Shown here: positions 1-64,000 of the stretch, piece after piece
Layout: each line of letters begins with the position of its first letter
Position numbering within the stretch: position 1 is the first letter of the stretch
The notes under the pieces: model-generated
The model's input: only the letters and a program-made list of their open reading frames with translations
Told to the model about the DNA's origin: nothing
Database searches by the model: none
Translations under genes and position numbers: made by a program
DNA from: Mytilus edulis
Taxonomy: Eukaryota
Assembly: GCF_963676685.1 (NCBI RefSeq)
Contig: NC_092353.1
Span: forward strand, 20,435,307-20,499,306
Length of the DNA stretch: 64,000 nucleotides
Reading direction: 5' to 3'

Positions 1-179
1 ATCTATTCCAGAGATAGAAAAGCATACTTATTTTAAAAATTCAAAGTATTGTAAACATTTATTTTAAAATAATGACCATACCGATGATCATATCAACACT
101 TAAGGAGGCTCACGGGTATAAGATGTTCAGAAAAAAATTAAACATTAATTTTTCATTACAAATTTTATTTATTACCTTA

Positions 180-720
180 AGTAGTTGTTCCCAAAAATCA
201 ATTCGTGTTGACCCCAGGTGACTTTTAAAATGTACATATCATTGAAAAAGCTCTAAATTATCTCCCTTTTGTGCAAAAATGCCATTTTTTGGCATTAAAA
301 TTGAAATATCTTTTTTTACTCATCGGTTAATACCTATATTTTTTTATTGTTGTTTTCGAATAAGCTGTACATAAACTAAATAATTGTAAAATTTTAGCGA
401 TTTCTGTAATTTAGTTCTTTTTTTATATCGATATTACCGCTATTTCTCCTATTATTTCAACAGAAAAAAAGGACATCAACAAAAATGTATGCTTCTTTCG
501 AAGGCAGATTGTGAGCGTAAATGAACGGTGACCCCTTTTTTTTTATTTCATTTTTCTATTAAGTATTTTTTTAATTTCATTTTTCTATTAAGTATAAGAT
601 AAAGTTCATTTATAAAAAAAATATAGAGAAATCCTATATTAAATTAAATAAAATGGATTTAGACCTGCGAGCCCCCTTAAACTACTTTTATTATAAAATT
701 GGAAAGACGAGAGCAGCAAT
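180..720 (+). repeat. Copy A of a ~520-bp interspersed repeat; an inverted copy lies at 17215-17700
   Basis: Long blocks (e.g. aaaaatgtatgcttctttcgaaggcagattgtgagcgtaaatgaacggtgacc) match the reverse complement of 17350-17420; further blocks at 216-300 and 330-480 match rc of 17570-17690 and 17420-17560. Confidence 0.6.
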
Positions 721-1310
721 GCATTAAATATGTGAAAACTTGTACAAATAATTAAGAAAATTTAACATAAAACCTCAAACACCGAAAACATACGAAAAAA
801 AGCGATCTATGTCAAAAGCGTCTGTTGTATTATAATATGTGTAACTTAAAATTTGTCATAACAGTTGATCAACTATTTAGGTGTGTTTTTTCTTTTAGAA
901 TCAATATACATGATCTAACCTCTACATTTATTTAAGGTATCCTTTCTTTCGTCTCGTTTTTCTCTCTCACTTGCGCTGTGAGGTTACCGAATTACTAAAG
1001 ATTGACTCGTTGCTATATATGCTAAAGCTAAAGACGAATTATTATACGGGAAGACAACAATTCAATCGCATTACATTTCTGAAGAATGTGGTAGGAGAAA
1101 GAATTTTCTTTCAAAAGAAGGTCCATGTACACTTGTTTTATAAAACTTGGTCATATGTTAGTATATAAAACATATGCAACGTTGTTTTTTAATCTAAAGT
1201 CTCATGTGACTTTAAAAAATATATCCATGCTTTAGTTTAGAACTGATTATGACTCTAATTATATTCCTGTCATAACGAATCACGTGCAATGCTCAAAACT
1301 AAACTTTCTT

Positions 1311-1712
1311 TCAGAATAGTACAATAATTCGAAAAACATAGGTAAAAAAGATATTATTTTCCTTATCATATGAAATTTTACTAACCCCTCTGTACTGGTC
1401 AATTTCAACATATACATATCCTTTCTGAAAATAGAAATCCTCAGTAGATACTGATTTTGGCTTGTTATTTAGTTCACATGTTAGCACAGCTTTATTATAG
1501 TTGTACGAGTGGCAATTTGGCCTCCGTATACATTTGTTAAAGCATAACCTCGGTGATATTTTCTCAAATGTTAAATAAATGTATCCTTGCAGCTTAGAAT
1601 CAAGCCGATCAGGGTGAATGCGAAAAATGTTTGTTTCAGTTTGACCCGGACTGAACACATTTAAAAAGAACAAAACATATTTAACTATAAACATGTTATC
1701 ACCAAGTGCCAT
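1311..1712 (-). CDS. Possible isolated exon with a PAN/apple-like cysteine pattern (CFNKC..NCHSY..C.L); very tentative
   Basis: 133-aa ORF; the C-x3-C...C.SY...C spacing is reminiscent of PAN/apple modules; no flanking exons identified. Confidence 0.15.
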   Translation of the reverse strand: MALGDNMFIVKYVLFFLNVFSPGQTETNIFRIHPDRLDSKLQGYIYLTFEKISPRLCFNKCIRRPNCHSYNYNKAVLTCELNNKPKSVSTEDFYFQKGYVYVEIDQYRGVSKISYDKENNIFFTYVFRIIVLF

Positions 1713-2492
1713 CAGTATATATTTCTACGAAAAATTCGTATCGTCTTTGCAAGATTTCTTGCAGATTGTCACTAACGTACCTGTATTATTATAATTATGA
1801 ATAATTAATGAATTTAAATATTAGGTATAAACAAATGAATGAGTTATGTTTGAATCGTCCAATGGGAATCATTTGAAATTGGAATTAGAATTGCTACTAT
1901 ATAATTATCAATATCATTGCACTACAGTTATGGGAAGGATTTGTTTGCATATTTTGTATTTAAACATAAAAGGATGAGAGGAGAAATACAACATTGAGTT
2001 TCAAAACACATTTCCTGTTGGTGTTTGTTAGTTAAGATTTTTTTTTAATTAAAAATTGTTTCTCCTTGAAAAAACGCAAGCATCCTCTATCCAAAACATG
2101 AATGATAAAAGGTTAAGCCTATGTTACATTGAATCCTCATGCGTTTCAGTGACTGTGTTGTGTATATGATATATAAAATATATATTTTAAAATGAAGCAC
2201 ATAAGATATTCAAGGTTTTGTCCACTCTCCTGATAATGATAGAATTATAGTTAATATAAATGACAATGAATGTCGTCATTAAACTTTGCCAAAACTCTTT
2301 ATCATGTGGCACTTTTTGAAACACATAAACATACATACAAATTAGGCCTGTATCGCTGAAATGATCTTTTTGTTTCAAAATTCTGAACTTGGCACCTTCT
2401 TTTGTGTGGGAAACCTGAGAGATTTTCCAAAACGTTCGATTTATATAATCCGGAAATTCAGCTCCGTGAAATTTTGGTAGAGTTCTTTATGG

Positions 2493-2765
2493 GTTACACT
2501 AATGACTGGACCGAATGACAGGACCGAATGACAGGACCAAATGAAAAATGCTAATAACTTTTTCATTTCTCAAAGGATTGATCTCAAATTTGAAATATAA
2601 TAAGATTTTATCATTTGATAAACAGATTTAAAAAATAAAATTAAAAAGTTTTGTAAGAAACTTTAGAAAACGTGACATGACCAACTCTGATAAGGACAGG
2701 ACCAACATTGAGAAAGACAGGACCAAAAAAAAAATGCTAATAACTTTTTTATTTTTCAAAGGAAT
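2493..2765. repeat. Two local copies of a ~80-bp unit (gacaggaccaaa..aaaatgctaataactttttcatttctcaaagga)
   Basis: 2500-2580 and 2690-2765 are near-identical. Confidence 0.5.
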
Positions 2766-4699
2766 TATCTGGTGGAACAGTACAACATAAGAACAAACTA
2801 TAAAAATCAGTTAAAAACGGCAAAATTCATTAGATGGATACAAATAGAATAACATCAAACAGAAACACAAAGTGCACGTGGACGTGGACAGATACTTTAA
2901 TATCCCAAAACCTAAAAGACACTTAGTACAGATCTCTGAGAGTACTCACAGTTACTGACAGCTAGTTCAAAGCCAATACTAACTAATGAAAAAAAACGTA
3001 TCTAACACTAAAATATTTATCAGTTCACATCCAACATTCAATGGATTTAGTGATGTCATTAACAGTCGAAGAAAAACATAAATTCTTCGATTCCAAACTA
3101 TAAGTATCGACTGATTACTGCACCGTGAAAGTACATAAAATCAATGTTTAAGACAATAAAAACAATATTCATAATGATTAAATTACAGTGTTGAAAAGGT
3201 AATCTTTTAGCATAAGTTTATTTAAAAGACTGACAAATTAAGCAGGATTCTATCTCAATTCACATGCTCGGTTAACAACATCACTATAAAATATGAGTTG
3301 CTTTTACACGGTGGGTATGGTTGTCCTGCGAGAGAACGTTCTGTGCTGGTGATCAATGAAAACATGTAAACAAAGACGAAAATTGTGATTTTTGACGTTT
3401 TCACTCATATAAAATGGAAGAAAACAGTTGAGATTTTTCAATTTTGTTTCTTATGGGTTCATATGTAAACCATTAAAAAGTTGACCCTCTAAACTGTTTC
3501 AGTAAGCGTAACACAAAAACGCTCATTTTCAGAAAATTTTATCATTAAAAAAAAACTTCATAACCATGTTGTGTATTCTATATTCAGATTTATTCACTGC
3601 GAAATGATATTGAAAATTAAGAACATTTTACCTTTTTTTAAATTTTGTTTTTATTAACTTAATTTTAACCTCAGTTGTGTATATTCTTTGATACTAACGA
3701 TGATGTCTTGATATGTATAATATTGTATAATGATTTTTTAAAATAACCAAATCGAAGATGTTCATACAATTTTTGAGTATGTTGCTTACATGCATTTCAT
3801 AATATCTATATGACAGAAGATGGTTTTATCTTACTAACTTTCTCAAAATATTTTGGTGGCCTCAAATTCATATTAGCATCTAATTATCCCGTGCAAAACT
3901 TTACGTGTGTGTACTTACAAAGTATTTTTGTCTAAATAAGTATTTGTCTTAAACATATACATATTGATAATGAAATGAACATAATAATTTTTTTCCTTTA
4001 AATACGTGTCCATAAAAGAGGGTATGATTAAGGGTTTATGGAATACAGAATAACGGGCAAAAATTTCAGAATATAAGACAAAAAAGATTAAAAAGAAAGA
4101 GGATAATGGGGTGCTAAAATATAAAGAATATTTATTAAAGAATACTGGTAATACAAAATAAAAACTAATGATAATTTCCAGACTCTTATGATAAAAAGAA
4201 TCTATCAACACAAAACACATAATCATCGTGCATAATCAACACGAAGAACGTTGGAAATTATTAGCATGATAACTTGACGTTATGTAATAAAAATGACGAC
4301 GACGTTAAGATTTTTGATTTTTTTTTTACCAAAATGTTGAGTTTGCGTCGCTTCTACAGGGAAAACGAAGTCGGTGACCATATTATTTTTTAACATCATC
4401 TAATTTGTAAGACAAAGAGGAAGAACATATTATTTAAAAAAAAAATCTATGGAGTGGTTCACGTGATTTATTCAGGAAAACGAAAATTGTTGAAGAAAAA
4501 TATTGATTTTTTCTATATATTCAATGATAAGTACTTATTGGACCATTTTAAAAATTGATTTTTCTCGAAAACGAAGTCGGTGACATACTTTTTTTTACAT
4601 TTTCTGATGTATATTTTCAATATCTTATTTATTCAAAAAAGTACCGGGCCACGTCCACTTGTATGTTTGTCCATCTGATGAGTTAAGCCTTTTTCAACT

Positions 4700-5090
4700 G
4701 ATTTTTATAGTTCGTTCTTATGTTGTACTGTTATACCACTGTCCCAGGTTAGGGGAGGGTTGGGATCCCGCTAACATGTTTAACCCTGCCACATTATTTA
4801 TGTATGTGCCTGTCCCAAGTCAGGAGCCTGTAATTCAGTGGTTGTCGTTTGTTTATGTGTTACTTATTCGTTTTTCGTTCGTTTGTTTTTACATAAATAA
4901 GGCCGTTAGTTTTCTCGTTTGAATTGTTTTACATTGTCTTATCGGGGCCTTTTATAGCTAACTATGCGGTATGGGCTTTGCTCATTGTTGAAGGCCGTAC
5001 GGTGACCTATAGTTGTTAATGTCTGTGTCATTTTGGTCTTTTGTTGATAGTTGTCTCATTGGCAATCATACCACATCTTAGCTCTTAGAC
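4700..5090 (+). repeat. SINE-like interspersed repeat, copy 1 (~350 bp; 3' end ...gttgtctcattggcaatcataccacatct)
   Basis: Homologous copies at 25885-26215, 43690-44050, 54940-55160 (partial) and 62040-62420 (reverse complement); contains an A-box-like gcctgtaattcagtggttg. Confidence 0.7.
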
Positions 5091-6469
5091 CCGAACCAGC
5101 TGAAAAATAATTAAAATTGAAACAAAAGTTATAAGGAAACGACAGTACATTGAAATTAGTATTATTAAAGCTAAAAAGCTAATAAATGCACCTTTATTTC
5201 TATATCATTCATATATTCAATTTGTATATCTTTAATTTCTTAAATCTATTTTTTTTCTTTTATTATTAACATTCTAAATTCTTTTTATATTATTATAGTT
5301 CTTTAATGTATCAATATGGTTACTACTCGCTGTCGTTTTTCTTCAGGTGCAATAATTTAGTAAAAATAAGTACATGATATCAAACATGTTGTTTTAAAAA
5401 TGAGTTATTAAATTTATTATTTTAGATAGCTGACTGGAGACCATTTAATTTAATGTGAGACCTCTAAATCAATGTTGGAGTTTATAACCTAGAATACTAA
5501 AACATTTTTTCATAATTTATTTTTTCATAATTTTCTAAGTTAACACTTGAAGCATTTTTAAAATAGTCATACTTTTGATCTGAGTTAACTATTTGAAACA
5601 TCATTCCAGTCAGCTAAGAGGTATTTTTGAAAAGTTAATTCTGTTTTGTCTTTATGTTTGTGTATGTGTTGCTTTGTTTGAATGTAATATATTGTACCTT
5701 GCTTTGTGGAGAGGGCTTACATAGGCTATGCTTGTTGCCCAATCCAATTCAATTTATTTGAATAAAATATTGTTTAAACTGAAATACCACATCTTCTCTT
5801 TTATATTTACCTGTTTATTGCTTTTGAATAATGAACATTTTTATTTACAAAGTCGTTGTCTTCAAAATCAAACGATAATGACTTTTATTAATAATAGAGG
5901 ACAGAACTTGAGAACAATCTATTAATATGTAACAATGTTTCACATGGACTTTACAGAGGTATCTTGTTTTAGAGATCTTTCCAGCTCTGCTGTCAATGTA
6001 AAGTTAACATTTTTCTTTTGTCATGTAATTTTTCGCATGATAACATAGCCTAAATTATGTAGGACCAGAAGAACAAAATTTCTGATCTTTAATGTTAAAT
6101 TTCTGAAGCAAGTTCTAAAATCATATTGATTTTTCTTTCGAGGATTTTTCTTTTAATAATAAGGGAATATAAAAGGAGAAACATAATATGCATTGAAATC
6201 ATCTTTCCATATTTTGTTTCAAATAAATAACTAATGGGTCGTTTTTAAAATCCATCCATAGTTTAGATAGAAATTGAGGAAATATTTTCATCAGTTAAAC
6301 TAAATTTTTAATATTCTACTGAACTCACAGTAGTTTATATGAACAAAATCTACAAGTAATTAAAAACCAATTGTTCAGAGAACAATTGAAGGTCTTTCCA
6401 CCAGTTAATATCTATTTTGATATTAAAATATTAAAATCAGTCTAAAATGTCAGTTCATATGGCTTTATG

Positions 6470-6900
6470 ATGTATAGATATGAATTTAAAGCAAAGGTCA
6501 ATATCTAGAACGTCAAATTAACCTATGACCTTGACCTCAATTTGAAGGTCACAAACTGAGGATATCAAATCAAAAGACCCTAGGTCTCTAATACGTATGG
6601 TTAATAAGTTATATCACTTTACACATAATTTTAGATATGATAGGGGCAAAAACTCCCATTCATTGTCTATGCACCCTTTCAACTAAAATTATTAAGTTAC
6701 GACATGTCGCAACTAACAATTTAGTCAAAATAATGCTGATATCTTATACGGTTTCTGGAAATGAGTGGAAATAAGCCTAATTCAAAAATTAGAATATGAC
6801 CTTGACCTTTGACCTTGACCTAATTATTATTTTTTTTGGACCAAGGACCTCAAATCAAAAGATCCTAGGTCTCTATCACTTATGGTTTTCCAGTTTAAAA
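6470..6900. repeat. Two copies of a ~150-bp unit carrying TGACCT direct-repeat arrays (atgaccttgacctttgaccttgacct; aaatcaaaagaYcctaggtctcta)
   Basis: 6480-6620 and 6780-6900 share both blocks. Confidence 0.5.
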
Positions 6901-7436
6901 TACATTTCAAAATTTCAAATACAAAAGGGGAAATAACTCTCATATGGAGCGTTCATATTGCTTGGTCAAAATTGGACAAATCATGCGAAGGATGTAACGA
7001 GCAATTTTATAAAATAAATTTGTCGTAATCTTTTACAGTTGCGAAGGAGTCGTGATCACAAGGAAAACAGTGTTTGGGGAGGTAACTCCTACAAAGTAAA
7101 GTATTCGGTTACGCAGGGTAAATTTCAAAAGCGCATAAATTGTTCGATATCATATACCAAATATCTAAGCGACATATTGCGAAACAAATATTTATTGCAA
7201 GAACAAAATTAGGCAGAAGAGAAAAAAAAATAATCAGACGAAAAACAATACGTCTTTGCACAGAAAAGTGGAAAGACCTAATTACTGTTACAAAGTTTTT
7301 GTACAGGTAATCACCTGTACAAAATAGTAAAATGTACACGACATAAACATTGCGTCTATGTTTATGACACTTATGGTCGTGCACCAAATGAAACCAGTTT
7401 TTATCAACCATTTCTACATTAGCCATTAGGAAATAA

Positions 7437-7530
7437 CTATACCACGTCAGGAATAGGACAGTTGTTTTCCAATCGTTTGATGTGTTTGAGATTTTTATTT
7501 GCCATTTGTTGGAATTCCTGTTTTGAAATC
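7437..7530 (+). repeat. Fragment of interspersed repeat family B (caagtcaggaat...ttgtccattcgtttgatgtgtttgag..tttgattttgccatttg)
   Basis: Matches copies at 22985-23110, 33790-33920, 37010-37100, 57500-57600 and rc 47130-47310. Confidence 0.5.
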
Positions 7531-7545
7531 TTCCTAGGCAGGCGC

Positions 7546-7693
7546 GGATCCAGCCATTTTAAAAAGGGGGGGGGGGGGGTCCCAACCCAGAGTAAAGGGG
7601 GGGGGTCCAAATATATGCTCCAATTCAAATGCATTGATCGGCCAAAAAAAGGGGGGTTCCAACCCCCGGAACCCCCTCTGGATCCGCCACTGT
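7546..7693. repeat. Palindromic G-run MITE-like element with termini aggcgcggatccag ... ctggatccgccact
   Basis: 11-12-bp inverted termini GGCGGATCCAG enclose three poly-G tracts; a related terminus, cagtggcggattcagagggggg, occurs at 26881. Confidence 0.5.
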
Positions 7694-8439
7694 TAGGAAC
7701 CTTGGTATTTTTGTCATCTTACTTTTTTACTTGCAGTTTGTCTTTCGCCCCTCTTTTGTCATTTCACATGTTAAGCTGTTTGTTGGTTGCATATGATGTC
7801 TTTGCTCTAAATCTATCCGAATCTACTTTATGTTGAAATCTTGGAAAACAATTTATCAATTTGAGTTAGAAGTGATTATAATTTATAAGATGTTATTTTC
7901 ATTTCTAGCTCTCGTCAAAATACATGTTTAGAGTTCTAGTTTCCTGCTGAATGTCGGTCGTTCTCTACTGGTATTCCGACAAATCTGAACCTCATGATAC
8001 CACCAATTCATCTGAAAGTCCCGTTGAATAGTAAGAATAAAGCAATACAACTGCTGCTAAGCTTTTAACTAACGAGAGTATAATCAACTTGATAACATTT
8101 TTTACTTACATTATCCGTTTATAAATTCATAAATTATTAAGTAACTAAGATTCCATCTCCCGCGGGCAAATTTGACCTTAAACAGTCATAAAGCACATAC
8201 CATTATAGGTAGTAATAAATCCTTGGCTCTCCATTCTTTTCTATTTGAAAATTCCCGATAGAGATGAAAAGATTAGTAAGAACCACTTTTAGAAGTTTTT
8301 ATTTTCATAGTATACAAATATATTCAATTCAGGTTTAAACAAAAATATCGAAATATATGATATAAACTAAAGATATATGAATACAAATACTACAATCACT
8401 TTATAATCCAGGTCAAAATTTTTAATTTGCACATTATTT

Positions 8440-9600
8440 TAATTCACAAACTCTTTTATTATATATATCTTTATTCTCATAAAGCCAATGCATTACATCG
8501 GTACAGAGATAACAGATACAACAATAAATATTTACAATATGTACAAAACAAGCGAGAGAGGTTACAAAAGTTACAAGCCAGGAGTACAAACACTAGTATT
8601 TATATTTTTTATAAAAGAACAAAGCTTCTTCAGAACTGGTTTTCTTGTACTTGACATAAGTTCAGAGAATTTAACTGTATTTTGCCGTTTTGTAAAATAT
8701 TCAGTTAAAAACTCTTTGCGTTTTTGATGGAAAAAATTGCATTCAAATATAAAATGATATTCGTCACCTATTTGTCGAATGTTACATAGACTGCAAAAGC
8801 GGTTTTCTCTGATCACGTTTTGCCATCATCCTGTTTCAATCGGCAGCTTAGTATTAGTCGTTCTAAATCGACAAAAAACAATAGCGTCTTTGAAGTCCAA
8901 AATATTAAAATATTCTTCGAATTCCAAGTTTTTCTTAAAAATTTTGTAGTTAATACCTTTTGGTGAATTTTGAATGAGGGAATTCCAGTTGTGAAAATAT
9001 TGATCTAGCAATCTCTGCTTTATAACAGTTTTTAACCATTCTTTATTAACAAAATTTTGTGACTCCCATATGTATGAGAAACCACAATCTTGAAATATTT
9101 TTTGTATAAACAGGATCCATTTTATCTGGACATTATGGTGCTCGTTCATATGACGAGAAAGTTGATATAATATGAAGGAAAACTTTGCTTGTTTACCGGA
9201 TATCAAATTTGCCCAGAATAGTACTGTTCGAACTTTAATATCTATTTCGATCGGATGACGACCTAGTTCCCCGTAAACCATATAATTTGGCGTTGAGGAT
9301 TTCAAGTTTAAAAGAATTTTACAAAATTTTAAATGAATCTTTTCCAGGATATCATTATTACCAAAGCCCCATATTTCGCACCCATACAATAGAATGGGCT
9401 AAAGCCTTGATCATTTTGTCAAAAAGGTCAAGCTGACATTTAACAGAAAGCTGATACATCCTTCCTATTTTCAGGACTTCGTACATGGCTTTTAAGGCCT
9501 TATCGGATAAATATTTTTTAGTCATATTAAAGTTTCCTGTTTTAGTAAAAACAATACCCAAATAGTTAAACTGCTTTACTAAACCATTTTAAAGAGGTTA
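8440..9600 (-). mobile_element. Degraded 5'-truncated non-LTR (LINE) retrotransposon, 3' portion: RT C-terminal region plus a C-terminal Cys/His motif
   Basis: Three broken ORFs (9358-9561, 8826-9389, 8571-8816). MYGCEIWG...KFCKILL aligns with TLYGCEVWG...IKFIKEIL of the intact RT ORF at 58918-60771; CSLCN..GDEYHFIFEC resembles CLSCN..EDEYHFFSIC. Frames are disrupted. Confidence 0.7.
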
Positions 9601-10189
9601 TTTTAGATAGAAAATCTTGCTCTTGCCGAAGAATAAATAAAATATGTTTCACGTTCAAATACATATTTCAAATCTGGACTTCAGATATGTGTATCAAGAC
9701 AACCTCGTTATTCCGATACACCCATGTTACGACATACTTTTATTCAACAGTCTGATATATGAAGACAAGGGTTAATAGTTGTGTCATAAGAATGTCAACT
9801 TGTAGAGTTTAATCAATGTTCCAGAAAAAAGAACCATTTATTTATTTCAAAATTCAAAACTAGAAAACCGAGCAGCTCATTTGTCGTCCTGAATATGCAT
9901 GACATTTTTGGCTACTTGATTTACCATTGTTTAAACAAGGCAAAGTCAGTGACTTGCTATTGGGAAACCAAACAGGCCTTTGAAACTGCGATGCTATTTG
10001 TCTCAGATATGACGATTCTATGACAGTGTCGTGGGAACTAAAACATGGAACAGAACCTATTTCAAAATATAAATTGCCAAAATGTGTTGATGACGCTTTT
10101 TAAATAATTTACGTCCATGTCTACTCCTTCTAAAATTGTAATAACTGTGTTTGAATACTAACATCAAAGTTTTAAAAGAGATCAAAGTC

Positions 10190-10700
10190 GAAATTTCGAT
10201 TGTAAAAAAAAATCGAAATTTTGAGTTTACAAAAAGTCGAAATTTTGAGTTTAAAATAAGTTGAAATTTCGAGTTTAAAATAAGTCGAAATTTTGAGTTT
10301 TATAAAAGTAGAAATTTTGAGTTTAAAAAAAGTCTTAATTTCGAGTTTAAAGCGAAAATTTCGACTTTTTGTAAGTCGAAATTTCGAGTTTCAAAAAAAG
10401 TCAATATTTCGACTTTTCAAAAAGTCGAAATTTTGAGTTTTATAAAAGTCGAAATTTTGAGTTTTTAAAAAGTCGAAATTTCGAGTTTAAAGCGAAAATT
10501 TCGACTTTTTGTAAGTCGAAATTTCGAGTTTCAAAAAAGTCAATATTTCGACTTTTCAAAAAGTCGAAATTTCAAGATTTTTGAAAGTCAAAATTTCAAA
10601 TTGATGTCAAAATTACGAGATTTGAAAAGTCAAAATTTCAAGTTAAAGTCAAAATTTCGAGATTTGAAAAGTCAAAATTTCGACTTTGAAAAAAAAGTTC
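10190..10700. repeat. Minisatellite of ~31-bp units (aagtcgaaatttcgagtttaaa) with a ~120-bp higher-order duplication
   Basis: The unit contains the palindrome tcgaaatttcga; 10340-10460 is nearly identical to 10460-10580. Confidence 0.85.
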
Positions 10701-11439
10701 ACTGCCAATTTAATTTTTTCTATGTCCCTAATACGCTTCCGTAGATTGATGATGTGTTTTGACATGGAATTTTGATATTCAGCAAAAAAGCTGCAAATTA
10801 GAAAAAAGGTTTGTATATTTTGTTTAAAAATAATGCATATTGAAATAAATAATTAATTTTTAATTCAATTATACTTAACTTTTACATTTTAATTAACGTT
10901 TTTAAAATTGATATTATAACATAACATAATTATTTACGGTACAATTGCTTTTTTATTAAACCTGTTTCCTAAGAGAAAAATATTTAAAAAGATAATAAAT
11001 TAAATATGTTTGTATCTTTCTAAATTTCATTAGTAACAATAAGCGCATGTTTTTTGTTTGTTTTTGCAGTCGCCTCTATATTATTTGAGACCAGAAAAAA
11101 ATAAAAAAGAAAAAAAAAATGTATGCCTATATATAGGTATTATTTGGTAAGTTTATACGGAAAAGTAATATATTTAAAAATGAATCAATTTTTTAATGTA
11201 ACATACAAATTCAGTATCTTAAATACAAAATATAAATCGTAACATATGACTGTTTTTTAAAGATAAATAGGCTGCATAAGTATGTAACAAAATATATATC
11301 TATTTACTATTTTAAGCATTTCGAATACAAAACACTTGTACACGCTTATCTCAAATATATATACAAAAATTATGTAACATTTAATCTAATAATACTAGAT
11401 TATGTTTTAAGGAAAAAAGTTTGAATGAAAATATCTGCA

Positions 11440-11830
11440 TTACATTTCGTACCTGTTGTAGATATGAAAAAAATATGGCAGACAAACAGTGGTCCTCAGA
11501 TGATAACTTGGAGGAAATATTGATACGGAATCAACTATCCAACAGGCTGATGTCACTGTAAACCCTGATACGAAATCAACTATCCAACAGGCTAATGTCA
11601 CTGTAAACCCTGACACGAAATCAACTATCCAACAGGCTAATGTCACTGTAAAGCCTGATACGAAATCAACTATCCAACAGGCTAATGTCACTGTAAAGCC
11701 TGATACGAAATCAACTATCCAACAGGCTAATGTCACTGTAACGCCTGGTACGAAATCAACTATCCAACAGGCTAATGTCACTGTAAACCCTGATACGGAA
11801 TCAACTATCCAACAGCTGATGTCACTGTAA
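11440..11830. repeat. 48-bp tandem repeat, ~8 copies (acgaaatcaactatccaacaggctaatgtcactgtaaaccctgat)
   Basis: Direct reading; the - strand ORF 11440-11781 is just the periodic translation VDFVSGFTVTLACWI x6. Confidence 0.9.
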
Positions 11831-14800
11831 ACCCTGATACGGAATCAACTATGTCACTGAAAGTTATAGAAAAGACGAGAAAAGGTCGTCCCGTAAATGT
11901 AATGGAGATACCTAAGAGATTTACAGCTAAACAGACAGTATCTGCTGCTAAGAAGAAAGATTTACTGAATCTTTGTAAAACTGGTGTTATTCCGAGAGAG
12001 TACAACAGCCTCTACAAAGGATTACAATCTGACAACAAAACACCAAATATACTCCCATATCCGGATTTTGAGGAGGATTAAATTGACTCCGAAAAAGAAG
12101 AATAATGATTAAGGCTGGAAACTGCATCAGTTGTCTTCAAAACAAATACAATCTAACAATCTTGGTTTATCAGTTATATTAATACAACTTAAGAGAATAT
12201 TAGGAAGAAGAACACTTGCGACATTTATAACATTAACTGATATAGTGAATTATGCATTTCATTTTCCATTCACGTAACCTTAGGAAACTCAATGATTGTT
12301 GCTGTGTTATATTTTGTTGTAATCAAGTACATGGAATTATTGTAGTCTAATTGCCACTTATGTCGAATTAAGGAAACATAAGAAAGTTTTCAAAAAGGAA
12401 TATTCTAAAGGGAAAGTTTAAATAAGCCTTTATTCCTCCATTATTATTTCAATTTTGAAATTACTATATTTTGTTTTATTAACAACATCCAATCTTTTTC
12501 TATTAGAACTTTTGTCTTTTCTTCTTTAAGATTCAGTGAAAATGACTTCACACAATACATACATTTATAAATTCAATTTCTTTATGTGTATATAATTTCA
12601 TCATGTGTTTTAGAAAAGAATAGTATTTATTATAAAAATAAAAAGGATCCATTGCCATAAATTCTTTTAAATTAAATGTAACCTTTTAAAACAAAAACAA
12701 AAAAATAATTGGAAAATAATTCGTCAAAAAAAATGATTTTGTTCACTGAATAATTATATATTCTTTTTAATTCACTTTCCGTGGTTACTTTGTGTATAGT
12801 TTTCCCTGTAATTACATCATCTTATATATTATTTACTTTAACTTAACAATGTTTAATTATTTTGAATTTGTTCACAGTATATAATTCAAAACAAATAAAA
12901 AATAATAAGTTATATTAATTCGTTTTTCAAATTCAACAATCTCTTATCGTTTGCAAATGCAATGATGCTTACAAAACAACATTTAGAATATGATATACCA
13001 CACAGGTTTAAATTTGTGACACAAACATCTGTATTACTTTTTAATCATACTTATCCGTTAAACGTTTCAAGTGCAATTATATCTTTTATCTGACAACCAA
13101 TTAGCATCAAATTATAAAAGGATAGTAACTATGTCTATTTTTGCAATCTATGTTAATTTGATACATTTCTGTAGTAAAATAGAATTTACATTTACAGTCA
13201 AACTTTGTATGTCGGTTTCTGAAAAGTCACAACTTTCTAGATACGAGATTGTTGCATTAACCCATCGATTTAATTTGTATTATCCCTTAAAAGACATGTT
13301 TTATGGATTTTTTAAATAGTTTTGATAGTTACTTATTCAAAAATATTATTAGTGGCAGAACGAGATAACATTTAGATAGATGACAATCTTGCTTAATAAG
13401 TGCTTTATAATATTCTTTACTTACATTCTCCGTTTATAAATTCATAAATTATAAAAACATTCAAATGGATCTCCTCTTACATCCTTTCTTGGTCCCATAA
13501 CTGTTGAATAACTAATTACAAAACACATAAATTAGTAGAGTATAAAATGTTTTAACCAACTGCCCCTACATTTGTTTCACTCACAGGGTTTACATATAAT
13601 TGACATGTTGTACGTTAATTGAATAGAAAAGTGTCTATCTTTTTTTCTACCGTTGGTAAGCGCTAGATTTTATTGCTGCAGGCATTTTGATATCAAATTG
13701 GAATGTGTTCCTGATTTCATGTGTCAGCTGCTTTTCATTCCTGATAACGAGATGTGCTGATAACACGGTCAATTAGATCATTTCACATTTAAGTAATAGG
13801 TTTTGCTTTTGCTTTTAAATACTTGACAAAATTGATCTGACATCCTTCTTTAAATGAAGATTTTTAAAAGTACATGCTTTTTTAACTATGCAATGAAGAT
13901 TTAATGTATCTGCTAACAGGGGTTCAAAATGTATTATGTATTTTTAGTTTCAATGCAAATCGTTATTTCTACATTGAACAACTAAATGTTTTGACCGCTA
14001 CATGTTTATATAAAAGAGCTTATATACTACTTCTATCCCATTAATTCATGCTGTTACTCATAGATAGATTTTGCTATCCTTGATAGGTCCTCATTGGTAC
14101 AAAATAATGCTACAATTTAGTCTGATAGAACAACATTAGATTAAATACAACTTAATATGCAAATAATGCAAATTCTAAGGCAGTTACTATCCCGTAACTC
14201 CCTTGTTATAAGCAGAAACATGAAGCAAACGGAACTTAAAAGAATCTGCAGTTTATAACTCTTGTTTCGTAGCTATATTTTAATAGGTTTTCGGTAACAA
14301 TAATAATTGTGGCAAGTGACAACGAATTCTTAAATAAAAAGAGTATCTACAGTCATCATCATCAATATGATATTTAAAAAAAAACCCATATCTGTATGTT
14401 ATTTCATCTTCACAATGTTTACTGTTGGTATGGAAGGTCTAACAGCATCACTGTCTCGTTATGGTCGTTAATATAACTATGACGCTAAAATGAAATTCAT
14501 ATTGTCGAGATCGAGTCTCTTAAATACAACATGAACACGTTAACAAAAGATGCATTATAATTTATTTGTGTAGGAAAAAAGGATTGGTAATTGTATTGTT
14601 CTTTGCAGGAGATATAACAGCTGCCACATTAATAATTACATTGTTTCAATACACCACATTGGGCTCCATATTTTTATTGATACCAATATTATTTTATGAA
14701 CCTTTTTGAATATTTTTAAATAATTCAAATTCACCTTGAAACATGTATGCATGATTAAGCAACATGCATATTGAATGATATGCGACAGAAAAGCTAATGA

Positions 14801-15339
14801 AGCAACTTGTATTGAGTAAATGTTATGCAGTAAAACTTTATAATCCGTCTAATAGTCACAGGGCTCCACATATTGCAAACTATCATTTTACTAGTAAATA
14901 TCAAATATTAAAACCATCATTAGAATCATTCGAAAGAATAAAACACAATGTCAAAAATAATTGATTTTAATGAGTTGAATATTGTTAACAGTTGCCATGT
15001 GTGCAACTAACAGTGCTATGGTTAAATATGATACTCCTGCATGGGCAAATATAATTAAGACAACGCACAGACAACTCCCTACAATAACACTGAAAACCAA
15101 TTTGAGTAACTAACTTTCTAAAACCTGGATCTTTGAATAAAATGGGAAAATATCATTACATAAAATGTAGTATGCTCAATGAAATTGACCCTTTTCAGTT
15201 ATTGAAATATTTAATTGTTGCACTATGTCTACAAATATGAACCATCGTATTTTATTTTAGGTCGTCTTGCTTACATAAAATACAGGTAAGTATGAACATC
15301 ATATATTGGAAGAAAAGAATTAAAGCTAAAAAACTCTCG

Positions 15340-15700
15340 TAATTTACTGTCGATATGCACGTCTACATAGTATGTCCTTAATATCTAAAAAGGTTTCATG
15401 AAATTCTGTTGTGTGGTTTCAGAGGAGTTGCGATGACAAACTGTTGCAGTAGTATATTTAGGCAAATAAGTTTAAAGGGGCGTAACCTCTAGAAAAAAAA
15501 TTGTATCGTAATTTCCTGTCGATATGCACATCTACATAGTATGTCCTTATTATCGACAAAGTTTCATGAAATTCTGTTGTGTGATTTCAGAGGAGTTGCG
15601 ATGACAAACTGTTGCAGTAGTATATTGGGGCAAATAAGTTCAAAGGGGATTAACTCCTAGAAAAAAATTGAATCATAATTTCCATAGTATGTCCTTATTA
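15340..15700. repeat. ~188-bp tandem duplication, ~2.3 copies
   Basis: 15340-15527 is near-identical to 15528-15700 (tttcatgaaattctgttgtgtg.tttcagaggagttgcgatgacaaactgttgcagtagtatat). Confidence 0.8.
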
Positions 15701-16065
15701 TCTAAAAACTCCTCTGAAACCATACAAAGTCAGAAATATTTGTGATATGACGTATAAATGTAATGTTTTGTACTTCCTGAATTTGTTTTTGAAACAATCT
15801 TTTTTCCACAGAAAATGCCAATTTTTGAGAAAATATCCAAATTACCGTTATCGATCCGGGTCTTATACGCTTTCGCATGCTCAGTCGACGTACTGCCCGC
15901 AGAATTTAACTTTATATATGAATAATATAGGACAATGGAGTAGATTAAAAATTACACCATTTCCGGCCCTTTTGTTTTCCACATAATTAATATTCCCAAT
16001 AATTAAAAAGTTGCGGGTCGAATCCGATACCGATTCCAATAGTATATTTCACATAATTACCTGAT

Positions 16066-16074
16066 CCCTGTTAC
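16066..16074. repeat. Left 9-bp target-site duplication CCCTGTTAC of the FLYWCH element
   Basis: Identical 9-mer at 17188-17196, immediately outside the inverted termini. Confidence 0.6.
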
Positions 16075-17187
16075 CGGTGCTTTTCATTTGCGCCAATTGG
16101 CATTTCATTTGCGCCAAAAAAATCTTTCATTTGCGCCACAAACCATATTTCATTTGCGCCAAAAACTAAATCTTTCATTTGCGCCAATATTACAGGTAAG
16201 TACAGGTAAATACAGGTAAATACAGGTAATAATAGTATAAAACATAAAAAATTTCAAAAAGTCTTTCAATAATGAAGAATCATATTCCACTGAGAAATCA
16301 GTTATCATAAAATCATGTTAAAACCTGAATACAACCGAAAAGAAAGCACTATACACTGGAGTACATTATTGAGACATTTGTTAGCACTATAGTAAAGTTA
16401 CAAGTCTGTTCTGGCACAAAATTTATAAGCAACGGTCTTGATGTAGTCATGCCTTGAAATTTCCCCATGCCATGTTTCTCCATAAGAAAGTGAGTTTTCT
16501 CTTTCTCCCATCGTCGAACTGCAGCCGGTGTGTCCATAGATCTCATTTTGATGTATGTAGTAGCCTGAATCTTCTTTACAACGTCAACATAAATAAACAT
16601 GTTTGGATGTTTTGAATAAAATTGTTCATTAAAATGTGCATGGAATGACTCCGAACTCTGACTCTGAGTTGTTGAGATTCTACTTTCTTCTTTATTCCAT
16701 GGTTGTGCTCGTTTAAAGTTTTTATAATTGTTTTGCTGTCCGTATCAGTCGTAATCCTGGCTTTACAGGTTTTTTCGGTACACCTGATGGATTTTTCTCC
16801 ATTTTTTAAAACGCTTGATAACCTATATATGTGGTCATCAAATATCACAGAATTCTTCCCTCTGTTTGTCTCAGATTTGACTATGTCCACCTTGACACCT
16901 CACACTGGACTGGTCATGTGAACACTATATATATAATTATAACCTTAGTGACTCTCAGTTTTGTAAATAGAAATGAGTATGAACTCACACATATAACCAA
17001 GGGGGAGTTATGTACAAACAGAAAACAAAATAAATCGTAAATAATATTTATCTTTTCCGTTATATTACCTGTCATACCTGTAAAATGGCGCAAATGAAGG
17101 GTTTTCTTTTGGCGCAAATGATATATAACCTTGTGGCGCAAATGAAAGGTTTGATTTTTTTTTAAATTGGCGCAAATGAAATGCGCC
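16075..17187. mobile_element. ~1.1-kb non-autonomous DNA transposon with inverted repeats, likely MULE-related; ~23-bp imperfect terminal inverted repeats plus subterminal repeat arrays, carrying a FLYWCH zinc-finger ORF
   Basis: Left terminus cGGTGCTTTTCATTTGCGCCAATT matches rc of the right terminus GGCGCATTTCATTTGCGCCAATT. Five TTCATTTGCGCCA and four TACAGGTAA repeats at 16081-16240 are mirrored by TGGCGCAAATGAA and acctgt repeats at 17040-17187. Flanked by a perfect 9-bp direct repeat. Confidence 0.6.
16576..16890 (-). CDS. FLYWCH-type zinc-finger domain ORF (…RGKNSVIFDDHIYRLSSVLKNGEKSIRCTEKTCKARITTDTDSKTIIKTLNEHNH…); may continue into ORF 16349-16600
   Basis: Matches the FLYWCH pattern F/V..s.RGk..l..dgy.Y......g...(W/R)C....C.aR........i......HNH. 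Confidence 0.55.
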   Translation of the reverse strand: MDIVKSETNRGKNSVIFDDHIYRLSSVLKNGEKSIRCTEKTCKARITTDTDSKTIIKTLNEHNHGIKKKVESQQLRVRVRSHSMHILMNNFIQNIQTCLFMLTL

Positions 17188-17196
17188 CCCTGTTAC
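17188..17196. repeat. Right 9-bp target-site duplication CCCTGTTAC
   Basis: Direct repeat of 16066-16074. Confidence 0.6.
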
Positions 17197-17214
17197 ATAA
17201 TCTGTACATTCCGC

Positions 17215-17700
17215 CTCTGTCAGGCGCACACCAAACGGTGTATTGAGGATTTGCTATTAAGGGGGCTCCTTGGTATAAATCAATTTTTTTTTCTAATATA
17301 GGATTTCGCTATATTTTTTTTATAAATGAACTTTATCATATACTTAAAGGAAAAATGAAATAAAAAGATGGAGTCACCGTTCATTTAAGCTCACAATCTG
17401 CCTCTGGAAGAAGCATACATTTTTGTTAATGTCCTTTTTTTCTGTTGAACTAATAGGAGAAATAGATGTAATATCGAAATAAAAAAATAACCTAATTACA
17501 GAAATTGCTTAAATTTTACAACTATTTAGTTTATGTACAGCTTATTTGAAAACAATAATAAAAAATATAGGTCACCGTTGAGTTAAAAAAAGTTATTTCA
17601 AATTTATGGCATTTTTGCACCAAAGAGAGATAATTTGGAGCTTTTTCAATGATATAAACATTTTAAAAGTCATCTGGGGCCAAACTGAATAAATTTTTTG
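17215..17700 (-). repeat. Copy B of the ~520-bp interspersed repeat, inverted relative to 180-720
   Basis: See 180-720; lies immediately next to the right end of the FLYWCH element. Confidence 0.6.
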
Positions 17701-17920
17701 GGTTGATTTTTGTACCATATCATTAAGTAATAATAAATGGTGTAATAAATAAAACTTGTAATGAAAAAATAAAGGTTTAATTTTTTGCTGAAATTTTTTT
17801 ACCCAGGAGCCACCTTAACACGGGTAATAATCACACCTGAACTTCGTGATTTTACCAAAATGACAATACGAATTCTAAAAATTCAGGCTAAAACTAAGGG
17901 GTAAGTTCTTTAATTCAGTC

Positions 17921-18125
17921 AAGGACCTGCGATGCATACCCGTAGCCAGGGGGGGGGGGGGGGGTTCGGACGAAACCGCCCTTGAAAACAAATAATGACA
18001 GTTAAAGTCAACGTTGTGTTCGAATTGTTACTGTTAAAGTCTAGTTTTTGAGGCCAACGAACCTTCTTTGGAAATTCCTGGCTACGGGCCTGCGATGTCG
18101 CGGGTATGGTATAGTTAGCCTTATG
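17921..18125. repeat. Palindromic MITE-like element with a 17-nt poly-G tract; inverted cccgtagccagg / cctggctacggg plus direct cctgcgatg at both ends
   Basis: Direct reading; same general architecture as 7546-7693. Confidence 0.5.
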
Positions 18126-18995
18126 CGTTTCGTCCATATGTATGAATGAATAACCAGTTGCACTCAGGACTCTTCAGTAGATAGTGCAAATGGTTAAAAA
18201 GGTGACAAAACCACATAGCATCATATTCCAGGTAGCAATGTTCGGTATATGTCAATGTACTTTTTTTTATTTGGCTATCTGGATGGAAAGTATTTGTTTC
18301 AAATGCATCTAAAATAATTTAATCTATCTTAAACTATTCATGCTCAGTGGATGCTGCTTCAATACTTCCTGGTGATGACAATTTCAACGATCTTACCTTT
18401 GTTGTTTATATCAGAAAGAATGCATTGGCATAACAATGAACTGAGCTTAATGCAAAGCACTTTAATAATGCACTTAGACAGAGGGCTCAATCCAGTGATT
18501 TACTTCTTGAACACCAAAAAACAAACATGCCTTACTGCACGGATCGGAGGTCCTGAAAATAGACATGTAAATTAATTATATAATATGTAAATAAAATGTC
18601 TATGTACATGTATATAAAACTCAAATACAAATATATAAAAATACAAATTTCTGATAAAAATAGTTAGTAAAAAGCAAGTAGATGTCACTATATGCACAAA
18701 TAAATACATCCTGAGTGCCTTTCTCTTGAAATAAGAACACACTTCCACCTTATCTTGGTAAACAGGTGAAGAAAAAAACATTCAAAACTAAAAAGTTTTC
18801 AGTGTCTATTACCATCACCACTGAATCAATATATTTGTATTAGTACATGTACATGTATTTGCATCAGTGTAAAAATGTGCTAAAAAGTAGTAAATTTTTT
18901 ACTAAAATAAATGTATAATTTACGCTTGTGTATGGCTGTATGTAATTGTTTCGCGCCTACATCAATATTCATAGCAGTGGAAAAGTTTTTCTGTG

Positions 18996-19021
18996 GATAA
19001 ATATATATATATATATATATA
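18996..19021. repeat. (AT)n microsatellite; others at 27090-27108, 31716-31730 and 63163-63183
   Basis: Direct reading. Confidence 0.9.
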
Positions 19022-19096
19022 AATGTACGTCTGAGTCAGTGACAACTCAACAACAGATTTATCCATCGGATCACCAGCAAAGTTGGTGATACATGG

Positions 19097-19296
19097 CTGT
19101 GTACATTATGTATATACAACTCGTCTAAACATCAACCCAATGTTAGATCTGTAAATTTGCTTTCTCAATTTTTTTTGTCACGATATCTCAGTAGCCTGGG
19201 TTCGAATCCCGGCGAGGGAAGAACAAAAAAATTGAGAAAGCAAATTTACAGATTTAACATTGTTGGGTTGATGTTTAGACGAGTTGTATATACATA
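19097..19296. repeat. Foldback element: ~70-bp near-perfect inverted arms around a ~56-bp loop containing a tRNA T-arm-like sequence (agcctgGGTTCGAATCCcggc)
   Basis: Left arm 19097-19168 is the reverse complement of 19225-19296, including a perfect 27-mer (ctgtaaatttgctttctcaattttttt); the loop holds the GGTTCGAATCC TpsiC consensus. Confidence 0.7.
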
Positions 19297-20179
19297 TATA
19301 CATGATATACACAAGGCTGGTGTGGACGAATGGACTACATCTAGACATAAGGTCTATGCAATTTTGATAAATATATACATGTATATATGTACACGAGGCT
19401 GGTGTGGACACACTTGCATGGATGCACAAAAAATCTAGATACATGAAGATAGAGAGAGCGAGGTATTGATGATTTTATACAGAGTTTTATGTATTTTACT
19501 TTCGAAAAAAAAAGACATTGCAATAAAATGGATGTATCAGACATGTCAGATGCAGACGCTAATCTATTTAACTCTCCCAGTCATCCATTATGGAGTCAAA
19601 GTCTCGTGACAGTACTCATGTACAACTAAAACTATGCCTAGTAATTCATCTGATTCAACAAATGCAAGTACTGTGAAATGTTTCAAAACAGCCTATTAAT
19701 TGTGAAGTAATTGCAGGTCTCCCCATTTATGTTAAAAAATAAAACAAATTGACAAATAATAATTAGATGACCATTAGTCCAAAGCAAGGTGTTACAGGGA
19801 AAAAAAATAGCTAACAAATTGACAAATAATTAGATAACCGTTAGTCCAAAGACGGAACGTGTCACAGGAAAAAAATAAAATAGCCTTTCAACATGGTCAA
19901 GACGTCATAATTATTTGGCTTAGATGACCATTTGATAATTTTGGGGGCCATAAGTAATATTTTCCAAATTGAATATTCATTTTCATCTGTTATGCTTATT
20001 TTATTCAGTGGACATGTGGATATGATATTCATTTTCAAAATCCAAAAACTCCCCAAAAAATCAAAGAATAATGATCCCCTTTCCTTTCAACTTTATACTA
20101 CTTCTGTACTCAGATCTAATCCTCTTGCACACTGTTTTTGTTGCTCTCAAGAACATATATAACTATATTATAATAAGTT

Positions 20180-21430
20180 TAGCTTCTACAGACCCCTTAT
20201 CTGGAATCTGGGAAATGTCCTACTATAGTGAGAATTTCTTCTCACAATCGATAGGGATTTTTGTTTGGGGGTAAAAGTTTTGAAGCTATGTGTTAAGGGG
20301 AGGGGGGTCATTATGTGGTGAAAATTTTGAACATACCCTTCAGCCGATAAACGAAGACCGTTCCCTAGGTTTAGCTTCTAGATACCCCTCTACTTAGTGA
20401 GAATTTCTCCTCGCGTAAGGTTCCAGTTCTCATTATTGAATCCGACTGAAAACATATGAAAAAGCATTCCGACCTGGGAGTTCTTGCCTTCACCTGTTAA
20501 ATCTGACAGTCAAGAGACAGGTTATTCCACTGGTCGACTAAAACAAATTTCACTGACGGCAATCGATAGGGATTTTTGTTTGGGGTCAAAGTTTTGAAGC
20601 TATGTGGTAAGGGGAGGGGGTCATTATGTGGTTCATAAATATTTTTTTTTGGGGGGGGGGTCAATAAATTTGAACATATATACCCCTCAGCTGATAAACA
20701 ATGACCGTTCCCTAAGTTTAGCTTCAACAGACCACTCTACTATAGTGCGAATTTCTCCTCGCGTAAGGTTCCAGTTCTTATTATTTAAATCCAACTGAAA
20801 ACATGTGAAAAGTATTCCGACCTGGGAGTTCTTGCCTTCACCTGTTAAATCTGACAGTCAAGAGACAGGTTATTCCACTGGTCCACTAAAACAAATTTCA
20901 CTGACGGCAATCGATAGGGATTTTTGTTTGGGGTCAAAGTTTTGAAGCTATGTGGTAAGGGGAGGGGGTCATTATGTGGTTCATAAATATTTTTTTTTTG
21001 GGGGGGGGGTCAATAAATTTGAACATATATACCCCTCAGCTGATAAACAATGACCGTTCCCTAAGTTTAGCTTCAACAGACCACTCTACTATAGTGCGAA
21101 TTTCTCCTCGCGTAAGGTTCCAGTTCTTATTATTTAAATCCAACTGAAAACATGTGAAAAGTATTCCGACCTGGGAGTTCTTGCCTTCACCTGTTAAATC
21201 TGACAGTCAAGAGACAGGTTATTCCACTGGTCCACTAAAACAAATTTCACTGACGGCAATCGATAGGGATTTTTGTTTGGGGGGTCAAAGTTTTGAAGCT
21301 ATGTGGTAAGGGGAGGGGTGACCGTTCCCTAAGTTCAGCTTCTACAGACCCCTCTACTATAGTGAGAATTTCTCCTCGCGTAAGGTTCCAGTCCTCATTA
21401 TTTAAATCCAACTGAAAACATATGAAAAAG
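20180..21430. repeat. Satellite-like tandem array with a ~350-bp unit, ~3.5 copies; the first copy has an internal deletion
   Basis: Unit starts (gaccgttccctaRgtttagcttc) at ~20352, 20702, 21051 and 21319; copies >95% identical; G-runs inside the unit. Confidence 0.85.
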
Positions 21431-21451
21431 CATTCCTTTTTTTTTCGAGAG

Positions 21452-21492
21452 TCACTGATGAGTCTTTTGTAGACGAAACGCGCGAAAATCCT
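21452..21492 (+). ncRNA. Hammerhead-ribozyme-like core (gagagtcaCTGATGAgtcttttgtagacGAAACgcgcg), abutting the 350-bp satellite; stem III and the cleavage site appear truncated here
   Basis: CUGAUGA, a GUCU/AGAC helix II, then GAAAC, in the canonical order and spacing of minimal type I hammerheads. Confidence 0.4.
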
Positions 21493-22984
21493 GGTATCTA
21501 TGATGAGTTTATTTACTCTTTTCTTATTACGTAAGTTATAACATGTTAAACGTACGATTTTGACTTTTGCCTTTCAGTGTCACTTATAAAACGATATTAT
21601 CAACTACATTAGAAGAATGCCAGCTACATAAAAAAAATAGATCTATTGTTATGTAGTTGATCGTTTTGTAGTGGACGTATACATACTTTGTGGCATTTAT
21701 TAATACCACGGATATTTCGACATCACACACACTGTAAATGCAAAATATTGGTTATAATGATATAGATATGAACGTGTTTGATGTTCCATTGTAATCTTTA
21801 TAGAAAATCCCGTTTCCAAGTGGACCAGTAAAAAAATACATTTTACCGCTACCTACTTAAATGCCAAAAAATATTGATTCCATTACAGAGTTATCTATTT
21901 ATGCACTCATTATTATCATGATATGTAGAGTTATGGTTTAGTATAGGCACTTTCTAGATACAAAATGAGTTTCATGGGTTATATTATAACAAACAAATAT
22001 CAAATACACTTAAAACATTAAGATAAATCTGAAACCAAAACCAGCAACTTAAGGTGTTGTTATATCAATCTACATTATATTTTCTATCTAAACAGAATTT
22101 TTAAAGATTTATGTAATTGTAAAGATGTTTATATTGATACGATATTTGGTATTTTTGGGGTTGGGTCATGCAGTTTGACGTCATGTTAGGGCTTTGAGCA
22201 TAATTTTCAAGAAATCAACGGACCTATTCCTTGTTTGTCTATTGCAAATAGTAGAACTTACGTGGCACTAAGCAGGACACCAAAATTCAAGTAATGACAC
22301 ATCCGTATTTTCCTCACAGGTCAGTTGTACAAGAATGTTGACAGATTTTGTAAAAGAACTTAAACTAAACGAAATATTTAGTAAATAAGCAAATTGCACA
22401 GGTTTGCGATGAAAAAAAAACCCAATGTTATCCTATATATTAGATGCAAATTATTCAGTCATCTCGTTTTTTTGGGGGGCAAAATATCTATCAGGTCAAA
22501 ATATTTTTTATTCAGATCCTAAATCCCTCCTCCTTTAAAAGAAACCCAAAAGAAGCAAATAAAATCAGATTGTCGTTCACAAACCCCGATCGTATGAAAA
22601 ACACTCTGTTATCATCAACCGATCAATCTGTTATCTTGATCGATAATGTCACCGTAATCATGTGTTTATTTATTCAAAGTATATCCTTAAGGGGTTACAA
22701 TGTAGTATTCTATTTAGTAATAGTATTTGAAATATGAATGATTAATAATCATAAGTATCATCAGTTTAAACTTTGAATGACGTCAGTTAGATATTTAAAT
22801 CTTAATATCTCATTTAGATCAATCAATACACGTCCTATGGCTTGTTAAGATTTCACAGATTGTTCATGTGATAGCCTAGAAATGTATAAATGAATTATTA
22901 TTTTTTAATGATATTTGTCAATGTGAATGGCTAACGAAACAAAAAGTCTACGTGCGTTAAGTGAGACATTTAGCAAGCTATAAA

Positions 22985-23110
22985 ACAAGGTTTAATCCCA
23001 CATTTTCTACCTAAGAAAATGCCTGAACAAAGTTAGGAAGTTGTCCATTCGTTTGATGTGTTTGAGCTTTTGATTTTGCCATTTGATTAGGGACTTTCCG
23101 CTTTGAATTT
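22985..23110 (+). repeat. Interspersed repeat family B copy (aaacaaggtttaatcccacattttctac...ttgtccattcgtttgatgtgtttgagcttttgattttgccatttgatt)
   Basis: Matches copies at 33790-33920, 37010-37100, 57500-57600 and rc 47130-47310. Confidence 0.6.
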
Positions 23111-23829
23111 CCCTCGGATTTCAGTATTTTTATAATTTTACTTTTTTCTATACATACTAACCCAGTAATGTGTATCACAACTTTGTAATATCAGATCAGG
23201 AATGCAGAACAATTTGTCTTTTCTAAATAGATTATTTAAAGTTGTCTGTATTATTTTCTTGGCATGTAACCTAAAGTTCTCTTATAAATGTAGTTAAGCT
23301 TATAACTTATAGATAAAGATAGAATTTAAGGCAAAATTATCTTTTTTTTAGTGAATGCTTCATCCCTGTGAGATTCTTTGATGCTCACAATTACTGAATA
23401 GAAGAACCTTTATAATTTTACTCTTCACAATAATATTATCTTCGATTTGAAACCACCACACCTAGACAACGACCTTCAAGTACTGTTTGTCCCCTCTGTC
23501 AACACAAGTTGTGAGTTAGATTTGTAAATAGTCTTTGCATCTTTTGCAACACTTCAAGAAGGGGGTGATTTTTACCCAGCCACACATCTCTAAACAATTA
23601 TTTTAGTATGTTACCAACCCTGCCCTACCCAGACCCTGTGAACATAGTGGAAAACGGATTTCTTTTTGTTCATATCCGCAGCTATTGGTGTCTGAGATTA
23701 AGAAGATCTTTTCTGTTTATAACTTATACAATTCATATAAAAAAAGAATTGAGTTGCCTCTCTTGACATGTTAGTGTTTATATTTTGAAGATCATTCATT
23801 TTTTAATATTTCACATGTAAATGTCTGTC

Positions 23830-23832
23830 CAT
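23830..23832. repeat. Candidate 3-bp target-site duplication CAT, left side (repeated at 30444-30446)
   Basis: CAT directly abuts both terminal inverted repeats if they are taken as TAAGCCYCAG...; if the inverted repeat is taken to start at GCC instead, the flanks are TAA (left) and TTA (right), which are not identical. Confidence 0.4.
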
Positions 23833-23860
23833 TAAGCCCCAGTCACACTGTCACGTTTCG
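23833..23860 (+). repeat. Harbinger left terminal inverted repeat (28 bp)
   Basis: See element entry. Confidence 0.75.
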
Positions 23861-24300
23861 GCTATCCCGTTTTGCTACGTTTTCAAAACGTAGCGAAACG
23901 GCAAAATCCGTAGTGAATCGTATCGATCCGTAGTTAAAACGGCTATATACGTAGTTATGCGTAGATTGATACGTGATCGGTGCCGTTTGTATTGGTCTGC
24001 ACAATACAAACGTGACTAAAAATGAAAACGTAGTACTAACGTAGAAAAGCGCAGTAAAACGTAGAAGGAACGTAGAAATGCGTATTAGAAACGTACCTGA
24101 TACGTTCTAAAACGTATTTGATTATAATCACTAGGTGTTATTACGTTTAAGTACGTATCTGCCACGTTGCATTAGGTTTTTGTACGGTATATTACGCTTC
24201 ATGGTACGCATTAATAGGTTTCATCACGTTATTCTAGGCATTATTACGTATCGATGCGTATTACTACGCATGATTACCTTCTTCTACGCATAATCAAACC
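23861..24300. promoter_or_regulatory. Left subterminal array of short ACGTA/CGTAG/TACGT motifs (more than 25 CGTA-core copies in ~440 bp); presumed binding sites for the element's Myb/MADF-like protein and 5' region of the transposase gene
   Basis: Direct reading (aaacgtagcgaaacgg..ccgtagtgaatcgtatcgatccgtagttaaaacgg..tacgtagttatgcgtag... etc.); mirrored by an equivalent array at 30050-30415. Confidence 0.6.
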
Positions 24301-24356
24301 ACGTGTATCTATATTTCTCGCCATTTGCTAAAATAGTTTGTCAGTCTTACAGCAAG

Positions 24357-25645
24357 ATGGACAGACAACGGATGGAAATGAAAAATTATGGATTATTGAT
24401 ACACAATCATATTTTGAAATTGAGAATGTTGTTAAACAGACACAGACATAAACGAATAGATCACAGAGTGCGCACGGTATGGGTAAGGGATTGGATAGGT
24501 AGAAGATCTCAGTTTGGTTTTTATGCACAGCTGTTGGATGAATTGAGATGTGAAGACACCGTTTCTTTCAAAAACTTTTTGAGAGTTGATCCAACCATGT
24601 TTCAGGAAATTGTTAATAGATTAACACCAAGGCTACAAAAGAAAGACACGTGGTACCGAAAGGCATTGCCAGTTGGTCTTAAAGTAGCAATAACCCTTCG
24701 ATATCTAGCCACAGGAGACAGTTATCATTCACTTATGTATTTATTTAGAGTGCCGCACAACACGATATCCAATCGTGTAGTACAAGTTTGTGAAGCAATT
24801 ATTTCCGAGTATGCTGAAGATGTTATCAACACACCTACGGAAGAAGCTGGATGGCTAGCCATTTCGCAAGAATTTAGTGATATGTGGCAGTTTCATCATG
24901 TGCTAGGTGCACTAGATGAGAAACACGTTGCTATCAAATGTCCGGCTGGTGGTGGTTCTAAATACTATAATATAAAGGATTCCATTCTATAGTTCTAATG
25001 GGCTTAGTAGACGCTAATTATAAATTTAAATGGGTTAACTTTGGCGCACCAGGTGCTTGCTCTGATGCACAAATTTGGAATCAGTCAGACTTAAAAAATC
25101 ATATAATTGATGAGAATATGCACATACCAAAAGCAGAGCCTCTTCCGAATGATGACAAAGACATTCCGTACTTCATCGTTGGTGACGACGCGTTCGCCCT
25201 CAGAAGTTGGCTAATGAAGCCCTTTTCTAGGAGGAACATGACCCTTGAAGAGAGAGTTTTTAACTACAGGCTATCGCGATCACGAAGAGTTGTTGAAAAC
25301 GCATTTGGGATACTTGCAAATCGATTTCAATGCTTACTTTCAACTTTAAAGCAAGAGCCTAACAATGTCGTATCCATTATTCTGGCCTGTGTTTGTCTGC
25401 ACAATATAATGAGGATAAGATATCCAGGTGATCAGAACATTTTGTTAGACAGAGAAGACGAGAACCACCATCTTTTACCTGGAGCTTGGCGAGACGAAAC
25501 AAACCTGAAGGACATTGATGATGTGAAAGATCGCAACTATCCTAGCAGGCAGCAAAACAACAAAGACTGTATCTTAAACACTATTATTCGTCACCTGCAG
25601 GAAAAGTTCCATGGCAAGAACGAATGGTTCAATAACGTTTTTTAA
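24357..25645 (+). pseudogene. HARBI1/PIF-like DDE transposase (DDE_Tnp_4), ~430 codons, split by a frameshift near 24966-24980 (ORF1 GTG-start 24303-24992, ORF2 24998-25645; the homologous reading actually resumes in the second frame at ~24971 with YKGFHSIVLMGLVDANYKF)
   Basis: LPVGLKVAITLRYLATGDSYHSLMYLFRVPHNTIS (HTH region) and HVLGALDEKHVAIKCP...YYN(R/I)KGFHSIVLMGLVDANYKF..FGAPGACSDAQIWNQS...IVGDDAFALRSWLMKPF (catalytic D...D...GD region) match the Harbinger transposase architecture. The tataatataaagg stretch at 24966-24980 looks like a 1-bp indel. Confidence 0.8.
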
Positions 25646-25884
25646 CTGTCTTATCGTAGTATATTTGAATGATAAGTATATGATTTGTACTTTTGTTTAT
25701 TTAACTTTGAATGTATCAAAAAATATTATCATGATACATGTAATTAAACTTTAAGAAATTCTTCTATTAATACCAGTTTTCTGGTCTTTTAAAAACAATG
25801 GCACGCATGGGTCAGCATACTTAGGATAAATTGAAAATTTCATTATTATAACACTAAAACAACAAGACAAATCAAAATAAAAAA

Positions 25885-26215
25885 AAAACTTTGGGATCCC
25901 GCTAACATATTTAACCCCGCCGCATCATGTATGCATGTGCCTGTCCCAAGTCATAAGCCTGTAACTCAGTGGTTGTCGTTTGTTGCTGTGTTACATATTG
26001 TTTTTCGTTCATTTATTTGTACATTAATAAGGCCGTTAGTTTTTTTTTCGTTCGAATTGTTTTACATTTGTCATTTCGGGTCCTCTTATAGCTGACTATG
26101 CGGTATGGACTTTGCTCAATGTTGAAGGCCATACGATGACCCATAGTTGTTAATTTCTGTGTCATTTGGTCTCTTGTGTAGAGTTGTCTCATTGGCAATT
26201 ACACCACATCTTCTT
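25885..26215 (+). repeat. SINE-like interspersed repeat copy nested inside the Harbinger, between the two genes
   Basis: Aligns over >300 bp with 4735-5085 (gggatcccgctaacat.tttaaccc.gcc...cctgtcccaagtca.aagcctgtaa.tcagtggttgtcgtttgtt...gttgtctcattggcaat.acaccacatct). Confidence 0.7.
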
Positions 26216-26382
26216 TTTTTATATTAACCAACAAAATAATCACTCAAACAAAAAAACTTTTAATTTTACAGACAACTGTCATAATACATGAAATAAACAA
26301 ACTGTCTACATAATAGAGTCGTCTTTTAATGTCATTCATATAAAACTTTAAAACACCTGTACGGTTCCTGGTATGAATAAGT

Positions 26383-26676
26383 TTATAATGAGAAAAGTGA
26401 CGATGAGGGTGAATCAACGTTCATTGAATCCGATTGCATTATTACACTGGCAATACTTGATGTTGTAATATCTTGTGCGCATGTAACAGGTGGAGCAGAA
26501 TGTGCTCTTATAGGTTCAATGTCTGCTTGAGTTTTAGACCGGTTTTGCAGAAAGGCGACGTCCTGTCCAGGTAGCTGATATTGCTGCTGCCATGCAGGTA
26601 GGTACCCAACATTACTTGATTGATTACAGAAGCTGCCCATGGGAACATCCAATGCAGATTGTTGACCAGTGAATCC
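26383..26676 (-). CDS. Probable terminal exon of the Harbinger Myb/MADF-like gene (…GFTGQQSALDVPMGSFCNQSSNVGYLPAWQQQYQLPGQDVAFLQNRSKTQADIEPIRAHSAPPV…SL*), followed by an ATTAAA signal ~50 nt downstream
   Basis: Strong acceptor tttttgttgttgcag|GGATTCACTGG near 26677; open to the stop at 26383; attaaaag on the - strand near 26330. Confidence 0.4.
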   Translation of the reverse strand, partial: GFTGQQSALDVPMGSFCNQSSNVGYLPAWQQQYQLPGQDVAFLQNRSKTQADIEPIRAHSAPPVTCAQDITTSSIASVIMQSDSMNVDSPSSSLFSL

Positions 26677-26879
26677 CTGCAACAACAAAAAACATGACCA
26701 TATAAACAAGTTTGATCAACTGTGTATCATCGGCGTTGGAATTAGGTACTAGAACTGGGGTTATGCGGGGTTTCAAGGAAGGATAATTAACATAACTGTA
26801 CGGGGTACTGTTGCCTTGTTCGGTAATGCCGATTTCTTAAAGATAAATAAATCCCAGTTCCTAAGTCAAGGATACACAG

Positions 26880-27060
26880 CAGTGGCGGATTCAGAGGGGG
26901 GGGGGTCATAGAGGGCGTACGCCCCCTTTATTTGTACTTTTTCTCCCCTTTTTACGTGATTTTAGCCAAAAAAAAAACAATTTCGCCTCGCTCCGCTCGC
27001 CAAGAAAATATGGTATACGCCCCTTTCTAAATTCCTGGATCCAATTCTGTAACCATATCG
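26880..27060. repeat. G-run MITE-like fragment (cagtggcggattcagaggggggggg...) related to 7546-7693, sitting in an intron of the MADF-like gene
   Basis: The terminus cagtggcggat(t/c)cagaggggg is shared with the rc of 7675-7693. Confidence 0.45.
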
Positions 27061-27282
27061 TTTTAATATACGTAGTATATATAAATATATATATATATAT
27101 GACCGGACGCATGACAATTTCAAAATGCAGCAATTACCTGAGAGTAATTACAACACGAGGCATCCAAAATATGCAGGTGAACTAAAGAAATGTGTATTTC
27201 GAAACATGTTCTGACCTTTCAGTCTTAACACAATACTAGTACTAGTAAATAATATGTGAATAATATACCTGCAGTTGCTGAA

Positions 27283-27362
27283 GACGTTGTTTATCACGGC
27301 TGCGTAGCTCCTTACTTTCATTTTGAAATCTATCCAATAGATCCATACTCTCTCTTTTAAAC
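27283..27362 (-). CDS. Candidate internal exon (…FKRESMDLLDRFQNESKELRSRDKQRLQQLQ) between acceptor tttttgctttcag| and donor CAG|gtatat
   Basis: Splice-signal reading on the - strand; frame assignment uncertain. Confidence 0.3.
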
Positions 27363-28154
27363 CTGAAAGCAAAAATTTGATATGAATTCATTTAAAAAGT
27401 GAGAATCAATATCATATTAATGTAAACTATAGCTATAATGGATTATTTTTGATACATCTCATTCTTTTGAGAAAGTGTGAGGAAAATAATTGAAAACGAA
27501 TCATACTGAAGTTTGATAAACACCAATCTTTACATATAATACTTTTGCAAAGTTTCATGAAAATCTCTCAATAACTTCAAAGTTTCATTTCAAAACGGCT
27601 TAACTTAAAAACGAAGTTTTCGATATATCTTAACATTAAACTTGTAAAAGCTCTCTGTTTAGTACTCAACAATTGAGCAAAGTGTCAATAAAAATTATGG
27701 ATTCGTTCTTAAATGACTACTTGGTAACAGTCGATGACGGACGGACAGATGGACAAGCGGACGAAAGAGCAGACAGACAGGCAATACGCAGACGAACGGA
27801 CACGCAACCAAACGTTTTTTACGAAAGGTATTACACAATGCCTTGCGACTTCGTGTGGCGGGGTATAAAAACTAATGTCATTACCATAGCGTATCATCGG
27901 ACACAGGATGTTGGTACCAGGCTTAAACGATTTGTATGGTGTTCAATTTTAAAACTGCTACAGTACATCAAAAAGTTGTTGCACTGCACCGTGGAGTTAT
28001 GTTTTTCCTCCTAAAAAATCAGAATAGACCCTCTGCTCGATGATACACGATTTTTATATAGCGTATTCGGCCGTGTATAGTACACATTCATCAAGTAACA
28101 AAACATTAACATACAAAAGCATAGCATACCTCCCCCACAATCTGTCGTCAATAC

Positions 28155-28390
28155 CTGGAAGAATGCTGACCATCCAATGTCCCCAGTTCTGCCTTTCGGG
28201 TGTCATGTCCGCGTGACTAGCCAGCTTAGCCTGCACTTGTTTCTGTAATTCAGAAGACTGTTTTATTGCTTCCTGGATGTCTTTTTCAACTGGAGATTGC
28301 ATCTTCTGGTATTTCTTTTTTGTTTTTGTTGTAACTATAGGAGAGGGAATATCTATTGTGCTGGACGTCTCCTCAAGATTACATTGCGAT
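28155..28390 (-). CDS. Candidate exon 4 of the MADF-like gene (SQCNLEETSSTIDIPSPIVTTKTKKKYQKMQSPVEKDIQEAIKQSSELQKQVQAKLASHADMTPERQNWGHWMVSILP), acceptor ttttttttctttag|, donor CCAG|gtattg
   Basis: Open frame between canonical splice signals; joins in frame with the acidic frame of the 100-nt exon 3 (..GAAAGAAG|A TCG CAA..). Confidence 0.45.
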
Positions 28391-28691
28391 CTAAAGAAAA
28401 AAAAACCGATGAAAGTTGTATTTTTTGTTCTAAACAATACAAGAAGACACCCTATCTCTACTACTACGGTGGGTTTTGAACGACCTTGACTGGCTTGACA
28501 CCCTATCTCATAACAAGAAAACAAGAAATGCCGGAAGCACAATCAATCCGATACAATTACTTTTAACTGAAAAGTATTTACAAATGTAAGTGTGATGGAC
28601 GGACGGACGGACCAAAACATTATAATAAGTCCTGATGTGAAGATATAGGTTCAATTTAACTAATTATACAAAGAAGTAAATGGTTACTGAC

Positions 28692-28791
28692 CTTCTTTCA
28701 TCGTCTTCTTTACTTTCCCCTTCGTCCTCATGTTCACTGGGAGAATCGACGCAAGCATCTGTTCCGTATTTGCCTTGAGTTTCCCTTTCAG
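28692..28791 (-). CDS. Candidate 100-nt exon 3 (acidic frame ERETQGKYGTDACVDSPSEHEDEGESKEDDER), acceptor atatttcag|CTGAAAGG, donor GAAAGAAG|gtcagt
   Basis: Consensus splice signals at both ends; acidic linkers of this kind are typical downstream of MADF domains. Confidence 0.45.
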
Positions 28792-29020
28792 CTGAAATAT
28801 TCAGACATAATCGGAACATTATTTATGTATTCGTACAAGATATATCGAGATAAAGTCAAACATTTGAAATGAAACAGCTGTAAAATGAATTTCGTAGAAT
28901 CAGAACATTAAGTATCATTTAGAAAAAGAAAAAAGGTACGGGAATTCAACAAAGGAAATAACAATAAAAGGTAAAAAAAGTGAACTGAAATATTAAGTAA
29001 TAGAAAACTGTATTGCACAC

Positions 29021-29277
29021 GTTTATTCCTCCTCTGGTTTCTATTCTGGCAATATGTGGACCCAAGAAGCCAAATTTTTCTTTGATCCATTTGTCTCTTT
29101 GAGTATCATCTTTTCTGCCTGAACCAGATTTATTGCCTTCTCGTGTCAGTCTTCCGAGCTGAGATCTCATTGACTCAACCCATGTCCTGAGAGTCTTCCA
29201 ATCCTCTACCCCTAGCTCATTAGCTTTTGCTTGCCATCGTGTATTTTTGAGAGCAGTATCTTTGTACTGATAATGAG
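29021..29277 (-). CDS. Exon 2 of the MADF-like gene, encoding the body of the MADF domain (AHYQYKDTALKNTRWQAKANELGVEDWKTLRTWVESMRSQLGRLTREGNKSGSGRKDDTQRDKWIKEKFGFLGPHI...)
   Basis: Acceptor ttttttttcttctctttcag|CTCATTATCAG at ~29278; W...W...LR..W......G......K...W..F.FL is the MADF signature; the 3' donor is uncertain (AAC|gtgtgc near 29020, or earlier). Confidence 0.65.
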
Positions 29278-29425
29278 CTGAAAGAGAAGAAAAAAATCGG
29301 TCACATTGATTTTTAAATATAAAGACCATGCTGTAAGTTTATCTATGTCTACTGGTGGGGTTAACATCTTTTGACATTTCTTCTCCGTATTAATATTTTA
29401 AATTATAGCAAATAAATACATGTAC

Positions 29426-29651
29426 CTTTGTTGTATAGAGGTTCGTTTTCTCTATACCAATCTGCCAACTCATCCTGCTTTTCTTGTGGTATTTCTAATG
29501 GCTTGCTTCTTTTGCGCTTCTCTTTATTGGTATTAGCTGGCTGTTCAGTATCACTATTTTGTGTTTGCTCATTTGTTTCTTGTGTATTAGTTGTTTCAGT
29601 CTCAGGCGCCACACTAACTATGCGGCCCCTTCCTCTGCCTCTGGTCCTCAT
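29426..29651 (-). CDS. Exon 1 of the MADF-like gene (MRTRGRGRGR...KEKRKRSKPLEIPQEKQDELADWYRENEPLYNK), donor AAAG|gtacat; the basic and RG-rich N-terminus looks like a nuclear localisation signal
   Basis: ATG at 29651; DELADWYRENEPLYNK is the start of the MADF domain, which continues in frame into exon 2 (phase 1, G|CT = Ala). Confidence 0.65.
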
Positions 29652-30049
29652 CAGAACGGTCTGGTTTGAAACACACTAAAAGATAAAATCAAATACCGGT
29701 AAGAGGAAAATTGGATTTAAAACGGACAATGTGCAACGTAGAATATTTCAAAAGAGCAATTATTATAAAAGGGAAAGCATTGACAATGTTCTAACCAAAG
29801 CTTTAAATGTTTTTTCATGTTTCATGTATCCACTCAACAAAAATCTTATCTGAAAGAAAAAAACAATAAAATCTTTCTTTTGAGTACTAAATTTTTAGAC
29901 CATAAAATGGGAACAAAATAATTTAATTACAATGACAGATGTATTAGTAATTATAAAGTGTACCTCTATTAATGTCTCCAGATTTGTTTTAGTTACTCTG
30001 CTCCCTCTTTACATCTCTGTCCTTTCTAAATTTTATTGAATAATGATGC

Positions 30050-30415
30050 CGTTTCACGATAAGTGATCACAGCGTAGTGACACGTGATACTGCGCGCAAT
30101 AAACTTGCTAAATCGTAGGAAATCGTGCAAAAGCGTACTTGAACCGATTTAGAAACGTACTAAACCCTAGTAATACGTAGTGAAACGTAGTAAACCGTAG
30201 TAAAACGTAGTTTATACGTACTGAAGCGTATTAAAACCTAGTAGAACGTACCCCTTGTAGTTATAAAAAAACCTAGCAAATCGTAACAAAACGAAACAAT
30301 ACGTAGAAGAACGTATCAAAACGTGGCGTAAACCTAGTTAAACGTACGGACCGTTAAAAATGACAAAAAAATGCCATGAAACGTAGCATTTCTACACGTA
30401 CTAAAACCTAGCTGT
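30050..30415. promoter_or_regulatory. Right subterminal ACGTA/CGTAG motif array of the Harbinger, upstream of the MADF-like gene
   Basis: aatcgtaggaaatcgtg..agcgtacttg..aaacgtactaaaccctagtaatacgtagtgaaacgtagtaaaccgtagtaaaacgtagtttatacgtactgaagcgtatt... etc. Confidence 0.6.
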
Positions 30416-30443
30416 CGAAACGTGACAGTGTGACTGAGGCTTA
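30416..30443 (-). repeat. Harbinger right terminal inverted repeat
   Basis: Reverse complement = TAAGCCTCAGTCACACTGTCACGTTTCG. Confidence 0.75.
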
Positions 30444-30454
30444 CATAAAAGTAT

Positions 30455-31730
30455 CGTATATATGTAACCCCCCAAACGTGTCTGATTCCCCCAAACGTGT
30501 CCACATCGACGTCACTGAACTGCAAAGACATGTCTAGTTGTCAAAGGGCGCTAAAGCGTGTCATTTGTATAAACGCTCAAACGTGTCCATTTTTTAATTA
30601 ACCCCCAGTCGTGTCCAATCCCCCAAACGTGTCCATACCAAGCTTTTTTTTTATTTTACTGGAACTATCATTCGTGTTCATATTATAAAAACGTAGGTTA
30701 TTTGTGTGTGGTTTTTTTTATTTTTGTCATTGTATACTCATTTTACGATCTTTTACTATTTCATTAAAAGATCAAAATAAATTACTTAAATTCTTTTTCT
30801 ATGCCCATTAAAATGTTTGTAGCATTTAACTCGTTATAATGTGCCATACTTTGTATTTTGGAAGGCAAATTTTTTTTTAATTTCTGCAACTTTTATTTGA
30901 AACAGCCTCTATATTACATAACAGACATTGAAGTAGTTTCTTACTGAAATCATAAACAAATCGGTCTTTACTCGCATTTATTTTTCTTTAGATTAAAATC
31001 CAAACTAGTGGTCATCCCAAATAACCGTAAAAGTTAATGCCCAATTTTAAATTCCCGGTTTGATAATATAACCTATTTACAGTATATATCGTTAATATGA
31101 TATCGTTCAAAAAATGAATGAAATATTTGGCACTGGACGTTATGTCTCTTGTTCGTGTGTCTTTAGTGACGCTCGTTACCTATTTATTAAAATTAGAACT
31201 GTTAAAAAAAGATGGGAGGTCAATTCGACTGAAAGCCCACCGTGCAATATTCTGATTAATATAAAAGGCATCATCGGAGTTTATTAGTATAAAAGAATTT
31301 ACATAGTAAACGATTAATTCAACTATACTAGAATTATTTGCATGTTCGCTTTAAATTAGTATGAAATAATGAAGCAAATTAGGTCAAAAGTTAATGCATA
31401 TGTTACATATTAAATTTTCAGTAATGATAATCATTACAAACCGGCATTGAACAAGTTAATGTTAATAAATTACCACTTCATCACCTGTGTCCCCATCATA
31501 GAACTGCCGTGAACGTTATTGATGTCGCATTTAGGACATGTATTTGCGCAAAAGACACGAGACGTTCTGGCGTTTAAAAGTGGACACGTTTGGGCGAATT
31601 ACAATAGTATCGGGCATGTTTGGGGGCCCGGGTTCTGAAATCGGACACGTTTGGGGAATATTGAATATTATGGACACGTTTGGGGGGAAGGACACGTATG
31701 GGAGTGTTACATATATATATATATATATAT
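30455..31730. mobile_element. MITE-like element with inverted subterminal arrays (CCCAAACGTGTCC)n at 30470-30640 and (GGACACGTTTGGG)n at 31545-31700, and TA-rich termini (gttacatatata); it directly abuts the Harbinger right end
   Basis: At least five copies of the 13-mer on each side, in opposite orientation; no coding capacity between them. Confidence 0.5.
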
Positions 31731-31899
31731 GGAATAAACACATTAAAAATTTAAATTGTTTGATCGATATTTAAATACCAAACCAGTTAGACATTTTTTA
31801 AACAGAATAGCTTGAATGCCTTATATGTTTCACAATTATACTCTCCGCTTTGAGTCAGAATAAGGCATACAATTAAATTTACAAGTCGATCATACGGTC

Positions 31900-32130
31900 A
31901 TTGCTATATTAATAGTATCAAATTTACAACACAGAAAGCCCTCCTAGTCAGACTAATATGTATTATGCTTGATGGTCATTGCTATATGAAATAGTATCAA
32001 AATTACAACACAGAAAGCCCTTCTAGTTAGACTAATATGTACTATGCTTGATGGTTAATGCTTTATGAAACAGTTTCAAAATTACAACACAGGGAGCCCT
32101 CCGAGTCAGACTAATATGTAGTATGTTCGT
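31900..32130. repeat. ~73-bp tandem repeat x3 (..tcattgctatatgaaatagtatcaaaattacaacacagaaagccct.ctagtcagactaatatgta.tatgct)
   Basis: Direct reading. Confidence 0.8.
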
Positions 32131-33109
32131 TGATAATTCACATTTGATTCTGTATATATCCATTAAGACCTAACTTTATGTAGACGCCCTACTTAATTTC
32201 AAATACGGTTTCAAACCATAGCCAGCGTAGATTTCAATTTGATATTTGTGTAAAATTGACAGATTATTTAATTTCACTTTCAGATATATTGATGATGTTC
32301 TTTCCATAAACAATCCGAACTTTTCTGATTGGGTTCCATAAATATATCCCCCAGAACTAGATATTAAAGAAACAACAGACACGGCTTCCACCGCCTCATT
32401 TTTAGACTTATATCTCGAATTTGACTAACACAGTCATCTCAGTACCAAAATCTTTTACAAACGAGACGATTTTAATTTTGAAATTATAAATTTCCCCCAC
32501 CTTAGTAGCAATATACCAACTTCACCTGCATATGTGATATATATTTCCCAACTTATTTGATATTAAAGAGCTTGCAGCTCCTACTCAGACTTTGTAAAAC
32601 GTCATCAGTGTCTGAGTAGAAAGTAAATGAACCAGGGTTATGCCAAAGAACGTCTCGTCCTTTTTCTTAAAAAGTTCATCGGAAGGTACCAAGACCTTGT
32701 TGATAAATATTCCGTATCAACTTCACAAATAATACACGATGGTCTTGATGTATAGATTCTGCGTACTGGTGTTGTTTATCATCTTAACAACGTGTTTTAT
32801 AGTTATTTCATTTGTCTTTGTTCTATTATTAATATTACTTTTACTGTTGAAAGGTTTTATGTGATATCCGTTTGACGTGGCTCGGTACTTGTACATCTCG
32901 TCAATTTGTTTGTATTGTCCTTCAATTTTTGGTGTCGTGCTTTGTATATGAGACTTTTTGTATTTCTTTGGTTCTTATAACGTGACTCTGTACTTCAAAA
33001 GATCCCGTCAGTATGATATTGTTCTAGTTTATGTCATTATGATATATTTCTATTATGAATTACAAAATACGTTGAACCATAAACGTCAAAATCATTCAAT
33101 CGCGTAGTG

Positions 33110-33700
33110 GAATTTACTATTTGTGGATTCTTATAAATTCTATATGTAACTTTTGGACTATTTTCAATCTCGGTCTATTTCTGAAATTTATTCTTACATA
33201 CTTTTAATTTTTTAACCCTATATGCTAACGTTGCCTTTGTAAATTTTAAAATTGATTGTATGCACATTGAACGACAAATTTATGTGACGTATAAAATTTT
33301 CTGACGTCAGACACTCAAATCAATGAATGTGTTTGTAGATAGATGTGTTTGTTTTCTGTTGAATTGTTCCTTTTAAAATTGTTATACGATGATGACTGAT
33401 AGTGGAATTAACTATTTGTGGATTCTTATAAATTCTATATATAACTTTTGGACTATTTTCAGTCTCGGTCTATTTCTGATATTTATTCTTACATACTTTT
33501 TAACCCTATATGCTAACATTGCCTATGTATATTTAAAAATTATGCATGCACATTGAACGACAAATTTATGTGACGTATTAAAAATTTTCTGACGTCAGAG
33601 ACACAAATCAATAAATGTGTTTGTAGATAGATGTTTTTGTGTTCTGTTAAGTTGTTCCTTTTAAAATTGTTATACGATGATGACTGATGTGCCCATATTT
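33110..33700. repeat. ~296-bp tandem duplication x2; each unit contains the palindrome TGACGTCAG
   Basis: 33110-33405 is near-identical to 33406-33700. Confidence 0.85.
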
Positions 33701-33789
33701 TGACTGTTTTATTTATTGTGTCTGTTTAGTTTACGTATCAATGTAAATATAACGGAATTTTATGAGACTGTCATCAAAGTGACAGGGTT

Positions 33790-33920
33790 ATCGCTATAAA
33801 ACCAGGTTTAATCCACCATTTTCTACATTTGAAAATGCCTGTACAAGTCAGGAATATAACAGTTCTTGTCCATTCGTTTTTGATGCGTTTTGTTATTTGA
33901 TTTTGCCATGTAATTATTAT
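33790..33920 (+). repeat. Interspersed repeat family B copy
   Basis: aaaccaggtttaatccaccattttctacatttgaaaatgcctgtacaagtcaggaat...ttgtccattcgttt. Confidence 0.6.
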
Positions 33921-34427
33921 TGTCTTGTGCTATTAAAACAAAAATATTCGTTTTATTGATTTTGTTATCTATATAAATATTGACAATGGTTGAATATACT
34001 GTTGCCTTGTGACAGGGAACCTACAACTCCCTAGTCAGACGCATCGAGTTCTCGAACGAACATGTATCGTCAATTCATCTATATATTTATCTACCTTGTA
34101 TTTAACCTCTGGCAGACTGTCATCATGACGAATCCATACCTTTACTTTTACTACTATTCATTAGTCGATTGACATTTCTTTTGCCAGTATCCAGCAACTA
34201 AAGAAAACTGACAAAAATGTCACCGCGTTAAGTATGTAAGCTCTGATATATTACGTGGTAAAGTATGTATTATTGTTTTGAACAATTTATTCATAATTAA
34301 TACTTTGATGGTTTGTTAAATGATTTTTCGGCGTTGTGAGTAGCAATATATGTTAGAAATATATGATCAAGATCAAGGTACCGTTATTCTATTCTGGTCA
34401 TTAACATTTTGCCTGTCAACAAATAGA

Positions 34428-34570
34428 TATAAGAAGATGTTGTATGAGTGCCAGTGAGACAACTCTTCATCCAAGTCACAATTTATAAAAGTAAACAATT
34501 ACAGGTCAAAGTACGGCCTTCAACACGGAGCCTTGGCTCACACTCAACAACACACTATAAAAAATCCCAG
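34428..34570 (-). repeat. SINE-like variant subfamily fragment (agatgttgtatgagtgccagtgagacaactcttcatccaagtcacaatt...acggccttcaacacggagccttggctcaca); fuller copies at 35290-35530 and 57830-58050
   Basis: Mutual similarity across the three copies, and the same architecture as the rc SINE-like copy at 62040-62420. Confidence 0.6.
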
Positions 34571-35289
34571 TTTCAGGCCTTTCTTTTGGATATTGTGCAG
34601 ATATAAGCACAACGCTAACCTCCAACTTGAAATTTTGTTGTTTATAGTTTCATTATATTGGCAAAATTGGATAAGAAAACCAAACAAACTTAATAGATAA
34701 TTTGAAAGTAATTGGGATTCAGCATCCGAAACTGTGTAAACATATATCACAACTGACAAATTAATCTTACAAAGACGCCAGCAAATTCCTAATTACAACT
34801 ACTTGAATAAGAGTACCTTTTGAAACACACAGTGCTTATGAACTTTGTCACTCTTCATTGTATATTTAGAGCTGGCTATCATGGATTATTTAAAATTTGA
34901 TCTAAATTAAATGTTCAATATAGTGGTCCTATTTTTGTGGTAATAAAGGCAGGCTTGAGTCAGGATCATGACAGGTATAACCACCAATTCGACCAAAGTC
35001 ATGTCAAAAAGCATACATATTCCGAAACTATATATCAATTGTAAATAATTCATATATCAGATGATAAAGAGTTATATAATGAATAATCAGAAAGTTCTAT
35101 TGATTGGTCTCCCACGAAAAGTAATCGTTATCGATGAACGTTCTTAATTTACTACCACACAGACCTGATGAAGGTCAAGTAGTACTTGATCTACCTTTTA
35201 TGTATTAAACTATGTAGGATTGTCAAAATCAATTGATGAAATCTATTATTTGATAGAAAGTTGTATATGCCATTTCTATTGTGATATCT

Positions 35290-35530
35290 ATATATATATA
35301 TAGGAAGATGTTGTATGAGTGCCAATGAGACAACTCTCCATCCAAGTCACAATTTAAAAAGTAAACCATTATAGGTTAAAGTACGGCCTTCAACACGGAG
35401 CCTTGGCTCACACCGAACAACAAGCTATAAAGGGCCCCAAAATTACTAGTGTAAAACCATTCAAACGGGAAAACCAACGGTCTAATCTATATAAACAAAA
35501 CGAGAAACGAGAAACACGTATATAATACAT
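35290..35530 (-). repeat. SINE-like variant subfamily copy
   Basis: See 34428-34570. Confidence 0.6.
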
Positions 35531-36429
35531 TTCATAATTCGATAAGGCAAACAAGAACATCTAGTGCTATTTTAGACCCATGCACAATGCCGAATGATGA
35601 GAACGGAAAATCATCAAACTCTTGACATTACAAAAGTAATTACCTGCCTTTGGAAAGACACACATAATGAAAAAGATATGATTGCCATTGTGTCAACTAG
35701 CCATAGCCTGAAATGACAAATACGAATAATTACAAGTCAATATGCAACTTTTAACAATGAACAAAACCCATTTTAACTTATGTTTGTCAAACTCTCTCCA
35801 TATCTGTTACCGTGGTTTAACAAAACACTCAACAAAAAAACTGTATTAAGATAGCTGTTCTACATAGCACAGTTGAAAACAACTTTATAGTTGAATAAAT
35901 AATTCGAAAAATAAATAAATAAAAAAGAACAAATAGATAATTATTTGAAAAAGGGTTGATTTCATCCGGTCGCTACACAACCTAAACACCAAAGGACAAA
36001 GGACAGAAAGTGCCGACCTTAGAGTACTTAAGAGTATTTAGGAATTTGTTAATATGAGATCATTGAATTTCAGCGTCATTGCTGGATTACAGCATATTTC
36101 TCAATGATTACAGCATATTTTTCAGCGCCTACATCATATTTTTCTATGGTTTTCAAATGTCTATATTGCTCTGGAATTTTTTCCATAGTACGCATATATA
36201 CACTTTAGTTGGGGTATGTTTTACTTTTTATATAGAAATTATTTAATTTATTCTATTCATATTAATATTGCCACTTTTATTTAAAAAAATAGTTGATAAT
36301 ATCTACGTCTGGACAGTTATTTGCAATTATATTATATTTATATGTAAGATGATGAAAAGTAAGCCACGGGACTGTCAAGTTTATTTTCAATTTATGAGTT
36401 TGAACGTCACTGTGGTAAAAACTAAGGAT

Positions 36430-36640
36430 TTTCTTGTCCGAAGAATAGGTTACCTTAGCCGTATTTGGTACAACTTTTTGGAATTTTGGATCCTCTATGC
36501 CCTTTAACTTTGTATTGTTTGGCTTTATAACTATTTTGATATGAGCGTCACTGATGAGTCTTATGTAGACGAAACGCGCGTCTAGCGTCTGGCGTAGTAC
36601 ATTATAATCCTGGTACTTTTGATAACTATCGTCTCTCTTT
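36430..36640 (+). repeat. ~200-bp interspersed repeat unit carrying a complete hammerhead-like motif; a homologous but degenerate copy lies at 44700-44900
   Basis: tagccgtatttggtacaactttttggaattttgga...gagcgtcactgatgag...aatcctggtacttttgataac is shared with 44720-44900. Confidence 0.6.
36537..36592 (+). ncRNA. Candidate minimal type I hammerhead ribozyme: gagcgtcaCUGAUGA-GUCUuauguAGAC-GAAAC-GC..gcgucua..GCGUC
   Basis: All conserved core nucleotides are present in the canonical order: CUGAUGA, a 4-bp helix II, GAAA, an ACGC/GCGU helix III, and a GUC triplet. The helix II loop differs between copies (UUAUGU vs UUUUGU) while pairing is retained. Confidence 0.45.
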
Positions 36641-37009
36641 TGATATTTTTATCATTTCAAAGTAACAAATTTGTTAATATCTTTTTACACATACACTCAC
36701 CCAATATGCCATATTTATAATTATATGATATTCAAATAATACACAGTAGATTTGGGTGTTTAATTGACATTGAACTGGATGGATGATGTTAAAAGTTTAA
36801 ATCAATAATACATTTTTAACCTTTTCACAAACACAAAGCTCGAATTTTACATGGAAAAACCTATGTTTTCATATAATGGACTTGTTTAAGTGAGCTTGAT
36901 ATTCGAAAATATTTTAATTTTTATCACAGAGTCGATCTTGTGATCTCGTAATAGTTAAAACAGTATGAGGTTAAGCTAGCTATGAGACCAGCTTTATCTC
37001 CCCTTCCCC

Positions 37010-37100
37010 CTTTTCAATGGTAAATGCCTGTGCCATGTCACAAATATGACAGTTGGTTTCCAATCGTTCTATTGGTTTATATAAACAAACGTTTGATTTC
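37010..37100 (+). repeat. Family B repeat fragment
   Basis: aaatgcctgtgccatgtcacaaatatgacagttggtttccaatcgttctattgg. Confidence 0.4.
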
Positions 37101-40100
37101 TGGACTTTCTCCTTTAAAAGTTACCTAAGAGTGTGATTTTTGTTAAAATGTCTTTCAAATTATCCTGCTTCGATTTTAAATAGTGCAACACCACGTAACA
37201 ATGTATGTATATGAATGGCATTGGAATTGTCAAAAGTCTTCCAGTTTCAAAACTTTTCTTGAATAGATTAAGACAACGATCCAATAGAATATTTTTGGAA
37301 AATTAAGTAGTACTAATACAGTATGCGATTTTACACACACACTCTAGATTTACACAGAAAATGCATTCGTCTTAAAACAAAAAAAGTTTTCTTCACCTTT
37401 TGTTTCTGTAAGGAACACCTGGAAATAAGAAAATCGTTTTAACTTTCTAAATATTATTTGCATCTACATTATTCGATGTATATTTTACGGCATTAACAAA
37501 CAATAAAATTGAGAATGGAAATTAAATGGAAATGAGGAATATTTCAAAAAGACAACAACCCGACCAAAGAGCCGAAAACATCTGAAAACCCCAAGGACCA
37601 GCACCACATTTCTAATTGGGAACCTCATAAATACATCACAATTTGTACACCACAGAAACTTTTACACTTAGATATTCAAAGACTAAGCGCTCTATTTGTA
37701 GAGGCGATAATAAGTTTAGCAGTAACACTATGATATGAAAAAGCTCGACCTAAAAACGTTTATGTAGTAGAGGACTGAATACTACAAATCCCACATTAAA
37801 TATAAAATGTGTTTTCACAAGATGTCTTTTATAATACACAATATTACTCAAGTTGTTATTAACATCCATGTATTACGCTACACGCCAATTATGTAATGCT
37901 TAAAAAAATCTAAACATCAGAATAGAATAATGATATTAAAATATGTTGTATCAATAATATAAACACTACACTCATTGAACCAGGTAATTTATACCAAGGT
38001 TGAACATAGGTGATAATTGACACCACTTTCGACATTAATAATTCTGGTAAATGACCACTTTATAGTTGTACTGACCATAGTACATTTGTATAAATAGACC
38101 GTTAAGCTGTGACAACAGTTAGTTTTCTATTTATGATATAATAAGAAAAAATTGAAGTCATATAAATAAAAGAAAAGATTTAATAAGATTTTCTGACTTG
38201 AATTAAGTTTTTGAGTAAAGATGCTAATTCAATACAGGATAAGTGGATACTCGGATTTGACATGTTTGTTTAAGGTATGGGATTTATCCGAACCAAATCT
38301 TGCTGTACATTGCTTTTATTTGTTTTTCGATATTCAATAAACCACAATGGTAACTAAGGTGTAGAAATATGTCAAGATAAATCCTCCGTCCTAAATGCAA
38401 TACCCGTTTTGTTAAAAACAGAAGCGGGTAAATTTGGCTTACAAGGGTATAAATTAAGCTGGTTTGTTTTGGGTAAAATCAAGGTTGCATAGTGTGAGAA
38501 TATCTTGCTAAAAGATAAGCAAAATATATCAAAGGGACATTCAAACTCATAAGTCGAAAATAAACTGACAACGTAATGGATAACAAAAAGACCAACATTC
38601 AAACAACAGTACACATAACACAACATAGAAAACTAAAGACTGAGCAACACGAAATAAACCCAACACTGGTGGTATTCTCAAGTACCCCAGAATTCAACAT
38701 TTTATAGATTTCATGCGTCAAGCCATCGGGAAGACTAAACGCTAAATACTCCTATTTGACAAACAATGATGTAAAAGAACCGACAAAGTTTCACTTTATA
38801 AATATTCGCAGCCATATCAGGTCAAGTGTGTCTGAAGAAGTTGATACCTTAGATTCTTTATCAACTACCCTTAATGATTTTAATAAGGGGCACTTTTAGA
38901 GGTTTAATGATAAATCATGTTAGTACCCAAGTACTAACTACTACCTACTCGGTGATTCCCTCAAGGATTGACAGCTCCACCAGCAGCGGGAAGGACACTG
39001 TGCTGTAAAAAAATATTTGTTTGTTTGTAGTGTCTTGTTGACTTGTTTGTCTTTATTTTCTGGTTTTACCATGGTGTTGCTGTTGCTTGCTTTTCCTACC
39101 CTTTCTAATCTGAATGTTGTGAATTATAATTACGTATACTGATTTTATGAGTGCCTCGTGTGTAAGGGTTAGGGTGCAAATAAGAAGTACGCTATAGAAG
39201 CGAAGCTCCTGCTAGAGGAGGAAGATAAAGACTAGGTAACAGATGTCCAATTAGTTCTGCCACATTTTCTCTAATCAAGTGTGATTAAAGTCAAAGTTTA
39301 TAAAGAAATGTCTCGGCCATTCCCCTTTGAAAGCTTAAATATAAATTTATCTCCTCCGATTCGTTTTTTCTTTATTTCTCAGGGAAAAAAGTAATTAACG
39401 ATTGGCAAAGTGCACAGCTGTAAAGTACCTTCAAGTTGTTTACACAAAGATTAAGCAACCTGGCATCTTAATTGATATATGAGTGTCCATAAAAATTAAC
39501 CACACGGTATTGACCAATTTAGATTGTCAATACTATTCTTATCAAACTTAAAGTGGAATACCATTATTGGATTAGCCTTGTAAACAGAATAGAACAACGT
39601 TGAGATTCTTATTCCTGAGGTCAAATTATCTTGAATGCTAGGAACAACCAAAGAGAAACACTTAGAATATCATAAACATTCAAGATAATGCTGATAACAA
39701 AATAAATACGATAATTTCAAAATTTATTATAAAGCCGGTCTGGTATGACTACCATTGAAATAGTTTCTTCATTTCAATGTTTCAGCTATTTAAACATTTT
39801 CAGCCCTTTTTCGGAAAGTTATTTTAGCCAGTTTTGTTGTTCGTATCTTTGGCGACTATCATTTTTGCATTATATACATCATCTGTAATGTTCAATTTAA
39901 TAAATTAAAAAAGGTCAGGATATTCTACATCATCTGCAAAATAGAAATAAAGAAAACTTTGATTTATAAATAATCTTGTCATCTTAAAAAATATATATTG
40001 ATTATCTAATTGTAAACCAATACAGACACTTGAAATTACTTTTTTAATAACCAAATTTAGCAGAAATGGATTGATTTGTATAAAATTGATGCATTGACCA

Positions 40101-43100
40101 TAACTTTGTATATGACGAATAAACAATAAAGGAAATATTGTTGTCATAAACTTGAGACTTATCTCTCTCTCTTTTTTCCACCTCGCTCAGATTCACATAT
40201 TCATGAAAAGATAACGGAGACCTGATAGATGCAGTGAATGGTCAAGCACAGCAATTCCCATAGTTTGTATAAGAGCTGATCGATATTTCTTTGCCTTTTA
40301 TAAATTTTGATAGAGTAGTACAGTACACTTCAATTTGTTTTTTATAAAAACAAACATATGTCATTTTTATAAGAACATACATTATAATAAAGAAATGTAA
40401 TGCATTAATAATTTGGTTCTAGAGCTCTCTACTATATATACCAGTGACATCCATCTTCTTTACCTGTTTGAACCAATTGGAGTTGGATAACCAAAACCAT
40501 GGCAGATTGGTCAATGTCTCTCAGTCTTGCACATGCTAGTACATAGCTATTCCAAAAATATCAGTACCTTTAAACTGAATATGAGAGTTAAAAAAAGAGA
40601 TTTGTAAGGGCAAAGACAAGAAGGTTGCCAATAGCAAAACATTTGAATGTTTACAAAAATGATTCTAGAAACGATGTTGCTATTAATTGGTAAGCGGTCC
40701 CTGCTCCAATGTTTGTGCCTGTCTTGTATAAACCCAGTATATGTCTAATTTGACTTTATTAAGTGACATTAAAAAAATAGGACTGGATAGATTTTCCATC
40801 AGATGGAACACATTAGTATCACCACTAAGAAATATATTCCATTGCTGTCAACCAAATTATAATAGAGGCAGTAAACCTTTGGAAGAAATATTGTAAGAGC
40901 AACAAATAATTACAGCTGGAATGAGCTTGACTAGTCAGATTGGTATTTAGCACAAAAATCAAATAAAAAGTCATAAGAATTACAAAGTGTCAACCTTAGA
41001 AAGCTCGCATTTACTAAAGGTAAATCAAAGCACAATTTCAATAATGAATAAATCAAGATCTTCCAGGTTGAAATATTATACAATACACCTTCGATGTATC
41101 GATATATTTTTTAGAAAGAAATTGGATCTATACAAACAGTTAAGCAGGAGAACATGTAACGATTAGTTTATATGAAATCCGGTAATTTTGGAATGCAATG
41201 TTAAAAATGAATGTGGTTTAAAATAATCATTTGATCCCAGTCTCGAAAATGATCAGCGACTGTTGTTATCATAAAGTTAGCAATATATCTTTTTCCAACT
41301 TCGATTGAGGGCTTCCAATAAATTAATTTGTAGAAACCAAAGTTTTATTGTTTTCAATTACCACTCATATTCATTATCTTTGTGACAAGACTATGTTGAA
41401 GGAATATATGTGAATATCTCTCACATTGACGCGAGGAACGACCTTTATCTTGCTATATTATTAGCCGCTTTGTTTTGTAAGTTTACAAATACATCATATG
41501 TAATGCACAGAAAAGTACAACTGTTGATATTTTGTCTATTTTAAAGTGTTAAACTTGTTAGTTTTGTTCAAACATGTACATCAAAATGATAATAATAAAA
41601 TCAACGGCTGAAACCAATGCGAAGGAAATCGTATTGCATGGAAGTGAATGGATGACGGTGCAAGTTGATATTGATGACATTTATGTTTTATTGTTTTTGT
41701 TTCCACAGAATAACATGAAACATTTATAAAGAAAACATATTTGTAAGTGAGGAAGATATTAGTTCAACAAACACTTAATTGAGTTCATAAATCAATTCGT
41801 GAAAACAGCCACTTGATCGCTCAGGTAAGAAACTATTTATCAAACTTTAAGTTAACTTAAATGAATCTAAATAATTAATGTTTTTTTTTTTCGATTAAAT
41901 ATGTCCCTTGTTCGACAAATGAACATGAATATATCTAAAGGCGAGACTAATATAGTGATGGTATCCAATTTACCATTTAGGACGGCATTTAGAACATCAA
42001 GGTTGTTCTTTGACATGATGCAATGTATCTCTAAGCCTTTCCGCTTCATTCATTATATGTGTTTTTTTAAATTGAACAATCAGCGAATCTTCCACCTAAT
42101 TATATGTACAAATGTATACCCAAAGAGATGGATCTTAATAAATACAGACAGATGGAATCGTTGAAGGTCCTAATAAAAAAAAAACACATTGTGTGAAAAT
42201 TGTCATTTCATCACTTACAATAATACAAAAGTCAAAATATTATTACTCTTAAATATAAAGGTAGTCCGATTTCTATCAAATGTTACATTTTAAGCAAAAT
42301 GGTGTTGTTGCAGAGTAATTTAATAGAGAAGGTAGGATACTTCTATGGATCAAATATCAGGACGTATTATGAGTCTATCGAATTTTCAGATTTTCACATG
42401 ACACTAGTTTGTAAGATATCAGTATTTTTATTTTTGAATGTTTTATTTTCATATTCAACTAAGGGTTTCAAATGTCTAAATTTACTACTTTGATTAAAGT
42501 CTAGGCTCTTATTGAACACTGTCAAATTTTGTATGTTAAAAAGTCAGTCCAAGTTACCTCATATGTTTTACTTTAAACATGTTTGTTATGTTCTAATGAC
42601 TTCACAAGGTGGAGGAGTATTTCTGTTTTATGGTGTCCCGTTTATATCAAAATACTCATTAACGGATAAAACTTTCAGAATTGTAAATAATTGTTTTTTA
42701 GAATTATAGGGGCCTTTCGAATTCAATCGGCCTGTTTAATCTATTAATAAAACCTTTCTTCAAGATAATATATACCATTAAAGCATGGCAAAAAATGTGT
42801 CTATCATAAAATAGATTTATATTTACATTATTTACAGTATAAAAGACTCATAAAATATCTGTACCTCAATTTTATATAATTTAGCAGGCTCCGGTACAGC
42901 TCTAAGTCATATCAATATATATGAACTATAATACTTGTTTTTATCGTTTAAATGCTTTATTTCATCACACAAGACTTTTGTGTAATAAAGTTCGCGAATG
43001 ACACATTTAGCTTTTTTTGTAAACATTTGTACATTTGTCTTCAATTTTGAATAAGAGTGCAGGCTTGGTACACTTCTAAGTTAGACATATAAACTGTAAT

Positions 43101-43689
43101 GTTACAAAACTATTGTATATTATGCCAAGAGATTGTTTCCATATATGAAATTTCCCAAAGTCGGTGTATTATATACATATGATATCTGCCAATATGAAAA
43201 CTCTCTGTTTTAAAAAAGAGGCAGAGTATCTGGAGGCGGTTTTACTATATCTGTAGAAATATTTGTATAAACATGATATCGCATCCTTATTATTACGGTG
43301 ATGTTGTTTCTAAAGTCCGTAAAAGTAGCTACAACCCATGTAAAATTGGTGAATCATTTGAACTTGTTCTTGAAGGTTATTTAAAAATATTGTTTTTATT
43401 GGTACTTACACTGATGTTGTTATTGAAAATATAGTTTGCAATATATGATCCGAAGAGCTTGTCGATTACCAAGGTCATGTATTTATCAGAGTATTTATGA
43501 CGCCTTAACACTAAACATATATTAAATGTGTACTGACTGAAACTTTAGTCTGACCGAACATAATTTAGTTGAAATAGGCTTTGAACTAGCTTTCAGTAAC
43601 TGCGAGTACTCTTATTAAGTGGTTTATGTCTATTGTTTTTACCTTAGTTGTGTTAGTGTCTCGTGTCAATGGTTTGAGTGAAGGCAATT

Positions 43690-44050
43690 GTAACTGATTT
43701 TTATAGTTTGTCTTAAATTGTGCTGTTACACCACTAGCATACCGGGAGGGTTTGCTTACAAACATGTTTAACCCCGTTACACTCTGTATGTGCCTATCAC
43801 AAGTTAGAAGCCTGTAATTCAGAAGTATAGCCGTTGTTGGTTTGTCTGTCATATTTGCTTTTCATTGATTTGCTTTTCTTTTCTCGTTTGAATTGTTAAT
43901 CTTTTTTTTATGTCGGGTCTTTTATAGCCAACGATACGGTATTGGTTCTAATCCCCGTTGAAGTCCGTGCGGTTGCCTATAATTGCTTATATCAAGTCCA
44001 TTGAACTCTAGTAGATAGTTGTCTCATTGGCAGTCCTATCAAATCTCCAT
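43690..44050 (+). repeat. SINE-like interspersed repeat copy
   Basis: gtttaaccccgttacactctgtatgtgcctatcacaagttagaagcctgtaattcag...gttgtctcattggcagtcctatcaaatct aligns with 4735-5085. Confidence 0.7.
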
Positions 44051-44699
44051 ATTTTATATAAGTTTAATTTCAACGCTGATAAGAGGAGGAGAAAGTGACA
44101 ATGCATGAACAAAAATGTAACAAAAACGTAGCAAGCTAAAAGGACAAACACATCAACATAACACTGCAAAAAAAAAAAACAACCTTAAAAAACACGAACT
44201 CCAACAAAAAAATAAAGTGATCGCAGGTACATCTAAAGGGTACGCAACGCTTTCTTTAACAGAATAGAGCACATACACATGTTTATAGATCACATGGAAT
44301 CATAGGAAAACACATTTTCATTGCTTTTAAAGATAGGTATCTACCCAATATCACTTGCAACTGCATTGTTTTCAGCACATTTACAAACTCATAAATACCA
44401 CCATTTGATATTAATTAGTATTGTAATTTCATTGTTATTAATAAATGTTATATCAGTATTACGTAATTCTATTTTATTTTTGGGAAATGTTTTTAGAAAT
44501 TCAAATGTGACGTCACTTTGTGCGTTGATGGCATTGGCTAACTCGGCTGTGTATTTGTATGTACTAGTTTAGGTTGTTTTATGTAAAATATTTTTTATTC
44601 TGTATTTAGTCACAACTTCGGTTTTATTATGTATATCTATTTTATTGTCATTTTTATAACATTTACTTTTGCAAAAGTATGAATTATTCTAAATAATAA

Positions 44700-44900
44700 G
44701 GATGTTCTTATCCCAGGCAGAAACTCCTAGCCGTATTGGGTACAACTTTTTGGAACTTTTAGTCCTCAGGGCTCTTCAACTTTGTACTTGTTTTGACTTT
44801 CGAACTTTTTTCATCTGAGCGTCGCTGGTTAGTCGTATGTGGACAAAACGGGCGTTTGGCATATTAAATTTTAAACCTGGTACTTTTTGTTAGCTAGTAT
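44700..44900 (+). repeat. Degenerate copy of the hammerhead-bearing repeat (core mutated: gagcgtcgCTGGTTAgtcgtatgtggacAAAACgggcg)
   Basis: Alignment with 36430-36640. Confidence 0.5.
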
Positions 44901-45149
44901 TCGTGTGTTTCTCTGTCTTATATGTTATCCGATTTATTTTAAATGTAGTTTAGTCATGTAATGTTGTCATTTTAATGTTATATTTAACATTGCCATAAAA
45001 TTGAGAAGTTTGGCATGCCACAAAACCAGGTTAAGGCCACCATTTTTTTTTCTAAAAATGTCCTGTTCCAATTCAGAAAAATGGCCATTGTTATATTACA
45101 GTTTGTTTCTCTGTGTGTTACATCTTAATGTTGTGTTTTGTTGTGTCCT

Positions 45150-45290
45150 AGTTCTCTTATATTTGATGCGTTTCCTTCAGTTTTAGTTTGTAACCCGTAT
45201 TTGGTTTTTTTTCTCAATCGATTTATGAATTTCGAACAGCGGTATACTACTGTTGTCTTTATTCATAGGAATAAAAAATCTACAAGCTTT
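45150..45290 (+). repeat. Interspersed repeat family C (cagttttagtttgtaacccgtatttg..ttctcaatcgatttatgaatttcgaacagcggtatactactgttgtctttat); copies at 55680-55770 and 63010-63110
   Basis: Three near-identical copies. Confidence 0.6.
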
Positions 45291-47129
45291 ATTAAATATG
45301 GCATTATAAAAAGAAAAGTCTAACAACACTAAATTCCAGCATCAGTTTCAACTAGTAGCTTCACTAAACTCTTATAGAGTCTCTATTTGCATATAATATT
45401 CATATAAATACTCAAATAACCGTACCATTAGTATACAGTCAACTTTAATTTTGTTCTTTACTAATTCCAAGACTACAGTCATATAACATCAGAAAAGCCA
45501 CCTTGAAAATTTTTACCGAGATTAATGCGAGTGACGTTTAAAAATTTTTAATTAACGACTTGAAACCATATGCAGCATATGAAAAAGAATAACATAATTC
45601 CAAACGAAACGTTAATAAAAATATAAATTGCGCAATTTTTAAAGGACAAGCAAAACTGCTCTTGGGGACACGTATGTATATTTCAAAAACAAGATTCATT
45701 TATCGTTTATAGGTAAACAGATTTTTTTTTTTTTGTAAATTTTGAAATGTAGTTCACATGATATTGCATCGGCTTCCTCCACTAATAAATCTGGCCGCCA
45801 CGAAATGGCCCAAAAGGCAGTGCTTAAAAGTGGCGTTAAAAACACAAAAATAAAATAAAGTCATATAATATTTTTTTCCTCAGGAAGAAGCATTCGTCTA
45901 AAGCTTTTGCAATTGTTCCAAATAGCACCATCTGCAAGTAGGGATCATTTATCACTTTGGTTGTGTAGATAACACATATATTGCTGTCAATATCATAAAC
46001 AAAACAATTTACCAAATCTATAAAAGGTATATAAAAGGTATCTGCAGAACAAAATATGTTGATGTGTGTCTATAAATAACATATGTGATAATTTTTATCG
46101 CTATCGATATTAAACCATATTCTAATAAATGACAATTTTACTAAGATTGTACTGAACATAGTACATTTGTATGAATAACAGCACACCAATTTCCTGGAAC
46201 GTGCAGACCGTTTTGCTTTTACCACAGTATATTTCTATCAATGAACTATTATAATCTGTATCATATTTCTTTTAAAAATCAATGAAATTACAAATGTAGA
46301 TTTACAAAGTTTTTTTCAGTCATTATTAGAGACAACCAGTTGTGCTTTAACTTGTATGGAAACCAATATGTTCATATTCGAGAAAAGCAATGCCAGCTTA
46401 CCATTATAATAGCATTTTGTTTGAAATATTACAATCAAACTGATACGAAACACAGGTGAATACATTGCAGAACAAAGTCACAAGAATCTTCCATGTTTAT
46501 TTTGTATATTGTTGTAATTAACCCAATATAATTGTATTGTTATCGTTTTGTGTATCGTTTGGCCATGAAACACAATGGTAATAAACTGAGGTATAGGTAT
46601 ATGCCAACGAATTGCAATACTTGTTTTGAAAAGTAAAGACTCGCCATGTTTGTCCGCGTTTGATAGGTATGAATATACTGTTTTTGGTTAACAATACATT
46701 CATGATGCGTAGTTGGTAAATTTTATATAGTTCTTCATCCTTTTTATAAGATTTGGATTTTTAAATATTTTGACATCGATCATCATTGAAGAGACATTAA
46801 TTGTCGAAATGCGCATCTGTTACAGAACAAATTGTACCGTTTTAGTTCTTGCGTGCCGATTACGCTTTTATGCAATCGGAACTTCTGACTCTGCTTTAAA
46901 TGTCGTTGCTCTTAAAAATTACAAAAAAGTAAAATGGTCGCAAATAGTGGACCTTTCATTTGTATGACAGACGACACCTTTGTCCTATGTCAGTTAGATA
47001 ATTATACATATTCATATAACTTATTCCAAGGTGCTACATATATTTTTTAATGCATTTATTTTGGAATGTCTTTTCCAATTCTACCTCATCTTTTACACGA
47101 AAAGCTAAGAAAATCCTACAGACATTGCA

Positions 47130-47310
47130 TGTGAAAAGTAAAATCACAAAAATACTGTGCTTCAAGGAAAAATCAAAACGGAAAGTCCCTAATCCAAAGG
47201 CAAAATTAAAATCTCACACACACCAAACGGATGTATAACAACTGTCATATTCCTGACTTGGTACAGACATTTTCTAATGTAGAATATGGTGAAATAAACC
47301 TGGTTTTATA
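47130..47310 (-). repeat. Family B repeat copy, reverse orientation
   Basis: The rc reads ctataaaaccaggtttatttcaccatattctacattagaaaatgtctgtaccaagtcaggaatatgacagttgtt... Confidence 0.55.
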
Positions 47311-48249
47311 GCTGGCAAAGAGATTATATTTTAATTTCGTAACCGTTTCTTTTATAAACCTAACTTCACCATGGCTAATATCAACAAATCTTTACTTTAT
47401 AATGTACAATTGGTAAAGTACACGGACAAAAGATCAGTCGAGCTGTATACACAATGATAAGCAACCTCTCAATTTATAGAGTTGTAATCTGGATTAAAAA
47501 AAAATCTTGAGTCGGAATAATTGTCATAGACATTTCCAAGATACGTGTCCATCAATATTAACCAAACATTATTGACCAATTTAGATTACCAATGCTATTC
47601 TTATCAAACTTGAAGTGGAATGCCATTATTGGTTTAGCCTTGTAAATAGAGTGGTAATAAACCATTGGGATTGAGTTTCTTATTTCAGAGGTCATATTAT
47701 CATCCGTTCATAGAAAAGCAAAGGAAAGACTCTTATGAAATGAAAGCTTAAAAAGATCATCATAGATTCAAAGCTTTTAAAAAAATTACTAGAAAGCCTT
47801 TTACCATAATTACGTTGACCAGAAACGAATGTTATTGAAAACATTTACGTTCAAATATAAACGCAGATCAAAATATATAGATAAAACCGAACTCTAACGA
47901 TATTTGCTTTAATGAGACAGATCTTTAAGGCATTGCATTTTTTGGTGGATTACAATCAAATCAGACTAAGACAGAACAAAACAAAACTTTACGAAAAAAG
48001 AGATGATTTCAGCTTCCCATTTGTGAACTTTCTATTTCTATGTAGCAACATTCTAGAAGCGCCTGCATACGGAGTATATATCTCCCAATTTTTACGATAT
48101 TCCCGGGCTAATATTTCCTATTATGATTTCCTTGATAGAGGATTGCTGCTTACAAGGAAGCTATTAAACCAAGAGTTCCAAATGGTGAAGTTGAAATCAT
48201 CCCTTCGTAAATTTTACGGACACCATTACGAGTTGGTTGACCGTTAAGG

Positions 48250-48800
48250 AACAGTATTTTCACAGATGATATCGGATATGTTCCTTATGTCTTAACTACA
48301 ATACTCTTCCCTTTTCACGAATGTTCCCTACCGAATTAGACTATTTACCGTATTTGTAATAACATAAGCAACACGATGGATGCCACAAGTGGAGCAAGAT
48401 CTGCTTACCTTTCCAGAGCAACTGAGATCACCCCCAGTTTTTGGTGATGTTCGCGTTGTTTAGTCTTTAGTGTTCTATGTTGTGTCTTCTGTACTTTTAT
48501 TTGTCTGTTTGTCTTTTTAATTTTAGCCATGGCGATAATTAATTTTCAGTTTATTTTCGATCTATGAGTTTGATAATAACATTAACGGTACCAATTTTCC
48601 TGCACCAGATGCGCATTTCGACAATACATGTCTCTTCGGTGATCCTCGTGGCCAAAATGTTTGAAATCCAAAGCTTATATAAAAGATGAAGAGCTATAAT
48701 CCAAAAGGTCCAAAAAGTATAGCCAAATCCATGAAAGGAATCAGAGCTTTGCAGTAGGGAGATACACTGTCCCTCTGGTATCTTTCGTCCATCTTTTCTA
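48250..48800 (+). repeat. ~500-bp interspersed repeat family D; second copy at 63560-63870
   Basis: Shared blocks: cttcccttttcac.aat...ccaccgaatt; tgccacaagtgg/tgccacatgtgac...gcagaatctgcttacctttccagagca.ctga..cacccccagtttttggtg; ...ttttagccatg.c..ta...gtttattttcgatctatgagtttga...tccctctggtatctttcg. Confidence 0.6.
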
Positions 48801-51800
48801 ATTCATCACTGCGTTGGTTCAGCCATATAAAGTCTTTTTAATCTTTACTCGCTGTGTTATTTACGCCAGGCTTGGTGTAAGCACATTTGGCCACTTTCAA
48901 TTGTCTCTATTATACTCCTGTATGTCTTTGCAATCTTCATTTCGTCATGTAATACAGTGTCGAGTATGTAAAATAGTAGCAGCAAAAAAACCTTTGATTT
49001 CATAGGAAATTCAGTCTTCTTAAAAATATATTGATTTTTTAATTGCAATCCCATGATATTATACAGATATGTGAAATGATTACCTTTTATGACAACATAG
49101 AACAGAAATCGATCAAGAAATATCCTTTGACCATCAATAAGAAGACTACACAATATGTCGGAAAAATTGTTTCCATAGACTGTAGATAAAGACGACTAAT
49201 CTTTGTTTTATCTGCATATATTTACATATATATTAAAATAAACTTAATACCTGTGTGGAAGCAGTGAATGGATTATCAGTTTTATAAATTCTATAATTCG
49301 AGTAATACCAGATTATATATTCTTAATTGGATATAATTTTTCAGAAAGTGGACCATACACTGTGATCTTTTAAAAACATTTACTCCAGATGAAATAATTT
49401 CAATTGGGGCTTTCTTTTATTCCGAAATGTATTGCGTTAATGATTCCGTTTTTAATGTATCTACCAGTGACATCTGTCGTGTTTCCCTGTTTGAACAAAT
49501 TGAGGAGGCATAGCCGTTAACATGGTACCAAACAAAAGCAGATTTTATTGCAATTCGTTTGTAACGACAATTTTCATTGGACGTTGACAAATATTTTGAA
49601 GAGTTAGATTCCAAGTTTTATTAGTCCGTAACTAAGAAAGTCACCATTTTGAAATACGAGTGTTTGGAATGAAATTTCTCAAAACACAAACATTAAAATA
49701 TGTTTTTTAGTTAATATTGAAACCAACAAAAGCGTATGAAAAGTAAAAATACGTCTAGTGTTTATGTTTCACACTGATAGTATACATATGACGTCACATT
49801 ATTTAGAAGCCAAAAACGATGCAACTGTTTCGCAGACTTTTTCATTTATGATATGTTTAAGTAAAAATAGTTATTGAACGGAATTCATGTAAATATGTGC
49901 CAATAAAATGGAATTGACTGTATTTTATTTTATTTTAAGATTAACCGTTATGCGGTAAACTAAATACAGTTACCTCCTAATTGGTCAATGATTCGTGTTC
50001 AGCTTATAAACATTCCCAAAAACTTAAATAAAAGTAAAAATAAAGATACTTTAAAAGCGTTAGGAACGAAGGTGGTATAGAAGAGTAAGATTTTCCTGCT
50101 CCACTAGTGATACTCATCTTGTTCGAACAAATGTAAAGTATCATATTACGTTTTTATACAATAAACCATTATTTTGAAAGAACGTGAAACTAATTCTCTC
50201 AAATCTTTTTTTTAAGTAAGAGAAATCAATTGATTTATATACTTTTGCAGAGGACAGGATTTTGTATGTTCCCTAGTATATACCCTTATAGATCTTTTGA
50301 CAGATTGTTTTAGTTTCTTCATAAGTTTATACACAGAACTCTTAAGCTCGATTATGCTCGATTATGCTTTATGAAGAAACATGTGTTGGTTGTTTGGAAA
50401 GCGGTTTCATATTGTATTCAACAGATCAAGTAACATAACGTTGTACGAATAAACGAATAAATGCTATGGTCGAAATGGTAATTAAAATATATATTGTTAT
50501 TATCTCTTCATACAATGCATTTGGAAGCAACATTAATAATGTATGTTGATGCACCAATTTAATCGTTCTACACCCACGACACAATCAATAGTTTTGTCGA
50601 TCTATTGTTTACCTAGGGTGTCATGTTAATGAAATCAAGCATAAGTTTGTATGAAGTATAAAACGACAGGATTAATCTCATGATCAATACTAGAAAAAAA
50701 GTATTTGTATATATTCATAAACCTGTCGTAATTAAACCATTCCAATGTATCGATAACCTGAAATCCTGACTTGATATTCATACTGATTATTTTCTGTTTT
50801 ATTTTAATTAAAAAGTCATTGCAAGTGTTATTTAAGCGTGGAGTACCTTCCGTAGAAAGAAATCGATATAGAATCCAGCTGTAGAGACACAGAAAAATTA
50901 TTTATTGAATTATTGTTCAGCTAAGTTGTGTTGTTTTCGGACCTAGGCGTATTTTACTTATGAAAGACATTTTGGATGTTTTAAAGCAAATAACTGTGGT
51001 ATTGATGTGTCAGAGAAATTCAACAAAATGACATGAATCGAGACAATCTTTTATCTGTTTCATCTCATGGAATACAGAAAGAATTAAGAACACTAAGGTA
51101 ACTTCCTATTTCATTATATCAGAAATAATCAGAAATAATGCATTATCATTTAAAATAATGAATAATTTATTTATTTATTTCTTTAAAGTCTATACTCGAC
51201 TAAAAAGAAGTTGTTTTTTCTCTTTGTAGCGGTTTATTTTGAAATCTTTTAAGTATTTCATTTCAAATGCATTATCAAATACATGCTTGTTTCTAATAAG
51301 AACATGCAGGGTGATGGATGTATTCATAAGTCATCGATTATGAGGAATATGCTCATTGTTGACATGAAAACATACAAATGCCTATAAAAAGGCTATATAT
51401 GTAGTCATTTAAAAAAACTGTAATATTGTACCATGTCAAATGTTAAAAGAGAATTCACCATTCTTGGATTTTGTATGTACATTTTGGGTGGAAGTAAGAT
51501 TCATATAGTTGAACATCATTGAAGCAAATGAAGGAACAATTCATTTATTAAATTAAACTGTGAAGTGAATATAATAAGGAGATAACTATTGTTTTTTGTA
51601 GCTCCAACGGCTTCAATTAGTAATTTGATGTTCGTAAACTAAGTAGACTGGCGAAGTGTTAGCGGAACCAGAACACGTCTATTTGCGACCATCAAATCAC
51701 CAGTTGATGCCATAAGAGCTTAAAATAAAATATGTTTATCTCCATTCTAATGAAACCGACAGAAAACATCATCAAATCATACATTTAAAATCCGCGCGGC

Positions 51801-52694
51801 GTAGTTTGTGTTTGCGCGTTCGTTTTTATAGCATCAATTGTGAATTCATGTCATGAAAATTTGTGAAGTGATCCAATAAAAATGAACCTCACAAAAAATG
51901 TTTCATTAGAACGATCAACTATTTAATACTACAACATATATGACAGTGTGTATGCTGAGCTTCATTTTACAACAAGTTAATCATAATATAAGAAAATCTT
52001 ATTAGAAAATCTTCTGATGTTCAGGAGTATTCTAAAATGGTCAGTCCTTTGAAATGAGAGTCTGGACATATCAATGGTTTCATTTTCATTGACATCTTTT
52101 TGAGTAATCCCTATCGGTTTTTACATTTCTTCGTGTTTTCCGGTCTTTAATCCTAATCTTTAGTTACTAAGACAATAACAATCAAAACCAAGGAGTAAAC
52201 AAAGATTAAAAAACCAAAGGACATTTACATCAACAGTTATAAATAATAAATAAGAATAACACGAATTCCACTAAAAACCGGGAGTGAAATCAGGTGCTCC
52301 GGAAGGGTAAGCATTTCCTATACCGTATACGGCACCCGTCGTGTTATTTCTTTGTTCAGTTCGGTAATGACGGAAGTTTATTATGACTGAGGAAGAATAT
52401 CGGATATGATTTCTGACACACTTTTGTCATAATGGCCAATCAGCTCATGATGGCGACCGTAAAATTTCTTGAGTGATGACCTTAATTTGATTGATGACCT
52501 TAATTTGATTGATTCATAGCCCTGTCTTAGCATCTTTTGAGAAAGCACTAACTAAGGTAATAACTTTACTTCTATCATCCACAGTCTTTCGCTTTCTTGA
52601 AGTACTCACTTAAATCAAAAGAATTGACCTAAATAAATCTTATAATACTCAATACTTTTCGCACTTAATTTGACGTTGTGAACTTTTTTTATTA

Positions 52695-52745
52695 GAGCGT
52701 AACTGATGAGTCATTTGCTTACAAAACGTGTATTTTTGTGTAGAA
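52695..52745 (+). repeat. Degenerate hammerhead-like motif copy (gagcgtaaCTGATGAgtcatttgcttacAAAACgtgt)
   Basis: Same T-run + gagcgt.aCTGATGAGTC context as the other three copies. Confidence 0.35.
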
Positions 52746-54939
52746 AATTTGCATCCACCTGTCTATGAACAGTTTATTGAATTGATTTTCATATTTTATT
52801 TCATTGTCATCATATTGCATAGAAAACAAAGATCAACCATCAACCGAACAATCTTTCAGAATTCGAAAAGTGGCCGAACTTAGGCTTATAAATATTCTTT
52901 CATGACAAGGAAACGAGAGTAGTGTTCTTGATAATCTCGATATATTTGAAAGAAACGCTGAACAAAATATAAATAATCATTCAGATCACCTCTTTGCATT
53001 ATAGCTGCCATTGAGCCTCTCGATTTATTGATGCACCGAAAATTGATATTCTACAGAGTAGGAGGGTTGAGATTTAAGATATCTGCTTCCCTAAATGACA
53101 TGCCATAATGATCGTTTATTTTGAGTCATATCAAAATTTACTATCAATTTTCTTTGAAAAGTAAATGCTGCAACACTGCGAATTCACTTAACCTCCGTTA
53201 TCAATCTCCTTCTATCCCGTCTCATTTAAAGAAACATCGCAGTATAATGCCTTTGTAAATATAAGTACTCTTTAACTTGGCTCTTTTGAGCTATTGTTTG
53301 AACTTAAAACAATAAAGCCAAACTCTCACCAAGTATCAAAAACATGGTAAATATATAAACTTGCTATTGAAATGACAGCCAAATTTAATTGATGATATGA
53401 CAATACTCTTAGTTAGGACATGTATATTCCATAATAAAACTTATCCTTTTAAGTTTGAAAATATCGAACTATACCGGTAAAATCATTGATTATCTCTCAA
53501 TTCCTTTTTATAATCGTAGGTACTGTCTACTAGTATTCGATCAATTGCTGACAATTATTATAATTTAATATCGCACCGTACAACTGCAGTAAGCTCAATA
53601 AGAACATCATGCCCGATATACCTTTGAGAAGGAGACACTAGTCTTAACTTTTCTGCATGCCACGTCGTAGGAGTAGACTGAAAAGTGAGAGGGGACAAAA
53701 GTATTATATAATTAACTCGGCGCTCTGTTTCATTTTAATTTATTATTTTGAATAGATGTTACTGTATAAAATGGTTGACAGAAGCATAGTTTTCCCTAAA
53801 ATCCCCTTTGTTTTTCTGTGATGTATTGTGTTGGTTAATTCCTCCACAGGGCTATACCTCTTCTGCTTGAAATCTAAGGTGGACAGTATGACATTTCTAT
53901 GACAATTCTGTGTACAAAGTTTATAACGTCAACTGTCTTTATACTTTGTAATTATATGAAAATAATTATATAGAGTATTTTACTGACTTTACTTGACATT
54001 TGTGGCCAGACACTACTCAGTTTTGACGAACAGATAAACAGGTCAGTCAAAGGTTTGGATTGTTTTGGTTGTGTATAATGTAGAGGCGTAAGATCTCGAG
54101 TTCTAAGCTATAAAACAGATTCTCATAAGTAGATTTCTACTTTGATAAACATTGTTATTATTCGTATTGATTATTTTTTCATTAAGAAATCGGTAGCCAT
54201 AGTAGACAAGACGCTTTGACATGATATCAGTCGGTATTCAAATTGCATCATTACTACACTCCATGATAAAACTAAAATTACAAAAAACTCAAAGGATAAT
54301 TAAAAGATATATTTGTAAAGGTAAATGTTTCATCAGGTTATGAGTACCATATGTTTTTGCTTTAACACCACTCACATAAATGTTTGATTGATTTTCAGAG
54401 ATAAGTTTGGAAGGTTCTGTAGAACGCTTAATCAATTCTGTAAAATATTTTGCGTAACAGAACTAGAAGACTGACTTCTATTAGTACACTTAATTTATAA
54501 AGACGATTTGTATATGGAAAAAAAAGTTGAAGAGAAAAAAATAACGTGTCCTCTATTATAGATACACAAGGTAATATTCTTATATAAAAACGCCTATTCT
54601 GTTATGATTACTCAAAAGGTACTTTATAAAGGTATAAAGTTGATGAGCTATGAGGACCAACTATATATCATTTGATTTTGTTTTATACATTTAAGCTTTG
54701 TTATACTTTCATAACCATAGAAATAACGAAACAATTCCAAAATGTCAACGTAGTCATAGTTTACCTTCTTTAATTAAGAGGTTAATTTTCATCATTTAAT
54801 TTGAAGTGCTCATTTGACTGCTTTATCTATCTGTATTTCAATGTCGTTTGAAGCTATGTATATGAACTTCTTGATAAAAACTATATTTGGGATTAAACCA
54901 TTGACAATAGGAAATGCATTGTAAGTAAGCATGTAATGT

Positions 54940-55160
54940 GTTACATATTCGTTTTTCGTTCATTTTTTAAATAAATAAGGCCGTTAGTTTTCTCGTTTGA
55001 ATTGTTATACATTATCATTTCGGAGCCATTTATAGCTGACTAGACGGTAAGGGCTTTGCTCATTGTTGAAGGCGGTACGGTCACCTATTGTTGTTAATTT
55101 CTGTGTCATTTTGGTCTCTTGTGGAGAATTGTCTAATTGGCAATCATATTACATCTTCTT
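54940..55160 (+). repeat. SINE-like copy, 5'-truncated (3' two-thirds only)
   Basis: aataaggccgttagttttctcgtttgaattgtt.tacatt.tcatttcgg...ttgctcattgttgaaggc.gtacggt.acct...gttgtctaattggcaatcatattacatctt. Confidence 0.65.
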
Positions 55161-57499
55161 TTTTATATGTATATTTTAAATTGATAATGCATTGATATTG
55201 TTTGATCAGGGTCATACCATACAAACTTCTTGTTCCTGTTCTCCACTGTGTAAAGTCATTAAGATATCTGTTCTGTGATATATCTCTTTTAATGTAGGGA
55301 ATTCATACCAGGAATGTAAACAAAAGCATTCTCATACACTTCAGTATGATCGTTAAATTACACCAAGATGTAGGTTTCATATAGATAATTACTAATTAAT
55401 TGTTACAACTATTTAGTATAGATGAATATACAAATGTAACCTTTCAGATAACAAATGAATCCATAGACCTGTTGTAAAAAACGTATTCGTAAAAGCAGGA
55501 CATTTATCGAATAAAGGATTGGTAAATTATCTTCGACTAAACATTTCCACAATTTACTTATTTTCTTGTAAAACAATTCAGTTCAAATAATTATCCGGCC
55601 ATCTAATGTTTTGGTTCTATATATCATTGGTGTTTGATTCTGTTGTTTCGTTGTTTTCCTCATATAGTTGATGTCTTTCCCTCAGTTTTAGTTTGTAACC
55701 CGGATTTGTTTTCTCTCAATCGATTCTTGACTTTTGAACAGCGGTATAATGCTGTTGTCTTTATATACCATGTAGTATTTGACAGTAAATCGACTAAACA
55801 TCAGAACAGTTCTTGAATCCCTTCAACACCTTGGTTGAATGTCCTATTACATAAGCTTATTATGATATTATCCTCTTTAAAATCTGTAAGTCTTCGTTAG
55901 TCTTAAATTGTTCGGCTTCACTTATTCCTATCGCGCAACGTTACGTAAAATATCATGTATTTGATGTTGGCAACTGTTCATACACCACACAAAGCGATAA
56001 ATACTCGATTAAAATGTAGTTACATAAAATCGTACTTGAAATAAAATTTCCTCATTTATGGAATTGATCGTGTTTTGGTATAAAATAAATAAACAAGAAT
56101 AATAAAAAAAAAGGCATAAAATTATTACTGTGAATGTTACAGTTTACCTTTTGAAAGACCTTGATCTGCTATGACTTATAACCGAATACTTGCTTATACT
56201 ATTCAATCATAGAGTGAAAAAACAAAGGACAATACTAACTAGAGCATGATAGCATGGATATGCTGGCATCTAGAAAGATGCTTCCCAAGACTTGTTAATG
56301 TTAACATGTCATGTTATAACCATTTGATAAATGTTCACATATCATTTCTTGTATCAGGATAAAAACATAATTCCGCATGTGACAGGTTCTCGTCAATCAA
56401 ATCAGGCTAACCTTCAAAGTAAAATTTAAACTTTTCCATTAGTTCTAATAGTGTTTGTCTTGATTGATTATGATAAGGTCTCTATCTTCAAATGAATGCT
56501 ATGATTAATCAAGTAAATGAGTTCATTAAGAAATTTTAATAGTATCTTTCTTTCGTGAATATATCTTAAGAAATACACCGACCGTTAAGGTATCAAGATT
56601 GAGAATTTATTAATAATTATGAAGACGATTGTAAAGTAAAGTAAAATTTCAATCCTGGTATCTATGATGAGTTTTTTTTATTATTCAATACATTCGTATT
56701 TTCACGCAATTTTAAGCATTTTTGTAAAGATTGAAATACTTCTGAAAATGTAATAAAATAAATTCAGAACGGATTTGCCATACGTTTTTATTGTTGGAAC
56801 TTTCCTTGTCAAGATGTTATTTTTTTTTAATAAAGTTGCGTCATCAAAGACAATGTAAAACATGGTAAAATTTAATACTTATTTTCTTAGTAAGCATTAA
56901 ATAAAAAATTTCAAAAGAGTTAATGTGTTGTTAAAGTTGTCTGATGCATTTAACTATGTTTGATTAAAAATCGGCAGATGACGTCAATCCATTCATTTAA
57001 AATAAATAGCGGTAGTATAATGGACATTCATGAAGAAGTAGTTATCAGAATTGTTTCCTTATTTTTTTTAAAACAGAAAACAATGTAAAAATACAATGGT
57101 TTGATTATTGACAGACTTATGACGCAATTGTTACATGATGTTAATCTTTAGTGTGGTAGTGTTACAGTCCTTTAACAGCATGTCGATATTGTGACTGAAA
57201 TGTTTTAAAATTGGTTACGAATATATTGTAGCAAATCACAACTTTTCTTTATATGATAATATAAATTGAAAAAAGGCGAGGAGTCAAAATATGATGGAAT
57301 TAGAAGAATTAGAATTAAGATTAAAACTAATAGATAGATCTAATATATATTATACCTTTCACAGATTTGAGAAAATCTAAGTAACAATTAATAATTGTGT
57401 GCGTCCAAATAGATTGACATTTATGAAGAACACGCTAATTAAACTATTTTAACCCAAAGAACCGTCAGCTGACAATAAAACCATTTTTTGTCTATCAGT

Positions 57500-57600
57500 T
57501 TCTACATAAGAAAACCTTGTACCTAGTCAGGAATTTATTTGTTTTCCAATCGTTGGATGGATTTGAGTTTTTGATTTTGCCATTTTCATTTATAAGTTCA
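57500..57600 (+). repeat. Family B repeat fragment
   Basis: cctagtcaggaatttatttgttttccaatcgttggatggatttgagtttttgattttgccatttt. Confidence 0.5.
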
Positions 57601-57829
57601 GAATTTTTGTTATTTTACTTTTTAAAGGTACTTTGATACGTGGGAATCTCCCAACGTAACATGAAAAGAAAACCCTCATCAATGAATCATCAAGTTTGAA
57701 TTTGATTTTTAACGTAAGGTCCATGATAATTTTATGAATAACCAACGCCAAATTAAGAAAAGTATCTAAACACTTAAAACTTCGATAATGATAATATAGG
57801 GGATAATTGGACAGAAGAGGATGTGTGTG

Positions 57830-58070
57830 GTATGAGTGCTTATGAGACAACTCTGTATCAAAGTCATAATTTGTAAAAGTAAACAATTATAGGTCAAAGA
57901 ACGGTCTTGAACACGGCGCATTGGACCACACCGAACAGCTAGCTATAAAGGGCCCCAAAAAATGACTAGTGTAAATCCACCCAAACAGAACACGAACTCT
58001 CTAATCTCTATAAAAAACGAGAAATGAGAAACACTAATGAATAGTTATCAAAAGTACCAGGATTATAATT
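57830..58070 (-). repeat. SINE-like variant subfamily copy; its end (aaagtaccaggattataatt) also matches the tail of the hammerhead repeat unit
   Basis: Aligns with 35290-35530; 58040-58062 is the rc of aattataatcctggtacttt at 36592-36625. Confidence 0.55.
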
Positions 58071-58314
58071 TAGTTTAAACATATTTTATTTACTCAAAGT
58101 AAAATGGATTGGACACAAGTAAGCCATACTTATGAAGTCCGCTCCGAATGACAATAATTTACAATACAATATTAATATGAGCATGCAATATCAAGATAAA
58201 CAATATTTTACGAGTCTATCAATTGAGAAAAAAAATGAAACAGAAATAAATGTAAACATTGAAAACGATGATGATGATGATAATGATGACGTGGATGTAC
58301 CGTTAATACATTTT

Positions 58315-58593
58315 CTACATAACAAGAAATCTCTCAGACCTTTTGATAAATTCGAATACGTGTTTGAATATATTCACGTTTTGTTCATACGAGAGATTCG
58401 GATTACCAGATGTCAGTAACTTAACATTCAGTATAAGGTCATCAGGAAGCCATCTTATATTGTTCATCAGAATTTCTCTCTGGTGTGTATGTAAAGAGCA
58501 GTTGAAAAGTAAATGGTGTACAGTCTCAATGTTACATCCACAAAAGCAAGATAGATCAGCAATTATATTGACTCTAAACAAGTCATAGTTCAA
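58315..58593 (-). mobile_element. 3' fragment of a second, different non-LTR retrotransposon (C-terminal Cys/His motif: CFCGCNIETVHHLLFNCSLHTHQREIL...)
   Basis: 92-aa ORF with the C-x2-C...H...C motif typical of LINE ORF2 C-termini; lies immediately 3' of the intact-RT LINE. Confidence 0.5.
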
Positions 58594-58917
58594 GAAAGAT
58601 GAGTAGCATCTGAATTATGTTAAAATCATATTTAGTTCCTCGGTCCATATAGACAATATAGACAATATTTTATTCGCACAAACACATTTACATTAAATGG
58701 TTATGGCATACAAAGTAAGACAATAAACTGACAATAGTTAAATTGATTATAATTATATTAGAGTGACAGTGGTATTCACAGCGAAGAAGAAAAAGGCTAT
58801 AAATATCAACAGTTAACACATTGTAAATGTTCATGAACAATCAAAAAAAGAACACAAACAAAAATTCGGTTGCATATTAAAAAAAAAAAATTATACAGAT
58901 GCATATTAAAAAAAAAG

Positions 58918-60890
58918 TTATACAGATGTTCTTAATAAAAGACAATCATTAATATACTTTATGGTGATTTTTATAATGACTGGTAGACTGCTATTTAAAA
59001 GTACAGTCAAATGATTTAGTGTTATAGTGGACTGCAATTTAATAAAATTGAAATTAAGATTTTTATTAATATTTTGTATATAGGTATACCTTAATGATTT
59101 ATAGCATGGACAGATTGAGAAGAAATGGTATTCATCCTCAATTTCTTGTCTGTTACAGGATAAGCAAATGCGTTTACTTCTTTCAATGTTGGTATAACGC
59201 CCTCTTTCAATTGCTAGGGAATGCGTACTTAGTTTAAATTTACTGAAAACTGATCGGTCGGTTTTTAATTTACATATATCAATATATGGGGGCCTTTTTC
59301 TAATTCTTTTAGTATGACAAAAGAAATTAAATTTTTCACATTTATTGATAGAACAATTCATAATTTGATAAGCCTGGTCATAGATTCTTTGTTGGATACT
59401 ATTTATGTGATATTTTAAATTAAAAGTATTAAAAGTGAGATGACCAAAACCTAATTTATTTAACCAGTCTTTTACAATGTTAACCCATTTACTTGTTTTC
59501 TCTACATTATTATATATTTTATGGACTAAAGTGTTAGGCGAGTTTACAATGTGGTTTAGAAATTTTAAAGCTGAAAGGTGAATTTTAAAGTACAAAGGGA
59601 TTCTGTTTGTCTCAGTTAAACAGGCTACATTTGTTGTTTTGCACTGTACTCCTAAAATTTCTTTAATAAATTTAATATGTAAATGTTCAAATGGATCTGA
59701 ATCTTTGAACACTTGGCTTACACCCCAAACTTCACATCCATAAAGAGTTATTGGAACAACTAAAGTATCAAATAATTTTTCAAGCATACTGCAGGAATTA
59801 TCTAAAGAGACTGTTTTTTTAATTTTAAACCAAGCTTTTCTTCCTTTTTCCATAAGATTTTTTGTTGAATGACTTAAACTTCCTGAACAATTTATAGTTA
59901 TTCCAACGTAACAAATAGATTTAACAGTCTCAATATGTTCTTTTTCTACTTTAAAATAATTACAATGAGATTTTCCATTAGAATTGAATATTATAATTTT
60001 TGATTTTTGTTTGTTAACATCAAGTTTCCATAGGGAACAAAATTTAGTTAACTCATTTAGTGCATTTTGTAGCCCTTCTTGGGTTTCAGACAATAAAATA
60101 ATGTCATCTGCATATAATAATGATGTTAGTTTAACATCTCCTATAATCATTGGTTCAGTGTTTGCATGATCAAGGTCATTTACAAGGCCATTTATATAAA
60201 TATTAAACAAAGTGGGGCTAAGTACATCCCCTTGTTTTACTCCGCAATTTGATATAAATTCATGGCTAATACCATTTTGAAATTTAATTCTGCATTTGTT
60301 GTCATTGTACATTGATTGGATGACGTTAAAAAGTTTGCCTGGAAGTCTGTTTTGGAGTAGAATGTAGAATAAACCCTCCCTCCAAACAGTATCAAAGGCT
60401 TTTTGCAGATCTATAACTGCAGCAAAATTTTTCTTTTTTTTAGTTTTATATTTGTCTACAATAGACTTTAATGAGAAGATATGATCTGCTGTTCTAGCTT
60501 TTTCTTTGAAGCCGATCTGATTTTCACTTATCAAATTATTGGTGTTAATAAACTTCATAAGTCTAGTGTGTATAATTTTATTGAATAATTTTCCCAAATT
60601 AGAAGTCAATGAGATACCTCTATAATTAGAGGGGTCAGATTTGTTCCCCTTTTTATGAATTAAAGTAATCAGACTTTTGTTCCATAATTTTGGGAAGCTG
60701 CCTTTCATAAATACTAGGTTGAAAAGTTTTAATAGGGGTTCTAATAATACTGGCATACCGCATTTAATCATTTCGTTAGAAATTAAGTCTTCAGCTGATG
60801 ATTTACCATTTTTAAGTGTTTTAACTGCATTTAAAATTTCAGCTGGCTGAATTTGTTTATTAAATTCGTTGTCAGAGTTGCATGTATTTA
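58918..60890 (-). mobile_element. 5'-truncated non-LTR (LINE) retrotransposon with an intact reverse-transcriptase ORF (CDS 58918-60771, 617 aa; the frame stays open to ~60890 but there is no endonuclease domain)
   Basis: RT motifs PSNYRGISLTSNLGKLFNKIIHTRL, AAVIDLQKAFDTV, QGDVLSPTLFNIYIN, LLYADDIILLS (YADD box); the C-terminal domain is LYGCEVWG followed by C-x2-C...DEYHF..C.C. Confidence 0.9.
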
Positions 60891-62039
60891 GTGTCTTTTT
60901 TAGATAAGGGGTAAGATGTTAAACAATATCAAAATAGCCAATCATAACCTTGGACAACATGACTCTTTAAGTTTTACATTTGAATTTTTATAAATTTCGT
61001 TTAAAATATCATGCAATTTAAAAGAAATATCTTATCCCCTCTTTTTTACCAAAAAAACATTGGTATATTTACAATTTTAAGAACACAAGATATATACAAC
61101 AGGTTTATAGCACGTATATTTCTGTTCTACACAATTGAAACTGAATCCTTATTCAATACCTTATCGATACTCAGCAAAATAAATCAATGTAGGTTGATAT
61201 GGATCAAGGCATTCCACGATTAAAGAAATAAAAAAATAGCTTGGCTGGTGGTACTTCCAGATTGGTACATCTAACCTCATTAAGGCACTCATCATTATGC
61301 TAAAAGCCAAAGTCATGCTAATTGCACATAAAAGAGGACTTGTTTTGCAATGCTAATATCGTTGATACTAACATTACTTCACACTAAAAGCCGTATCTAC
61401 TACCTTTTGATAAGCTATGAGATTGAAAGTAAGAATAAGAGATCACCCTAGTTTATGGTGGAATCGTTATGACAAAGTCTTTAGTTGTCTATCTTATGTT
61501 TTGTAAACTTGTCTTTGTATATTGATCGTTTTTCCTTTTTATTTGTCATTTCGCTTTCAAATTTTGAGTTTGACTATCCTTTTGGTATCTTGCGCTATTA
61601 TTATAGAACAAATTGTAACATGTATGCCATCTAGTTCTTGCAATGCATAAGTTTATAAAATGTTAAGACGAACGTGTTTTTTTTTTATCTGTAAGGTCTC
61701 GCTAAAAGGTAAGTGATGTATAAATATGGAAATGGAGTCAACTTCTACTGTGAGGCAGAGATGTAATCTTGAACTTGTACTTTATACACATCATATTTTG
61801 GATGGGAGAAGAACAGGAATTACCATAATTCGACAGTAAACCCTTGTTAATACTAGAAAAATGTGTAACTAAATATATTATTTATAGTGCATATGTAATT
61901 CGTTTTTCTTTTCTTTCATTGAATCAATCCCTATGATATATTAAATGGGAGGGAATCATCTGATTGCATAATAACCGATAAAAAGTATAATCGATTCCCC
62001 AGTATTCGATTATCATTTAAGAAATATATAGTCAATTGA

Positions 62040-62420
62040 CCTACTTATAAAAAAGAAGATGTGGTATGATTTCCAATGAGACAACTATCCACAAAAGACC
62101 AAAATGACACAGACACGAACAACTATAGGTCACCGTACGGTCTTCAACAATGAGCAAAGCCCATACCGCTTAGTCAGTTATAAAAGTCCCCGATAAGACA
62201 ATGTAAAACAATTCAAACGAGAAAACTAACGGCCTTATTTATGTAAAAAAAAAAATGAACGAAAAACGAATATGTAACACATAAACAAACGACAACCACT
62301 GAATTACAGGCTCCTGAATTTGGACACGCACATACATAAATAATGTGGCGGGGTTAAACATGTTAGCGGGATCCCAACCCTCCCCTAACCTGGGACAGTG
62401 GTATAACAGTACAATTATTG
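62040..62420 (-). repeat. SINE-like interspersed repeat, full-length copy in reverse orientation
   Basis: The rc of 62040-62420 aligns end to end with 4735-5085. Confidence 0.7.
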
Positions 62421-63009
62421 GTTTGGACTATGTAAGTAAAGTAAAAAATTCAGATAAATTATAATGGTGACATGTGAAATTTTTCATAAATAAAAAAGAT
62501 CACCCGATTATTTTTGGACCAAAAAGTCATCTCTGTCTTTCAATTCAATACAAAGGTATTATAATAAACTAAGCAGCTTCGTCTGAAAAACTGTCAACGA
62601 ATCTGATACTTCTTTTAAACTTTCTTTTGTTGACTGGACGCTTAATTCTTATACATGATCGATTAGCAAACAATCACGCTAAAGACATCTTTTGTTCGTT
62701 TAGATAAATGAGAAATATCAACCTTGATATAAATATTGAGTGTTCCTCGTGAAATGTTGCGAAAAGTGCTTGTTATTCTGTTGGTTTTGTTGATTCGAAT
62801 TATGTTTTTACTAGAGTACTTGTGAAATAATGTCAGAAGAGACAGCCAGACATCTCTGTGTTTTGTCTTATGTTTATCAATTACATTCAAGAAATATTTT
62901 CTTGTCAGTACTATGGTAATTGTTATCAAATAGTTCGTTTCTATGTTTGTTAGCGTTTGTTTTTTGTTGCACTTCAGTGTTCCTGTTGTTCCTTTGTTTT
63001 CCCCTTATA

Positions 63010-63110
63010 ATTGATATGTGACCCTCAGTTTTAGTTTGTAACCAAGATTTGTTTTCTCTCAATCGATTTATGACTTCTGAACACCGGTATACTACTGTTG
63101 CCTTTATTGC
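63010..63110 (+). repeat. Family C repeat copy
   Basis: cagttttagtttgtaaccaagatttgttttctctcaatcgatttatgacttctgaacaccggtatactactgttgcctttat. Confidence 0.6.
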
Positions 63111-63559
63111 ATATGTATGCTATTGGTTTATTTGATATACGACATGTATGTTGTTTATACATATATATATATATATATATATACTGTTGCCCTTTTACTG
63201 ACGAAAAATGATCAATATAATATTTGTAGCACTAAATCATTGTGCAAAGGATCGATCAAGTAAAAGTTTGATTGTTATAGTTATATGTTTGAATTGATTT
63301 TTTAGCCTACGCATATGTCTTTGTGCTATATTGTAAGTGAATTTCACTTAAATCCACTCCAAACTTGCCCTTGAATTGATAGCAACTCAATATATATAAA
63401 GCGATATGTTTATTATTCATAGGAATCAGAGTTGGCCGCTTAAACCTTATCAAAATCTGATTAAATATATATATATTTTTTCTGATAAAAACCTTTTCAG
63501 TTCACAGAGACATGGAAGCGTATAGCAATATAGTTTAATAGTAAAGCTAAATGAAACTA

Positions 63560-63870
63560 TTTTCTAATAAACTTAATTACGTTCCCTTTTCACAAATATG
63601 ACCCACCGAATTTTACTAAATAACTGGTTTTTAATGATATGTGCAACATAACGAGTGCCACATGTGACGCAGAATCTGCTTATCCTTCCAGAGCACCTGA
63701 ATTAACCCCCAGTTTTTGGTGGAGTTCGTGTTTCTTTAGACTTAATCTTTCATTTTCTATTGTCTGTCCGTTTTTTTCTCTCATTTTTTAGCCATGACAG
63801 TATCAGTTTGTTTCCGATCTATGAGTTTGAGTGTCCCTCTGGTATCTTTCGACCTTCTTTTACGTGTTAT
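63560..63870 (+). repeat. Family D repeat copy (partial)
   Basis: See 48250-48800. Confidence 0.6.
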
Positions 63871-64000
63871 ACTTAAAACAACAATTCATGGGGGCTTGAA
63901 TATATCGTGATTTTACCACGGGTTTGACCTTTATGACAAATATTTTACCCTGATCGATACTATTCTTTATATTTGTCTGTGTATATTTTTAACCTTGATT

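Follow-up and report, generated by a model that had tools for sequence, protein, structure and literature searches.

Classical internal-deletion derivatives of DNA transposons include maize Ds (from Ac) and dSpm, and the KP version of the Drosophila P element. Among Mutator elements a close described system is the Phantom subclass (Marquez & Pritham 2010), used here as summarised in PMC3169594 and PMC6446971, in which the transposases are defined by the combination of a FLYWCH and a MULE domain (PMC3169594). The aphid type of FLYWCH plus MULE protein has been grouped with Phantom (PMC3169594), and mollusc MULEs have been listed as separate groups without FLYWCH (PMC6446971). MULEs generate target-site duplications of 8-11 bp (PMC6446971). 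The MULE Muta1 of Aedes aegypti, which was placed in the Phantom family, generates 8- and 9-bp duplications, carries a terminal palindrome and 12-bp subterminal tandem repeats, and has given rise to non-autonomous derivatives (PMC5225508).

Here we analyze a stretch of 64,000 nucleotides from Mytilus edulis (the window), in which positions 16075-17188 very probably represent an internally deleted, non-autonomous copy of a compact (~2.35 kb) Mutator/MULE DNA transposon. Judged by the domain architecture, the element type appears to be a cut-and-paste, Phantom-like Mutator (FLYWCH + MULE). It is an ordinary though well-preserved transposon relic and one more member of an already known kind. The limits of the element were fixed by comparing its ends across independent copies, and since the gene lies on the minus strand, the 5' end of the element is its right end in the window. 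The features are collected in Table 1.

Table 1 Features of the non-autonomous element and its flanks, in window coordinates.
Feature	Position	Strand	Remarks
Left duplication copy, CCTGTTAC	16067..16074	.	Start 16066 if 9 bp
Whole non-autonomous element	16075..17188	-	1,114 bp; collinear with ~2,347-bp composite parent in three blocks
3'-terminal inverted repeat core, CGGTGCTTTTCATTTGCGCCAATT	16075..16098	+	Imperfect repeat reaches inward to about 16209
Five TTCATTTGCGCCA copies	16083..16186	+	21-25 bp start-to-start; presumed transposase (FLYWCH) binding sites
Four tandem TACAGGTAA copies	16191..16229	+	10-bp period; second subterminal motif
3' UTR remnant	16230..16397	-	Scar 16299-16303
Transposase C-terminus remnant (ESFHAHFNEQFYSKHPNMF...ARTDL*)	16398..16649	-	Residues ~376-462; stop codon 16398-16400
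Internal-deletion junction (1,097 bp)	16650..16653	-	CGGA microhomology; overlapping alignment blocks
Transposase exon 1 remnant (parent residues 1-81)	16654..16890	-	FLYWCH finger 16699-16872
5' untranslated / presumed promoter region	16891..17065	-	95% identical to L001 and L008
Two ACAGGTA copies	17066..17081	-	Mirror of left-hand array; 2 rather than 4
Four TTCATTTGCGCCA copies, one with 1 mismatch	17086..17180	-	Spacing 24, 24, 34 bp
5'-terminal inverted repeat core, GGGCGCATTTCATTTGCGCCAATT	17165..17188	-	Small internal palindrome GGCGCA...TGCGCC
Right duplication copy, CCTGTTAC	17189..17196	.	Start 17188 if 9 bp

The autonomous parent and its relatives

A preliminary description of the window had proposed a non-autonomous MULE shaped by internal deletion and suggested searching with its termini for longer autonomous relatives. 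Such relatives exist: a ~2.35-kb parent that shares its ends with the window copy and encodes a FLYWCH + MULE (PF10551) transposase was found in metagenome and sequencing-run contigs, which are not demonstrably from the window's own genome. At the loci L001-L010 a FLYWCH ORF is followed ~200 bp on by a 361-aa MULE ORF, and a GT...AG intron joins the two exons in frame into a 462-aa FLYWCH + MULE transposase. The Pfam scan of this protein (from L001) gave FLYWCH at E=3.1e-12 and MULE PF10551 at E=1.4e-12 (48.3 bits, cut-off 27.6). Reading the protein by eye, we find catalytic candidates at D186 (VFVDGTF), D252 (IHIDFEQ) and E376 (GPESFHAHF), and a CxxH candidate at C273-H276 (CCRFH).

A ~2,347-bp parent was composed from L001 and L011. 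Both ends of the parent, its 5' UTR, its FLYWCH exon and its C-terminus recur in the window copy, of which nucleotides 1-539, 536-885 and 891-1114 correspond to nucleotides 1-540, 1638-1999 and 2126-2347 of the composite, at identities of 95.2%, 93.1% and 96.9%, respectively. The MULE domain itself is found in the parent, to which the window copy is tied by all the segments it has kept, at 93-97% nucleotide identity, and the N-terminal zinc finger of the WRKY/GCM1 type is represented by FLYWCH in both. The window copy has the ends of the autonomous element and an interior that is collinear with it apart from deletions, as a deletion derivative would in distinction from a MITE family.

Capture of host gene fragments is known for MULEs (PMC5225508), and a short element whose FLYWCH ORF comes without a catalytic domain could also be read as a Pack-MULE-like shell, with only the terminal repeats from a MULE and a captured piece of a host FLYWCH gene inside; the preliminary description had left room for such a fragment. 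We consider this most improbable, for the copy follows the autonomous element collinearly in each of its internal segments, the transposase gene accounts for the FLYWCH exon, its 5' UTR and the C-terminal tail, and the interior is not host-gene-derived. The element's own transposase gene has the finger as its exon 1. The other proposal, a deletion derivative, agrees with the collinearity of the window copy with its longer relatives on either side of a 1,097-bp internal deletion, with the correction that not only the DNA-binding domain was retained, as the last ~87 transposase codons and the 3' UTR were also kept.

A genomic copy in Mytilus coruscus has the same ends and 84-94% nucleotide identity, and a metagenome scan with the terminal repeat returned a sole contig, L012, with the same ends and a different internal deletion, which makes it a second derivative. 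Transposase homologues are 52-65% identical in Mytilus and 48-49% in decapods, and the aphid FLYWCH+MULE proteins are 36-43% identical with E-values down to 1e-95. The MULE-domain protein P0002 is 94% identical over the C-terminal tail of the window copy; the M. edulis proteins P0022 and P0020 were looked up and are not on record. The termini of L023 (TARA family) are homologous to those of the element; convincing terminal repeats were not found in L013, a 371-kb contig with a relative of 37% identity. Reports exist of Phantom elements in viruses of insects, and a scan of viral contigs with the protein and the terminal repeat found no relative, nor was one found by sequence among solved structures. 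Twelve single matches in bacterial and archaeal genomes were discarded as chance, lying in GC-rich contigs with one motif copy each.

Coding remnants and decay

The FLYWCH zinc finger previously noticed in the minus-strand ORF 16576-16890 was confirmed by a match to Pfam PF04500 (E=1.6e-11, 44.7 bits, cut-off 23.6), and its zinc ligands C-x4-C...H-x-H are kept. In its final 24 codons this ORF reads through the C-terminal region of the transposase out of frame. In the parent, a 4-bp CGGA is present on both sides of the deleted segment, and the 1,097 bp lost between them correspond to residues 82-375, among them the two aspartates that come first in the predicted catalytic triad and the CxxH motif. 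Downstream of the junction, the loss of 10 bp at 16466/16467 causes a frameshift within the C-terminal remnant, and the scar in the 3' UTR corresponds to loss of 126 bp (composite 2000-2125) from a tandem-repeat region of the parent, the repeats of which are visible in L012 and L001. The former start codon (16888-16890) is now GTG, where L001 and L012 have ATG. Because of this change, the out-of-frame junction and the further 10-bp deletion, the copy is coding-dead on the reading of its sequence, and a functional protein is impossible.

KP-type repressors retain the DNA-binding part of a transposase and have lost the catalytic core, and in the window copy, likewise, the catalytic core is deleted and the finger spared, zinc ligands included. 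Nevertheless, it is very unlikely that a truncated FLYWCH-only product serves as a functional repressor of transposition, or that the locus is a domesticated FLYWCH gene: a stop in the same frame lies just upstream of the GTG at the former start, the first ATG to follow in that frame comes only after the finger, further indels have accumulated in the window copy, and no other copies of the FLYWCH ORF are on record. Returning to the deletion derivative, searches of protein records, including those with the exact products of both window ORFs, found no second copy with the CGGA junction, so that this derivative may exist as a single copy and not as a family that has amplified.

Terminal repeats, subterminal arrays and target-site duplication

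The inverted repeats reported earlier at the termini were borne out by a complementarity of 91% over the 23-nt arms (16076-16098 versus 17165-17187), and the two element ends can be aligned over ~120 nt at ~79-80% identity, which makes for long, imperfect terminal repeats. The GGGCGC start is common to all four of four copies with differing flanks, and the termini GGGCGC...GCACCG recur in copies with differing flanks and in a related family. As is often the case in MULEs, the long terminal inverted repeats carry subterminal tandem repeats, here the four or five copies per end of a 13-mer that the preliminary description had counted: TTCATTTGCGCCA occurs five times on the left and four times on the right. 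Within the 64 kb this motif is confined to the two arrays, and nine matches were reached in none of 100 shuffles. Across the arrays, the motif columns are better conserved than the spacers (18/169 versus 53/161 mismatches, Fisher p~1e-6), and the core CATTTG[C/G]GC is common to the terminal arrays of four diverged families.

For the second motif, four copies per side had been claimed. On the left-hand side this is correct, with ACAGGTA present four times (16192-16228); the right-hand side holds only two. The ACAGGTAA arrays are located just inward of the 13-mer sites and point inward from both ends. The motif fits the 5' splice-site consensus, one copy being a perfect CAG|GTAAGT, and is conserved both in the copy from M. 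coruscus and in the L022 family, the transposase of which has only 56% identity. It is conceivable, though we think it doubtful, that the ACAGGTAA copies act as functional 5' splice sites, either for host transcripts entering from either side or for the element's own 5' UTR. If so, they would constitute a built-in device shaping the interaction of the transposon family with host genes.

The perfect 9-bp target-site duplication of the preliminary description was only partly upheld. The 9-mer CCCTGTTAC is indeed present on both sides (16066-16074 and 17188-17196). As the element ends at 16075-17188 by comparison across copies, the true duplication is probably the 8 bp of CCTGTTAC, and the ninth matching base may belong to the element itself. 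Related copies had been expected to show 9 bp, and a single contig (L015) of the related family contains both ends and a perfect 8-bp duplication, ACTTGTGT, which formally fits one of the conditions that the preliminary description had named as refuting it. The M. coruscus locus L021 matches at six of eight positions in the 8-bp register and at none of nine in the 9-bp register. The metagenomic contigs L012 and L023 contain both ends, and neither is flanked by a duplication, which is likely due to chimeric assembly; L012 was left out of the determination of the duplication length because it is probably a chimeric short-read assembly, the left flank of which is itself an inverted-repeat element, and L023 is uninformative.

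The identity between the two flanks stops at the duplication, leaving no sign that the 9-mer is part of a longer duplicated host sequence, the possibility raised at the outset. An empty site, having the duplication in single copy, would read ...CCTGATC(C)CTGTTACATAATC..., and no paralogous site of this kind was found in the window or in the retrieved relative loci. Similarity of the right flank to another repeat (77%, window 100-680) begins only 69 nt past the insertion point. The DNA around the element is repeat-rich and animal.

A duplication of 8 bp is a hallmark of the hAT and P superfamilies, and since our duplication is most likely of that length, the element might be assigned to one of these instead of Mutator. 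We find this extremely unlikely, as the Pfam scan of the parent gave only FLYWCH and MULE above threshold and no hAT or P family, and the homologues are annotated as MULE-domain proteins. Nor is the length an argument against a MULE, since Muta1 makes duplications of both 8 and 9 bp and the 8 bp of the window (or 9 with the ambiguous base) fall within the range of 8-11 bp for MULEs. The probability that the Mutator element is a chance resemblance or an artefact of assembly is negligible: nine copies of the 13-mer stand against 0.08 expected by chance, the fixed-position match of the flanks has a chance of ~1e-5 for 9 nt (4e-5 for 8 nt) from the base composition of the window, and copies 93-97% identical were recovered on independent contigs from many samples.

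Origin of the copy and comparison with described elements

In the scenario we favor, a transposase provided in trans would have inserted this copy or its ancestor. The phased TTCATTTGCGCCA sites would let this enzyme, most likely by means of its FLYWCH finger, recognise the imperfect terminal repeats of ~120 bp, and a staggered cut would produce the 8-bp (possibly 9-bp) duplication. Excision leaves a double-strand gap, and the deletion probably resulted from its repair, either interrupted or mediated by microhomology; such gap repair is the classic source of deletion derivatives of class II elements. Since the ends are intact and the duplication is perfect, the copy should structurally still be mobilisable, and the divergence of 3-7% from the parent copies suggests a moderately old relic.

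To our knowledge, the DNA specificity of FLYWCH is poorly characterised; CATTTG[C/G]GC is a candidate target sequence for the FLYWCH finger of a transposon, and the family is a possible small test system. The locus provides a clean and complete example of the decay of a compact FLYWCH-MULE, with ends, arrays, duplication and microhomology junction all in place, and its analysis yielded the reconstructed ~2.35-kb autonomous parent and its 462-aa transposase, with relatives in mussels, decapod crustaceans and aphids. Otherwise this is routine transposable-element annotation.

Like Ds, dSpm and KP, the window copy has kept both ends and partial coding sequence, has short microhomology at the junction and would depend on transposase in trans. 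These elements belong to other superfamilies (hAT, CACTA and P), and in contrast to KP, the DNA-binding fragment cannot be expressed here. The Tm1 Mutator/Foldback elements of root-knot nematodes (PMC3169594) resemble our element in the combination of FLYWCH and MULE, in composite terminal repeats built from short motifs, in mostly 9-bp (8-10 bp) duplications and in their many non-coding derivatives, but have longer, Foldback-like termini of variable lengths, whereas we find ~120-bp repeats and a simple deletion derivative. In Muta1, a terminal palindromic motif is likewise followed by short subterminal repeats in long terminal repeats (12 versus 13 bp), and non-autonomous copies share ends and have heterogeneous interiors, a likeness of organisation. 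The Muta1 repeats are separated by linkers of 3-4 bp, whereas the 13-mers here have a spacing of 21-25 bp, at most 34 bp, and their array is followed by the second motif ACAGGTAA. The Phantom group, finally, agrees with the element in the N-terminal FLYWCH finger and MULE domain of a ~460-500 aa transposase, here seen in the parent, in duplications of 8-10 bp, and in variable terminal repeats that often have a repeated substructure. Molluscs are absent from the host phyla listed for this group in PMC6446971, and aphid Phantoms are reported to carry a minisatellite after the ORF, much as tandem repeats are found in the 3' UTR of L001 and L012.

An internally deleted copy of a FLYWCH and MULE gene

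For the minus-strand ORF of the element, the FLYWCH zinc finger claimed in the preliminary description was borne out by a Pfam match (see table). Downstream of the finger, translation of the other minus-strand frames revealed a further coding remnant, in which a frameshift separates ...SFHAHFNEQFYSKHPNMFIYVDVVKKIQATTYIKMRSMDTPAAVRRWEKEK... from GEISRHDYIKTVAYKFCARTDL and the stop codon. The two remnants were joined and used as query, which retrieved the FLYWCH ORF P0001 (86% identical) and the MULE-domain (PF10551) protein fragment P0002 (94% identical over the C-terminal part). In ten contigs encoding P0001 (L001-L010, from several sequencing runs and metagenomes) a 361-aa MULE ORF lies about 200 bp beyond the FLYWCH ORF. 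L001 has a canonical intron between the two (CAAG/GTAATT ... TTCTTCAG/GA), and splicing in frame gives a 462-aa protein with profile matches to FLYWCH (residues 7-64, E=3.1e-12) and MULE (residues 184-280, E=1.4e-12). D186, D252 and E376 were picked by eye as candidate catalytic residues, and a CCRFH motif lies at 272-276. Contig L011 originates from a Baltic Sea metagenome project and supplies the C-terminus together with the element's 3' end; joining it to L001 gave a composite of about 2,347 bp, taken as the parent. Tandem repeats of ~30 nt (GGTTTTAGCATGACTTGTATGATTTTATCGA-like) lie 3' of the transposase stop codon. Contigs L002-L007 come from six sequencing runs, all different, and each of them begins 80-86 nt upstream of the transposase ATG, a start position that suggests a branch point in the assembly graph, with the autonomous copy parting there from many non-autonomous ones.

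Aligned in gene orientation, the element is collinear with this parent in three blocks of 93.1-96.9% identity, and since the parent encodes a MULE domain, the classification as a non-autonomous MULE and deletion derivative is upheld. Blocks 1 and 2 share four bases, and the parent has CGGA on either side of the deletion (GAGTTCGGAAAGC and GGACCGGAGTCATT). The loss covers residues 82-375, and with them the two predicted aspartates and the CxxH motif. The out-of-frame junction accounts for the 24 unrelated codons at the end of the ORF first noted; a 10-bp deletion shifts the C-terminal frame, and the tandem-repeat region of the 3' UTR has lost 126 bp. The zinc ligands of the finger are intact and the finger lacks a canonical start for translation, with GTG where L001 and the related copy L012 have ATG, and an in-frame stop just upstream. 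The proposal that only the DNA-binding domain had been retained does not hold, as a C-terminal remnant of the transposase is also present downstream of the finger. A captured host FLYWCH fragment is ruled out as well, since the finger corresponds to exon 1 of the element's transposase gene.

When metagenomes were scanned with the terminal repeat, L012 was the sole match; it has the same ends as the window copy but is another deletion derivative, showing that the family repeatedly yields such derivatives. On its left flank L012 has an element of ~210 bp whose inverted ends, of ~33 nt, are perfect (TTTTTGGGATGGATTTAGAATGTTAATCTCCTA ...); it is probably a MITE adjoining the transposon or else an assembly join.

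Coordinates of the element, its relatives and its surroundings (window positions unless a contig is named)
Feature	Position	Remark
Element	16075-17188	1,114 bp; gene on minus strand
Inverted arms	16076-16098; 17165-17187	91% complementary
FLYWCH ORF	16576-16890 (-)	E=1.6e-11
GTG for ATG	16888-16890	
Deletion junction	16650-16653	1,097 bp; 4-bp microhomology
10-bp deletion	16466/16467	
Alignment block 1	element 1-539; parent 1-540	95.2% identity
Alignment block 2	element 536-885; parent 1638-1999	93.1% identity
Alignment block 3	element 891-1114; parent 2126-2347	96.9% identity
~30-nt repeats	L001 1960-2063; L012 890-1015	
L012 left-flank element	66-100; 244-276	inverted ends
Outermost terminal bases	L001 8-13 / L011 1281-1286; L015 1862 and 3684; L023 295 and 2316	
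ACAGGTAA	16191-16229 (+); 17066-17081 (-); L021 3194-3210 and 5392-5409; L022 765-790	
LINE-type ORFs	58918-60771 (-); 8826-9389 (-)	617 aa, YADD motif; 187-aa fragment
Adjoining ORF pair	24303-25645 (+)	229 + 215 aa
Tandem repeats	15337-15708	unit about 170 bp; 90% identity between units
Interspersed repeat	17257-17818; 100-680 (-)	about 560 bp; 77% identical
TVTLACWIVDFVSGF repeat	11440-11781 (-)	

Boundaries and target-site duplication

The 9-mer CCCTGTTAC is present on both flanks, with a chance at fixed positions of about 1e-5, and no longer duplicated stretch surrounds it at the window locus. The matching flanks stand as described; the proposed length of 9 bp probably needs revision. The element start GGGCGCATTTC recurs in four copies with different flanks (window, L001, L008, L012) and the other end, ...AAAAGCACC, in three (window, L011, L012), where L012 has T as its last base and the other two have G. 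These shared ends set the element boundaries and would make the duplication the 8-mer CCTGTTAC; the ninth base would then be the element's own terminal G/C, matching the next flanking base by coincidence. A related family has homologous termini (GGGCGC...GCACCG) and C-terminal protein fragments ~56-64% identical to the window's transposase tail; both its ends lie on one contig, L015, flanked by a perfect 8-bp ACTTGTGT, and the 9-bp register fails. In the Mytilus coruscus genomic copy L021, with the same ends and 84-94% nucleotide identity to the parent, the flanks match at 6/8 positions in the 8-bp register versus 0/9 in the 9-bp register. On these sequence comparisons, 8 bp is more likely than 9 bp for this insertion. 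Both lengths fit a MULE: duplications measure 8-11 bp in MULEs and 8-10 bp in the Phantom group (PMC6446971), and Muta1 gave both 8- and 9-bp duplications within one assay (PMC5225508).

Subterminal arrays and surroundings

The inverted termini reported at 16060-17200 were recovered, and an alignment of the two element ends spans about 120 nt with ~79-80% identity, which makes them long, imperfect terminal repeats. The outermost base pair is consistently non-complementary in three diverged families, whose sense strand has G at the start (GGGCGC...) and G at the end (...GC[A/G]CCG). The 13-mer TTCATTTGCGCCA occurs, as described, in five copies at the left end (+ strand; start-to-start spacing 21-25 bp) and four at the right (- strand, one with a mismatch; 24, 24 and 34 bp), and is absent elsewhere in the 64 kb (0.08 matches expected). 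Comparing the ends with each other, and the window with the M. coruscus copy, we counted mismatches in 18 of 169 13-mer columns versus 53 of 161 spacer columns (p about 1e-6, from comparisons that are not independent); conservation of the 13-mers is far above that of the spacers. Four diverged families have a core, CATTTG[C/G]GC, in common within their terminal arrays.

ACAGGTA(A) follows immediately inward of the 13-mer arrays, with the four copies described earlier at the left end (10-bp period) and two, not four, at the right. This motif, ACAGGTAA, points inward from both ends, numbers 2 to 4 copies, and is kept in the M. coruscus copy as well as in a family at just 56% transposase identity; one copy, CAGGTAAGT, perfectly matches the 5' splice-site consensus. 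The motif is a lead and not a finding, and might serve as a splice donor or as another binding site.

The window is AT-rich eukaryotic DNA (G+C about 31%) full of transposon debris, and its LINE-type reverse-transcriptase ORFs mark it as transposon-rich animal DNA. Its composition and repeat load would suit a bivalve; taken with the M. coruscus copy and the Baltic Sea origin of L011, they make a mytilid mussel the likely source. An ORF pair resembles a Harbinger/PIF-type DDE transposase interrupted by a stop or frameshift. Tandem repeats lie directly left of the element, and 69 nt to its right starts one of two inverted copies of an interspersed repeat. The reiterated peptide TVTLACWIVDFVSGF is encoded by a tandem repeat, probably a minisatellite.

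Mechanism and relation to known families

MULE transposases bind repeated subterminal sites through an N-terminal WRKY/GCM1-type finger and then synapse the ends, and integration at a staggered cut produces the duplication. Conservation of the 13-mer arrays fits this established picture, in which the FLYWCH finger would be the reader of the 13-mer. Interrupted or microhomology-mediated gap repair after excision is the most likely source of the deletion, given the CGGA junction and general knowledge of class II elements. The mechanism is conventional, and the preliminary observation is confirmed with small corrections and its interpretation supported.

Homologues of the parent protein include MULE-domain proteins of M. 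coruscus and M. edulis (52-65% identity), proteins from decapods (48-49%) and many from aphids (36-43%). An 8-bp duplication could suggest the hAT or P superfamily, but the MULE domain rules out both. A FLYWCH and MULE architecture of ~460 aa defines Phantom-type Mutator elements (PMC3169594), and the parent protein, which shares this architecture, is a candidate member of that clade; the minisatellite reported after the ORF in Phantom of aphids is paralleled by the repeats after the L001 and L012 stop codons. Muta1 of Aedes matches in its terminal palindrome, short subterminal tandem repeats, 8/9-bp duplications and non-autonomous derivatives (PMC5225508), and Muta elements were assigned to the Phantom family by Dupeyron et al. 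(PMC6446971). The window element is a new member within a known kind of transposon.

Follow-up and report, generated by a model that had tools for sequence, protein, structure and literature searches.

The closest described relatives of the element reported here are the PIF/Harbinger transposons Harbinger3_DR from zebrafish and Ping/Pong from rice, for which two proteins are needed, the ORF1/Myb protein binds the element ends, and integration generates a 3-bp TTA/TAA duplication (PMC2836001). A MADF protein encoded by the second gene of PIF elements has been reported as well (PMC9710019; bioRxiv 10.64898/2026.05.26.728016). For bivalves, a curated library contains 58 full-length PIF-Harbinger consensi, and the genomes of M. 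edulis and M. coruscus were analysed in that study (Martelossi et al. 2023, PMC10294476). Harbinger-Snek-like elements have been described from bivalves and echinoderms (PMC8437027).

We analyzed a 64-kb stretch of the Mytilus edulis genome (hereafter the window) and find that positions 23835-30441 almost certainly represent a single insertion that belongs to a young PIF/Harbinger family from Mytilus mussels. The element is ~6.6 kb long and carries two convergent genes. It is a two-gene DNA transposon of ordinary PIF/Harbinger type, from a well-known superfamily, with nothing novel in kind. Like Harbinger3_DR and Ping/Pong/mPing, it combines a DDE_Tnp_4 (IS5-like) transposase and a separate Myb/SANT/MADF-type protein with short terminal inverted repeats (TIRs), a 3-bp TTA/TAA duplication and subterminal arrays, which in Mytilus are candidate binding sites. 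A core sequence, CCAGTCACA, is common to the Mytilus TIR and the rice mPing TIR GGCCAGTCACAATGG (primers in PMC2836001). The mussel element differs from Harbinger3_DR and Ping in its bivalve mollusc host, in the convergent orientation of its genes, in having seven exons in gene 2 next to an intronless transposase gene, and in a nested 335-bp dispersed repeat held by its master sequence.

The insect and nematode PIF elements (PMC9710019; bioRxiv 10.64898/2026.05.26.728016) share with the Mytilus family the presence of two genes, the second of MADF rather than classical Myb/trihelix type, but they come from other phyla; they are likened to our family by their description. The bivalve consensi (PMC10294476) and the Harbinger-Snek-like elements (PMC8437027) correspond to our element in superfamily and host class, and a marine-invertebrate transposase clade agrees with the list of matches obtained for the Mytilus transposase. 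Its named relatives outside Mytilus, such as those from Saccostrea and sea-urchin 'HARBI1', share at most ~57-63% identity. In the vertebrate HARBI1/NAIF1 pair, the transposase fold is again homologous and the partner Myb-like, but HARBI1 is a single-copy, syntenic gene without TIRs, whereas the Mytilus genes reside within a mobile element that occurs in multiple copies and has TIRs and target duplications. Our literature search returned no paper specifically devoted to this Mytilus family. Both proteins are already found in NCBI and UniProt for three Mytilus species, named 'putative nuclease HARBI1' (the automatic NCBI name), 'DDE Tnp4 domain-containing protein' or 'MADF domain-containing protein' (UniProt), or listed as 'uncharacterized protein'. 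Given these entries and the bivalve library, the initial annotation, according to which the unit had probably not been described, overstated its novelty.

Termini and target site

We compared the window copy to nine other insertions (L001, L004-L008, L010-L012) from M. galloprovincialis, M. edulis, M. trossulus, M. coruscus, one ENA assembly and one Logan assembly. They share 97-99% identity with the window copy and have unrelated flanks, and every copy retaining an end has the same first and last bases. The two convergent genes are also neighbors in L005/L009, L010 and L011, and the MADF gene adjoins the transposase gene in at least five loci. The encoded proteins form clusters of 24, 29 and 10 members. 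Similarity between copies breaks off at AGCC.../...GGCT, and the element is no part of a larger repeat. A near-complete two-gene PIF/Harbinger element with defined termini, as initially annotated, is hence borne out by the DDE_Tnp_4 and MADF matches described below and by copies with the same ends in four Mytilus species.

An inverted match of 28 nt with one mismatch connects 23833-23860 to 30416-30443 and continues into a less stringent match of 55 nt (76%). The 28-bp TIR proposed initially exists as a match, but the true TIR is 26 nt long (one mismatch, AGCCYCAGTCACACTGTCACGTTTCG), because the outer TA of the match belongs to the target-site duplication. The left TIR, AGCCCCAGTCACACTGTCACGTTTCG, is located at 23835-23860 on the plus strand, exactly where copies with differing flanks become similar, and the right TIR, AGCCTCAGTCACACTGTCACGTTTCG on the minus strand, at 30416-30441. 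The window contains exactly two occurrences of a 21-nt TIR core, inverted relative to each other, with none expected by chance. The C/T difference between the right and left repeats is common to the window copy, L002, L004, L006, L008 and L011 and is thus a family feature.

Judging from the aligned junctions, the target-site duplication is of the canonical TTA/TAA type. The left TTA maps to 23832-23834, and TTA or TAA is found directly 5' of AGCC in 7/7 fetched left ends. The corresponding trinucleotide is present at 6/9 right ends (13/16 family ends in total), with the three exceptions off by one T within the T-run at the junction. In L012, the two sides form a perfect TTA/TTA pair. The right junction reads GGCTTTA in L003, L004, L006, L008 and L012, GGCTTA in the window copy, L002 and L010, and GGCTTTTA in L011. 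As the T-run in the window is one T shorter than in the best copies, the right TTA (30441-30443) and the TIR share one base, the terminal T of the TIR. The junction is one T short of a reading with both a clean TTA and a terminal T.

A 3-bp flank, CAT, had initially been taken for the duplication. These letters truly flank the element, but other copies start at AGCC after TTA or TAA, and the L010 flanks (TAT versus TGA) contradict a CAT duplication. A CAT/CAT match has a chance probability of 1/64, and we treat it as a coincidence.

Anatomy, family membership and boundaries of the window copy were observed directly, as were its lesions and its intact, near-identical paralogues. Since no empty site was retrieved, we infer the insertion event itself from the paralogue comparison; the predicted pre-insertion site reads ...GTCCA-TTA-CATAAAAG...

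The two genes and their subterminal arrays

The transposase gene (24357-25635, plus strand) is intronless and comprises 426 codons in intact copies. The repaired window ORF matches Pfam DDE_Tnp_4 over profile positions 2-158 of 158 (E=7.4e-30, 104 bits, cut-off 24.8), in agreement with the HARBI1-like gene of the initial annotation. The unrepaired ORF 24998-25645 alone is recognized with E=2.3e-24, and the intact paralogue protein P0124 with E=6.6e-32 (PF13359); Plant_tran (PF04827) also matches the transposase. The repaired protein and P0001, an intact protein from M. galloprovincialis, share 97% identity. By inspection of the Pfam-matched region, we picked D187 (LDGKH), D277/D278 (VGDDAF) and E314 (VVENAF) of P0124 as candidate DDE residues. 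The gene had previously been extended to 25645; its stop codon lies at 25633-25635 once a second frameshift, after 25546, is repaired.

The convergent second gene (26383-30014, minus strand) consists of seven exons (30014-29964, 29675-29426, 29277-29021, 28791-28692, 28390-28130, 27362-27269 and 26676-26383) in our spliced model. All six introns are of the GT-AG type, and splicing the same exons from four copies (L005, L006, L008, L010) yields exactly the annotated 442-aa protein P0138. Window exons 1 and 2 match MADF_DNA_bdg over profile positions 2-84 of 84 (26.1 bits, cut-off 22), consistent with the Myb/MADF-like gene previously noted on this strand, and P0138 covers the full profile at a marginal 22.2 bits. 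With both scores barely above the cut-off, the assignment of the second gene as MADF is marginal. An AlphaFold model of the protein is uninformative (pLDDT 37), PDB sequence searches found nothing, and no relatives of the MADF-like protein were detectable outside Mytilus at E<=1e-5.

Motifs of the AAACGTAG type are arrayed over ~450 bp at each end of the element. The left array (23861-24300; AAACGTAG / TACGT-type motifs) and the right array (30040-30415; AAACGTAGTA-type motifs) are seen both in counts of ACGT cores and by TRF, which detects an array at 24025-24095 and a 10-bp unit, AAACGTAGTA, repeated 9.7 times at 30153-30250. Including the TIRs, there are 18 cores in 23835-24300 (466 bp) and 14 in 30040-30441 (402 bp). 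This amounts to 35-39 per kb in both arrays. Inside the element and elsewhere in the window, the density is 2.2-2.3 per kb, and the resulting ~16-fold enrichment substantiates the ~400-bp arrays initially noted 5' of each gene. Spacings between motifs are frequently 10-11 or 20-21 bp. A by-product of our analysis is the exact consensus anatomy of the family, namely the 26-bp TIR, the TTA duplication, the AAACGTAG subterminal arrays and the 7-exon MADF gene model.

By analogy with the superfamily, the element would move by cut-and-paste. The MADF/Myb-like protein would bind the AAACGTAG-type motifs arrayed inside each end and bring the DDE transposase to the 26-bp TIRs; the transposase would then excise the element, integrate it at TTA/TAA and duplicate these 3 bp. 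The pairing of protein and motif, the requirement for two proteins and mobility at the present day are all modeled here on the better known members of the superfamily.

Alternative readings of the locus

Proteins related to our transposase are called 'putative nuclease HARBI1' in NCBI, and co-domestication of a PIF transposase with a MADF protein is recurrent in insects (PMC9710019), so the two genes could be regarded as a domesticated HARBI1-like / MADF (NAIF1-like) host gene pair. We give this reading practically no credence: TIRs, subterminal arrays and TWA flanks are all found, many near-identical copies are spread over unrelated loci (nine other insertions; 24 and 29+10 proteins in the clusters), and the window copy is pseudogenized, with both genes broken. 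The insertion should be masked as a repeat and its two 'genes' left out of any count of host genes. Equally, the copies might be segmental duplications, haplotigs or assembly artefacts, with the 'termini' representing duplication break-points. Mussel assemblies are indeed heterozygous and fragmented (L001 contains a scaffold gap), and several copies are identical over kilobases. Such an origin is nonetheless very hard to reconcile with wholly different flanks, with similarity that, in every copy with a preserved end, is bounded by identical bases of the inverted repeat and is nearly always flanked by TTA or TAA, and with copies located on different chromosomes or contigs in four species.

It is also very improbable that the family belongs to a neighboring DDE_Tnp_4 group rather than to canonical Harbinger, such as ISL2EU-like elements or Spy, the latter lacking a target duplication. 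The window flanks do require a 1-nt adjustment to give a clean 3-bp direct repeat, but TWA is found at 13/16 family ends, with one perfect TTA pair. The Myb/MADF-type second gene, the resemblance of the TIR core to Ping/mPing and the closest proteins, all of which are HARBI1-like / PIF-type, likewise argue for Harbinger.

Decay of the window copy and activity of the family

Three frameshifts, one nonsense codon and one in-frame deletion are distributed over both genes of the window copy. The single frameshift initially reported in the element, a 1-nt deletion after 24970, is genuine, and is joined by a second in the transposase gene (after 25546) and a third in the MADF gene. The uncorrected transposase frame ends at aa 212, and a G>E exchange adjoins D187, the candidate first catalytic Asp. 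In the MADF gene, codon 2 is a stop (30011), 21 bp are missing in frame at 29625, and the loss of 1 nt at 28768 shifts the frame in exon 4. In an alignment of eight copies, no other copy shares any of the inactivating lesions of the window copy, which in addition has 47 private substitutions (~0.7%) and several non-coding indels. The term autonomous, previously applied to this element, does not fit a copy with both ORFs broken; because of these lesions, it is non-autonomous. The initial description of the element as young and yet already damaged is supported.

All three frameshifts are single-base deletions, two of them in short homopolymer or repeat contexts, and the length of the T-run at the right junction varies between assemblies. 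One could thus argue that the frameshifts are sequencing errors and that the window copy is still autonomous. We consider this very improbable: the 47 private substitutions, among them the MADF codon-2 nonsense change and the G>E exchange beside the candidate catalytic Asp, together with the 21-bp deletion and the non-coding indels, form a pattern of genuine decay and not of isolated base-calling error. In our reading, the copy inserted at a TTA, then gathered private substitutions and lesions, and can now make neither protein. As its ends and subterminal arrays are intact, it could possibly still be moved in trans by intact copies elsewhere in Mytilus genomes.

Such copies exist. The genes of L005 and L006 are identical to P0124 and P0138 with both ORFs intact, and L006 has both genes intact together with both TIRs and both subterminal arrays. 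L004, L005, L006 and L010, insertions at separate loci that between them cover both M. galloprovincialis and M. edulis, show no mutual substitutions in transposase CDS, spacer and MADF exons (~3.3 kb). Compared with these four, the window copy has differences at 9/1279 positions in the transposase CDS, 4/747 in the spacer and 6/1307 in the MADF exons. Intact copies without coding substitutions among themselves suggest very recent activity of the family and make it a reasonable candidate for a naturally active animal Harbinger. The family, as opposed to the window copy, may even be transposing in living Mytilus populations today, a prospect that the sequences leave plausible but somewhat short of an even chance. 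If so, it would be a rare case of a metazoan Harbinger that is active in nature. It might then contribute to the extensive presence/absence variation reported in mussel genomes and could serve as a genetic tool in bivalves, with the window copy as a trans-mobilizable, non-autonomous passenger.

Two nested insertions had initially been listed among the damage to the window copy. One of them is demonstrable: a 335-bp dispersed (SINE/MITE-like) repeat at 25891-26225, in the spacer between the gene 3' ends, has further copies in the window (4760-5079, 54937-55168, 62046-62377) and at several other loci. It occupies the same position in all full-length family copies checked and therefore belongs to the family master sequence rather than to the decay of this copy. 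The other is a possible, weakly defined MITE-like insert at 26880-~27060, in intron 6 of the MADF gene. No similarity to its body was located elsewhere, and the proposal is based on its 18-nt terminal motif, CAGTGGCGGATTCAGAGG, which recurs at 7675-7692 on the minus strand, with none expected by chance. This candidate insert, too, is found in all family copies.

Coding capacity of the element

We compared the two predicted genes of the element at 23835-30441 to the Pfam collection. The plus-strand frame 24357-25645 is interrupted by a frameshift, and its repaired product matches DDE_Tnp_4 over the entire profile (E = 7.4e-30), in agreement with the transposase proposed in the initial annotation; Plant_tran is matched as well. 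The gene is intronless and extends from 24357 to 25635 on the plus strand, with the true stop codon at 25633-25635. Once repaired, the transposase shares 97% identity with an intact M. galloprovincialis protein of 426 aa, and 24 proteins make up its cluster at 90% identity. A more distant protein, P0024 (61% identical to the window transposase), carries the database title 'MAG: transposase family protein [Candidatus Thiodiazotropha sp.]'. It most likely stems from the bivalve host, whose DNA was binned with the metagenome-assembled genome of a symbiont, and many ENA, JGI and Logan 'metagenome' matches are probably host contamination likewise.

The second gene, initially described as Myb/MADF-like, is encoded on the minus strand by exons at 30014-29964, 29675-29426, 29277-29021, 28791-28692, 28390-28130, 27362-27269 and 26676-26383, and all six introns are of the GT-AG type. 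Its first two coding exons match the full length of MADF_DNA_bdg with 26.1 bits (Pfam cut-off, 22 bits), which bears out that description. Splicing of the same alignment columns from four other genomic loci (L005, L006, L008 and L010) yields exactly P0138, an annotated 442-aa MADF protein, and the MADF proteins group into clusters of 29 and 10 members. For both proteins of the region, the nearest relatives come from M. galloprovincialis, M. edulis, M. trossulus and M. coruscus, which identifies the window as mussel DNA. Neither the transposase nor the MADF region found a significant match in PDB sequence searches, and an AlphaFold2 model of the MADF protein from a three-sequence alignment had a mean pLDDT of 37.2 and was unusable.

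Termini, target-site duplication and subterminal arrays

Positions 23833-23860 and 30416-30443 form an inverted match with one mismatch, extending more weakly to 55 nt. The 64 kb contain the 21-nt core of this match exactly two times, in opposite orientations and at the two ends (0 expected by chance), and the terminal inverted repeats (TIRs) of the initial annotation are thus present. Rice mPing/Ping has a TIR (GGCCAGTCACAATGG) with the core CCAGTCACA in common with the mussel TIR (PMC2836001). We obtained nine other insertions of the family by fetching DNA around the proteins of the transposase and MADF clusters. The lone C/T difference between the left and right TIR is common to most copies and thus a family trait. 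Wherever an end is preserved, the copies have the same termini: similarity begins at AGCCCC and stops at GAGGCT, with unrelated flanks on either side.

The initial annotation had noted a 3-bp flank outside its 28-nt TIR. Read as CAT, next to a TIR of the form TAAGCC...GGCTTA, this flank is a duplication that the other copies do not allow. The triplet outside AGCC is TTA in six of seven left ends and TAA in the remaining one, and L004, L005, L006, L008 and L012 all show TWA at this position. Right ends carry TTA in 5/9 and TAA in 1/9 cases; the three exceptions (the window copy, L010 and L011) are each off by one T, gained or lost, in the T-run of the junction (GGCT-TTA). One copy, L012, has a clean TTA...TTA pair, and a CAT-type reading of L010 leaves mismatched outer triplets (TAT versus TGA). 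The end triplets together indicate that the duplication is the canonical Harbinger TWA, and the TIR is therefore 26 nt long because the outer TA of the 28 nt belongs to the duplication. The CAT/CAT flank of the window copy is a coincidence. Harbinger elements duplicate TTA/TAA and excise precisely (PMC2836001); the empty site before insertion would read ...AATGTCTGTCCA-TTA-CATAAAAGTATCG...

Subterminal arrays had been noted at both ends, and we counted 18 ACGT cores within 23835-24300 and 14 within 30040-30441, a density ~16-fold above that elsewhere in the element or window. The repeated motif belongs to the AAACGTAG(T) type and is often spaced at 10-11 or 20-21 bp. All features listed in the initial annotation are in the sequence, far beyond chance. 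PIF/Harbinger elements transpose only when both proteins are supplied: the Myb-like one binds to the ends and interacts with the transposase, and in Harbinger3_DR it is needed for nuclear localisation of the transposase (PMC2836001). In animal PIF elements, gene 2 encodes a MADF protein (PMC9710019; also stated in a bioRxiv abstract). Given this two-protein requirement and the MADF protein as gene 2, the AAACGTAG arrays are most likely candidate binding sites of the MADF protein, and the 26-bp TIRs most likely putative cleavage sites.

Family copies and the state of the window copy

Copies at L004, L005 (the same locus as L009), L006, L010, L011 and L012 are full-length or nearly so, and those at L001, L007 and L008 are partial. 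Close copies share 97-99% identity with the window copy, and those of full length are collinear with it over almost all of its extent. An M. trossulus copy (L002, 7165-11719) is internally deleted: it has no counterpart of window 24295-28236, a segment with the complete transposase gene and the MADF gene's 3' portion, nor of the left terminus (window 23835-23981), and it contains a ~2-kb insertion. A truncated MADF product, P0122, is annotated from it. In an M. coruscus relative (L003, 83-85% identical), the gene at 10001-17290 (protein P0123) fuses MADF exons of a truncated copy to downstream exons with a weak PAX match, and is probably a chimeric mis-annotation. Other Harbinger-like ends adjoin family copies at shared TTA/TAA sites (L002, 6925-7164; L006, ~6640-6690; L008, 8736 and 9540-9570). 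The termini of these related but distinct elements are AGCCCTAGTCACACTGTC, AGCCCAAGTTAAACTGTCACG and GCTTCCCCAGTCACACTGTCACG, which suggests several sibling families or MITEs nested into one another's ends.

Two species and an environmental assembly are the sources of L004, L005, L006 and L010, which are separate insertions, and no substitutions separate them in the transposase coding sequence, intergenic spacer or MADF exons. Against these four, the window copy shows differences at 9/1279, 4/747 and 6/1307 positions, respectively. Both proteins are intact in L005 and L006, the latter also retaining both TIRs. These findings together indicate a very recent amplification of the family, which, judged from sequence, may still be active today. 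The signs of very recent activity are the sole mildly interesting angle of the family, which is a new member of its superfamily or, failing that, one without a demonstrable earlier description. Databases already list its two proteins from three Mytilus species. PIF/Harbinger elements are familiar from bivalves: 58 full-length PIF-Harbinger consensi are in a curated library (PMC10294476; Martelossi et al. 2023), and horizontal transfer of Harbinger elements has been reported to involve bivalves and echinoderms (PMC8437027).

An eight-copy alignment assigns 47 private substitutions (~0.7%) to the window copy, along with private lesions in both genes. The transposase carries two 1-nt deletions, after 24970 and after 25546. 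The MADF gene has a stop in codon 2 (CAA>TAA at 30011), has lost 21 bp in frame from the RG-repeat of exon 2 (at 29625) and carries a 1-nt deletion in exon 4 (at 28768). The single frameshift initially reported is thus real, but the tally was too low. With both genes dead, the window copy is a non-autonomous relic whose ends are intact.

The testable defining features of PIF/Harbinger elements are found here, the catalytic DDE triad as candidate residues. A domesticated gene pair and a neighbouring DDE_Tnp_4 group are both contradicted as alternatives. The common start and stop of the copies in unrelated flanks exclude a larger repeat with other boundaries as well as a segmental duplication, and a still-autonomous window copy is contradicted by the loss of both genes.

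Nested repeats and surroundings

The initial annotation had also placed two nested insertions in the element. That at 25891-26225 is genuine, a 335-bp dispersed SINE/MITE-like repeat that recurs elsewhere in the window and at several of the loci retrieved from M. trossulus, M. coruscus, M. edulis and M. galloprovincialis. Window copies at 4760-5079, 54937-55168 and 62046-62377 are 84-87% identical to it, and degenerate ones at 34431-34525 and 35304-35467 73-76%. The repeat occupies the identical position in every full-length family copy checked; it thus entered the master element before amplification and is uninformative on the age of the window copy. The case for the second insertion, at 26880-27060, remains weak, its sole basis being the 18-nt terminal motif CAGTGGCGGATYCAGAGG common to 7675-7692 (minus strand) and 26880-26897 (plus strand). 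This motif resembles a MITE-family terminus, and the sequence bodies fail to align. An insertion at 27450-28100, where the L001 alignment stops, was rejected: at that point L001 has a run of Ns, a scaffold gap, and all other copies, including that of M. coruscus, are collinear across the region.

The window is AT-rich (~28-37% GC), and an ORF scan of the flanks (12-23.8 kb and 30.4-42 kb) found repeat-like ORFs only, with no usable coding ORF or unique gene. A separate non-autonomous TIR element of ~1.26 kb (30457-31717) lies ~15-20 bp from the right end of the Harbinger element. Its terminal inverted repeats read TGTAAC..., and its two subterminal regions contain CCCAAACGTGTCC five times on the plus and five times on the minus strand (10 matches versus 0.35 expected). 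A 104-aa ORF at 16576-16890 (minus strand) has a pattern like that of a FLYWCH-type zinc finger (…W/Y…C…C…H.H) and is probably a piece of another transposon-derived sequence.

Follow-up and report, generated by a model that had tools for sequence, protein, structure and literature searches.

Subterminal binding sites in described transposons

The closest described system is Harbinger3_DR of zebrafish, whose Myb-like protein is reported to bind a subterminal motif of 9 bp, to contact the transposase, and to bring it to the ends (PMC9710019; PMC2836001). Harbinger3_DR is similar to the mussel element analyzed here in being a two-gene PIF/Harbinger element with a Myb/SANT/MADF-type partner and a short subterminal motif repeated at both ends. 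The two nevertheless differ in scale and arrangement: where Harbinger3_DR appears to have a few sites, the mussel element carries about 30 to 40 putative sites per end, phased at about 10.4 bp, grouped into orientation blocks, and built on a different, CpG-centered motif. To our knowledge, PIF/Harbinger is the sole major cut-and-paste superfamily that requires two proteins, and Harbinger3_DR is the only element for which partner-binding sites have been mapped.

Numerous short sites are also found in the hAT superfamily, where the terminal 250 bp or so on either side of Ac/Ds hold dozens of AAACGG hexamers in both orientations. The ends of Ac are asymmetric, binding to them is methylation sensitive, and the hexamers are bound by the Ac transposase itself; we know of no helical phasing among them. 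AAACGG and the AAACGT/AAACGG words of the mussel element are all short, A-rich, and CpG containing, which is an analogy only. Unlike Ac/Ds, with its 8-bp duplication, the mussel element has a DDE_Tnp_4 transposase and a 3-bp target duplication, which rules out ends of the hAT Ac/Ds type; the two are alike only in array style.

A division of labor between two proteins is seen in En/Spm, a CACTA element in which the element-encoded protein TnpA, distinct from the transposase, binds numerous 12-bp subterminal repeats in direct and inverted orientation; this binding overlaps the promoter and is autoregulatory. Complex subterminal repeat arrays are a feature of CACTA elements, and En/Spm differs from the mussel element in superfamily, protein fold, motif length, and spacing. 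Nearer in classification is the PIF/Harbinger element MtPH-A6-4 of Medicago, which has subterminal 60-bp repeats, each with three AAACNNCTTATT units and so a 20-bp period, in copy numbers from 2 to 35 that were interpreted as variable-number tandem repeats (VNTRs) tied to gap repair (PMC2213677). It belongs to the same superfamily as the mussel element but is a plant element without 10-bp phasing, and cross-family conservation is not reported for it (PMC2213677). Within the searchable literature on PIF/Harbinger elements, a search for phased subterminal sites turned up only these 60-bp VNTRs, and we found no description of such a site density, of strict one-turn phasing, or of a geometry conserved across phyla while the motif turns over. 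The mussel arrays present a known idea, that of subterminal binding sites, in an unusually regular, helically phased form.

A PIF/Harbinger element with dense CGTA-core arrays at both ends

The window, by which we mean the whole stretch of 64,000 nucleotides of Mytilus edulis DNA that was analyzed, has a G+C content of about 31% and a CpG observed/expected ratio of 0.83. The arrays are carried by a single 6.6-kb PIF/Harbinger element at about 23835 to 30441, with the following parts (window positions, with the strand where one applies; TIR, terminal inverted repeat):

23832 to 23834: left target-site duplication TTA, read from the junction TTA/AGCCCC (a TTA/AG.. junction is also present in the related loci L004, L005, and L006, introduced below)
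23835 to 23860, plus strand: left TIR, with outer 14 nt AGCCCCAGTCACAC and inner part TGTCACGTTTCG
23865 to 23903: palindrome P1, tcccgttttgctacgtttt C aaaacgtagcgaaacggca, from a hairpin scan, with 17 of 19 arm positions paired
23885 to 24125, plus strand: left outer array, about 22 AAACGTAG-type sites pointing inward at 10- to 11-bp spacing
23980 to 24016: palindrome P2, gtgCCGTTTGTATTG gtctgca CAATACAAACGtgac, inside the left outer array
24126 to 24305, mainly minus strand: left inner array, about 13 sites of the form TACGT/TACGC together with TAGGTTT (AAACCTA) variants
24357 to 25645, plus strand: transposase gene (DDE_Tnp_4), with its ATG at 24357
29651 to 29426 and 29277 to about 29021, minus strand: exons 1 and 2 of the MADF (Myb/SANT-like) gene, convergent to the transposase gene
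30050 to 30415, plus strand: right array, about 28 AAACGTAG-type sites pointing toward the terminus, with AAACCTAG variants interspersed
30416 to 30441, minus strand: right TIR, reverse complement AGCCTCAGTCACACTGTCACGTTTCG
30441 to 30443: right target-site duplication TTA, the first T of which overlaps the last TIR base

The Harbinger identity given to this locus in the original prediction is borne out by the DDE_Tnp_4 transposase, the convergent MADF gene, the TIRs, and the TTA target duplication. PIF/Harbinger elements are marked by a 3-bp TWA target duplication and short TIRs beginning with A or G (PMC4482050), and the combination found here of a DDE_Tnp_4/Plant_tran transposase, a Myb/SANT/MADF gene, and a TWA duplication with short TIRs places the element in that superfamily. 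An exact 21-nt inverted repeat, CAGTCACACTGTCACGTTTCG, occupies 23840 to 23860 and 30416 to 30436; the TIR is confined to these two ends, and the window holds no further copies of the element. At the right junction, GGCTTAC lacks one T relative to a perfect TIR plus TTA, which leaves the last base either shared or ambiguous.

Once its frame is repaired, the transposase matches PF13359 (E = 7.2e-30) and PF04827 (E = 5.6e-11). It has 3410 homologues, the best of which, an intact protein of Mytilus galloprovincialis (P0001), is 92 to 93% identical. Alignment to L001, a close copy of the element, shows two places, near 24971 and near 25547, where deletion of 1 bp breaks the frame in the window. 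As about one-third of the differences between the window and L001 are indels of 1 to 2 bp, these frameshifts may be assembly errors and not pseudogenization. Exons 1 and 2 of the partner gene, when spliced, match PF10545 (MADF_DNA_bdg) at 26.0 bits against a cutoff of 22 (E = 1.2e-5); a first splice model that extended past exon 2 did not keep the reading frame and was dropped. Sequence searches of the PDB with the transposase and the MADF protein returned no related solved structure.

Dense CGTA-core arrays had been predicted at both ends of the element, and counts, bins, and word statistics all place them there. CGTA/TACG occurs 28 times in 23861 to 24300 (64 per kb) and 22 times in 30050 to 30415 (60 per kb). 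The corresponding densities are 3.3 per kb for the remainder of the window and 4.4 per kb for the element interior. The 500-bp bins that bear the arrays hold 19 and 23 matches against a mean of 2.1 over the window bins. The longer word ACGTAG/CTACGT reaches 15.9 per kb on the left and 13.7 per kb on the right against a background of 0.09, an enrichment of about 160-fold. In an unbiased scan for k-mers that discriminate the ends from all other window sequence, AAACGTA comes first (127-fold, p = 6e-19), and AACGTA is enriched 69-fold (p = 2.5e-23). The same scan yields AAACCTA as a second over-represented word (56-fold); the corresponding second site type, AAACCTAG, is seen in L003 as well. Overall, the enrichment at the ends is 20- to 180-fold relative to background, and the density of ACGTA-type words also stands above the expectation from 1000 dinucleotide-preserving shuffles of each end region itself: the left-end counts were matched by 0 of 1000 shuffles and the right-end counts by 1 to 9 of 1000. 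The CpG observed/expected ratio is likewise raised, to 2.2 in the left array and 2.0 in the right, against 0.8 elsewhere.

The predicted bounds of the arrays are correct as coordinates, although the effective start lies inside the TIR, with a motif at 23854 and at 30421, and the left array runs on to about 24302 to 24305. The inner left TIR thus already holds one array motif, AAACGTGAC, on the minus strand. Raised CGTA counts in other bins have no relation to the element and reflect a 45-bp minisatellite at about 11500 to 11880 and scattered matches at 48000.

Helical phasing and orientation blocks in the mussel element and its relatives

The array motif is AAACGTAGTA, an asymmetric sequence of 8 to 10 bp with a CpG at its center. 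Each end carries about 30 to 40 sites with its AAACGTAG-type core, and the position weight matrix reads A-A-A-C-G-T-A-(G/A)-(T/C)-A. These sites had been described as irregularly spaced and of mixed orientation, but their spacing is regular and their orientation is not freely mixed. A listing of every CpG shows neighbors mostly 10 or 11 bp apart, with steps of 20 or 30 bp at decayed sites. Fourier analysis of the CpG positions against 2000 random placements gives a best period of 10.2 bp for the left array and 10.4 bp for the right (p < 0.0005 for each), with a power above that of all 2000 placements in both cases, and a 10-bp unit, AAACGTAGTA, was found independently by Tandem Repeats Finder (TRF). 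Steps of 10 to 11 bp amount to about one helical turn and therefore place the sites on a single face of the helix.

Orientation is likewise ordered, with the left outer block on the plus strand, the left inner block on the minus strand, and the right block on the plus strand. Read from the terminus, the left end has two or three sites pointing outward, about 22 pointing inward, and about 13 pointing outward again, and the right end has about 28 sites that nearly all point outward. The motif within the TIR points to the terminus at both ends, and on the left the orientation flips from minus to plus at P1. Within blocks, CGTAG is counted 9:0 (on the plus strand of the left outer array) and 8:0, and A.CGTA 13:0 (in the right array). 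Dimeric binding, which had been suggested from the palindromic ACGT core, does not agree with these data. Position -2 is A in 65 to 82% of sites, where a palindrome with A at +3 would need T; together with the strand counts and the nonpalindromic cores of sister families (TCGTA, GGTCG, and ACGAAT), this rules out a two-fold symmetric dimer site.

The left inner block is matched by the right block in an extended imperfect inverted repeat, with arms at 24130 to 24196 and 30176 to 30242 that are 72% complementary. When folded as a single strand, the left end gives z = -5.9 and the right end z = -2.1, the strong foldback on the left being due to the opposed motif blocks. Such a foldback, in combination with a CpG that is central to the motif of each family, could be taken to mean that the ends mainly act as a target or sensor of host silencing, through CpG methylation or hairpin-derived small RNAs, and the CpG-to-TpG/CpA decay visible in the TIR of L002 would agree with this. 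We regard such a main function as extremely improbable, as the foldback follows automatically from opposed blocks, and both the helical phasing and the link of the motif to the TIR would be left unexplained.

Loci for comparison were picked by their transposase at decreasing identity to that of the window, which provided six families in addition to the close copy L001:

L007: Logan contig, transposase 85% identical
L003: TARA metagenome scaffold with a complete element, transposase 73% identical
L002: contig of GCA_001005475, transposase 68% identical
L004: Saccostrea cucullata, transposase 63% identical
L005: ENA assembly of 41% G+C, transposase 62% identical
L006: Holothuria leucospilota, transposase 58% identical

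The sources of these families are bivalves, marine samples, and one holothurian (sea cucumber). Subterminal arrays are retained in L001 and in the six families, as would be expected if other copies share them. L001, from M. galloprovincialis, matches the window element at 98.8% identity and occupies another genomic position, with its right end lost in an N gap. Its array differs from that of the window at 5 of 442 positions, a rate equal to that of the rest of the element, and we rejected it as evidence of conservation because the copy is too young and its array diverges at the element-wide rate. L007 was considered as a marker of the transcription start and rejected, as the Logan contig runs straight through the array; its sequence past the stop codon is not alignable.

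Phasing is common to all seven families. The best period is 10.2 to 10.7 bp in 11 arrays, each significant against random positions (p at or below 0.01 to 0.03), and CpG positions are phase-coherent across 350 to 540 bp. Neighbor spacings of 9 to 12 bp, pooled over nine arrays, comprise 3 of 9 bp, 95 of 10 bp, 59 of 11 bp, and 10 of 12 bp, with a mean of 10.46 bp. As this mean arises from mixed steps of 10 and 11 bp, it points to the helical repeat of B-DNA and not to a fixed 10-bp unit.

The layout is shared by most families. In L002, L003, L005, and L007, the TIR is followed by a plus block with a P2-like palindrome, a minus block, and the transposase ATG, and the right block is all plus in L003 and L005, the families for which a right end was available. 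L004 departs from this order, in that its P2-like palindrome and a mixed-orientation array are at the end remote from the transposase gene, opposite to the other families; L006 was mapped only in part for this comparison. The palindromes related to P2 have sequences akin to one another across families (GTTTTGAAC/GTTCAAAAC); those of L002, L003, L005, and L007 are situated about 140 to 200 bp inside one end, and that of L004 is found at the other end. Equivalents of P1 occur in L003 and L005 at an equal distance from the terminus. The left array is collinear between families at 69 to 75% identity, which is similar to that of coding sequence; for the left outer array of the window, collinearity with L002 and L003 is at 69 to 72%.

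The motif itself changes between families. AAACGTAG is common to the window, L007, L003, and L002, and it is replaced by (A/T)TCGTA in L004, (A/G)GGTCG(G/T) in L005, and ACGAAT in L006, with a CpG at the center in every case. An alignment of the termini of seven elements shows that the outer 14 nt of the TIR are near-invariant, reading TTA followed by AGCCYNRGTCACAC, or TGCCCCACTCACAC in the sea cucumber, and that the inner TIR is variable and holds each family's own array motif. TTA/AGCC... is found at both ends of L004, L005, and L006. L004 is inserted in a satellite whose intact units read ..aaagTTTTAcatagg.. and so represent the empty site, which confirms the TTA duplication and the exact ends.

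These comparisons bear on the possibility of a neutral origin, in which slippage, or gap repair following excision, gave rise to degenerate minisatellites with no sequence-specific function. TRF reports units of 10, 30, 31, and 41 bp at 68 to 83% match, and plant PIF/Harbinger elements may have variable subterminal tandem repeats (PMC2213677). The local higher-order periods of 30, 31, and 41 bp indicate that part of the array is a recent tandem duplication, and some of the periodicity could consequently be inherited and not selected. TRF calls cover only parts of the arrays (24025 to 24095, 30152 to 30251, and 30264 to 30324), the remainder being too degenerate for the program and the left end having opposed blocks. 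A neutral origin is very unlikely in our estimation: the phasing, and mostly also the blocks and palindromes, persist at 58 to 73% transposase identity despite a change of unit, the mean of 10.46 bp combines steps of 10 and 11 bp and does not reflect a single fixed unit, the TIR itself contains the motif, and CpGs are kept at twice the expectation in a CpG-depleted genome.

The change of motif is equally relevant to the idea that the arrays are enhancers or promoters composed of host-factor sites, for example for ACGT-core bZIP or PAR-bZIP-like proteins, and not transposition signals. bZIP proteins typically target ACGT cores. The 55 bp between the end of the left array and the transposase ATG contain a TATA-like TATATTT (24310 to 24316) and an Inr-like TCAGTC (24341 to 24346), which are candidate promoter elements by their sequence, as is the TATA-like AATAAAAT that follows the right array (30036 to 30029, minus strand). 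Sister families nevertheless swap ACGT for TCGTA, GGTCG, or ACGAAT and keep the phasing, and host factors would not covary with the transposon family. The motif is also asymmetric and strand-blocked, and about 400 bp separate the right array from the MADF ATG. We consequently attach a very low probability to host-factor sites as the main content of the arrays.

The predicted reader of the arrays

It appears fairly probable that the arrays act in cis as the ends of an autonomous-type PIF/Harbinger element, composed of putative MADF sites on one face of the DNA that would position the transposase on the tip. The original prediction had named the MADF-domain protein encoded inside the element as the candidate to bind the arrays, and this is likely and the best reading of the sequence comparisons, in view of the turnover of the motif next to a constant outer TIR and of the Harbinger3_DR precedent. 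A constant tip combined with a family-specific array leads to the expectation of two readers, a conserved transposase for the tip and a fast-evolving partner for the array. MADF partners are indeed noted as fast-evolving (PMC9710019).

As a mechanism, it can be hypothesized that the element's own MADF protein binds the phased sites cooperatively, side by side on one DNA face, and that this complex would guide the DDE transposase onto the neighboring outer TIR, AGCCYNRGTCACAC, located 14 to 20 bp beyond the first site. The orientation of the blocks would make the two ends nonequivalent, the left reading out, in, and out with two palindromes and the right uniformly out, and could in this way tell the left end from the right. 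Because the arrays lie directly upstream of two convergent genes, it is also plausible that MADF occupancy would feed back on the transcription of both. The identity of the protein, its cooperativity, the recruitment of the transposase, and autoregulation are steps that we infer from the arrangement of the element.

Orthologous MADF exons are present at the matching position in L003, L004, L005, and L006. The window and L003, whose motif is the same, have an identical third-helix region in the MADF domain, TWVESMRS, and this region differs in L004 and L005, which have other motifs; this correspondence is confounded with phylogeny, because related families are being compared, and it rests on only four to five families. 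Two further observations run counter to a MADF reader: the transposase N terminus diverges as well and could read the array, and 30 to 40 sites per end are far above the apparent need of Harbinger3_DR.

The first of these observations leads to the alternative that an N-terminal helix-turn-helix of the transposase reads the arrays, with MADF serving mainly in nuclear import or chromatin contacts. A helix-turn-helix DNA-binding region has been predicted for PIF transposases (PMC9710019), and the N-terminal domain DUF8040 is among the precomputed Pfam matches. The N-terminal 50 or so residues are the most divergent in the alignment and could therefore track motif turnover, and the presence of AAACCTAG as a second site type, in the window and in L003, would allow for two readers. 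We nonetheless consider this assignment unlikely. The near-invariant outer TIR is the more natural target for a conserved transposase, and the only experimental case assigns subterminal binding to the Myb-like partner.

With the MADF protein as the favored reader, a more speculative extension, which we think possible but doubtful, is that these elements form a PIF/Harbinger clade extending from bivalves to echinoderms with an undescribed end geometry, in which MADF would polymerize on one face of the DNA as a nucleoprotein filament. The fixed geometry with changing motifs might then block cross-mobilization between families, and the central CpG might make assembly sensitive to methylation or hemimethylation, coupling transposition or self-repression to replication or silencing state. 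A coupling of transposition to methylation or replication state has reportedly been proposed for Ac.

The relatives provide a natural series of MADF proteins paired with their presumed sites (AAACGTAG, TCGTA, GGTCG, and ACGAAT), matched in that geometry and the constant TIR tip are shared. The series thereby opens to direct test which of the two proteins recognizes each part of the end, what role the phasing plays, and how cross-mobilization is avoided. In this sense the mussel element offers a clean, testable system and not a surprise. A 10.4-bp phased CpG array beside AGCCnnnGTCACAC may in addition serve as a signature by which these elements, and MITEs derived from them, can be annotated in invertebrate genomes.

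Directly to the right of the element described here, at 30461 to 31713, is a separate one of about 1.25 kb. It bears five CCCCCAAACGTGTCC sites per end, the two sets being in inverted orientation.

Palindromes, folding and a second site type in the arrays

Two palindromes lie within the subterminal arrays, and their distance to one terminus is conserved.

Window 23865-23903 and 23980-24016: palindromes P1 and P2, left array
L003 (TARA metagenome scaffold) ~347-391 and ~468-510: palindromes
L005 (ENA assembly) ~6450-6482 and ~6565-6599: palindromes
L004 (Saccostrea cucullata) ~6512-6549: P2-like palindrome

P2 is related in sequence between families (GTTTTGAAC/GTTCAAAAC), and in Saccostrea it lies in the terminal region farther from the transposase gene. 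P2 could act as a distinct dimer-binding or hairpin element. When folded as single-stranded DNA, the left end (23835-24310) reaches -83.6 kcal/mol versus -55.1 for shuffles (z = -5.9), because blocks of '+' and '-' motif orientation are opposed there; the same folding of the right end against shuffles gave no comparable foldback (z = -2.1).

The arrays also contain a second site type, AAACCTAG, which has no CpG, is enriched 56-fold and occurs in phase with the AAACGTAG sites, mixed among them in the right end and the left inner block. As the change is G to C, CpG deamination is ruled out as its source.

Window 30160-30410 and 24130-24240: AAACCTAG sites
L003 5930-6180: AAACCTAG sites

Insertion site, possible decay and frame breaks

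The Saccostrea element interrupts a satellite of ~180 bp (L004 2200-2765 and 6804-6900), adjacent units of which carry the uninterrupted target ..aaagTTTTAcatagg.. and thereby present a natural empty site. In L002, a contig of GCA_001005475, the terminal inverted repeat (TIR; 5089-5125) shows CpG-to-TpG/CpA changes (GTCATGTTTCAGG versus GTCACGTTTCGG) and its outermost bases also differ, which is consistent with an older, methylation-decayed copy.

Relative to the intact Mytilus galloprovincialis copy (L001), two 1-bp deletions at window 24971 and 25547 disrupt the transposase frame, and the right junction of TIR and target-site duplication at 30441 is short by one T. Since indels of 1-2 bp make up one third of all differences between the window and L001, this suggests that the deletions and the short junction are assembly errors and not real mutations.

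Neighbouring repeats

A non-coding, MITE-like element of ~1.25 kb, distinct from Harbinger, adjoins the right end of the latter. With five CCCCCAAACGTGTCC copies at one end and five inverted at the other, it has its own inverted subterminal site arrays.

Window 30461-31713: MITE-like element, TIR TGTAAC...GTTACA, flanks TATA
Window 30471-30634, + strand: CCCCCAAACGTGTCC, five copies
Window 31582-31702, - strand: CCCCCAAACGTGTCC, five copies

Elsewhere, a Harbinger-unrelated minisatellite at window 11500-11880 (45-bp unit ctgatacgaaatcaactatccaacaggctaatgtcactgtaaaccc, ~8 copies) accounts for the raised TACG count of its bin.

Follow-up and report, generated by a model that had tools for sequence, protein, structure and literature searches.

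The locus carries two genes in tail-to-tail (convergent) orientation, both within one inverted-repeat-bounded element of the 64,000-nt Mytilus edulis window, that is, the whole stretch of DNA analyzed. A single-exon DDE_Tnp_4 transposase gene lies on the plus strand at 24357 to 25635, and a MADF gene with six coding exons and one upstream exon lies on the minus strand. The first-pass annotation had described the latter as a multi-exon minus-strand MADF/Myb-like gene convergent with the transposase, and both the exon projection and the Pfam matches agreed with this description. The transposase ORF of the window matched the Pfam profiles DDE_Tnp_4 (86.2 bits) and Plant_tran (32 bits), and its intact form, a 426-aa protein at locus L004, is annotated with PF13359/PF04827. 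Terminal inverted repeats of 25 bp with one mismatch enclose the two genes, with GCCCCAGTCACACTGTCACGTTTCG on the left (23836 to 23860, plus strand) and GCCTCAGTCACACTGTCACGTTTCG on the right (30416 to 30440, minus strand). Two matches to the repeat were found in the window, where 0 were expected, and the element spans 23835/6 to 30440 (approximately 6.6 kb). The terminal-repeat search gave just these two ends, so neither a second copy of the element nor a miniature derivative lies elsewhere in the window. Three features of PIF/Harbinger elements, namely, a DDE_Tnp_4 gene, a Myb-like/SANT/MADF gene within the same unit, and terminal inverted repeats, were found here. [quoted passage not shown]

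The splicing of the MADF gene, as modeled from annotation models and conservation, is given below with ^ marking junctions; all exons are on the minus strand. The upstream 5' exon (29964 to 30014) has an ATG at 30014, is spliced to 29675, and reads MQRGSRVTKTNLETLIE in intact copies. Exon 1 (29426 to 29675) follows an acceptor that precedes 29675, and most models start at the ATG at 29651. It encodes an RG-rich N terminus, the basic motif KEKRKRSK, which is a candidate nuclear localization signal, and the first MADF helix. As previously proposed, the 226 nt from 29651 to 29426 end with ...DELADWYRENEPLYNK at the donor AAAG^gtacat, and the exon 2 acceptor ...tttcttctctttcag^ lies before 29277, from which the MADF frame continues as AHYQYKD...KWIKEKFGFLGP. 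This acceptor has seven T's versus the eight quoted earlier, which is a trivial difference. Exon 2 (29021 to 29277, 257 nt), whose end was corrected to 29021, encodes the remainder of the MADF domain and ends in phase 0 at the donor ATAAAC^gtgtgc. The expected acidic exon of 100 nt was located at 28692 to 28791 as exon 3, an acidic linker that measures 100 nt in the window but is one nucleotide longer (101 nt) in three other copies. Exon 4 (28130 to 28390) is 261 nt long, which is the conserved form and the length required by the conserved full-length frame. The 236-nt exon of the first-pass annotation corresponds to an annotated alternative donor after 28155, which yields the "isoform X2" models, but it is out of frame and gives them a frameshifted tail. 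Exon 5 (27269 to 27362, 94 nt) completes a conserved C-terminal helical module (...WGR^FKRESMDLLDRFQNES...). This exon and the upstream exon at 30014 to 29964 were missing from the earlier, incomplete exon list. The terminal coding exon, exon 6 (26383 to 26676), encodes a Q/S-rich low-complexity tail and ends with a TAA stop at 26385 to 26383. An ATTAAA polyadenylation-signal candidate is located 53 nt past the stop (26325 to 26330, minus strand), in line with the terminal exon anticipated before. When the six coding exons were projected onto the M. galloprovincialis copy L002 (99% identical), they gave exactly the 417-aa protein XP_076112557.1. This agreement with an independently annotated RefSeq protein is far beyond chance. 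In addition, the read-through translation of exons 1 and 2 of the window is identical to the 185-aa M. edulis protein XP_071136887.1.

Next, we examined the domain encoded by exons 1 and 2. The joined exons matched the Pfam profile MADF_DNA_bdg (PF10545, Myb/SANT-like DNA-binding domain; cutoff, 22 bits) at 26.0 bits (E = 1.2e-5) over profile positions 2 to 84 of 84, and the absence of such a match was what the first-pass annotation had named as evidence against its model. Neither exon 1 alone nor exon 2 alone matched the profile. Full-length proteins scored 22.4 to 22.5 bits, and the family protein P0001 scored 19.3 bits. Because single sequences are borderline, the MADF assignment rests on the whole family: 36 of the 39 distant relatives (22 to 31% identity) matched the profile, with a best E value of 1.7e-11. 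AlphaFold modeled the MADF domain (approximately residues 60 to 160) with pLDDT values of 90 to 98; the predicted fold is helical and Myb/SANT-like, and the conserved tryptophans are regularly spaced. This fold is about as close to Zeste as it is to the GT-1 trihelix domain and to homeodomains. A profile search against PDB sequences aligned helix 3 with the homeodomain recognition helix at a nonsignificant E value of 0.03, and a Foldseek search of the full-length model against the PDB gave no match at E < 1. It had been suggested that a MADF-type rather than a classic SANT/trihelix partner would help classify this Harbinger lineage. This does not hold, as the literature applies "MADF" and "SANT/trihelix Myb-like" to one Harbinger partner domain; these are names of the same domain and therefore provide no classifying trait.

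The C-terminal part of the protein contains a second conserved region. This module of about 55 to 90 residues (approximately residues 261 to 345 of P0001) spans the exon 4/5 junction and has the core WG-x-W-x2-S-x9-LW-x2-F-x2-ES-x2-LL-x2-Y-x3-S. It is kept in dozens of MADF proteins at 22 to 31% identity, one of them from a sea urchin, and is predicted with pLDDT values of 83 to 97. The module had no Pfam match, and the profile search against PDB sequences was also empty. A C-terminal motif (W-x-VSILP-x-IDD-x-LW-x-FK) was considered as a BESS motif because of a loose likeness by eye, and this assignment was rejected, as Pfam gave no support. The BESS profile (PF02944) matched neither the C-terminal segment nor protein P0013 at E ≤ 10, and it was also absent from the 39 relatives at E ≤ 0.01 and from 30 C-terminal segments at E ≤ 1. 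We tentatively suggest that the module may be a docking domain for the Harbinger transposase that has so far escaped annotation; if so, it could explain in physical terms why two proteins are required in a large metazoan clade of these elements.

The ends of the element and its relatives were then compared. Directly outside the left terminal repeat lie TTA (23832 to 23834) and A (23835), and TTA (30441 to 30443) follows the right one. The flanks read TTAA^GCC...GGC^TTA(A/C) in the window and in the copies L001, L002, L004, and L005. Two readings fit these flanks: TTA/TAA, which leaves one terminal base unpaired, or a 2-bp TA, in which case the terminal repeats begin in A. The second would be a variant not known among the PHIS groups. 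A 3-bp TWA target-site duplication is a group-defining trait of PIF/Harbinger (PHIS superfamily) elements (PMC4482050). The terminal repeat and the mPing end GGCCAGTCACAATGG (PMC2836001) have CCAGTCACA in common. Short repeats lie inside both ends. On the left (23875 to 24095, plus strand), six copies of AACGTAG/AAACGTAG include an array with a 31-bp period at 24025 to 24095. On the right (30153 to 30386, plus strand), AAACGTAGTA is repeated 9.7 times with a 10-bp period at 30153 to 30250, and AACGTAG is present at 30380 to 30386. The window contains 13 AACGTAG sites versus 4.9 expected; the subterminal regions at the two ends account for nine of them, and one more lies inside the element. The arrays at the two ends are in direct, not inverted, orientation. 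By analogy with related elements, the subterminal AAACGTAG repeats are candidate binding sites of the MADF protein.

The copies L002, L004, and L005 are 97.5 to 99% similar to the window copy, and the similarity stops exactly at the terminal repeats. The element is multicopy across four Mytilus species (97.5 to 99% identity). Its proteins group into one cluster of 29 and one of 10, which together cover M. edulis, M. galloprovincialis, and M. trossulus, and a homolog is present in M. coruscus. Another copy, L001, is an independent MADF-only deletion derivative. Since both genes are intact in at least one copy, L004 of M. edulis, the element family may still be mobile.

The window copy itself is inactivated in both genes. 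In exon 3 of the MADF gene, the A run at 28771 to 28769 is one base short (AAAA>AAA), which causes a frameshift. Under canonical splicing, the shifted frame meets a premature TAG at 28355 to 28353 in exon 4, and the product ends at 206 aa. The first-pass annotation had been unable to settle the phase between exons 2 and 3 by hand. The anomaly it met is real, but its cause is this window-specific 1-nt deletion. Codon 2 of the 5' exon is TAA in the window (30011 to 30009, C>T; CAA>TAA), and therefore this exon can only be an untranslated leader here. A further window-specific lesion, an in-frame deletion of 21 nt near 29628 in exon 1, removes seven RG-repeat residues. The transposase gene has lost one nucleotide at each of two places, about 24972 (TT>T) and about 25548 (AA>A). 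None of these lesions (three 1-nt deletions, the 21-nt deletion, and CAA>TAA) was present in the other copies compared. At best, the window copy can make a MADF-only fragment of 185 to 206 aa. These results indicate an ordinary two-gene PIF/Harbinger transposon, both genes of which are dead in the window copy through single-base deletions. The copy could move only if both proteins were supplied in trans by intact copies elsewhere.

We considered whether the MADF gene is intact in the animal and the frameshifts in exon 3 and the transposase are assembly or sequencing errors. All three are 1-nt deletions in short runs, the exon 3 lesion being one A lost from an A run, and such deletions are a typical error of long-read assembly. 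However, the runs are just 2 to 4 nt long, and the copy also has a nonsense substitution, the 21-nt deletion, and approximately 1 to 2% substitutions, which fits an aging dead copy. The RefSeq model with the identical product ends by read-through and does not enter exon 3, although this model may share the assembly of the window and is then not independent. Taken together, an error of this kind is unlikely. Less likely still is that the truncated product, which retains the candidate localization signal and the complete MADF domain and lacks the C-terminal module, acts as a functional MADF-only regulator that occupies the subterminal sites of the family and damps transposition, in the manner of truncated repressors known from other transposons. 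The lesion does spare the entire MADF domain and the basic motif, RefSeq annotates just such a 185-aa product, L001 arose independently as a MADF-only derivative, and MADF-only derivatives are reported to be expanded and expressed in Caenorhabditis inopinata. However, the premature stop precedes three further exon junctions, so that the canonical mRNA would be an expected target of nonsense-mediated decay, and random decay explains the data in full.

Alternative splicing that rescues the frame appears very improbable. Joining a donor at 29062 (TTGG^gtccac) to exon 3 would give 396 aa, and skipping exon 3 via 29019 (ACGT^gtgcaa) would give 377 aa, both open to the normal stop. However, both donors match the consensus poorly, and the strong canonical donor at 29021 is unaltered. 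None of the approximately 25 annotated family proteins examined has either join; all have ...GGIN^LKEKLK.... Both models were rejected, as no annotated homolog uses them, and they are needless because the 1-nt deletion explains the phase problem. Finally, a domesticated host MADF transcription-factor gene beside transposon remains is hardly credible: Harbinger MADF and transposase genes have been domesticated repeatedly (PMC9710019), and no transposase was found beside the sea urchin relative (L006), but here the MADF gene lies with a transposase between intact inverted terminal repeats, recurs in several Mytilus genomes as many copies of approximately 98 to 99% identity whose loci are unrelated, and is pseudogenized in the window; it shows neither the single copy, nor the freedom from terminal repeats, nor the intact conserved ORF of a domesticated gene.

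The Harbinger literature describes a two-protein mechanism of transposition (PMC2836001, PMC9710019). Homology with zebrafish Harbinger3_DR and rice Ping/Pong suggests that the protein of about 417 aa from intact copies would enter the nucleus via the candidate signal KEKRKRSK and that its MADF domain would bind the subterminal AAACGTAG arrays. The C-terminal helical module would probably be the part by which the protein recruits and imports the transposase, which would then cut the element out and paste it into T(T/A)A sites.

The MADF gene is ordinary and was annotated before, and its only unannotated feature is the conserved C-terminal helical module, a candidate transposase-interaction domain. 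There is little biological news in a dead copy of a routine transposon gene. The analysis provides the correct 6(+1)-exon model and the element boundaries for a young Mytilus Harbinger family. It also shows that transposon genes underlie the public "uncharacterized protein" and "MADF domain-containing protein" entries of four mussel species and that several of these models are chimeric or frameshifted. The proteins XP_076112557.1, CAG2207735.1/VDI21179.1 (UniProt "MADF domain-containing protein," A0A8B6HQH8), and XP_071136887.1 are 93 to 100% identical to the window gene. The database names of the matching Mytilus proteins are "uncharacterized" or "MADF domain-containing," with no transposon label in the source names retrieved. 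The full-length annotated models derive from intact copies, whereas the window copy has the exon 3 frameshift and is without the seven residues of the RG repeat.

Among known systems, the closest are the Myb-like/MADF ORF1 genes of PIF/Harbinger elements (zebrafish Harbinger3_DR, rice Ping/Pong, and Caenorhabditis Turmoil/Harbinger MADF), which likewise belong to two-gene inverted-repeat elements with a DDE_Tnp_4 partner. Like the known ORF1 proteins, the Mytilus protein has a predicted N-terminal Myb/SANT/MADF three-helix DNA-binding domain, and its element has short subterminal repeats. Its length of about 417 aa is near the 300 to 400 aa described for ORF1 proteins. Frameshifted MADF loci and MADF-only derivatives are reported in C. 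inopinata, as in the window and L001. In contrast, the Mytilus gene has six coding exons in tail-to-tail arrangement, whereas the Caenorhabditis elements are head-to-head. The Mytilus flanks are TTAA-like and give an ambiguous reading of the 3-bp target-site duplication canonical for PIF/Harbinger. Unlike known ORF1 proteins, the Mytilus protein carries the conserved C-terminal helical module, for which neither Pfam nor the PDB gave a match. The Drosophila-type MADF-BESS factors (Adf-1 family) have in common with it a MADF_DNA_bdg domain with regularly spaced tryptophans. However, the Mytilus protein has no Pfam BESS, and its gene is transposon borne and multicopy and is not a host regulator. 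The pairs NAIF1/HARBI1, ALP2/ALP1, and HDP2/HDP1 show the same pairing of a Myb-like DNA binder with a Harbinger-type transposase (PMC9710019). Those pairs are single-copy conserved host genes with no terminal repeats, whereas the Mytilus gene is a decaying copy from a recently active transposon family.

The MADF gene at 26383-29651 is encoded on the minus strand in six coding exons, all of which have GT-AG borders. Coding exon 1 (29651-29426, 226 nt) starts with an ATG at 29651 and ends with ...DELADWYRENEPLYNK at the donor AAAG|gtacat, and exon 2 (29277-29021, 257 nt) follows a pyrimidine-rich acceptor before 29277, with the frame continuing as AHYQYKDTALKN...KWIKEKFGFLGP. The remaining exons are exon 3 (28791-28692; 100 nt in the window and 101 nt in other copies), exon 4 (28390-28130, 261 nt), exon 5 (27362-27269, 94 nt), and terminal exon 6 (26676-26383, 294 nt), which carries a TAA stop at 26385-26383 and is followed on the same strand by ATTAAA at 26330-26325. 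An upstream 5' exon, also on the minus strand, extends from an ATG at 30014 to 29964 and is spliced to an acceptor before 29675. The first-pass annotation had proposed a spliced minus-strand gene here, and its ATG, exon 1 donor, exon 2 acceptor, 100-nt exon, terminal exon, and ATTAAA were all located; its exon list was right in outline but omitted the 94-nt exon as well as the 5' one. The coding exons were derived from cluster-mate proteins and phase bookkeeping. A protein search returned Mytilus proteins with 93% identity, which share a cluster with intact forms of 417 and 442 aa. When the exon coordinates were projected by DNA alignment onto the M. galloprovincialis locus L002 (99% identical), the CDS translation equaled RefSeq XP_076112557.1 exactly (417 aa), thereby independently validating every junction.

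The joined translation of exons 1 and 2, which had been named as the check on the MADF assignment, scored 26.0 bits against Pfam MADF_DNA_bdg (cut-off 22; E 1.2e-5), with the match spanning positions 2-84 of the 84-position profile, and the assignment stood. Neither exon alone gave a MADF match in the Pfam profile search, indicating that the exon 1/exon 2 splice rebuilds a complete MADF domain. An exhaustive phmmer search found 769 relatives of the M. edulis protein (252 with E<=1e-10). In an alignment with 38 long relatives (22-31% identity), two modules were conserved: the MADF domain, whose tryptophans are invariant or nearly so, and a C-terminal helical module (WG-x-W...S...LW..F..ES..LL..Y...S) across the exon 4/5 junction. 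The position of the latter favours the 261-nt version of exon 4 as the functional one. The 236-nt exon 4 listed previously ends at the donor after 28155, which is that of annotated 'isoform X2' models, whose tails (…SILPG|LKERVWIYW…) do not follow the reading frame of the conserved sequence. MADF_DNA_bdg matched 36 of the 39 aligned proteins, and none of the 39 matched BESS or another Myb family. AlphaFold pLDDT was 90-98 for the MADF domain and 83-97 for the C-terminal helices, the remainder being disordered. The unannotated C-terminal module had no Pfam or PDB sequence match across the 30 relatives searched, and our impression of a BESS likeness was not borne out by profile search.

The gene lies within a PIF/Harbinger transposon bounded by 25-bp inverted terminal repeats (GCCYCAGTCACACTGTCACGTTTCG) at 23836-23860 and 30416-30440; no further match occurs in the window. 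Full-length copies at L002, L004 (M. edulis), and L005 showed 97.5-99% identity, with similarity stopping at the terminal repeats. The plus-strand DDE_Tnp_4 transposase gene (24357-25635, 86 bits) is convergent with the MADF gene, with stop codons approximately 750 bp apart. In L004, the transposase is one 426-aa ORF and both genes are intact; thus, some members of the family may remain autonomous. The M. trossulus copy (L001, 7165-11722) is an internally deleted derivative in which the equivalents of window positions 24294 and 28237 are joined. It lacks the transposase, its MADF gene is cut off in exon 4 to give the 256-aa model P0002, and an insertion of approximately 2 kb lies at the equivalent of 30198-30202. 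At L003, a short derivative of approximately 830 bp (8738-9563) with the element's terminal repeats abuts a full-length copy (9579 onward) with only AGCTAAA between them, which suggests that the family also has miniature derivatives. The stretch separating the 3' ends of the MADF and transposase genes (25901-26225) showed 70-89% identity to unrelated flank positions in L001, L003, L004, and L005 and appears to be a distinct dispersed repeat lying within the element. The element flanks read TTAA|GCC...GGC|TTA; they form a canonical TTA/TAA duplication only with one terminal base unpaired and otherwise imply a 2-bp TA duplication (group definitions in PMC4482050).

The window copy had been assumed to be intact, but exon 3, which is 101 nt and reads LKEKLKAKYGTDACVDSPSEHEDEEE... 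in three other copies, has lost one A from the run at 28771-28769 (CAAGGCAAAATACGG to CAAGGCAAATACGG). This deletion explains the exon 2/3 phase problem met in the first-pass annotation. With canonical junctions, the window mRNA is predicted to encode 206 aa, ending at a TAG at 28355-28353, and this product retains the MADF domain and loses all downstream sequence. Further window-specific changes are an in-frame 21-nt deletion in the exon 1 RG repeat, a CAA>TAA change in the second codon of the upstream exon, and five substitutions in exons 3-5. The window transposase ORF is broken by two 1-nt deletions (approximately 24972 and 25548). RefSeq XP_071136887.1 (M. edulis, 185 aa) is identical to the window exon 1 plus exon 2 read-through product and probably represents this locus, or an allele of it, in the public annotation. 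The family is young and multi-copy, and its member in the window is pseudogenised.

Units of AAACGTAG crowd both subterminal regions (23875-24095 and 30153-30386) at a spacing of approximately 10-11 bp, or one helical turn, and TRF reported a 31-bp-period array at 24025-24095 and a 10-bp-period array at 30153-30250. AACGTAG is present in 13 copies across the window, where shuffling predicts 4.9±2.2; nine copies lie within approximately 260 bp of either terminus and a tenth is inside the element. The units are on the plus strand at both ends, direct rather than inverted, which would be unexpected if the ends were recognised symmetrically. PIF/Harbinger elements require two proteins. One of them, the Myb-like ORF1 protein, binds the ends of the element or motifs in its subterminal regions; it also interacts with the transposase, whose nuclear localisation depends on it (PMC2836001; PMC9710019). 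By analogy with this established superfamily work, the 417-aa product of an intact copy would be directed to the nucleus, with KEKRKRSK as a candidate signal found by inspection, its MADF domain would bind the AAACGTAG arrays as candidate sites, and it would recruit the transposase, most plausibly through the conserved C-terminal module. Neither protein can come from the window copy, but this copy could be mobilised in trans because its terminal repeats and arrays remain.

Other repeats were observed in the window. Directly right of the Harbinger end, mutually inverted clusters of CCCCCAAACGTGTCC-type motifs at 30470-30637 and 31573-31705 are possibly another small inverted-repeat element of approximately 1.2 kb. 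At 20333-21318, 2.8 copies of a 349-bp unit follow one another (96% identity), and mechanical ORFs there repeat one peptide. Tandem arrays are located at 10184-10684 (24/140-bp units containing the palindrome-like TCGAAATTTCGA), 11521-11852 (45 bp x7.4, 95% matches), 15337-15683 (168 bp x2.1), 31896-32125 (79 bp x2.9), and 33105-33688 (288 bp x2.0).

Public models also join the transposon MADF protein to unrelated sequence. P0003 (M. coruscus) has a Paired-domain tail, and P0011 (M. edulis) has 140 foreign residues at its N-terminus; both are likely chimeric predictions due to transposon insertions. UniProt already names members of the protein cluster 'MADF domain-containing protein', and curated bivalve libraries already hold 58 PIF-Harbinger consensus sequences (PMC10294476). 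A MADF-type rather than a classic SANT/trihelix partner had been put forward as a trait classifying this lineage; according to the quoted literature, that contrast does not exist. Altogether, the MADF gene is a real, ordinary, and already annotated finding: within PIF/Harbinger, it is a standard partner gene.

Follow-up and report, generated by a model that had tools for sequence, protein, structure and literature searches.

A gene-less element with mirrored subterminal arrays beside a Harbinger copy in Mytilus edulis: a probable non-autonomous DNA transposon of tentative Ginger2/TDD type

A 1,249-bp element occupies positions 30463–31711 of a 64,000-nucleotide stretch of Mytilus edulis DNA, referred to here as the window. 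It has the termini TGTAAC...GTTACA, carries five copies of a 13-nt unit (CCCAAACGTGTCC) in each arm, mirrored between the arms, and is probably a non-autonomous cut-and-paste DNA transposon of Mytilus without a gene of its own. First-pass annotation of the window had noticed a second, separate, non-coding inverted-repeat DNA element adjoining a Harbinger transposon, and this observation stands: the element has its own termini, and a further copy, on a marine-metagenome contig of 1,069 bp (L048), ends at the same base. The extent given at that stage, 30455–31730, was right as to place, but the element proper runs from 30463 to 31711. The features to which the text refers are the following.

23833–30443, + strand: neighbouring Harbinger, 6.6 kb (context), delimited by homology to seven copies; last conserved base at about 30441–30443
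30459–30462, no strand: putative left target-site duplication TATA, read from the sequence; preceded by A at 30458
30463–31711, no strand: the element, a probable non-autonomous terminal-inverted-repeat DNA transposon; alignment of its arms to one another and to L048 extends exactly to TGTAAC
30463–30507, + strand: left terminal inverted repeat proper (~45 nt, containing units 1 and 2), from alignment and the inverted pairs of a repeat finder
30471–30634, + strand: left subterminal array, units at 30471–83, 30490–502, 30576–88, 30604–16 and 30622–34
30635–31581, no strand: AT-rich non-coding interior, with ORFs of at most 57 aa
31070–31142, no strand: fragment of another Mytilus repeat (~265 bp), 77% identical to L119 15386–15665
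31582–31702, - strand: right subterminal array, units at 31582–94, 31612–24, 31643–55, 31672–84 and 31690–702
31667–31711, - strand: right terminal inverted repeat proper (~45 nt, containing units 1 and 2), from alignment
31712–31715, no strand: putative right target-site duplication TATA, with which a (TA)9 run (31712–31729) begins; the next base is T

The arms of the element are ~80% similar to each other, and their outermost ~45 nt align as a true terminal inverted repeat with the end consensus TGTAACACTCNNAAACGTGTCCTTCCCCCCAAACGTGTCCA. The left junction reads cgtatata/TGTAAC (here and below, a slash marks a boundary) and the right junction GTTACA/tatata; as first described, the mirror array on the right runs to GTGTTACA, after which (TA)9 begins at 31712. 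The mirrored arrays of at least five units each were likewise found at the place first reported, with five units located per strand. Six of the ten units are exact copies of CCCAAACGTGTCC and the remaining four differ from it by one or two bases; in addition, a degenerate unit (GCTAAAGCGTGTCA) at 30550–30563 of the left array is kept in L048. Allowing up to two mismatches, the 13-mer has 10 matches in the 64 kb, all 10 of them inside the element. For the 11-mer CAAACGTGTCC, one mismatch allowed, nine matches were counted in the window against 0.64 expected (a count matched by none of 100 shuffles), and eight of these nine matches fall within the two arrays. The inverted arrays and the termini are real, far beyond what chance would give.

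Spacing of the units differs between the arms. Measured from its own end, the right arm has units at offsets of 9, 27, 56, 87, and 117 nt, that is, a first step of 18 nt followed by steps of ~29–31 nt inward; the left arm, with offsets of 8, 27, 113, 141, and 159 nt, is less regular and includes one gap of 86 nt. Overall, spacing is irregular, at roughly 18–30 nt. Tandem Repeats Finder reported no tandem repeat in the array region, and the units are not arranged head-to-tail. In Ac/Ds, P, En/Spm, and Harbinger elements, the subterminal repeats are established as sites that transposase binds. By analogy, we infer that the 13-mers are candidate sites for binding by a trans-acting transposase; their ~29–30-nt spacing may place the 13-nt sites on one face of the helix, and candidate sites so well phased would suit DNA-binding experiments.

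The general organization has familiar counterparts. Ds of the Ac/Ds system, defective En/Spm elements, and the MITE-like elements of bivalves are, from general knowledge, gene-less with inverted ends, have short repeated motifs within ~200 bp of those ends that are presumed to be bound by transposase, and vary in their interiors between copies, all as in the element; in contrast to them, its copy number seems low. Two of the superfamilies concerned, hAT (8-bp duplication) and CACTA (3 bp), differ from the element in both duplication and termini. MITEs have a usual size limit of ~800 bp and high copy numbers. In its lack of coding capacity, its inverted ends, and its plausible duplication the element resembles a generic MITE; its length (1,249 bp) and the mere two copies seen in the DNA sampled do not fit.

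The first-pass statement that no protein-coding capacity lies between the arrays was borne out: the longest ORF inside the element encodes 57 aa, and none of the ORFs tested has a credible Pfam match. Specifically, the two internal ORFs (57 and 45 aa) gave no Pfam match at E ≤ 1, and for two ORFs overlapping the right end the best match was at noise level (E = 0.25), well short of the family cutoff. Six-frame translations of both ends and of L048 returned nothing at E ≤ 1 from a set of 5.8 billion proteins, exact look-up of 18 window ORFs in or near the element found no record for those of the element and of its right flank, and no Rfam family reached threshold anywhere in the window. The interior fragment at 31070–31142 belongs to a repeat that occurs at least nine times in 285 kb of Mytilus DNA. 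This ~265-bp repeat ends in ...GCATGAAATATTTGCCACTGGACGTTAAGCAACC; further stretches of it lie at L120 2868–3125, L120 5609–5873, and L116 948–1153, and one copy has inserted into a Harbinger in L119.

The second copy came from a metagenome scan in which the query was two units within 34 nt; 97 stretches were returned, one of which (L048) proved by BLAST to be related to the element. Positions 162–368 of this contig are 83% identical to window positions 30458–30655, and its left end also matches the right end of the element in the window (93% over 46 nt). Its flank (...tttttttaaacATATA/TGTAACACTC) is unlike that in the window, yet homology begins at the identical TGTAAC. The interior of L048 is mostly unrelated to that of the window copy, with only 31114–31252 aligning, at 70% identity; part of this common stretch belongs to the abundant ~265-bp Mytilus repeat. 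Stretches of the ...ATGCATGA... type recur in the L048 interior, which also contains a 69-nt direct repeat (570–638 and 692–760).

Because the left end in L048 breaks off at the identical TGTAAC, next to a flank of its own, the element is a dispersed mobile element and not a local duplication, as judged from two loci, one with a full copy and one with a left end. Conserved ends around a variable filler interior are what dispersed non-autonomous DNA transposons typically show. A non-mobile origin, either by local inverted duplication or through protein-binding sites gathering in situ into a satellite-like cluster, would agree with the single complete copy seen, but it is barely credible given that L048 repeats this 200-nt end, boundary included, in an unrelated flank and that the window copy terminates in one and the same hexamer on either side, with matching flanks. 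With arms ~80% alike and 83% identity to L048, the window copy is probably old and inactive.

The mobile element is probably present in modest copy number. No further copies were found in ~285 kb of Mytilus DNA fetched by way of Harbinger proteins (fetching ~220 kb more added none). Pattern scans gave no match and then one chance match in bacterial and archaeal genomes, and no match in either scan of viral contigs; a literature search on the motif strings and on Mytilus MITEs found nothing relevant. In another metagenome contig (L007, GC 0.56), CAAACGTGTCC-like units are found within the 200 nt at 325–522, three of them on one strand and four on the opposite one; this contig is GC-rich and unrelated, and it looks like a bacterial regulatory or repeat region.

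All three ends at hand, two in the window and one in L048, have A-TATA directly outside TGTAAC, and the next base outward differs among them. With the boundary at TGT, flanks of 2, 4, and 6 nt match perfectly and flanks of 8 nt do not; odd lengths never match, symmetric boundaries giving ATA vs. TAT or TAT vs. ATA. With the boundary at G, ATAT matches in both flanks, and the L048 flank is ATAT as well. The site lies in a (TA)n tract, so that both the length of the duplication (2, 4, or 6 bp) and the exact boundary (TGT or G) are ambiguous. The reconstructed pre-insertion site is ...AAAAGTATCGTATAT(AT)nGGAATAAAC (an empty allele would be expected to read ...GGCTTACATAAAAGTATCGTATATAT(AT)nGGAATAAAC). 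A 79-bp tandem repeat of 2.9 copies with 88% matching follows at 31896–32125, ~185 bp beyond the right end of the element.

The neighbouring Harbinger was identified by a transposase with the Pfam domains DDE_Tnp_4 and Plant_tran that is 91% identical to a Mytilus galloprovincialis protein. In the window the transposase gene (24303–25645) is split into two frames at ~24992/24998, and RefSeq annotates only its first 211 aa (XP_071136885.1 of M. edulis, identical); this copy is therefore probably defective. An intact transposase of 426 aa is encoded in other copies (P0001, P0127). A second gene (28946–29651, - strand, with two exons joined by eye) includes an exon ORF of 127 aa that is unchanged on 33 Logan/ENA contigs; its product had been labelled MADF-like, but Pfam recognizes no family in it at E ≤ 1. 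If the Harbinger ends are read as TAAGCC...GGCTTA, CAT stands on both sides (23830–23832 and 30444–30446) and not a TWA duplication.

An interspersed family of ~330 bp, with 70–88% identity between copies, is found in the window at 4760–5079, 25901–26215, 54937–55168, 62049–62377, and elsewhere; the member nested within the Harbinger recurs in every copy of that transposon. At 58918–60771 (- strand) an ORF of 617 aa has a reverse-transcriptase domain (RVT_1, E = 3e-43) and thus represents a retroelement copy. In L099, a second, degenerate Harbinger end (TAAAGCCCAAGTTAAACTGTCACGAT...) at 5961–6010 lies directly outside the right end of the full copy, which indicates that Harbinger ends can sit in tandem.

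The element and the Harbinger are close neighbours: 21 nt (30442–30462) separate the last Harbinger base (30441) from TGTAAC, where a gap of ~10 bp had been estimated at first. Homology to seven Harbinger copies (L099, L100, L107, L112, L116, L117, and L118; ~98% identity) stops at ~30442–30454, the few bases of homology past 30443 being chance matches, and the flanks then differ in every copy. Since homology stops near 30441–30443 and the flanks differ, the element is not part of the Harbinger. Right flanks of at least 300 bp could be read in six of the other Harbinger copies, and all six consist of unrelated DNA with neither the element nor its motif. L116 and L117 were considered as orthologous empty sites and rejected; the 10–11 nt that they match past the Harbinger end are due to chance and their flanks are unrelated.

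The first-pass annotation had gone further and proposed that the element is a passenger of the Harbinger, with one MADF-like protein recognizing the arrays of both. In its full form this reading has the Harbinger transposase and a Myb/MADF-like protein, acting on ACGT-core units, mobilize the element. Both elements do have ACGT-containing subterminal repeats that include AAACGT, and they are 21 bp apart. AAACGT is, however, all that the Harbinger unit AAACGTAGTA and the element unit CCCAAACGTGTCC have in common, and this is not above background; the Harbinger subterminal unit, AAACGTAG(T/A)A, and the element unit do not have the CCC or GTCC parts in common. Up to two mismatches, CAAACGTGTCC has three matches in the Harbinger (0.45/kb) against ~1.2 expected from the rest of the window (0.18/kb), which is not significant. 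The comparison of motifs that had been suggested as a check thus speaks against one protein recognizing both arrays.

The ends of the two elements point the same way. Their termini are unrelated (TGTAACMC... in the element vs. (TA)AGCCYCAGTCACAC and (TA)AGCCYCAGTCACACTGTCACG in the Harbinger). Harbingers make 3-bp TWA duplications, and a 3-bp TWA duplication cannot be fitted to flanks in which odd lengths never match. The AAACGTAG units of the Harbinger (23835–24300 and 30040–30441) are on the same (+) strand at both ends, that is, direct, although its terminal repeats are mirrored, whereas the units of the element are mirrored. Nor do the two occur together elsewhere, as the passenger proposal would have them do: none of the six other Harbinger copies with a readable right flank carries the element there, and no Harbinger sequence lies beside the L048 copy. 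Tourist-like passengers of PIF/Harbinger elements are similarly non-coding, AT-rich in target, and Harbinger-adjacent, but the element is without Harbinger termini, cannot have a TWA duplication, and does not co-occur with the Harbinger elsewhere. There is no evidence that the Harbinger moves the adjacent element, and we regard the passenger reading as highly improbable. The most plausible account of the adjacency is that each element inserted independently into the same AT-rich stretch. An earlier suggestion that the clustering reflects a preferred target or nested insertion is thus weakly supported in its first part, in that both elements choose AT-rich sites, and fails in its second, the insertions being adjacent and not nested.

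The superfamily of the element was judged from its end features. Ginger2/TDD is the best fit, an assignment that may be correct but is tentative because no autonomous partner was found. Ginger2 elements have TGTNR...YNACA termini, duplications of 4 bp (rarely 5 bp), and the preferred target RTATAY (PMC2836005); their terminal repeats are ~45–300 bp long (45–297 bp in Table 2 of PMC2836005). Short non-autonomous derivatives of them are on record, Ginger2-1N1_NV among others, and the snail Littorina has a member of the group (PMC2836005; Bao, Kapitonov and Jurka 2010). The element reads TGTAA...TTACA at its two ends in the window and TGTAA in L048; the target is A-TATA-T in the window and A-TATA in the L048 flank (two insertions); and the ~45-nt terminal repeat is at the bottom of the Ginger2 range, with mirrored units extending out to ~160 nt. 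A 4-bp TATA/TATA duplication fits the one two-ended copy, and 2 and 6 bp fit equally well in the (TA)n tract. The arrangement A/TATA/TGTAA...TTACA/TATA/T fits Ginger2 exactly, which would explain where conservation stops. Occurrence of the group in a mollusc and its non-coding derivatives are further points in common; arrays of 13-nt subterminal motifs such as those of the element, in contrast, are absent from the description of the group (PMC2836005).

The Ginger2/TDD transposase resembles retroviral integrase (H2C2 plus DDE). The core of the Littorina Ginger2 (Ginger2-1_LS), taken from the supplement to PMC2836005, was used as a query; among the best 120 matches there was no named protein from Mytilus, most matches being without a name, and the Ginger2 transposase clusters examined were from sponges or unnamed. 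Two Ginger2-like loci from other organisms (L110 and L111) had no clear terminal repeats for comparison. No integrase-like transposase with the ends or motif of the element was present in the ~222 kb of Mytilus DNA searched; the sole integrase-like stretch in the sampled Mytilus DNA is part of an LTR retrotransposon that does not have the motif.

A close second to Ginger2/TDD on end features is Sola2, which would make the element GTAAC...GTTAC with a 4-bp ATAT duplication, mobilized by a Sola2 DDD transposase. Sola2 elements have AT-rich 4-bp duplications of the form AWWT (ATAT, AAAT, and ATTT) and G...C ends (PMC3627910, supplement 11), and they are reported in bivalves, with 14 curated families (PMC10294476). 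Moving the boundary one base inward gives ATAT, which fits AWWT, in both flanks of the window copy and in L048 as well. Such a boundary does not account for two more conserved flank bases (T and A), except if ATAT targets are simply common in (TA)n tracts; the described terminal repeats of Sola2 are short (12–21 bp) against ~45 nt in the element; and slime moulds are the only source of Sola2 ends with which the element could be compared. A Sola2 origin is the less likely of the two, and on the whole rather doubtful.

That the element belongs to some superfamily other than Ginger2 or Sola2 is unlikely. Candidates would be others with even-length duplications, namely Tc1/mariner-like elements (TA) and IS3EU/GingerRoot-like elements (6-bp TATATA with TG..CA ends), which we consider a slim prospect. 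Flanks of 2 and 6 bp match as well as those of 4 bp, GingerRoot elements have 6-bp duplications and occasionally TG..CA ends (PMC6839031, PMC10045372), and with these rarer TG..CA boundaries the flanks agree at six of six positions (TATATA vs. TATATA). A TA-only target, however, leaves five conserved flank bases at three ends unexplained for a Tc1/mariner-like element; IS3EU ends are normally TA..TA, a boundary at which the flanks agree at only four of six positions (CGTATA vs. TATATA); and the targets of GingerRoot are GC-rich. On end features, hAT and P (8-bp duplication, YARNG/CATG ends), piggyBac and Kolobok (TTAA), and Mutator (9–10 bp) were rejected, as were Helitron/Helentron, which are without inverted arrays, and Foldback elements, in which tandem sub-repeats are expected.

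Movement of the element can be pictured as follows. A transposase encoded elsewhere in the genome would bind the CCCAAACGTGTCC sites, five or six per arm in mirror orientation, with the first two of each arm within the ~45-nt terminal inverted repeat. It would then pair both ends, cut at the TGT...ACA termini, and reinsert the element through a short staggered cut into an AT-alternating target, here ATATAT, giving the TATA duplication; the insertion would have been independent of the Harbinger 21 bp to its left. It is also conceivable, if somewhat speculative, that the element represents an undescribed mussel family of Ginger2/TDD in which the phased (~29–30 nt) arms of five to six sites serve in recognition of the ends and whose intact autonomous partner persists in Mytilus; in a more remote variant of this reading, the Harbinger accessory protein would bind the element through the AAACGT core that the two share.

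The importance of the element beyond annotation is small. Its neighbourhood illustrates that DNA transposons can be immediate neighbours with no functional link between them, and the analysis gives a Mytilus repeat that has probably not been classified so far clean boundaries, a consensus for its repeat unit, and a tentative superfamily; if the Ginger2 assignment is true, the element would be a rare non-autonomous example from a bivalve of a small superfamily.

Follow-up and report, generated by a model that had tools for sequence, protein, structure and literature searches.

The closest described relative of the repeats analysed here is the retrozyme of the mussel Mytilus galloprovincialis, whose genome holds about 5000 hammerheads that fall into two close sequence families differing in loops 1 and 2 (PMC7229834). 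These ribozymes usually lie in repeats of 350-390 bp, which have been called species-specific (PMC7229834). In the published model, genomic units of about 350-390 bp arranged head to tail give rise to a multimeric RNA, the hammerhead in each unit cuts after GUC, and a host RtcB-type ligase circularises the monomers (PMC7229834). Mussel tissues contain abundant circular RNAs derived from these repeats (PMC7229834; Cervera & de la Pena 2020, NAR 48:5054), which are proposed to serve as templates for the reverse transcriptase (RT) of an autonomous element, Penelope-like elements (PLEs) being favoured, through which cDNA would be made by rolling-circle synthesis (PMC7229834). A cloned genomic unit, Mg353, self-cleaves in vitro during transcription with a kobs of about 0.1 per min (PMC7229834). 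The mussel ribozyme has a helix III of 2 bp, cleaves as a single motif in a monomer construct, and is classed with the canonical retrozyme hammerheads, apart from the minimal PLE variants; a 285-nt retrozyme of Schistosoma mansoni is listed in the same class (PMC7229834).

Other known systems share some of these traits. In vertebrates, monomers of non-LTR retrozymes are spread evenly along the chromosomes whereas multimers are clustered, and the monomers have been read as non-transposing offspring; an origin of retrozymes from PLE pLTRs is also reported (Li, Clavereau & Pollet 2026, bioRxiv 10.64898/2026.07.22.740005). The dispersed vertebrate monomers match the solo state of the copies in our window (the whole 64-kb stretch of DNA analysed here), and the taxa covered in the consulted passages of that preprint are vertebrates, three insects and one coral, molluscs not being among them. 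The minimal hammerheads of PLEs, like those of newt and axolotl satellite-2, resemble the ribozyme described below in being of type I, in their very short helix III and in their palindromic loop. PLE minimal hammerheads act as dimers, however, whereas the mussel ribozyme cleaves as a single motif (PMC7229834), and they sit in the pLTRs of elements with RT and GIY-YIG, while no PLE ORF adjoins the window copies. Sm-alpha of Schistosoma is likewise a short, abundant, non-autonomous invertebrate repeat with a type I hammerhead, but no homology to it was seen beyond the conserved core. Sm-alpha is SINE-like, with possible pol III features.

Within the window, the exact pattern CTGATGAGTC-N(3-10)-GACGAAAC has two matches, at 36551-36575 and 21455-21479, both on the + strand, and it has none in 100 dinucleotide-preserving shuffles of the window. 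When up to 3 mismatches are allowed, 44825-44849 (CTGGTTA...GACAAAAC) and 52703-52727 (...TTACAAAAC) are added, and the shuffle mean for this looser pattern is 0.01 matches. By chance, no hammerhead core is expected in the window. Around these cores and elsewhere we recognised the following pieces of one repeat family, with consensus positions of the retrozyme unit counted from the cleavage site:

21446..21516, + strand: copy cut short at its 5' end, beginning at the T-run, with core and helix II intact
36417..36629, + strand: solo partial retrozyme copy of ~213 bp, consensus ~229-393 plus 1-44, without the central domain
38906..39013, - strand: tentative central-domain-like fragment, consensus 41-149, 69% identity, E 1e-9
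44627..44887, + strand: longest copy, decayed, ~70-75% identity, CUGGUUA...AAAA (A6G, G8U, G12A)
46752..46818, + strand: tentative fifth hammerhead region, very decayed, 73% over 67 nt, E 1e-4, reading ...CATTGAAGAGACATTAATTGTCGAAATGCGCATCTG
52658..52778, + strand: decayed copy shortened at its 5' end, CUGAUGA kept, helix II broken (GUCA.../...UUAC), G12A
56642..56678, + strand: tail-only fragment, consensus 12-47, 92% over 37 nt, ending at the common 3' terminus
58041..58072, - strand: tail-only fragment (AAATTATAATCCTGGTACTTTTGATAACTAT), 97% over 32 nt to 36598-36629, ending at the common 3' terminus

For comparison we used clone Mg353 (a genomic unit) and the gonad circRNA consensus, both from the supplement of PMC7229834. 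By blastn, 36417-36623 aligns with Mg353 over 211 nt (E 2e-39) and with the circRNA consensus over 212 nt (E 1e-37), in both cases at 78% identity, while the copies at 44627-44887, 52658-52778 and 21436-21516 show 70-77% identity to the published units. From CUGAUGA to GUC, 31 of the 32 positions of the best ribozyme are those of Mg353, the one difference lying in loop 2. The two share the helix I strands GCGUCA/UGGCGU and a palindromic ACGCGCGU helix III region, and their flanks are homologous as well, the T-run within the unit and the CCTGGTA... segment 3' of the cleavage site among them. The loop-2 variants UUUGU and UAUGU found in the window fit the two published families (PMC7229834). The repeat family is thus already known, having been published and assayed in M. 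galloprovincialis. What sets the window copies apart is that the published retrozyme is tandem whereas they are solo, partial and without the central domain, that they are only 70-80% identical to the published consensus, and that the best of them carries a 7-nt duplication at its cleavage site that is in no other copy examined. No terminal repeats were found flanking the window copies, and the window itself is AT-rich, with a low G+C content of 31.6%, and rich in repeats; the published retrozymes are likewise low in G+C and have no LTR, PBS or PPT.

The homology beyond the ribozyme supports the original prediction in its main point, that a type I hammerhead of the retrozyme or PLE kind is embedded here in an interspersed repeat. 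The proposed tie between unclassified repeats and retrozyme biology holds through this homology of 78% over 211-212 nt, but the family had been described before. Likewise, the T-run and the 'aatcctggta' string do belong to one repeat unit, as had been proposed: the T-run is a conserved stretch inside it (AACTTTTTTTTGGATTGAGCGTCA in the published consensus) rather than a tail, and 'aatcctggta' is the conserved segment just 3' of the cleavage site. The unit had been put at ~200 bp, however, and its full length is ~352-393 bp, of which the window copies keep at most ~213-260 bp.

Decay has affected the copies in different ways. At 21446-21516, loop 2 is UUUGU as in Mg353 and the last 28 nt agree with the consensus at every position. 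A deletion in the 21455 ribozyme (GAAACGCGCG/AAAATCC) took the cleavage nucleotide C17 together with U16.1 and the helix I 3' strand, so that this is not a complete hammerhead, and the copy is predicted to be inactive in cis. The same core with a paired helix II had been noted at 21452-21492, which is correct, but the cleavage site and the helix I 3' strand are gone. Two copies had been described as decaying, at 44811 and 52697, and their cores (at 44825 and 52703) do carry changed residues, G12A in both. Homology in the longer of them, 44627-44887, is firm from 44690 and weaker in the AT-rich part from 44627; from their changed residues, both this copy and 52658-52778 are predicted to be inactive. 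The match at 46752-46818, obtained with 36380-36700 as query, is weak. The tail at 58041-58072 belongs to the subfamily of the 36417 copy and also matches three metagenome loci introduced below (L014, L045 and L051), and the fragment at 38906-39013 is not contiguous with any hammerhead copy. Of the window copies, only 36545-36595, with all residues and three helices, looks catalytically intact.

An exact-pattern scan of metagenome contigs gave 86 loci, of which 79 were set aside as unrelated hammerheads, apparently of phage or bacterial origin. The other seven (L001, L013, L014, L031, L045, L048 and L051) carry the mussel element and are presumably host DNA in marine samples. L045 and L051 are 84-86% identical to the 36417 copy over 125-231 nt, without its 7-nt duplication, and the L014 copies fall in the same 84-86% range. 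In L014 the window subfamily forms a head-to-tail array that repeats every ~352 bp, central domain included.

The original prediction had read a full core in canonical order at 36537-36592, and the sequence reads the same; the parts that it named, CUGAUGA, a 4-bp helix II, GAAA, an ACGC/GCGU helix III and GUC, are all present within 36545-36595. It had reported no convincing helix I, but there is one, between 36545-36550 and 36590-36595, and it ends 3 nt past the end that had been given. The best copy is built as follows:

36545-36595, + strand: complete type I hammerhead in register B, from fold energy, minimum free energy (MFE) fold and RF00163
G36545-A36550 with U36590-U36595, + strand: helix I, GCGUCA/UGGCGU, 6 bp, 2 of them G-U
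36551-36557, + strand: core CUGAUGA
36558-36561 with 36567-36570, + strand: helix II, GUCU/AGAC, 4 bp, with loop UAUGU
36571-36574, + strand: GAAA
36574-36577 with 36585-36588, + strand: helix III, ACGC/GCGU, 4 bp, with loop GCGUCUA
36583..36589, + strand: private 7-nt duplication TAGCGTC, its placement within GCGTCT-AGCGTCT ambiguous, repeating the GUC triplet
C36589, + strand: cleavage nucleotide, with the cut predicted 3' of it (register B)

The order of the catalytic core (C3-U-G-A-N-G-A9, G12-A-A14, A15.1-U16.1, H17) is complete in this copy, and three helices round the core, with helix I open-ended, are formed in the MFE fold of 36541-36600. Judged by its sequence, 36545-36595 is a genuine type I hammerhead ribozyme, and self-cleavage at the locus is predicted. 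Over 14 sequences, 89% of the pair cells are standard in register, and sliding the partners lowers this to 22-46%; the 14 sequences are so alike that covariation amounts to 2 double changes, both in decayed copies, and says little about the helices.

The cleavage site of this copy can be drawn in two registers, since the 7-nt duplication repeats the GUC triplet. Where the consensus reads GCGCGTC-TGGCGT, the 36551 copy reads GCGCGTC-TAGCGTC-TGGCGT, and the extra 7 nt have no counterpart in Mg353, in the consensus or in any of the 8 complete metagenome copies. In register A, the ancestral one, A36574 pairs with U36581 and the cut falls after C36582; helix III then consists of A-U and C-G closed by GCGC, and helix I (GCGUCA/UAGCGU) contains a C-A mismatch, which the Rfam alignment flags, and the fold comes to -0.9 kcal/mol. 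In register B, A36574 pairs with U36588. The duplication thereby extends helix III from 2 to 4 bp and shifts the best-supported cut to after C36589, with a fold energy of -12.9 kcal/mol; the MFE of 36541-36600, at -13.4 kcal/mol, is itself a three-way junction. The canonical hammerhead fold of the mussel family has -6.7 kcal/mol, with an alternative MFE fold at -10.3 kcal/mol. Because the copy with the duplication reaches -12.9 against a canonical -6.7 kcal/mol, the duplication should, on these folding models, stabilise the active fold, and it may be a naturally occurring variant in which helix III is stabilised. When more flanking sequence is folded, the hammerhead becomes a minor fold: its pairs have a mean probability of 0.03 in 36500-36640 and of 0.14 in 36417-36629, as loop 2 can be taken up by pairing with GAUAUGAG. 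The 8 nt of ACGCGCGU in the helix III region form a perfect palindrome, which RNAcofold places in a duplex between two molecules; this makes a double-hammerhead mode possible, as in newt and axolotl.

Covariance models place the same ribozyme in a known family, if below the usual cutoff. At gathering thresholds, Rfam gives no matches across the window. In E-value mode, RF00163 (Hammerhead_1) matches 36545-36588 over its full length, with E = 6.8e-5 in a 601-nt stretch and E = 0.0072 when the search covers the whole window and all 4227 families, but its 28.5 bits fall short of the gathering score of 34. The original prediction was to fall if no covariance-model hit rose above noise, and this full-length match does not refute it. 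It is the sole hammerhead match in the window in that mode, and neither HH9 nor HH10 has a match there. The related metagenome copies score 31.2-33.3 bits, all below 34 (33.0 for L045 and L051, 33.3 for L014). L045 and L051 are identical to Mg353 over the modelled 44 nt save for one loop-2 base, yet reach only 33.0 bits. The sub-threshold scores arise because helix III is very short in this family, and they are therefore not evidence against the hammerhead call; at 36545-36588, in addition, the Rfam model aligns the copy in the weaker register A, at a cost of ~4.5 bits. Since the gathering score of RF00163 misses the family by ~1 bit, scans run at gathering thresholds under-call mussel retrozymes.

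There is no tandem arrangement of the element within the window, every copy being solo, and the head-to-tail retrozyme copies considered alongside the original prediction are absent here; such an array is seen at L014. Each window copy holds at most one hammerhead and so cannot release a circle, and no circular RNA is expected from it; without a tandem arrangement the copies descend from the family but are not themselves working retrozyme units. Twelve solo copies (6 in the window and 6 in L001, L013, L031, which has two, L045 and L051) stop at consensus ~44-52, that is, ~45 nt downstream of the cleavage site, at ...GATGAGTTTATTTAC or ...GATAACTAT, and the flank beyond differs in every copy. 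Their 5' starts vary: consensus 157, 229, 233, 280, 316, 340 or 354, or only the last 35 nt are left. Because the L014 unit runs past this stop into the central domain, the stop is where the element truly ends and does not mark the edge of a subfamily. Target-primed reverse transcription of a hammerhead-sense RNA leaves just this signature, a constant 3' end with 5' starts that vary. L013 has a 9-bp target-site duplication, TTATATCAA, of a quality reached in 6 of 500 shuffles; at the window copies, which are older, no target-site duplication was better than in the shuffles.

We did not find this common 3' end of solo copies in the searched passages of PMC7229834 or of the bioRxiv preprint. In those of bioRxiv 10.64898/2026.07.22.740005, the word 'tail' does not occur, truncation occurs once, in relation to PLEs, and the first part of the Results mentions no common 3' end. 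If the terminus proved to be genome-wide and shared by the arrays, it could conceivably mark the priming site of the partner reverse transcriptase, an identification that we hold only tentatively and judge rather less probable than its opposite. Were it true, synthesis would have gone less than once round the circle in solo copies and more than once in arrays, and the partner might be named by setting the short tail sequence against the 3' termini of mussel PLEs. The common 3' end is in any case a cheap and testable lead on the reverse transcription of retrozymes and on their partner element.

Taken together, the homology, the ribozyme and the shared terminus indicate that the window repeats are very probably scattered copies, each solo and incomplete, of a non-autonomous retroelement, the mussel non-LTR retrozyme. 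From the common 3' end and the variable 5' start we infer that cDNA synthesis began at a single site and broke off before a full turn. In such a scheme, synthesis primed at a single site of the retrozyme RNA would leave solo partial copies wherever it halted before one full turn, and would leave tandem arrays wherever it continued round the circular template. The copy at 36545-36595 should cut a + strand transcript once, provided that the + strand is transcribed, while the remaining window copies would be inactive relics.

The protein-coding surroundings of the copies bear on what else they might be. The ORFs with recognisable domains in the window are:

1311-1712, - strand: PAN/Apple-domain ORF
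24303-25645, + strand: Harbinger-type transposase, split
58918-60771, - strand: LINE-like RT ORF (RVT_1), whose relatives carry Exo_endo_phos_2 (PF14529)

The copies could instead be insertions of an autonomous Penelope-like element, strongly truncated at the 5' end, whose pLTR contains the same hammerhead module. PLE insertions usually show heavy 5' truncation, a fixed 3' end and hammerheads in their pLTRs, retrozymes are reported to be close kin of PLE pLTRs in Xenopus (bioRxiv 10.64898/2026.07.22.740005), and the window copies do have the fixed 3' end and do lack the retrozyme central domain. Yet the copy at 44627-44887 extends upstream into the retrozyme unit (consensus 157-224) and not into coding or UTR sequence, and L014 presents the identical subfamily as a 352-bp tandem retrozyme. 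Neither an RT nor a GIY-YIG ORF of at least 120 aa adjoins any window copy; among the window ORFs of at least 120 aa there is no PLE-type ORF and a single RVT_1 ORF, which is not beside the hammerhead copies, is LINE-like by its Exo_endo_phos_2 relatives, and belongs to a copy that stops ~580 bp short of the nearest tail fragment. We consider truncated PLE insertions improbable on these grounds. A still smaller chance, which we would call slight, attaches to the 36551 copy being an exapted host ribozyme that processes a host transcript, in the manner of the conserved intronic HH9 and HH10 ribozymes of amniotes. It is the only intact core in the window, and its duplication gives a more stable helix III; the locus is nevertheless repeat-rich, the stretch from ~30 to 58 kb is free of ORFs of 120 aa or more, the copy lies immediately against the end of a further short repeat, its duplication is private to it, and the Rfam models for HH9 and HH10 find nothing in the window.

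A last reading has the motif arise by chance, or makes it the meaningless complement of a minus-strand transcript whose poly-A tail appears here as the T-run; the antisense version was raised with the original prediction as one that would undo it, and a T-run does stand 5' of every copy. From the shuffles, however, no chance matches are expected, and the T-run has unit sequence on both sides in the L014 array and in the circRNA consensus, so that it is internal. The end that is fixed lies on the 3' side in hammerhead sense and the variable one on the 5' side, as if the hammerhead-sense RNA were the template, and it is the hammerhead-sense strand that is transcribed and was assayed, its T7 transcripts being the ones that cleave (PMC7229834). 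The call survives this objection, and we give a chance or antisense origin virtually no weight.

Under the retrozyme reading, the main value of these results is for annotation, in that unclassified repeats can be labelled as relics of a self-cleaving, circRNA-forming family. Solo copies that keep an intact ribozyme, as at 36545-36595, could also cut host transcripts that read through them.

A 349-bp tandem repeat at 20333-21318 was considered as a retrozyme array and rejected; it is unrelated and has no hammerhead, and the 21446 copy merely abuts its last unit. The tail at 58041-58072 was similarly considered as the 3' end of the RT element on the same strand, which would have pointed to a partner, and rejected, as homology to a relative of that element (L087) stops near 58649, ~580 bp earlier. 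The named relatives of the window's proteins are from bivalves: Mytilus coruscus for the Apple-domain ORF (56%), Pinctada for the Harbinger-type transposase (55%), Mytilus trossulus for the RT (43%), and, as a further one, Mytilus galloprovincialis (53%). The DNA is accordingly that of a bivalve, most likely a mytilid given that these repeats are called species-specific (PMC7229834). L087 is 97% identical to the RT and comes from ENA sample ERZ887851, a sample that also gave two mussel-type hammerhead loci.

Repeats of other kinds adjoin several retrozyme copies in the window, and further tandem arrays lie elsewhere in it.

Repeats adjoining retrozyme copies, and other tandem arrays (window positions)
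20333-21318, tandem repeat of 349 bp period, 2.8 units at 96% identity, rich in G-runs
36373-36416 (+), 38530-38570 (-), 48548-48573 (+) and 63805-63843 (+), copies of a short end motif, GTCAGTTTATTTTCGAnnTATGAGTTTGA..., that belongs to a different unclassified repeat
57901-58034 (-) and 35383-35517 (+), interspersed repeat ...GTGTTTCTCATTTCTCG...GGGGCCCTTTATAGCT..., two copies in opposite orientation
10184-10684, tandem array, period 24/140 bp
11521-11852, tandem array, period 45 bp
15337-15683, tandem array, period 168 bp
31896-32125, tandem array, period 79 bp
33105-33688, tandem array, period 288 bp

The 349-bp satellite contains no hammerhead; its final unit is interrupted precisely at the start of the 5′-truncated retrozyme copy at 21446, and the satellite does not resume downstream of that copy. 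The retrozyme copy at 36417 starts immediately where the first of the GTCAGTTTATTTTCGAnnTATGAGTTTGA... motifs ends, and a copy of the interspersed repeat, whose two copies are 82% identical, begins 6 nt past the retrozyme tail fragment at 58041. The 288-bp array has a weak, AT-rich match to positions 151-198 of the retrozyme consensus, which we regard as low-complexity similarity.

In the metagenome contigs that were scanned for the exact hammerhead pattern, one contig (locus L031) carries two solo retrozyme copies, at 576-669 (+) and 1404-1612 (-), about 740 bp apart and in opposite orientation, and both of them end at the 3′ terminus shared by solo retrozyme copies. Among the remaining loci (L002-L086, with the seven mussel-type loci excluded), many hammerheads take the form ...AAGGTTAA-CUGAUGAGUCU...GACGAAAC-(hairpin)-GUCUUAACC, as exemplified by L018, L053 and L073. 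The contigs with this form have a higher G+C content, and in some of them two copies lie 219-512 nt apart. These hammerheads are presumably the phage or bacterial ones already known, and are unrelated to the retrozyme copies of the window.

Four further features of the window were noted.

Other features (window positions)
1311-1712 (-), PAN/Apple-domain ORF of 133 aa
19123-19280 (-), matches to plant microRNA precursor models
24303-25645 (+), PIF/Harbinger-type transposase (DDE_Tnp_4) divided between neighbouring ORFs of 229 and 215 aa
58649-60771 (-), 5′-truncated LINE-like element with a 617-aa ORF containing RVT_1

The Apple-domain ORF is possibly a host exon; among its named relatives the closest, at 56% identity, is an Apple-domain protein of Mytilus coruscus. 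The microRNA matches all fall below the Rfam threshold: the MIR7807 match (E 4.7e-6) scores 45 bits, whereas the gathering score of that model is 90. Rather than a microRNA, a long hairpin or MITE-like inverted repeat is the most likely identity of the segment. Since the transposase is split over two ORFs, it is probably a dead copy; its closest relatives are contigs at 85-86% identity, with named bivalve matches at only 50-60%. Relatives of the RVT_1 ORF carry an Exo_endo_phos_2 endonuclease domain, and the protein of the LINE-like element is 97% identical to that of an ENA contig (sample ERZ887851), with which homology extends until about 270 nt past the stop codon.
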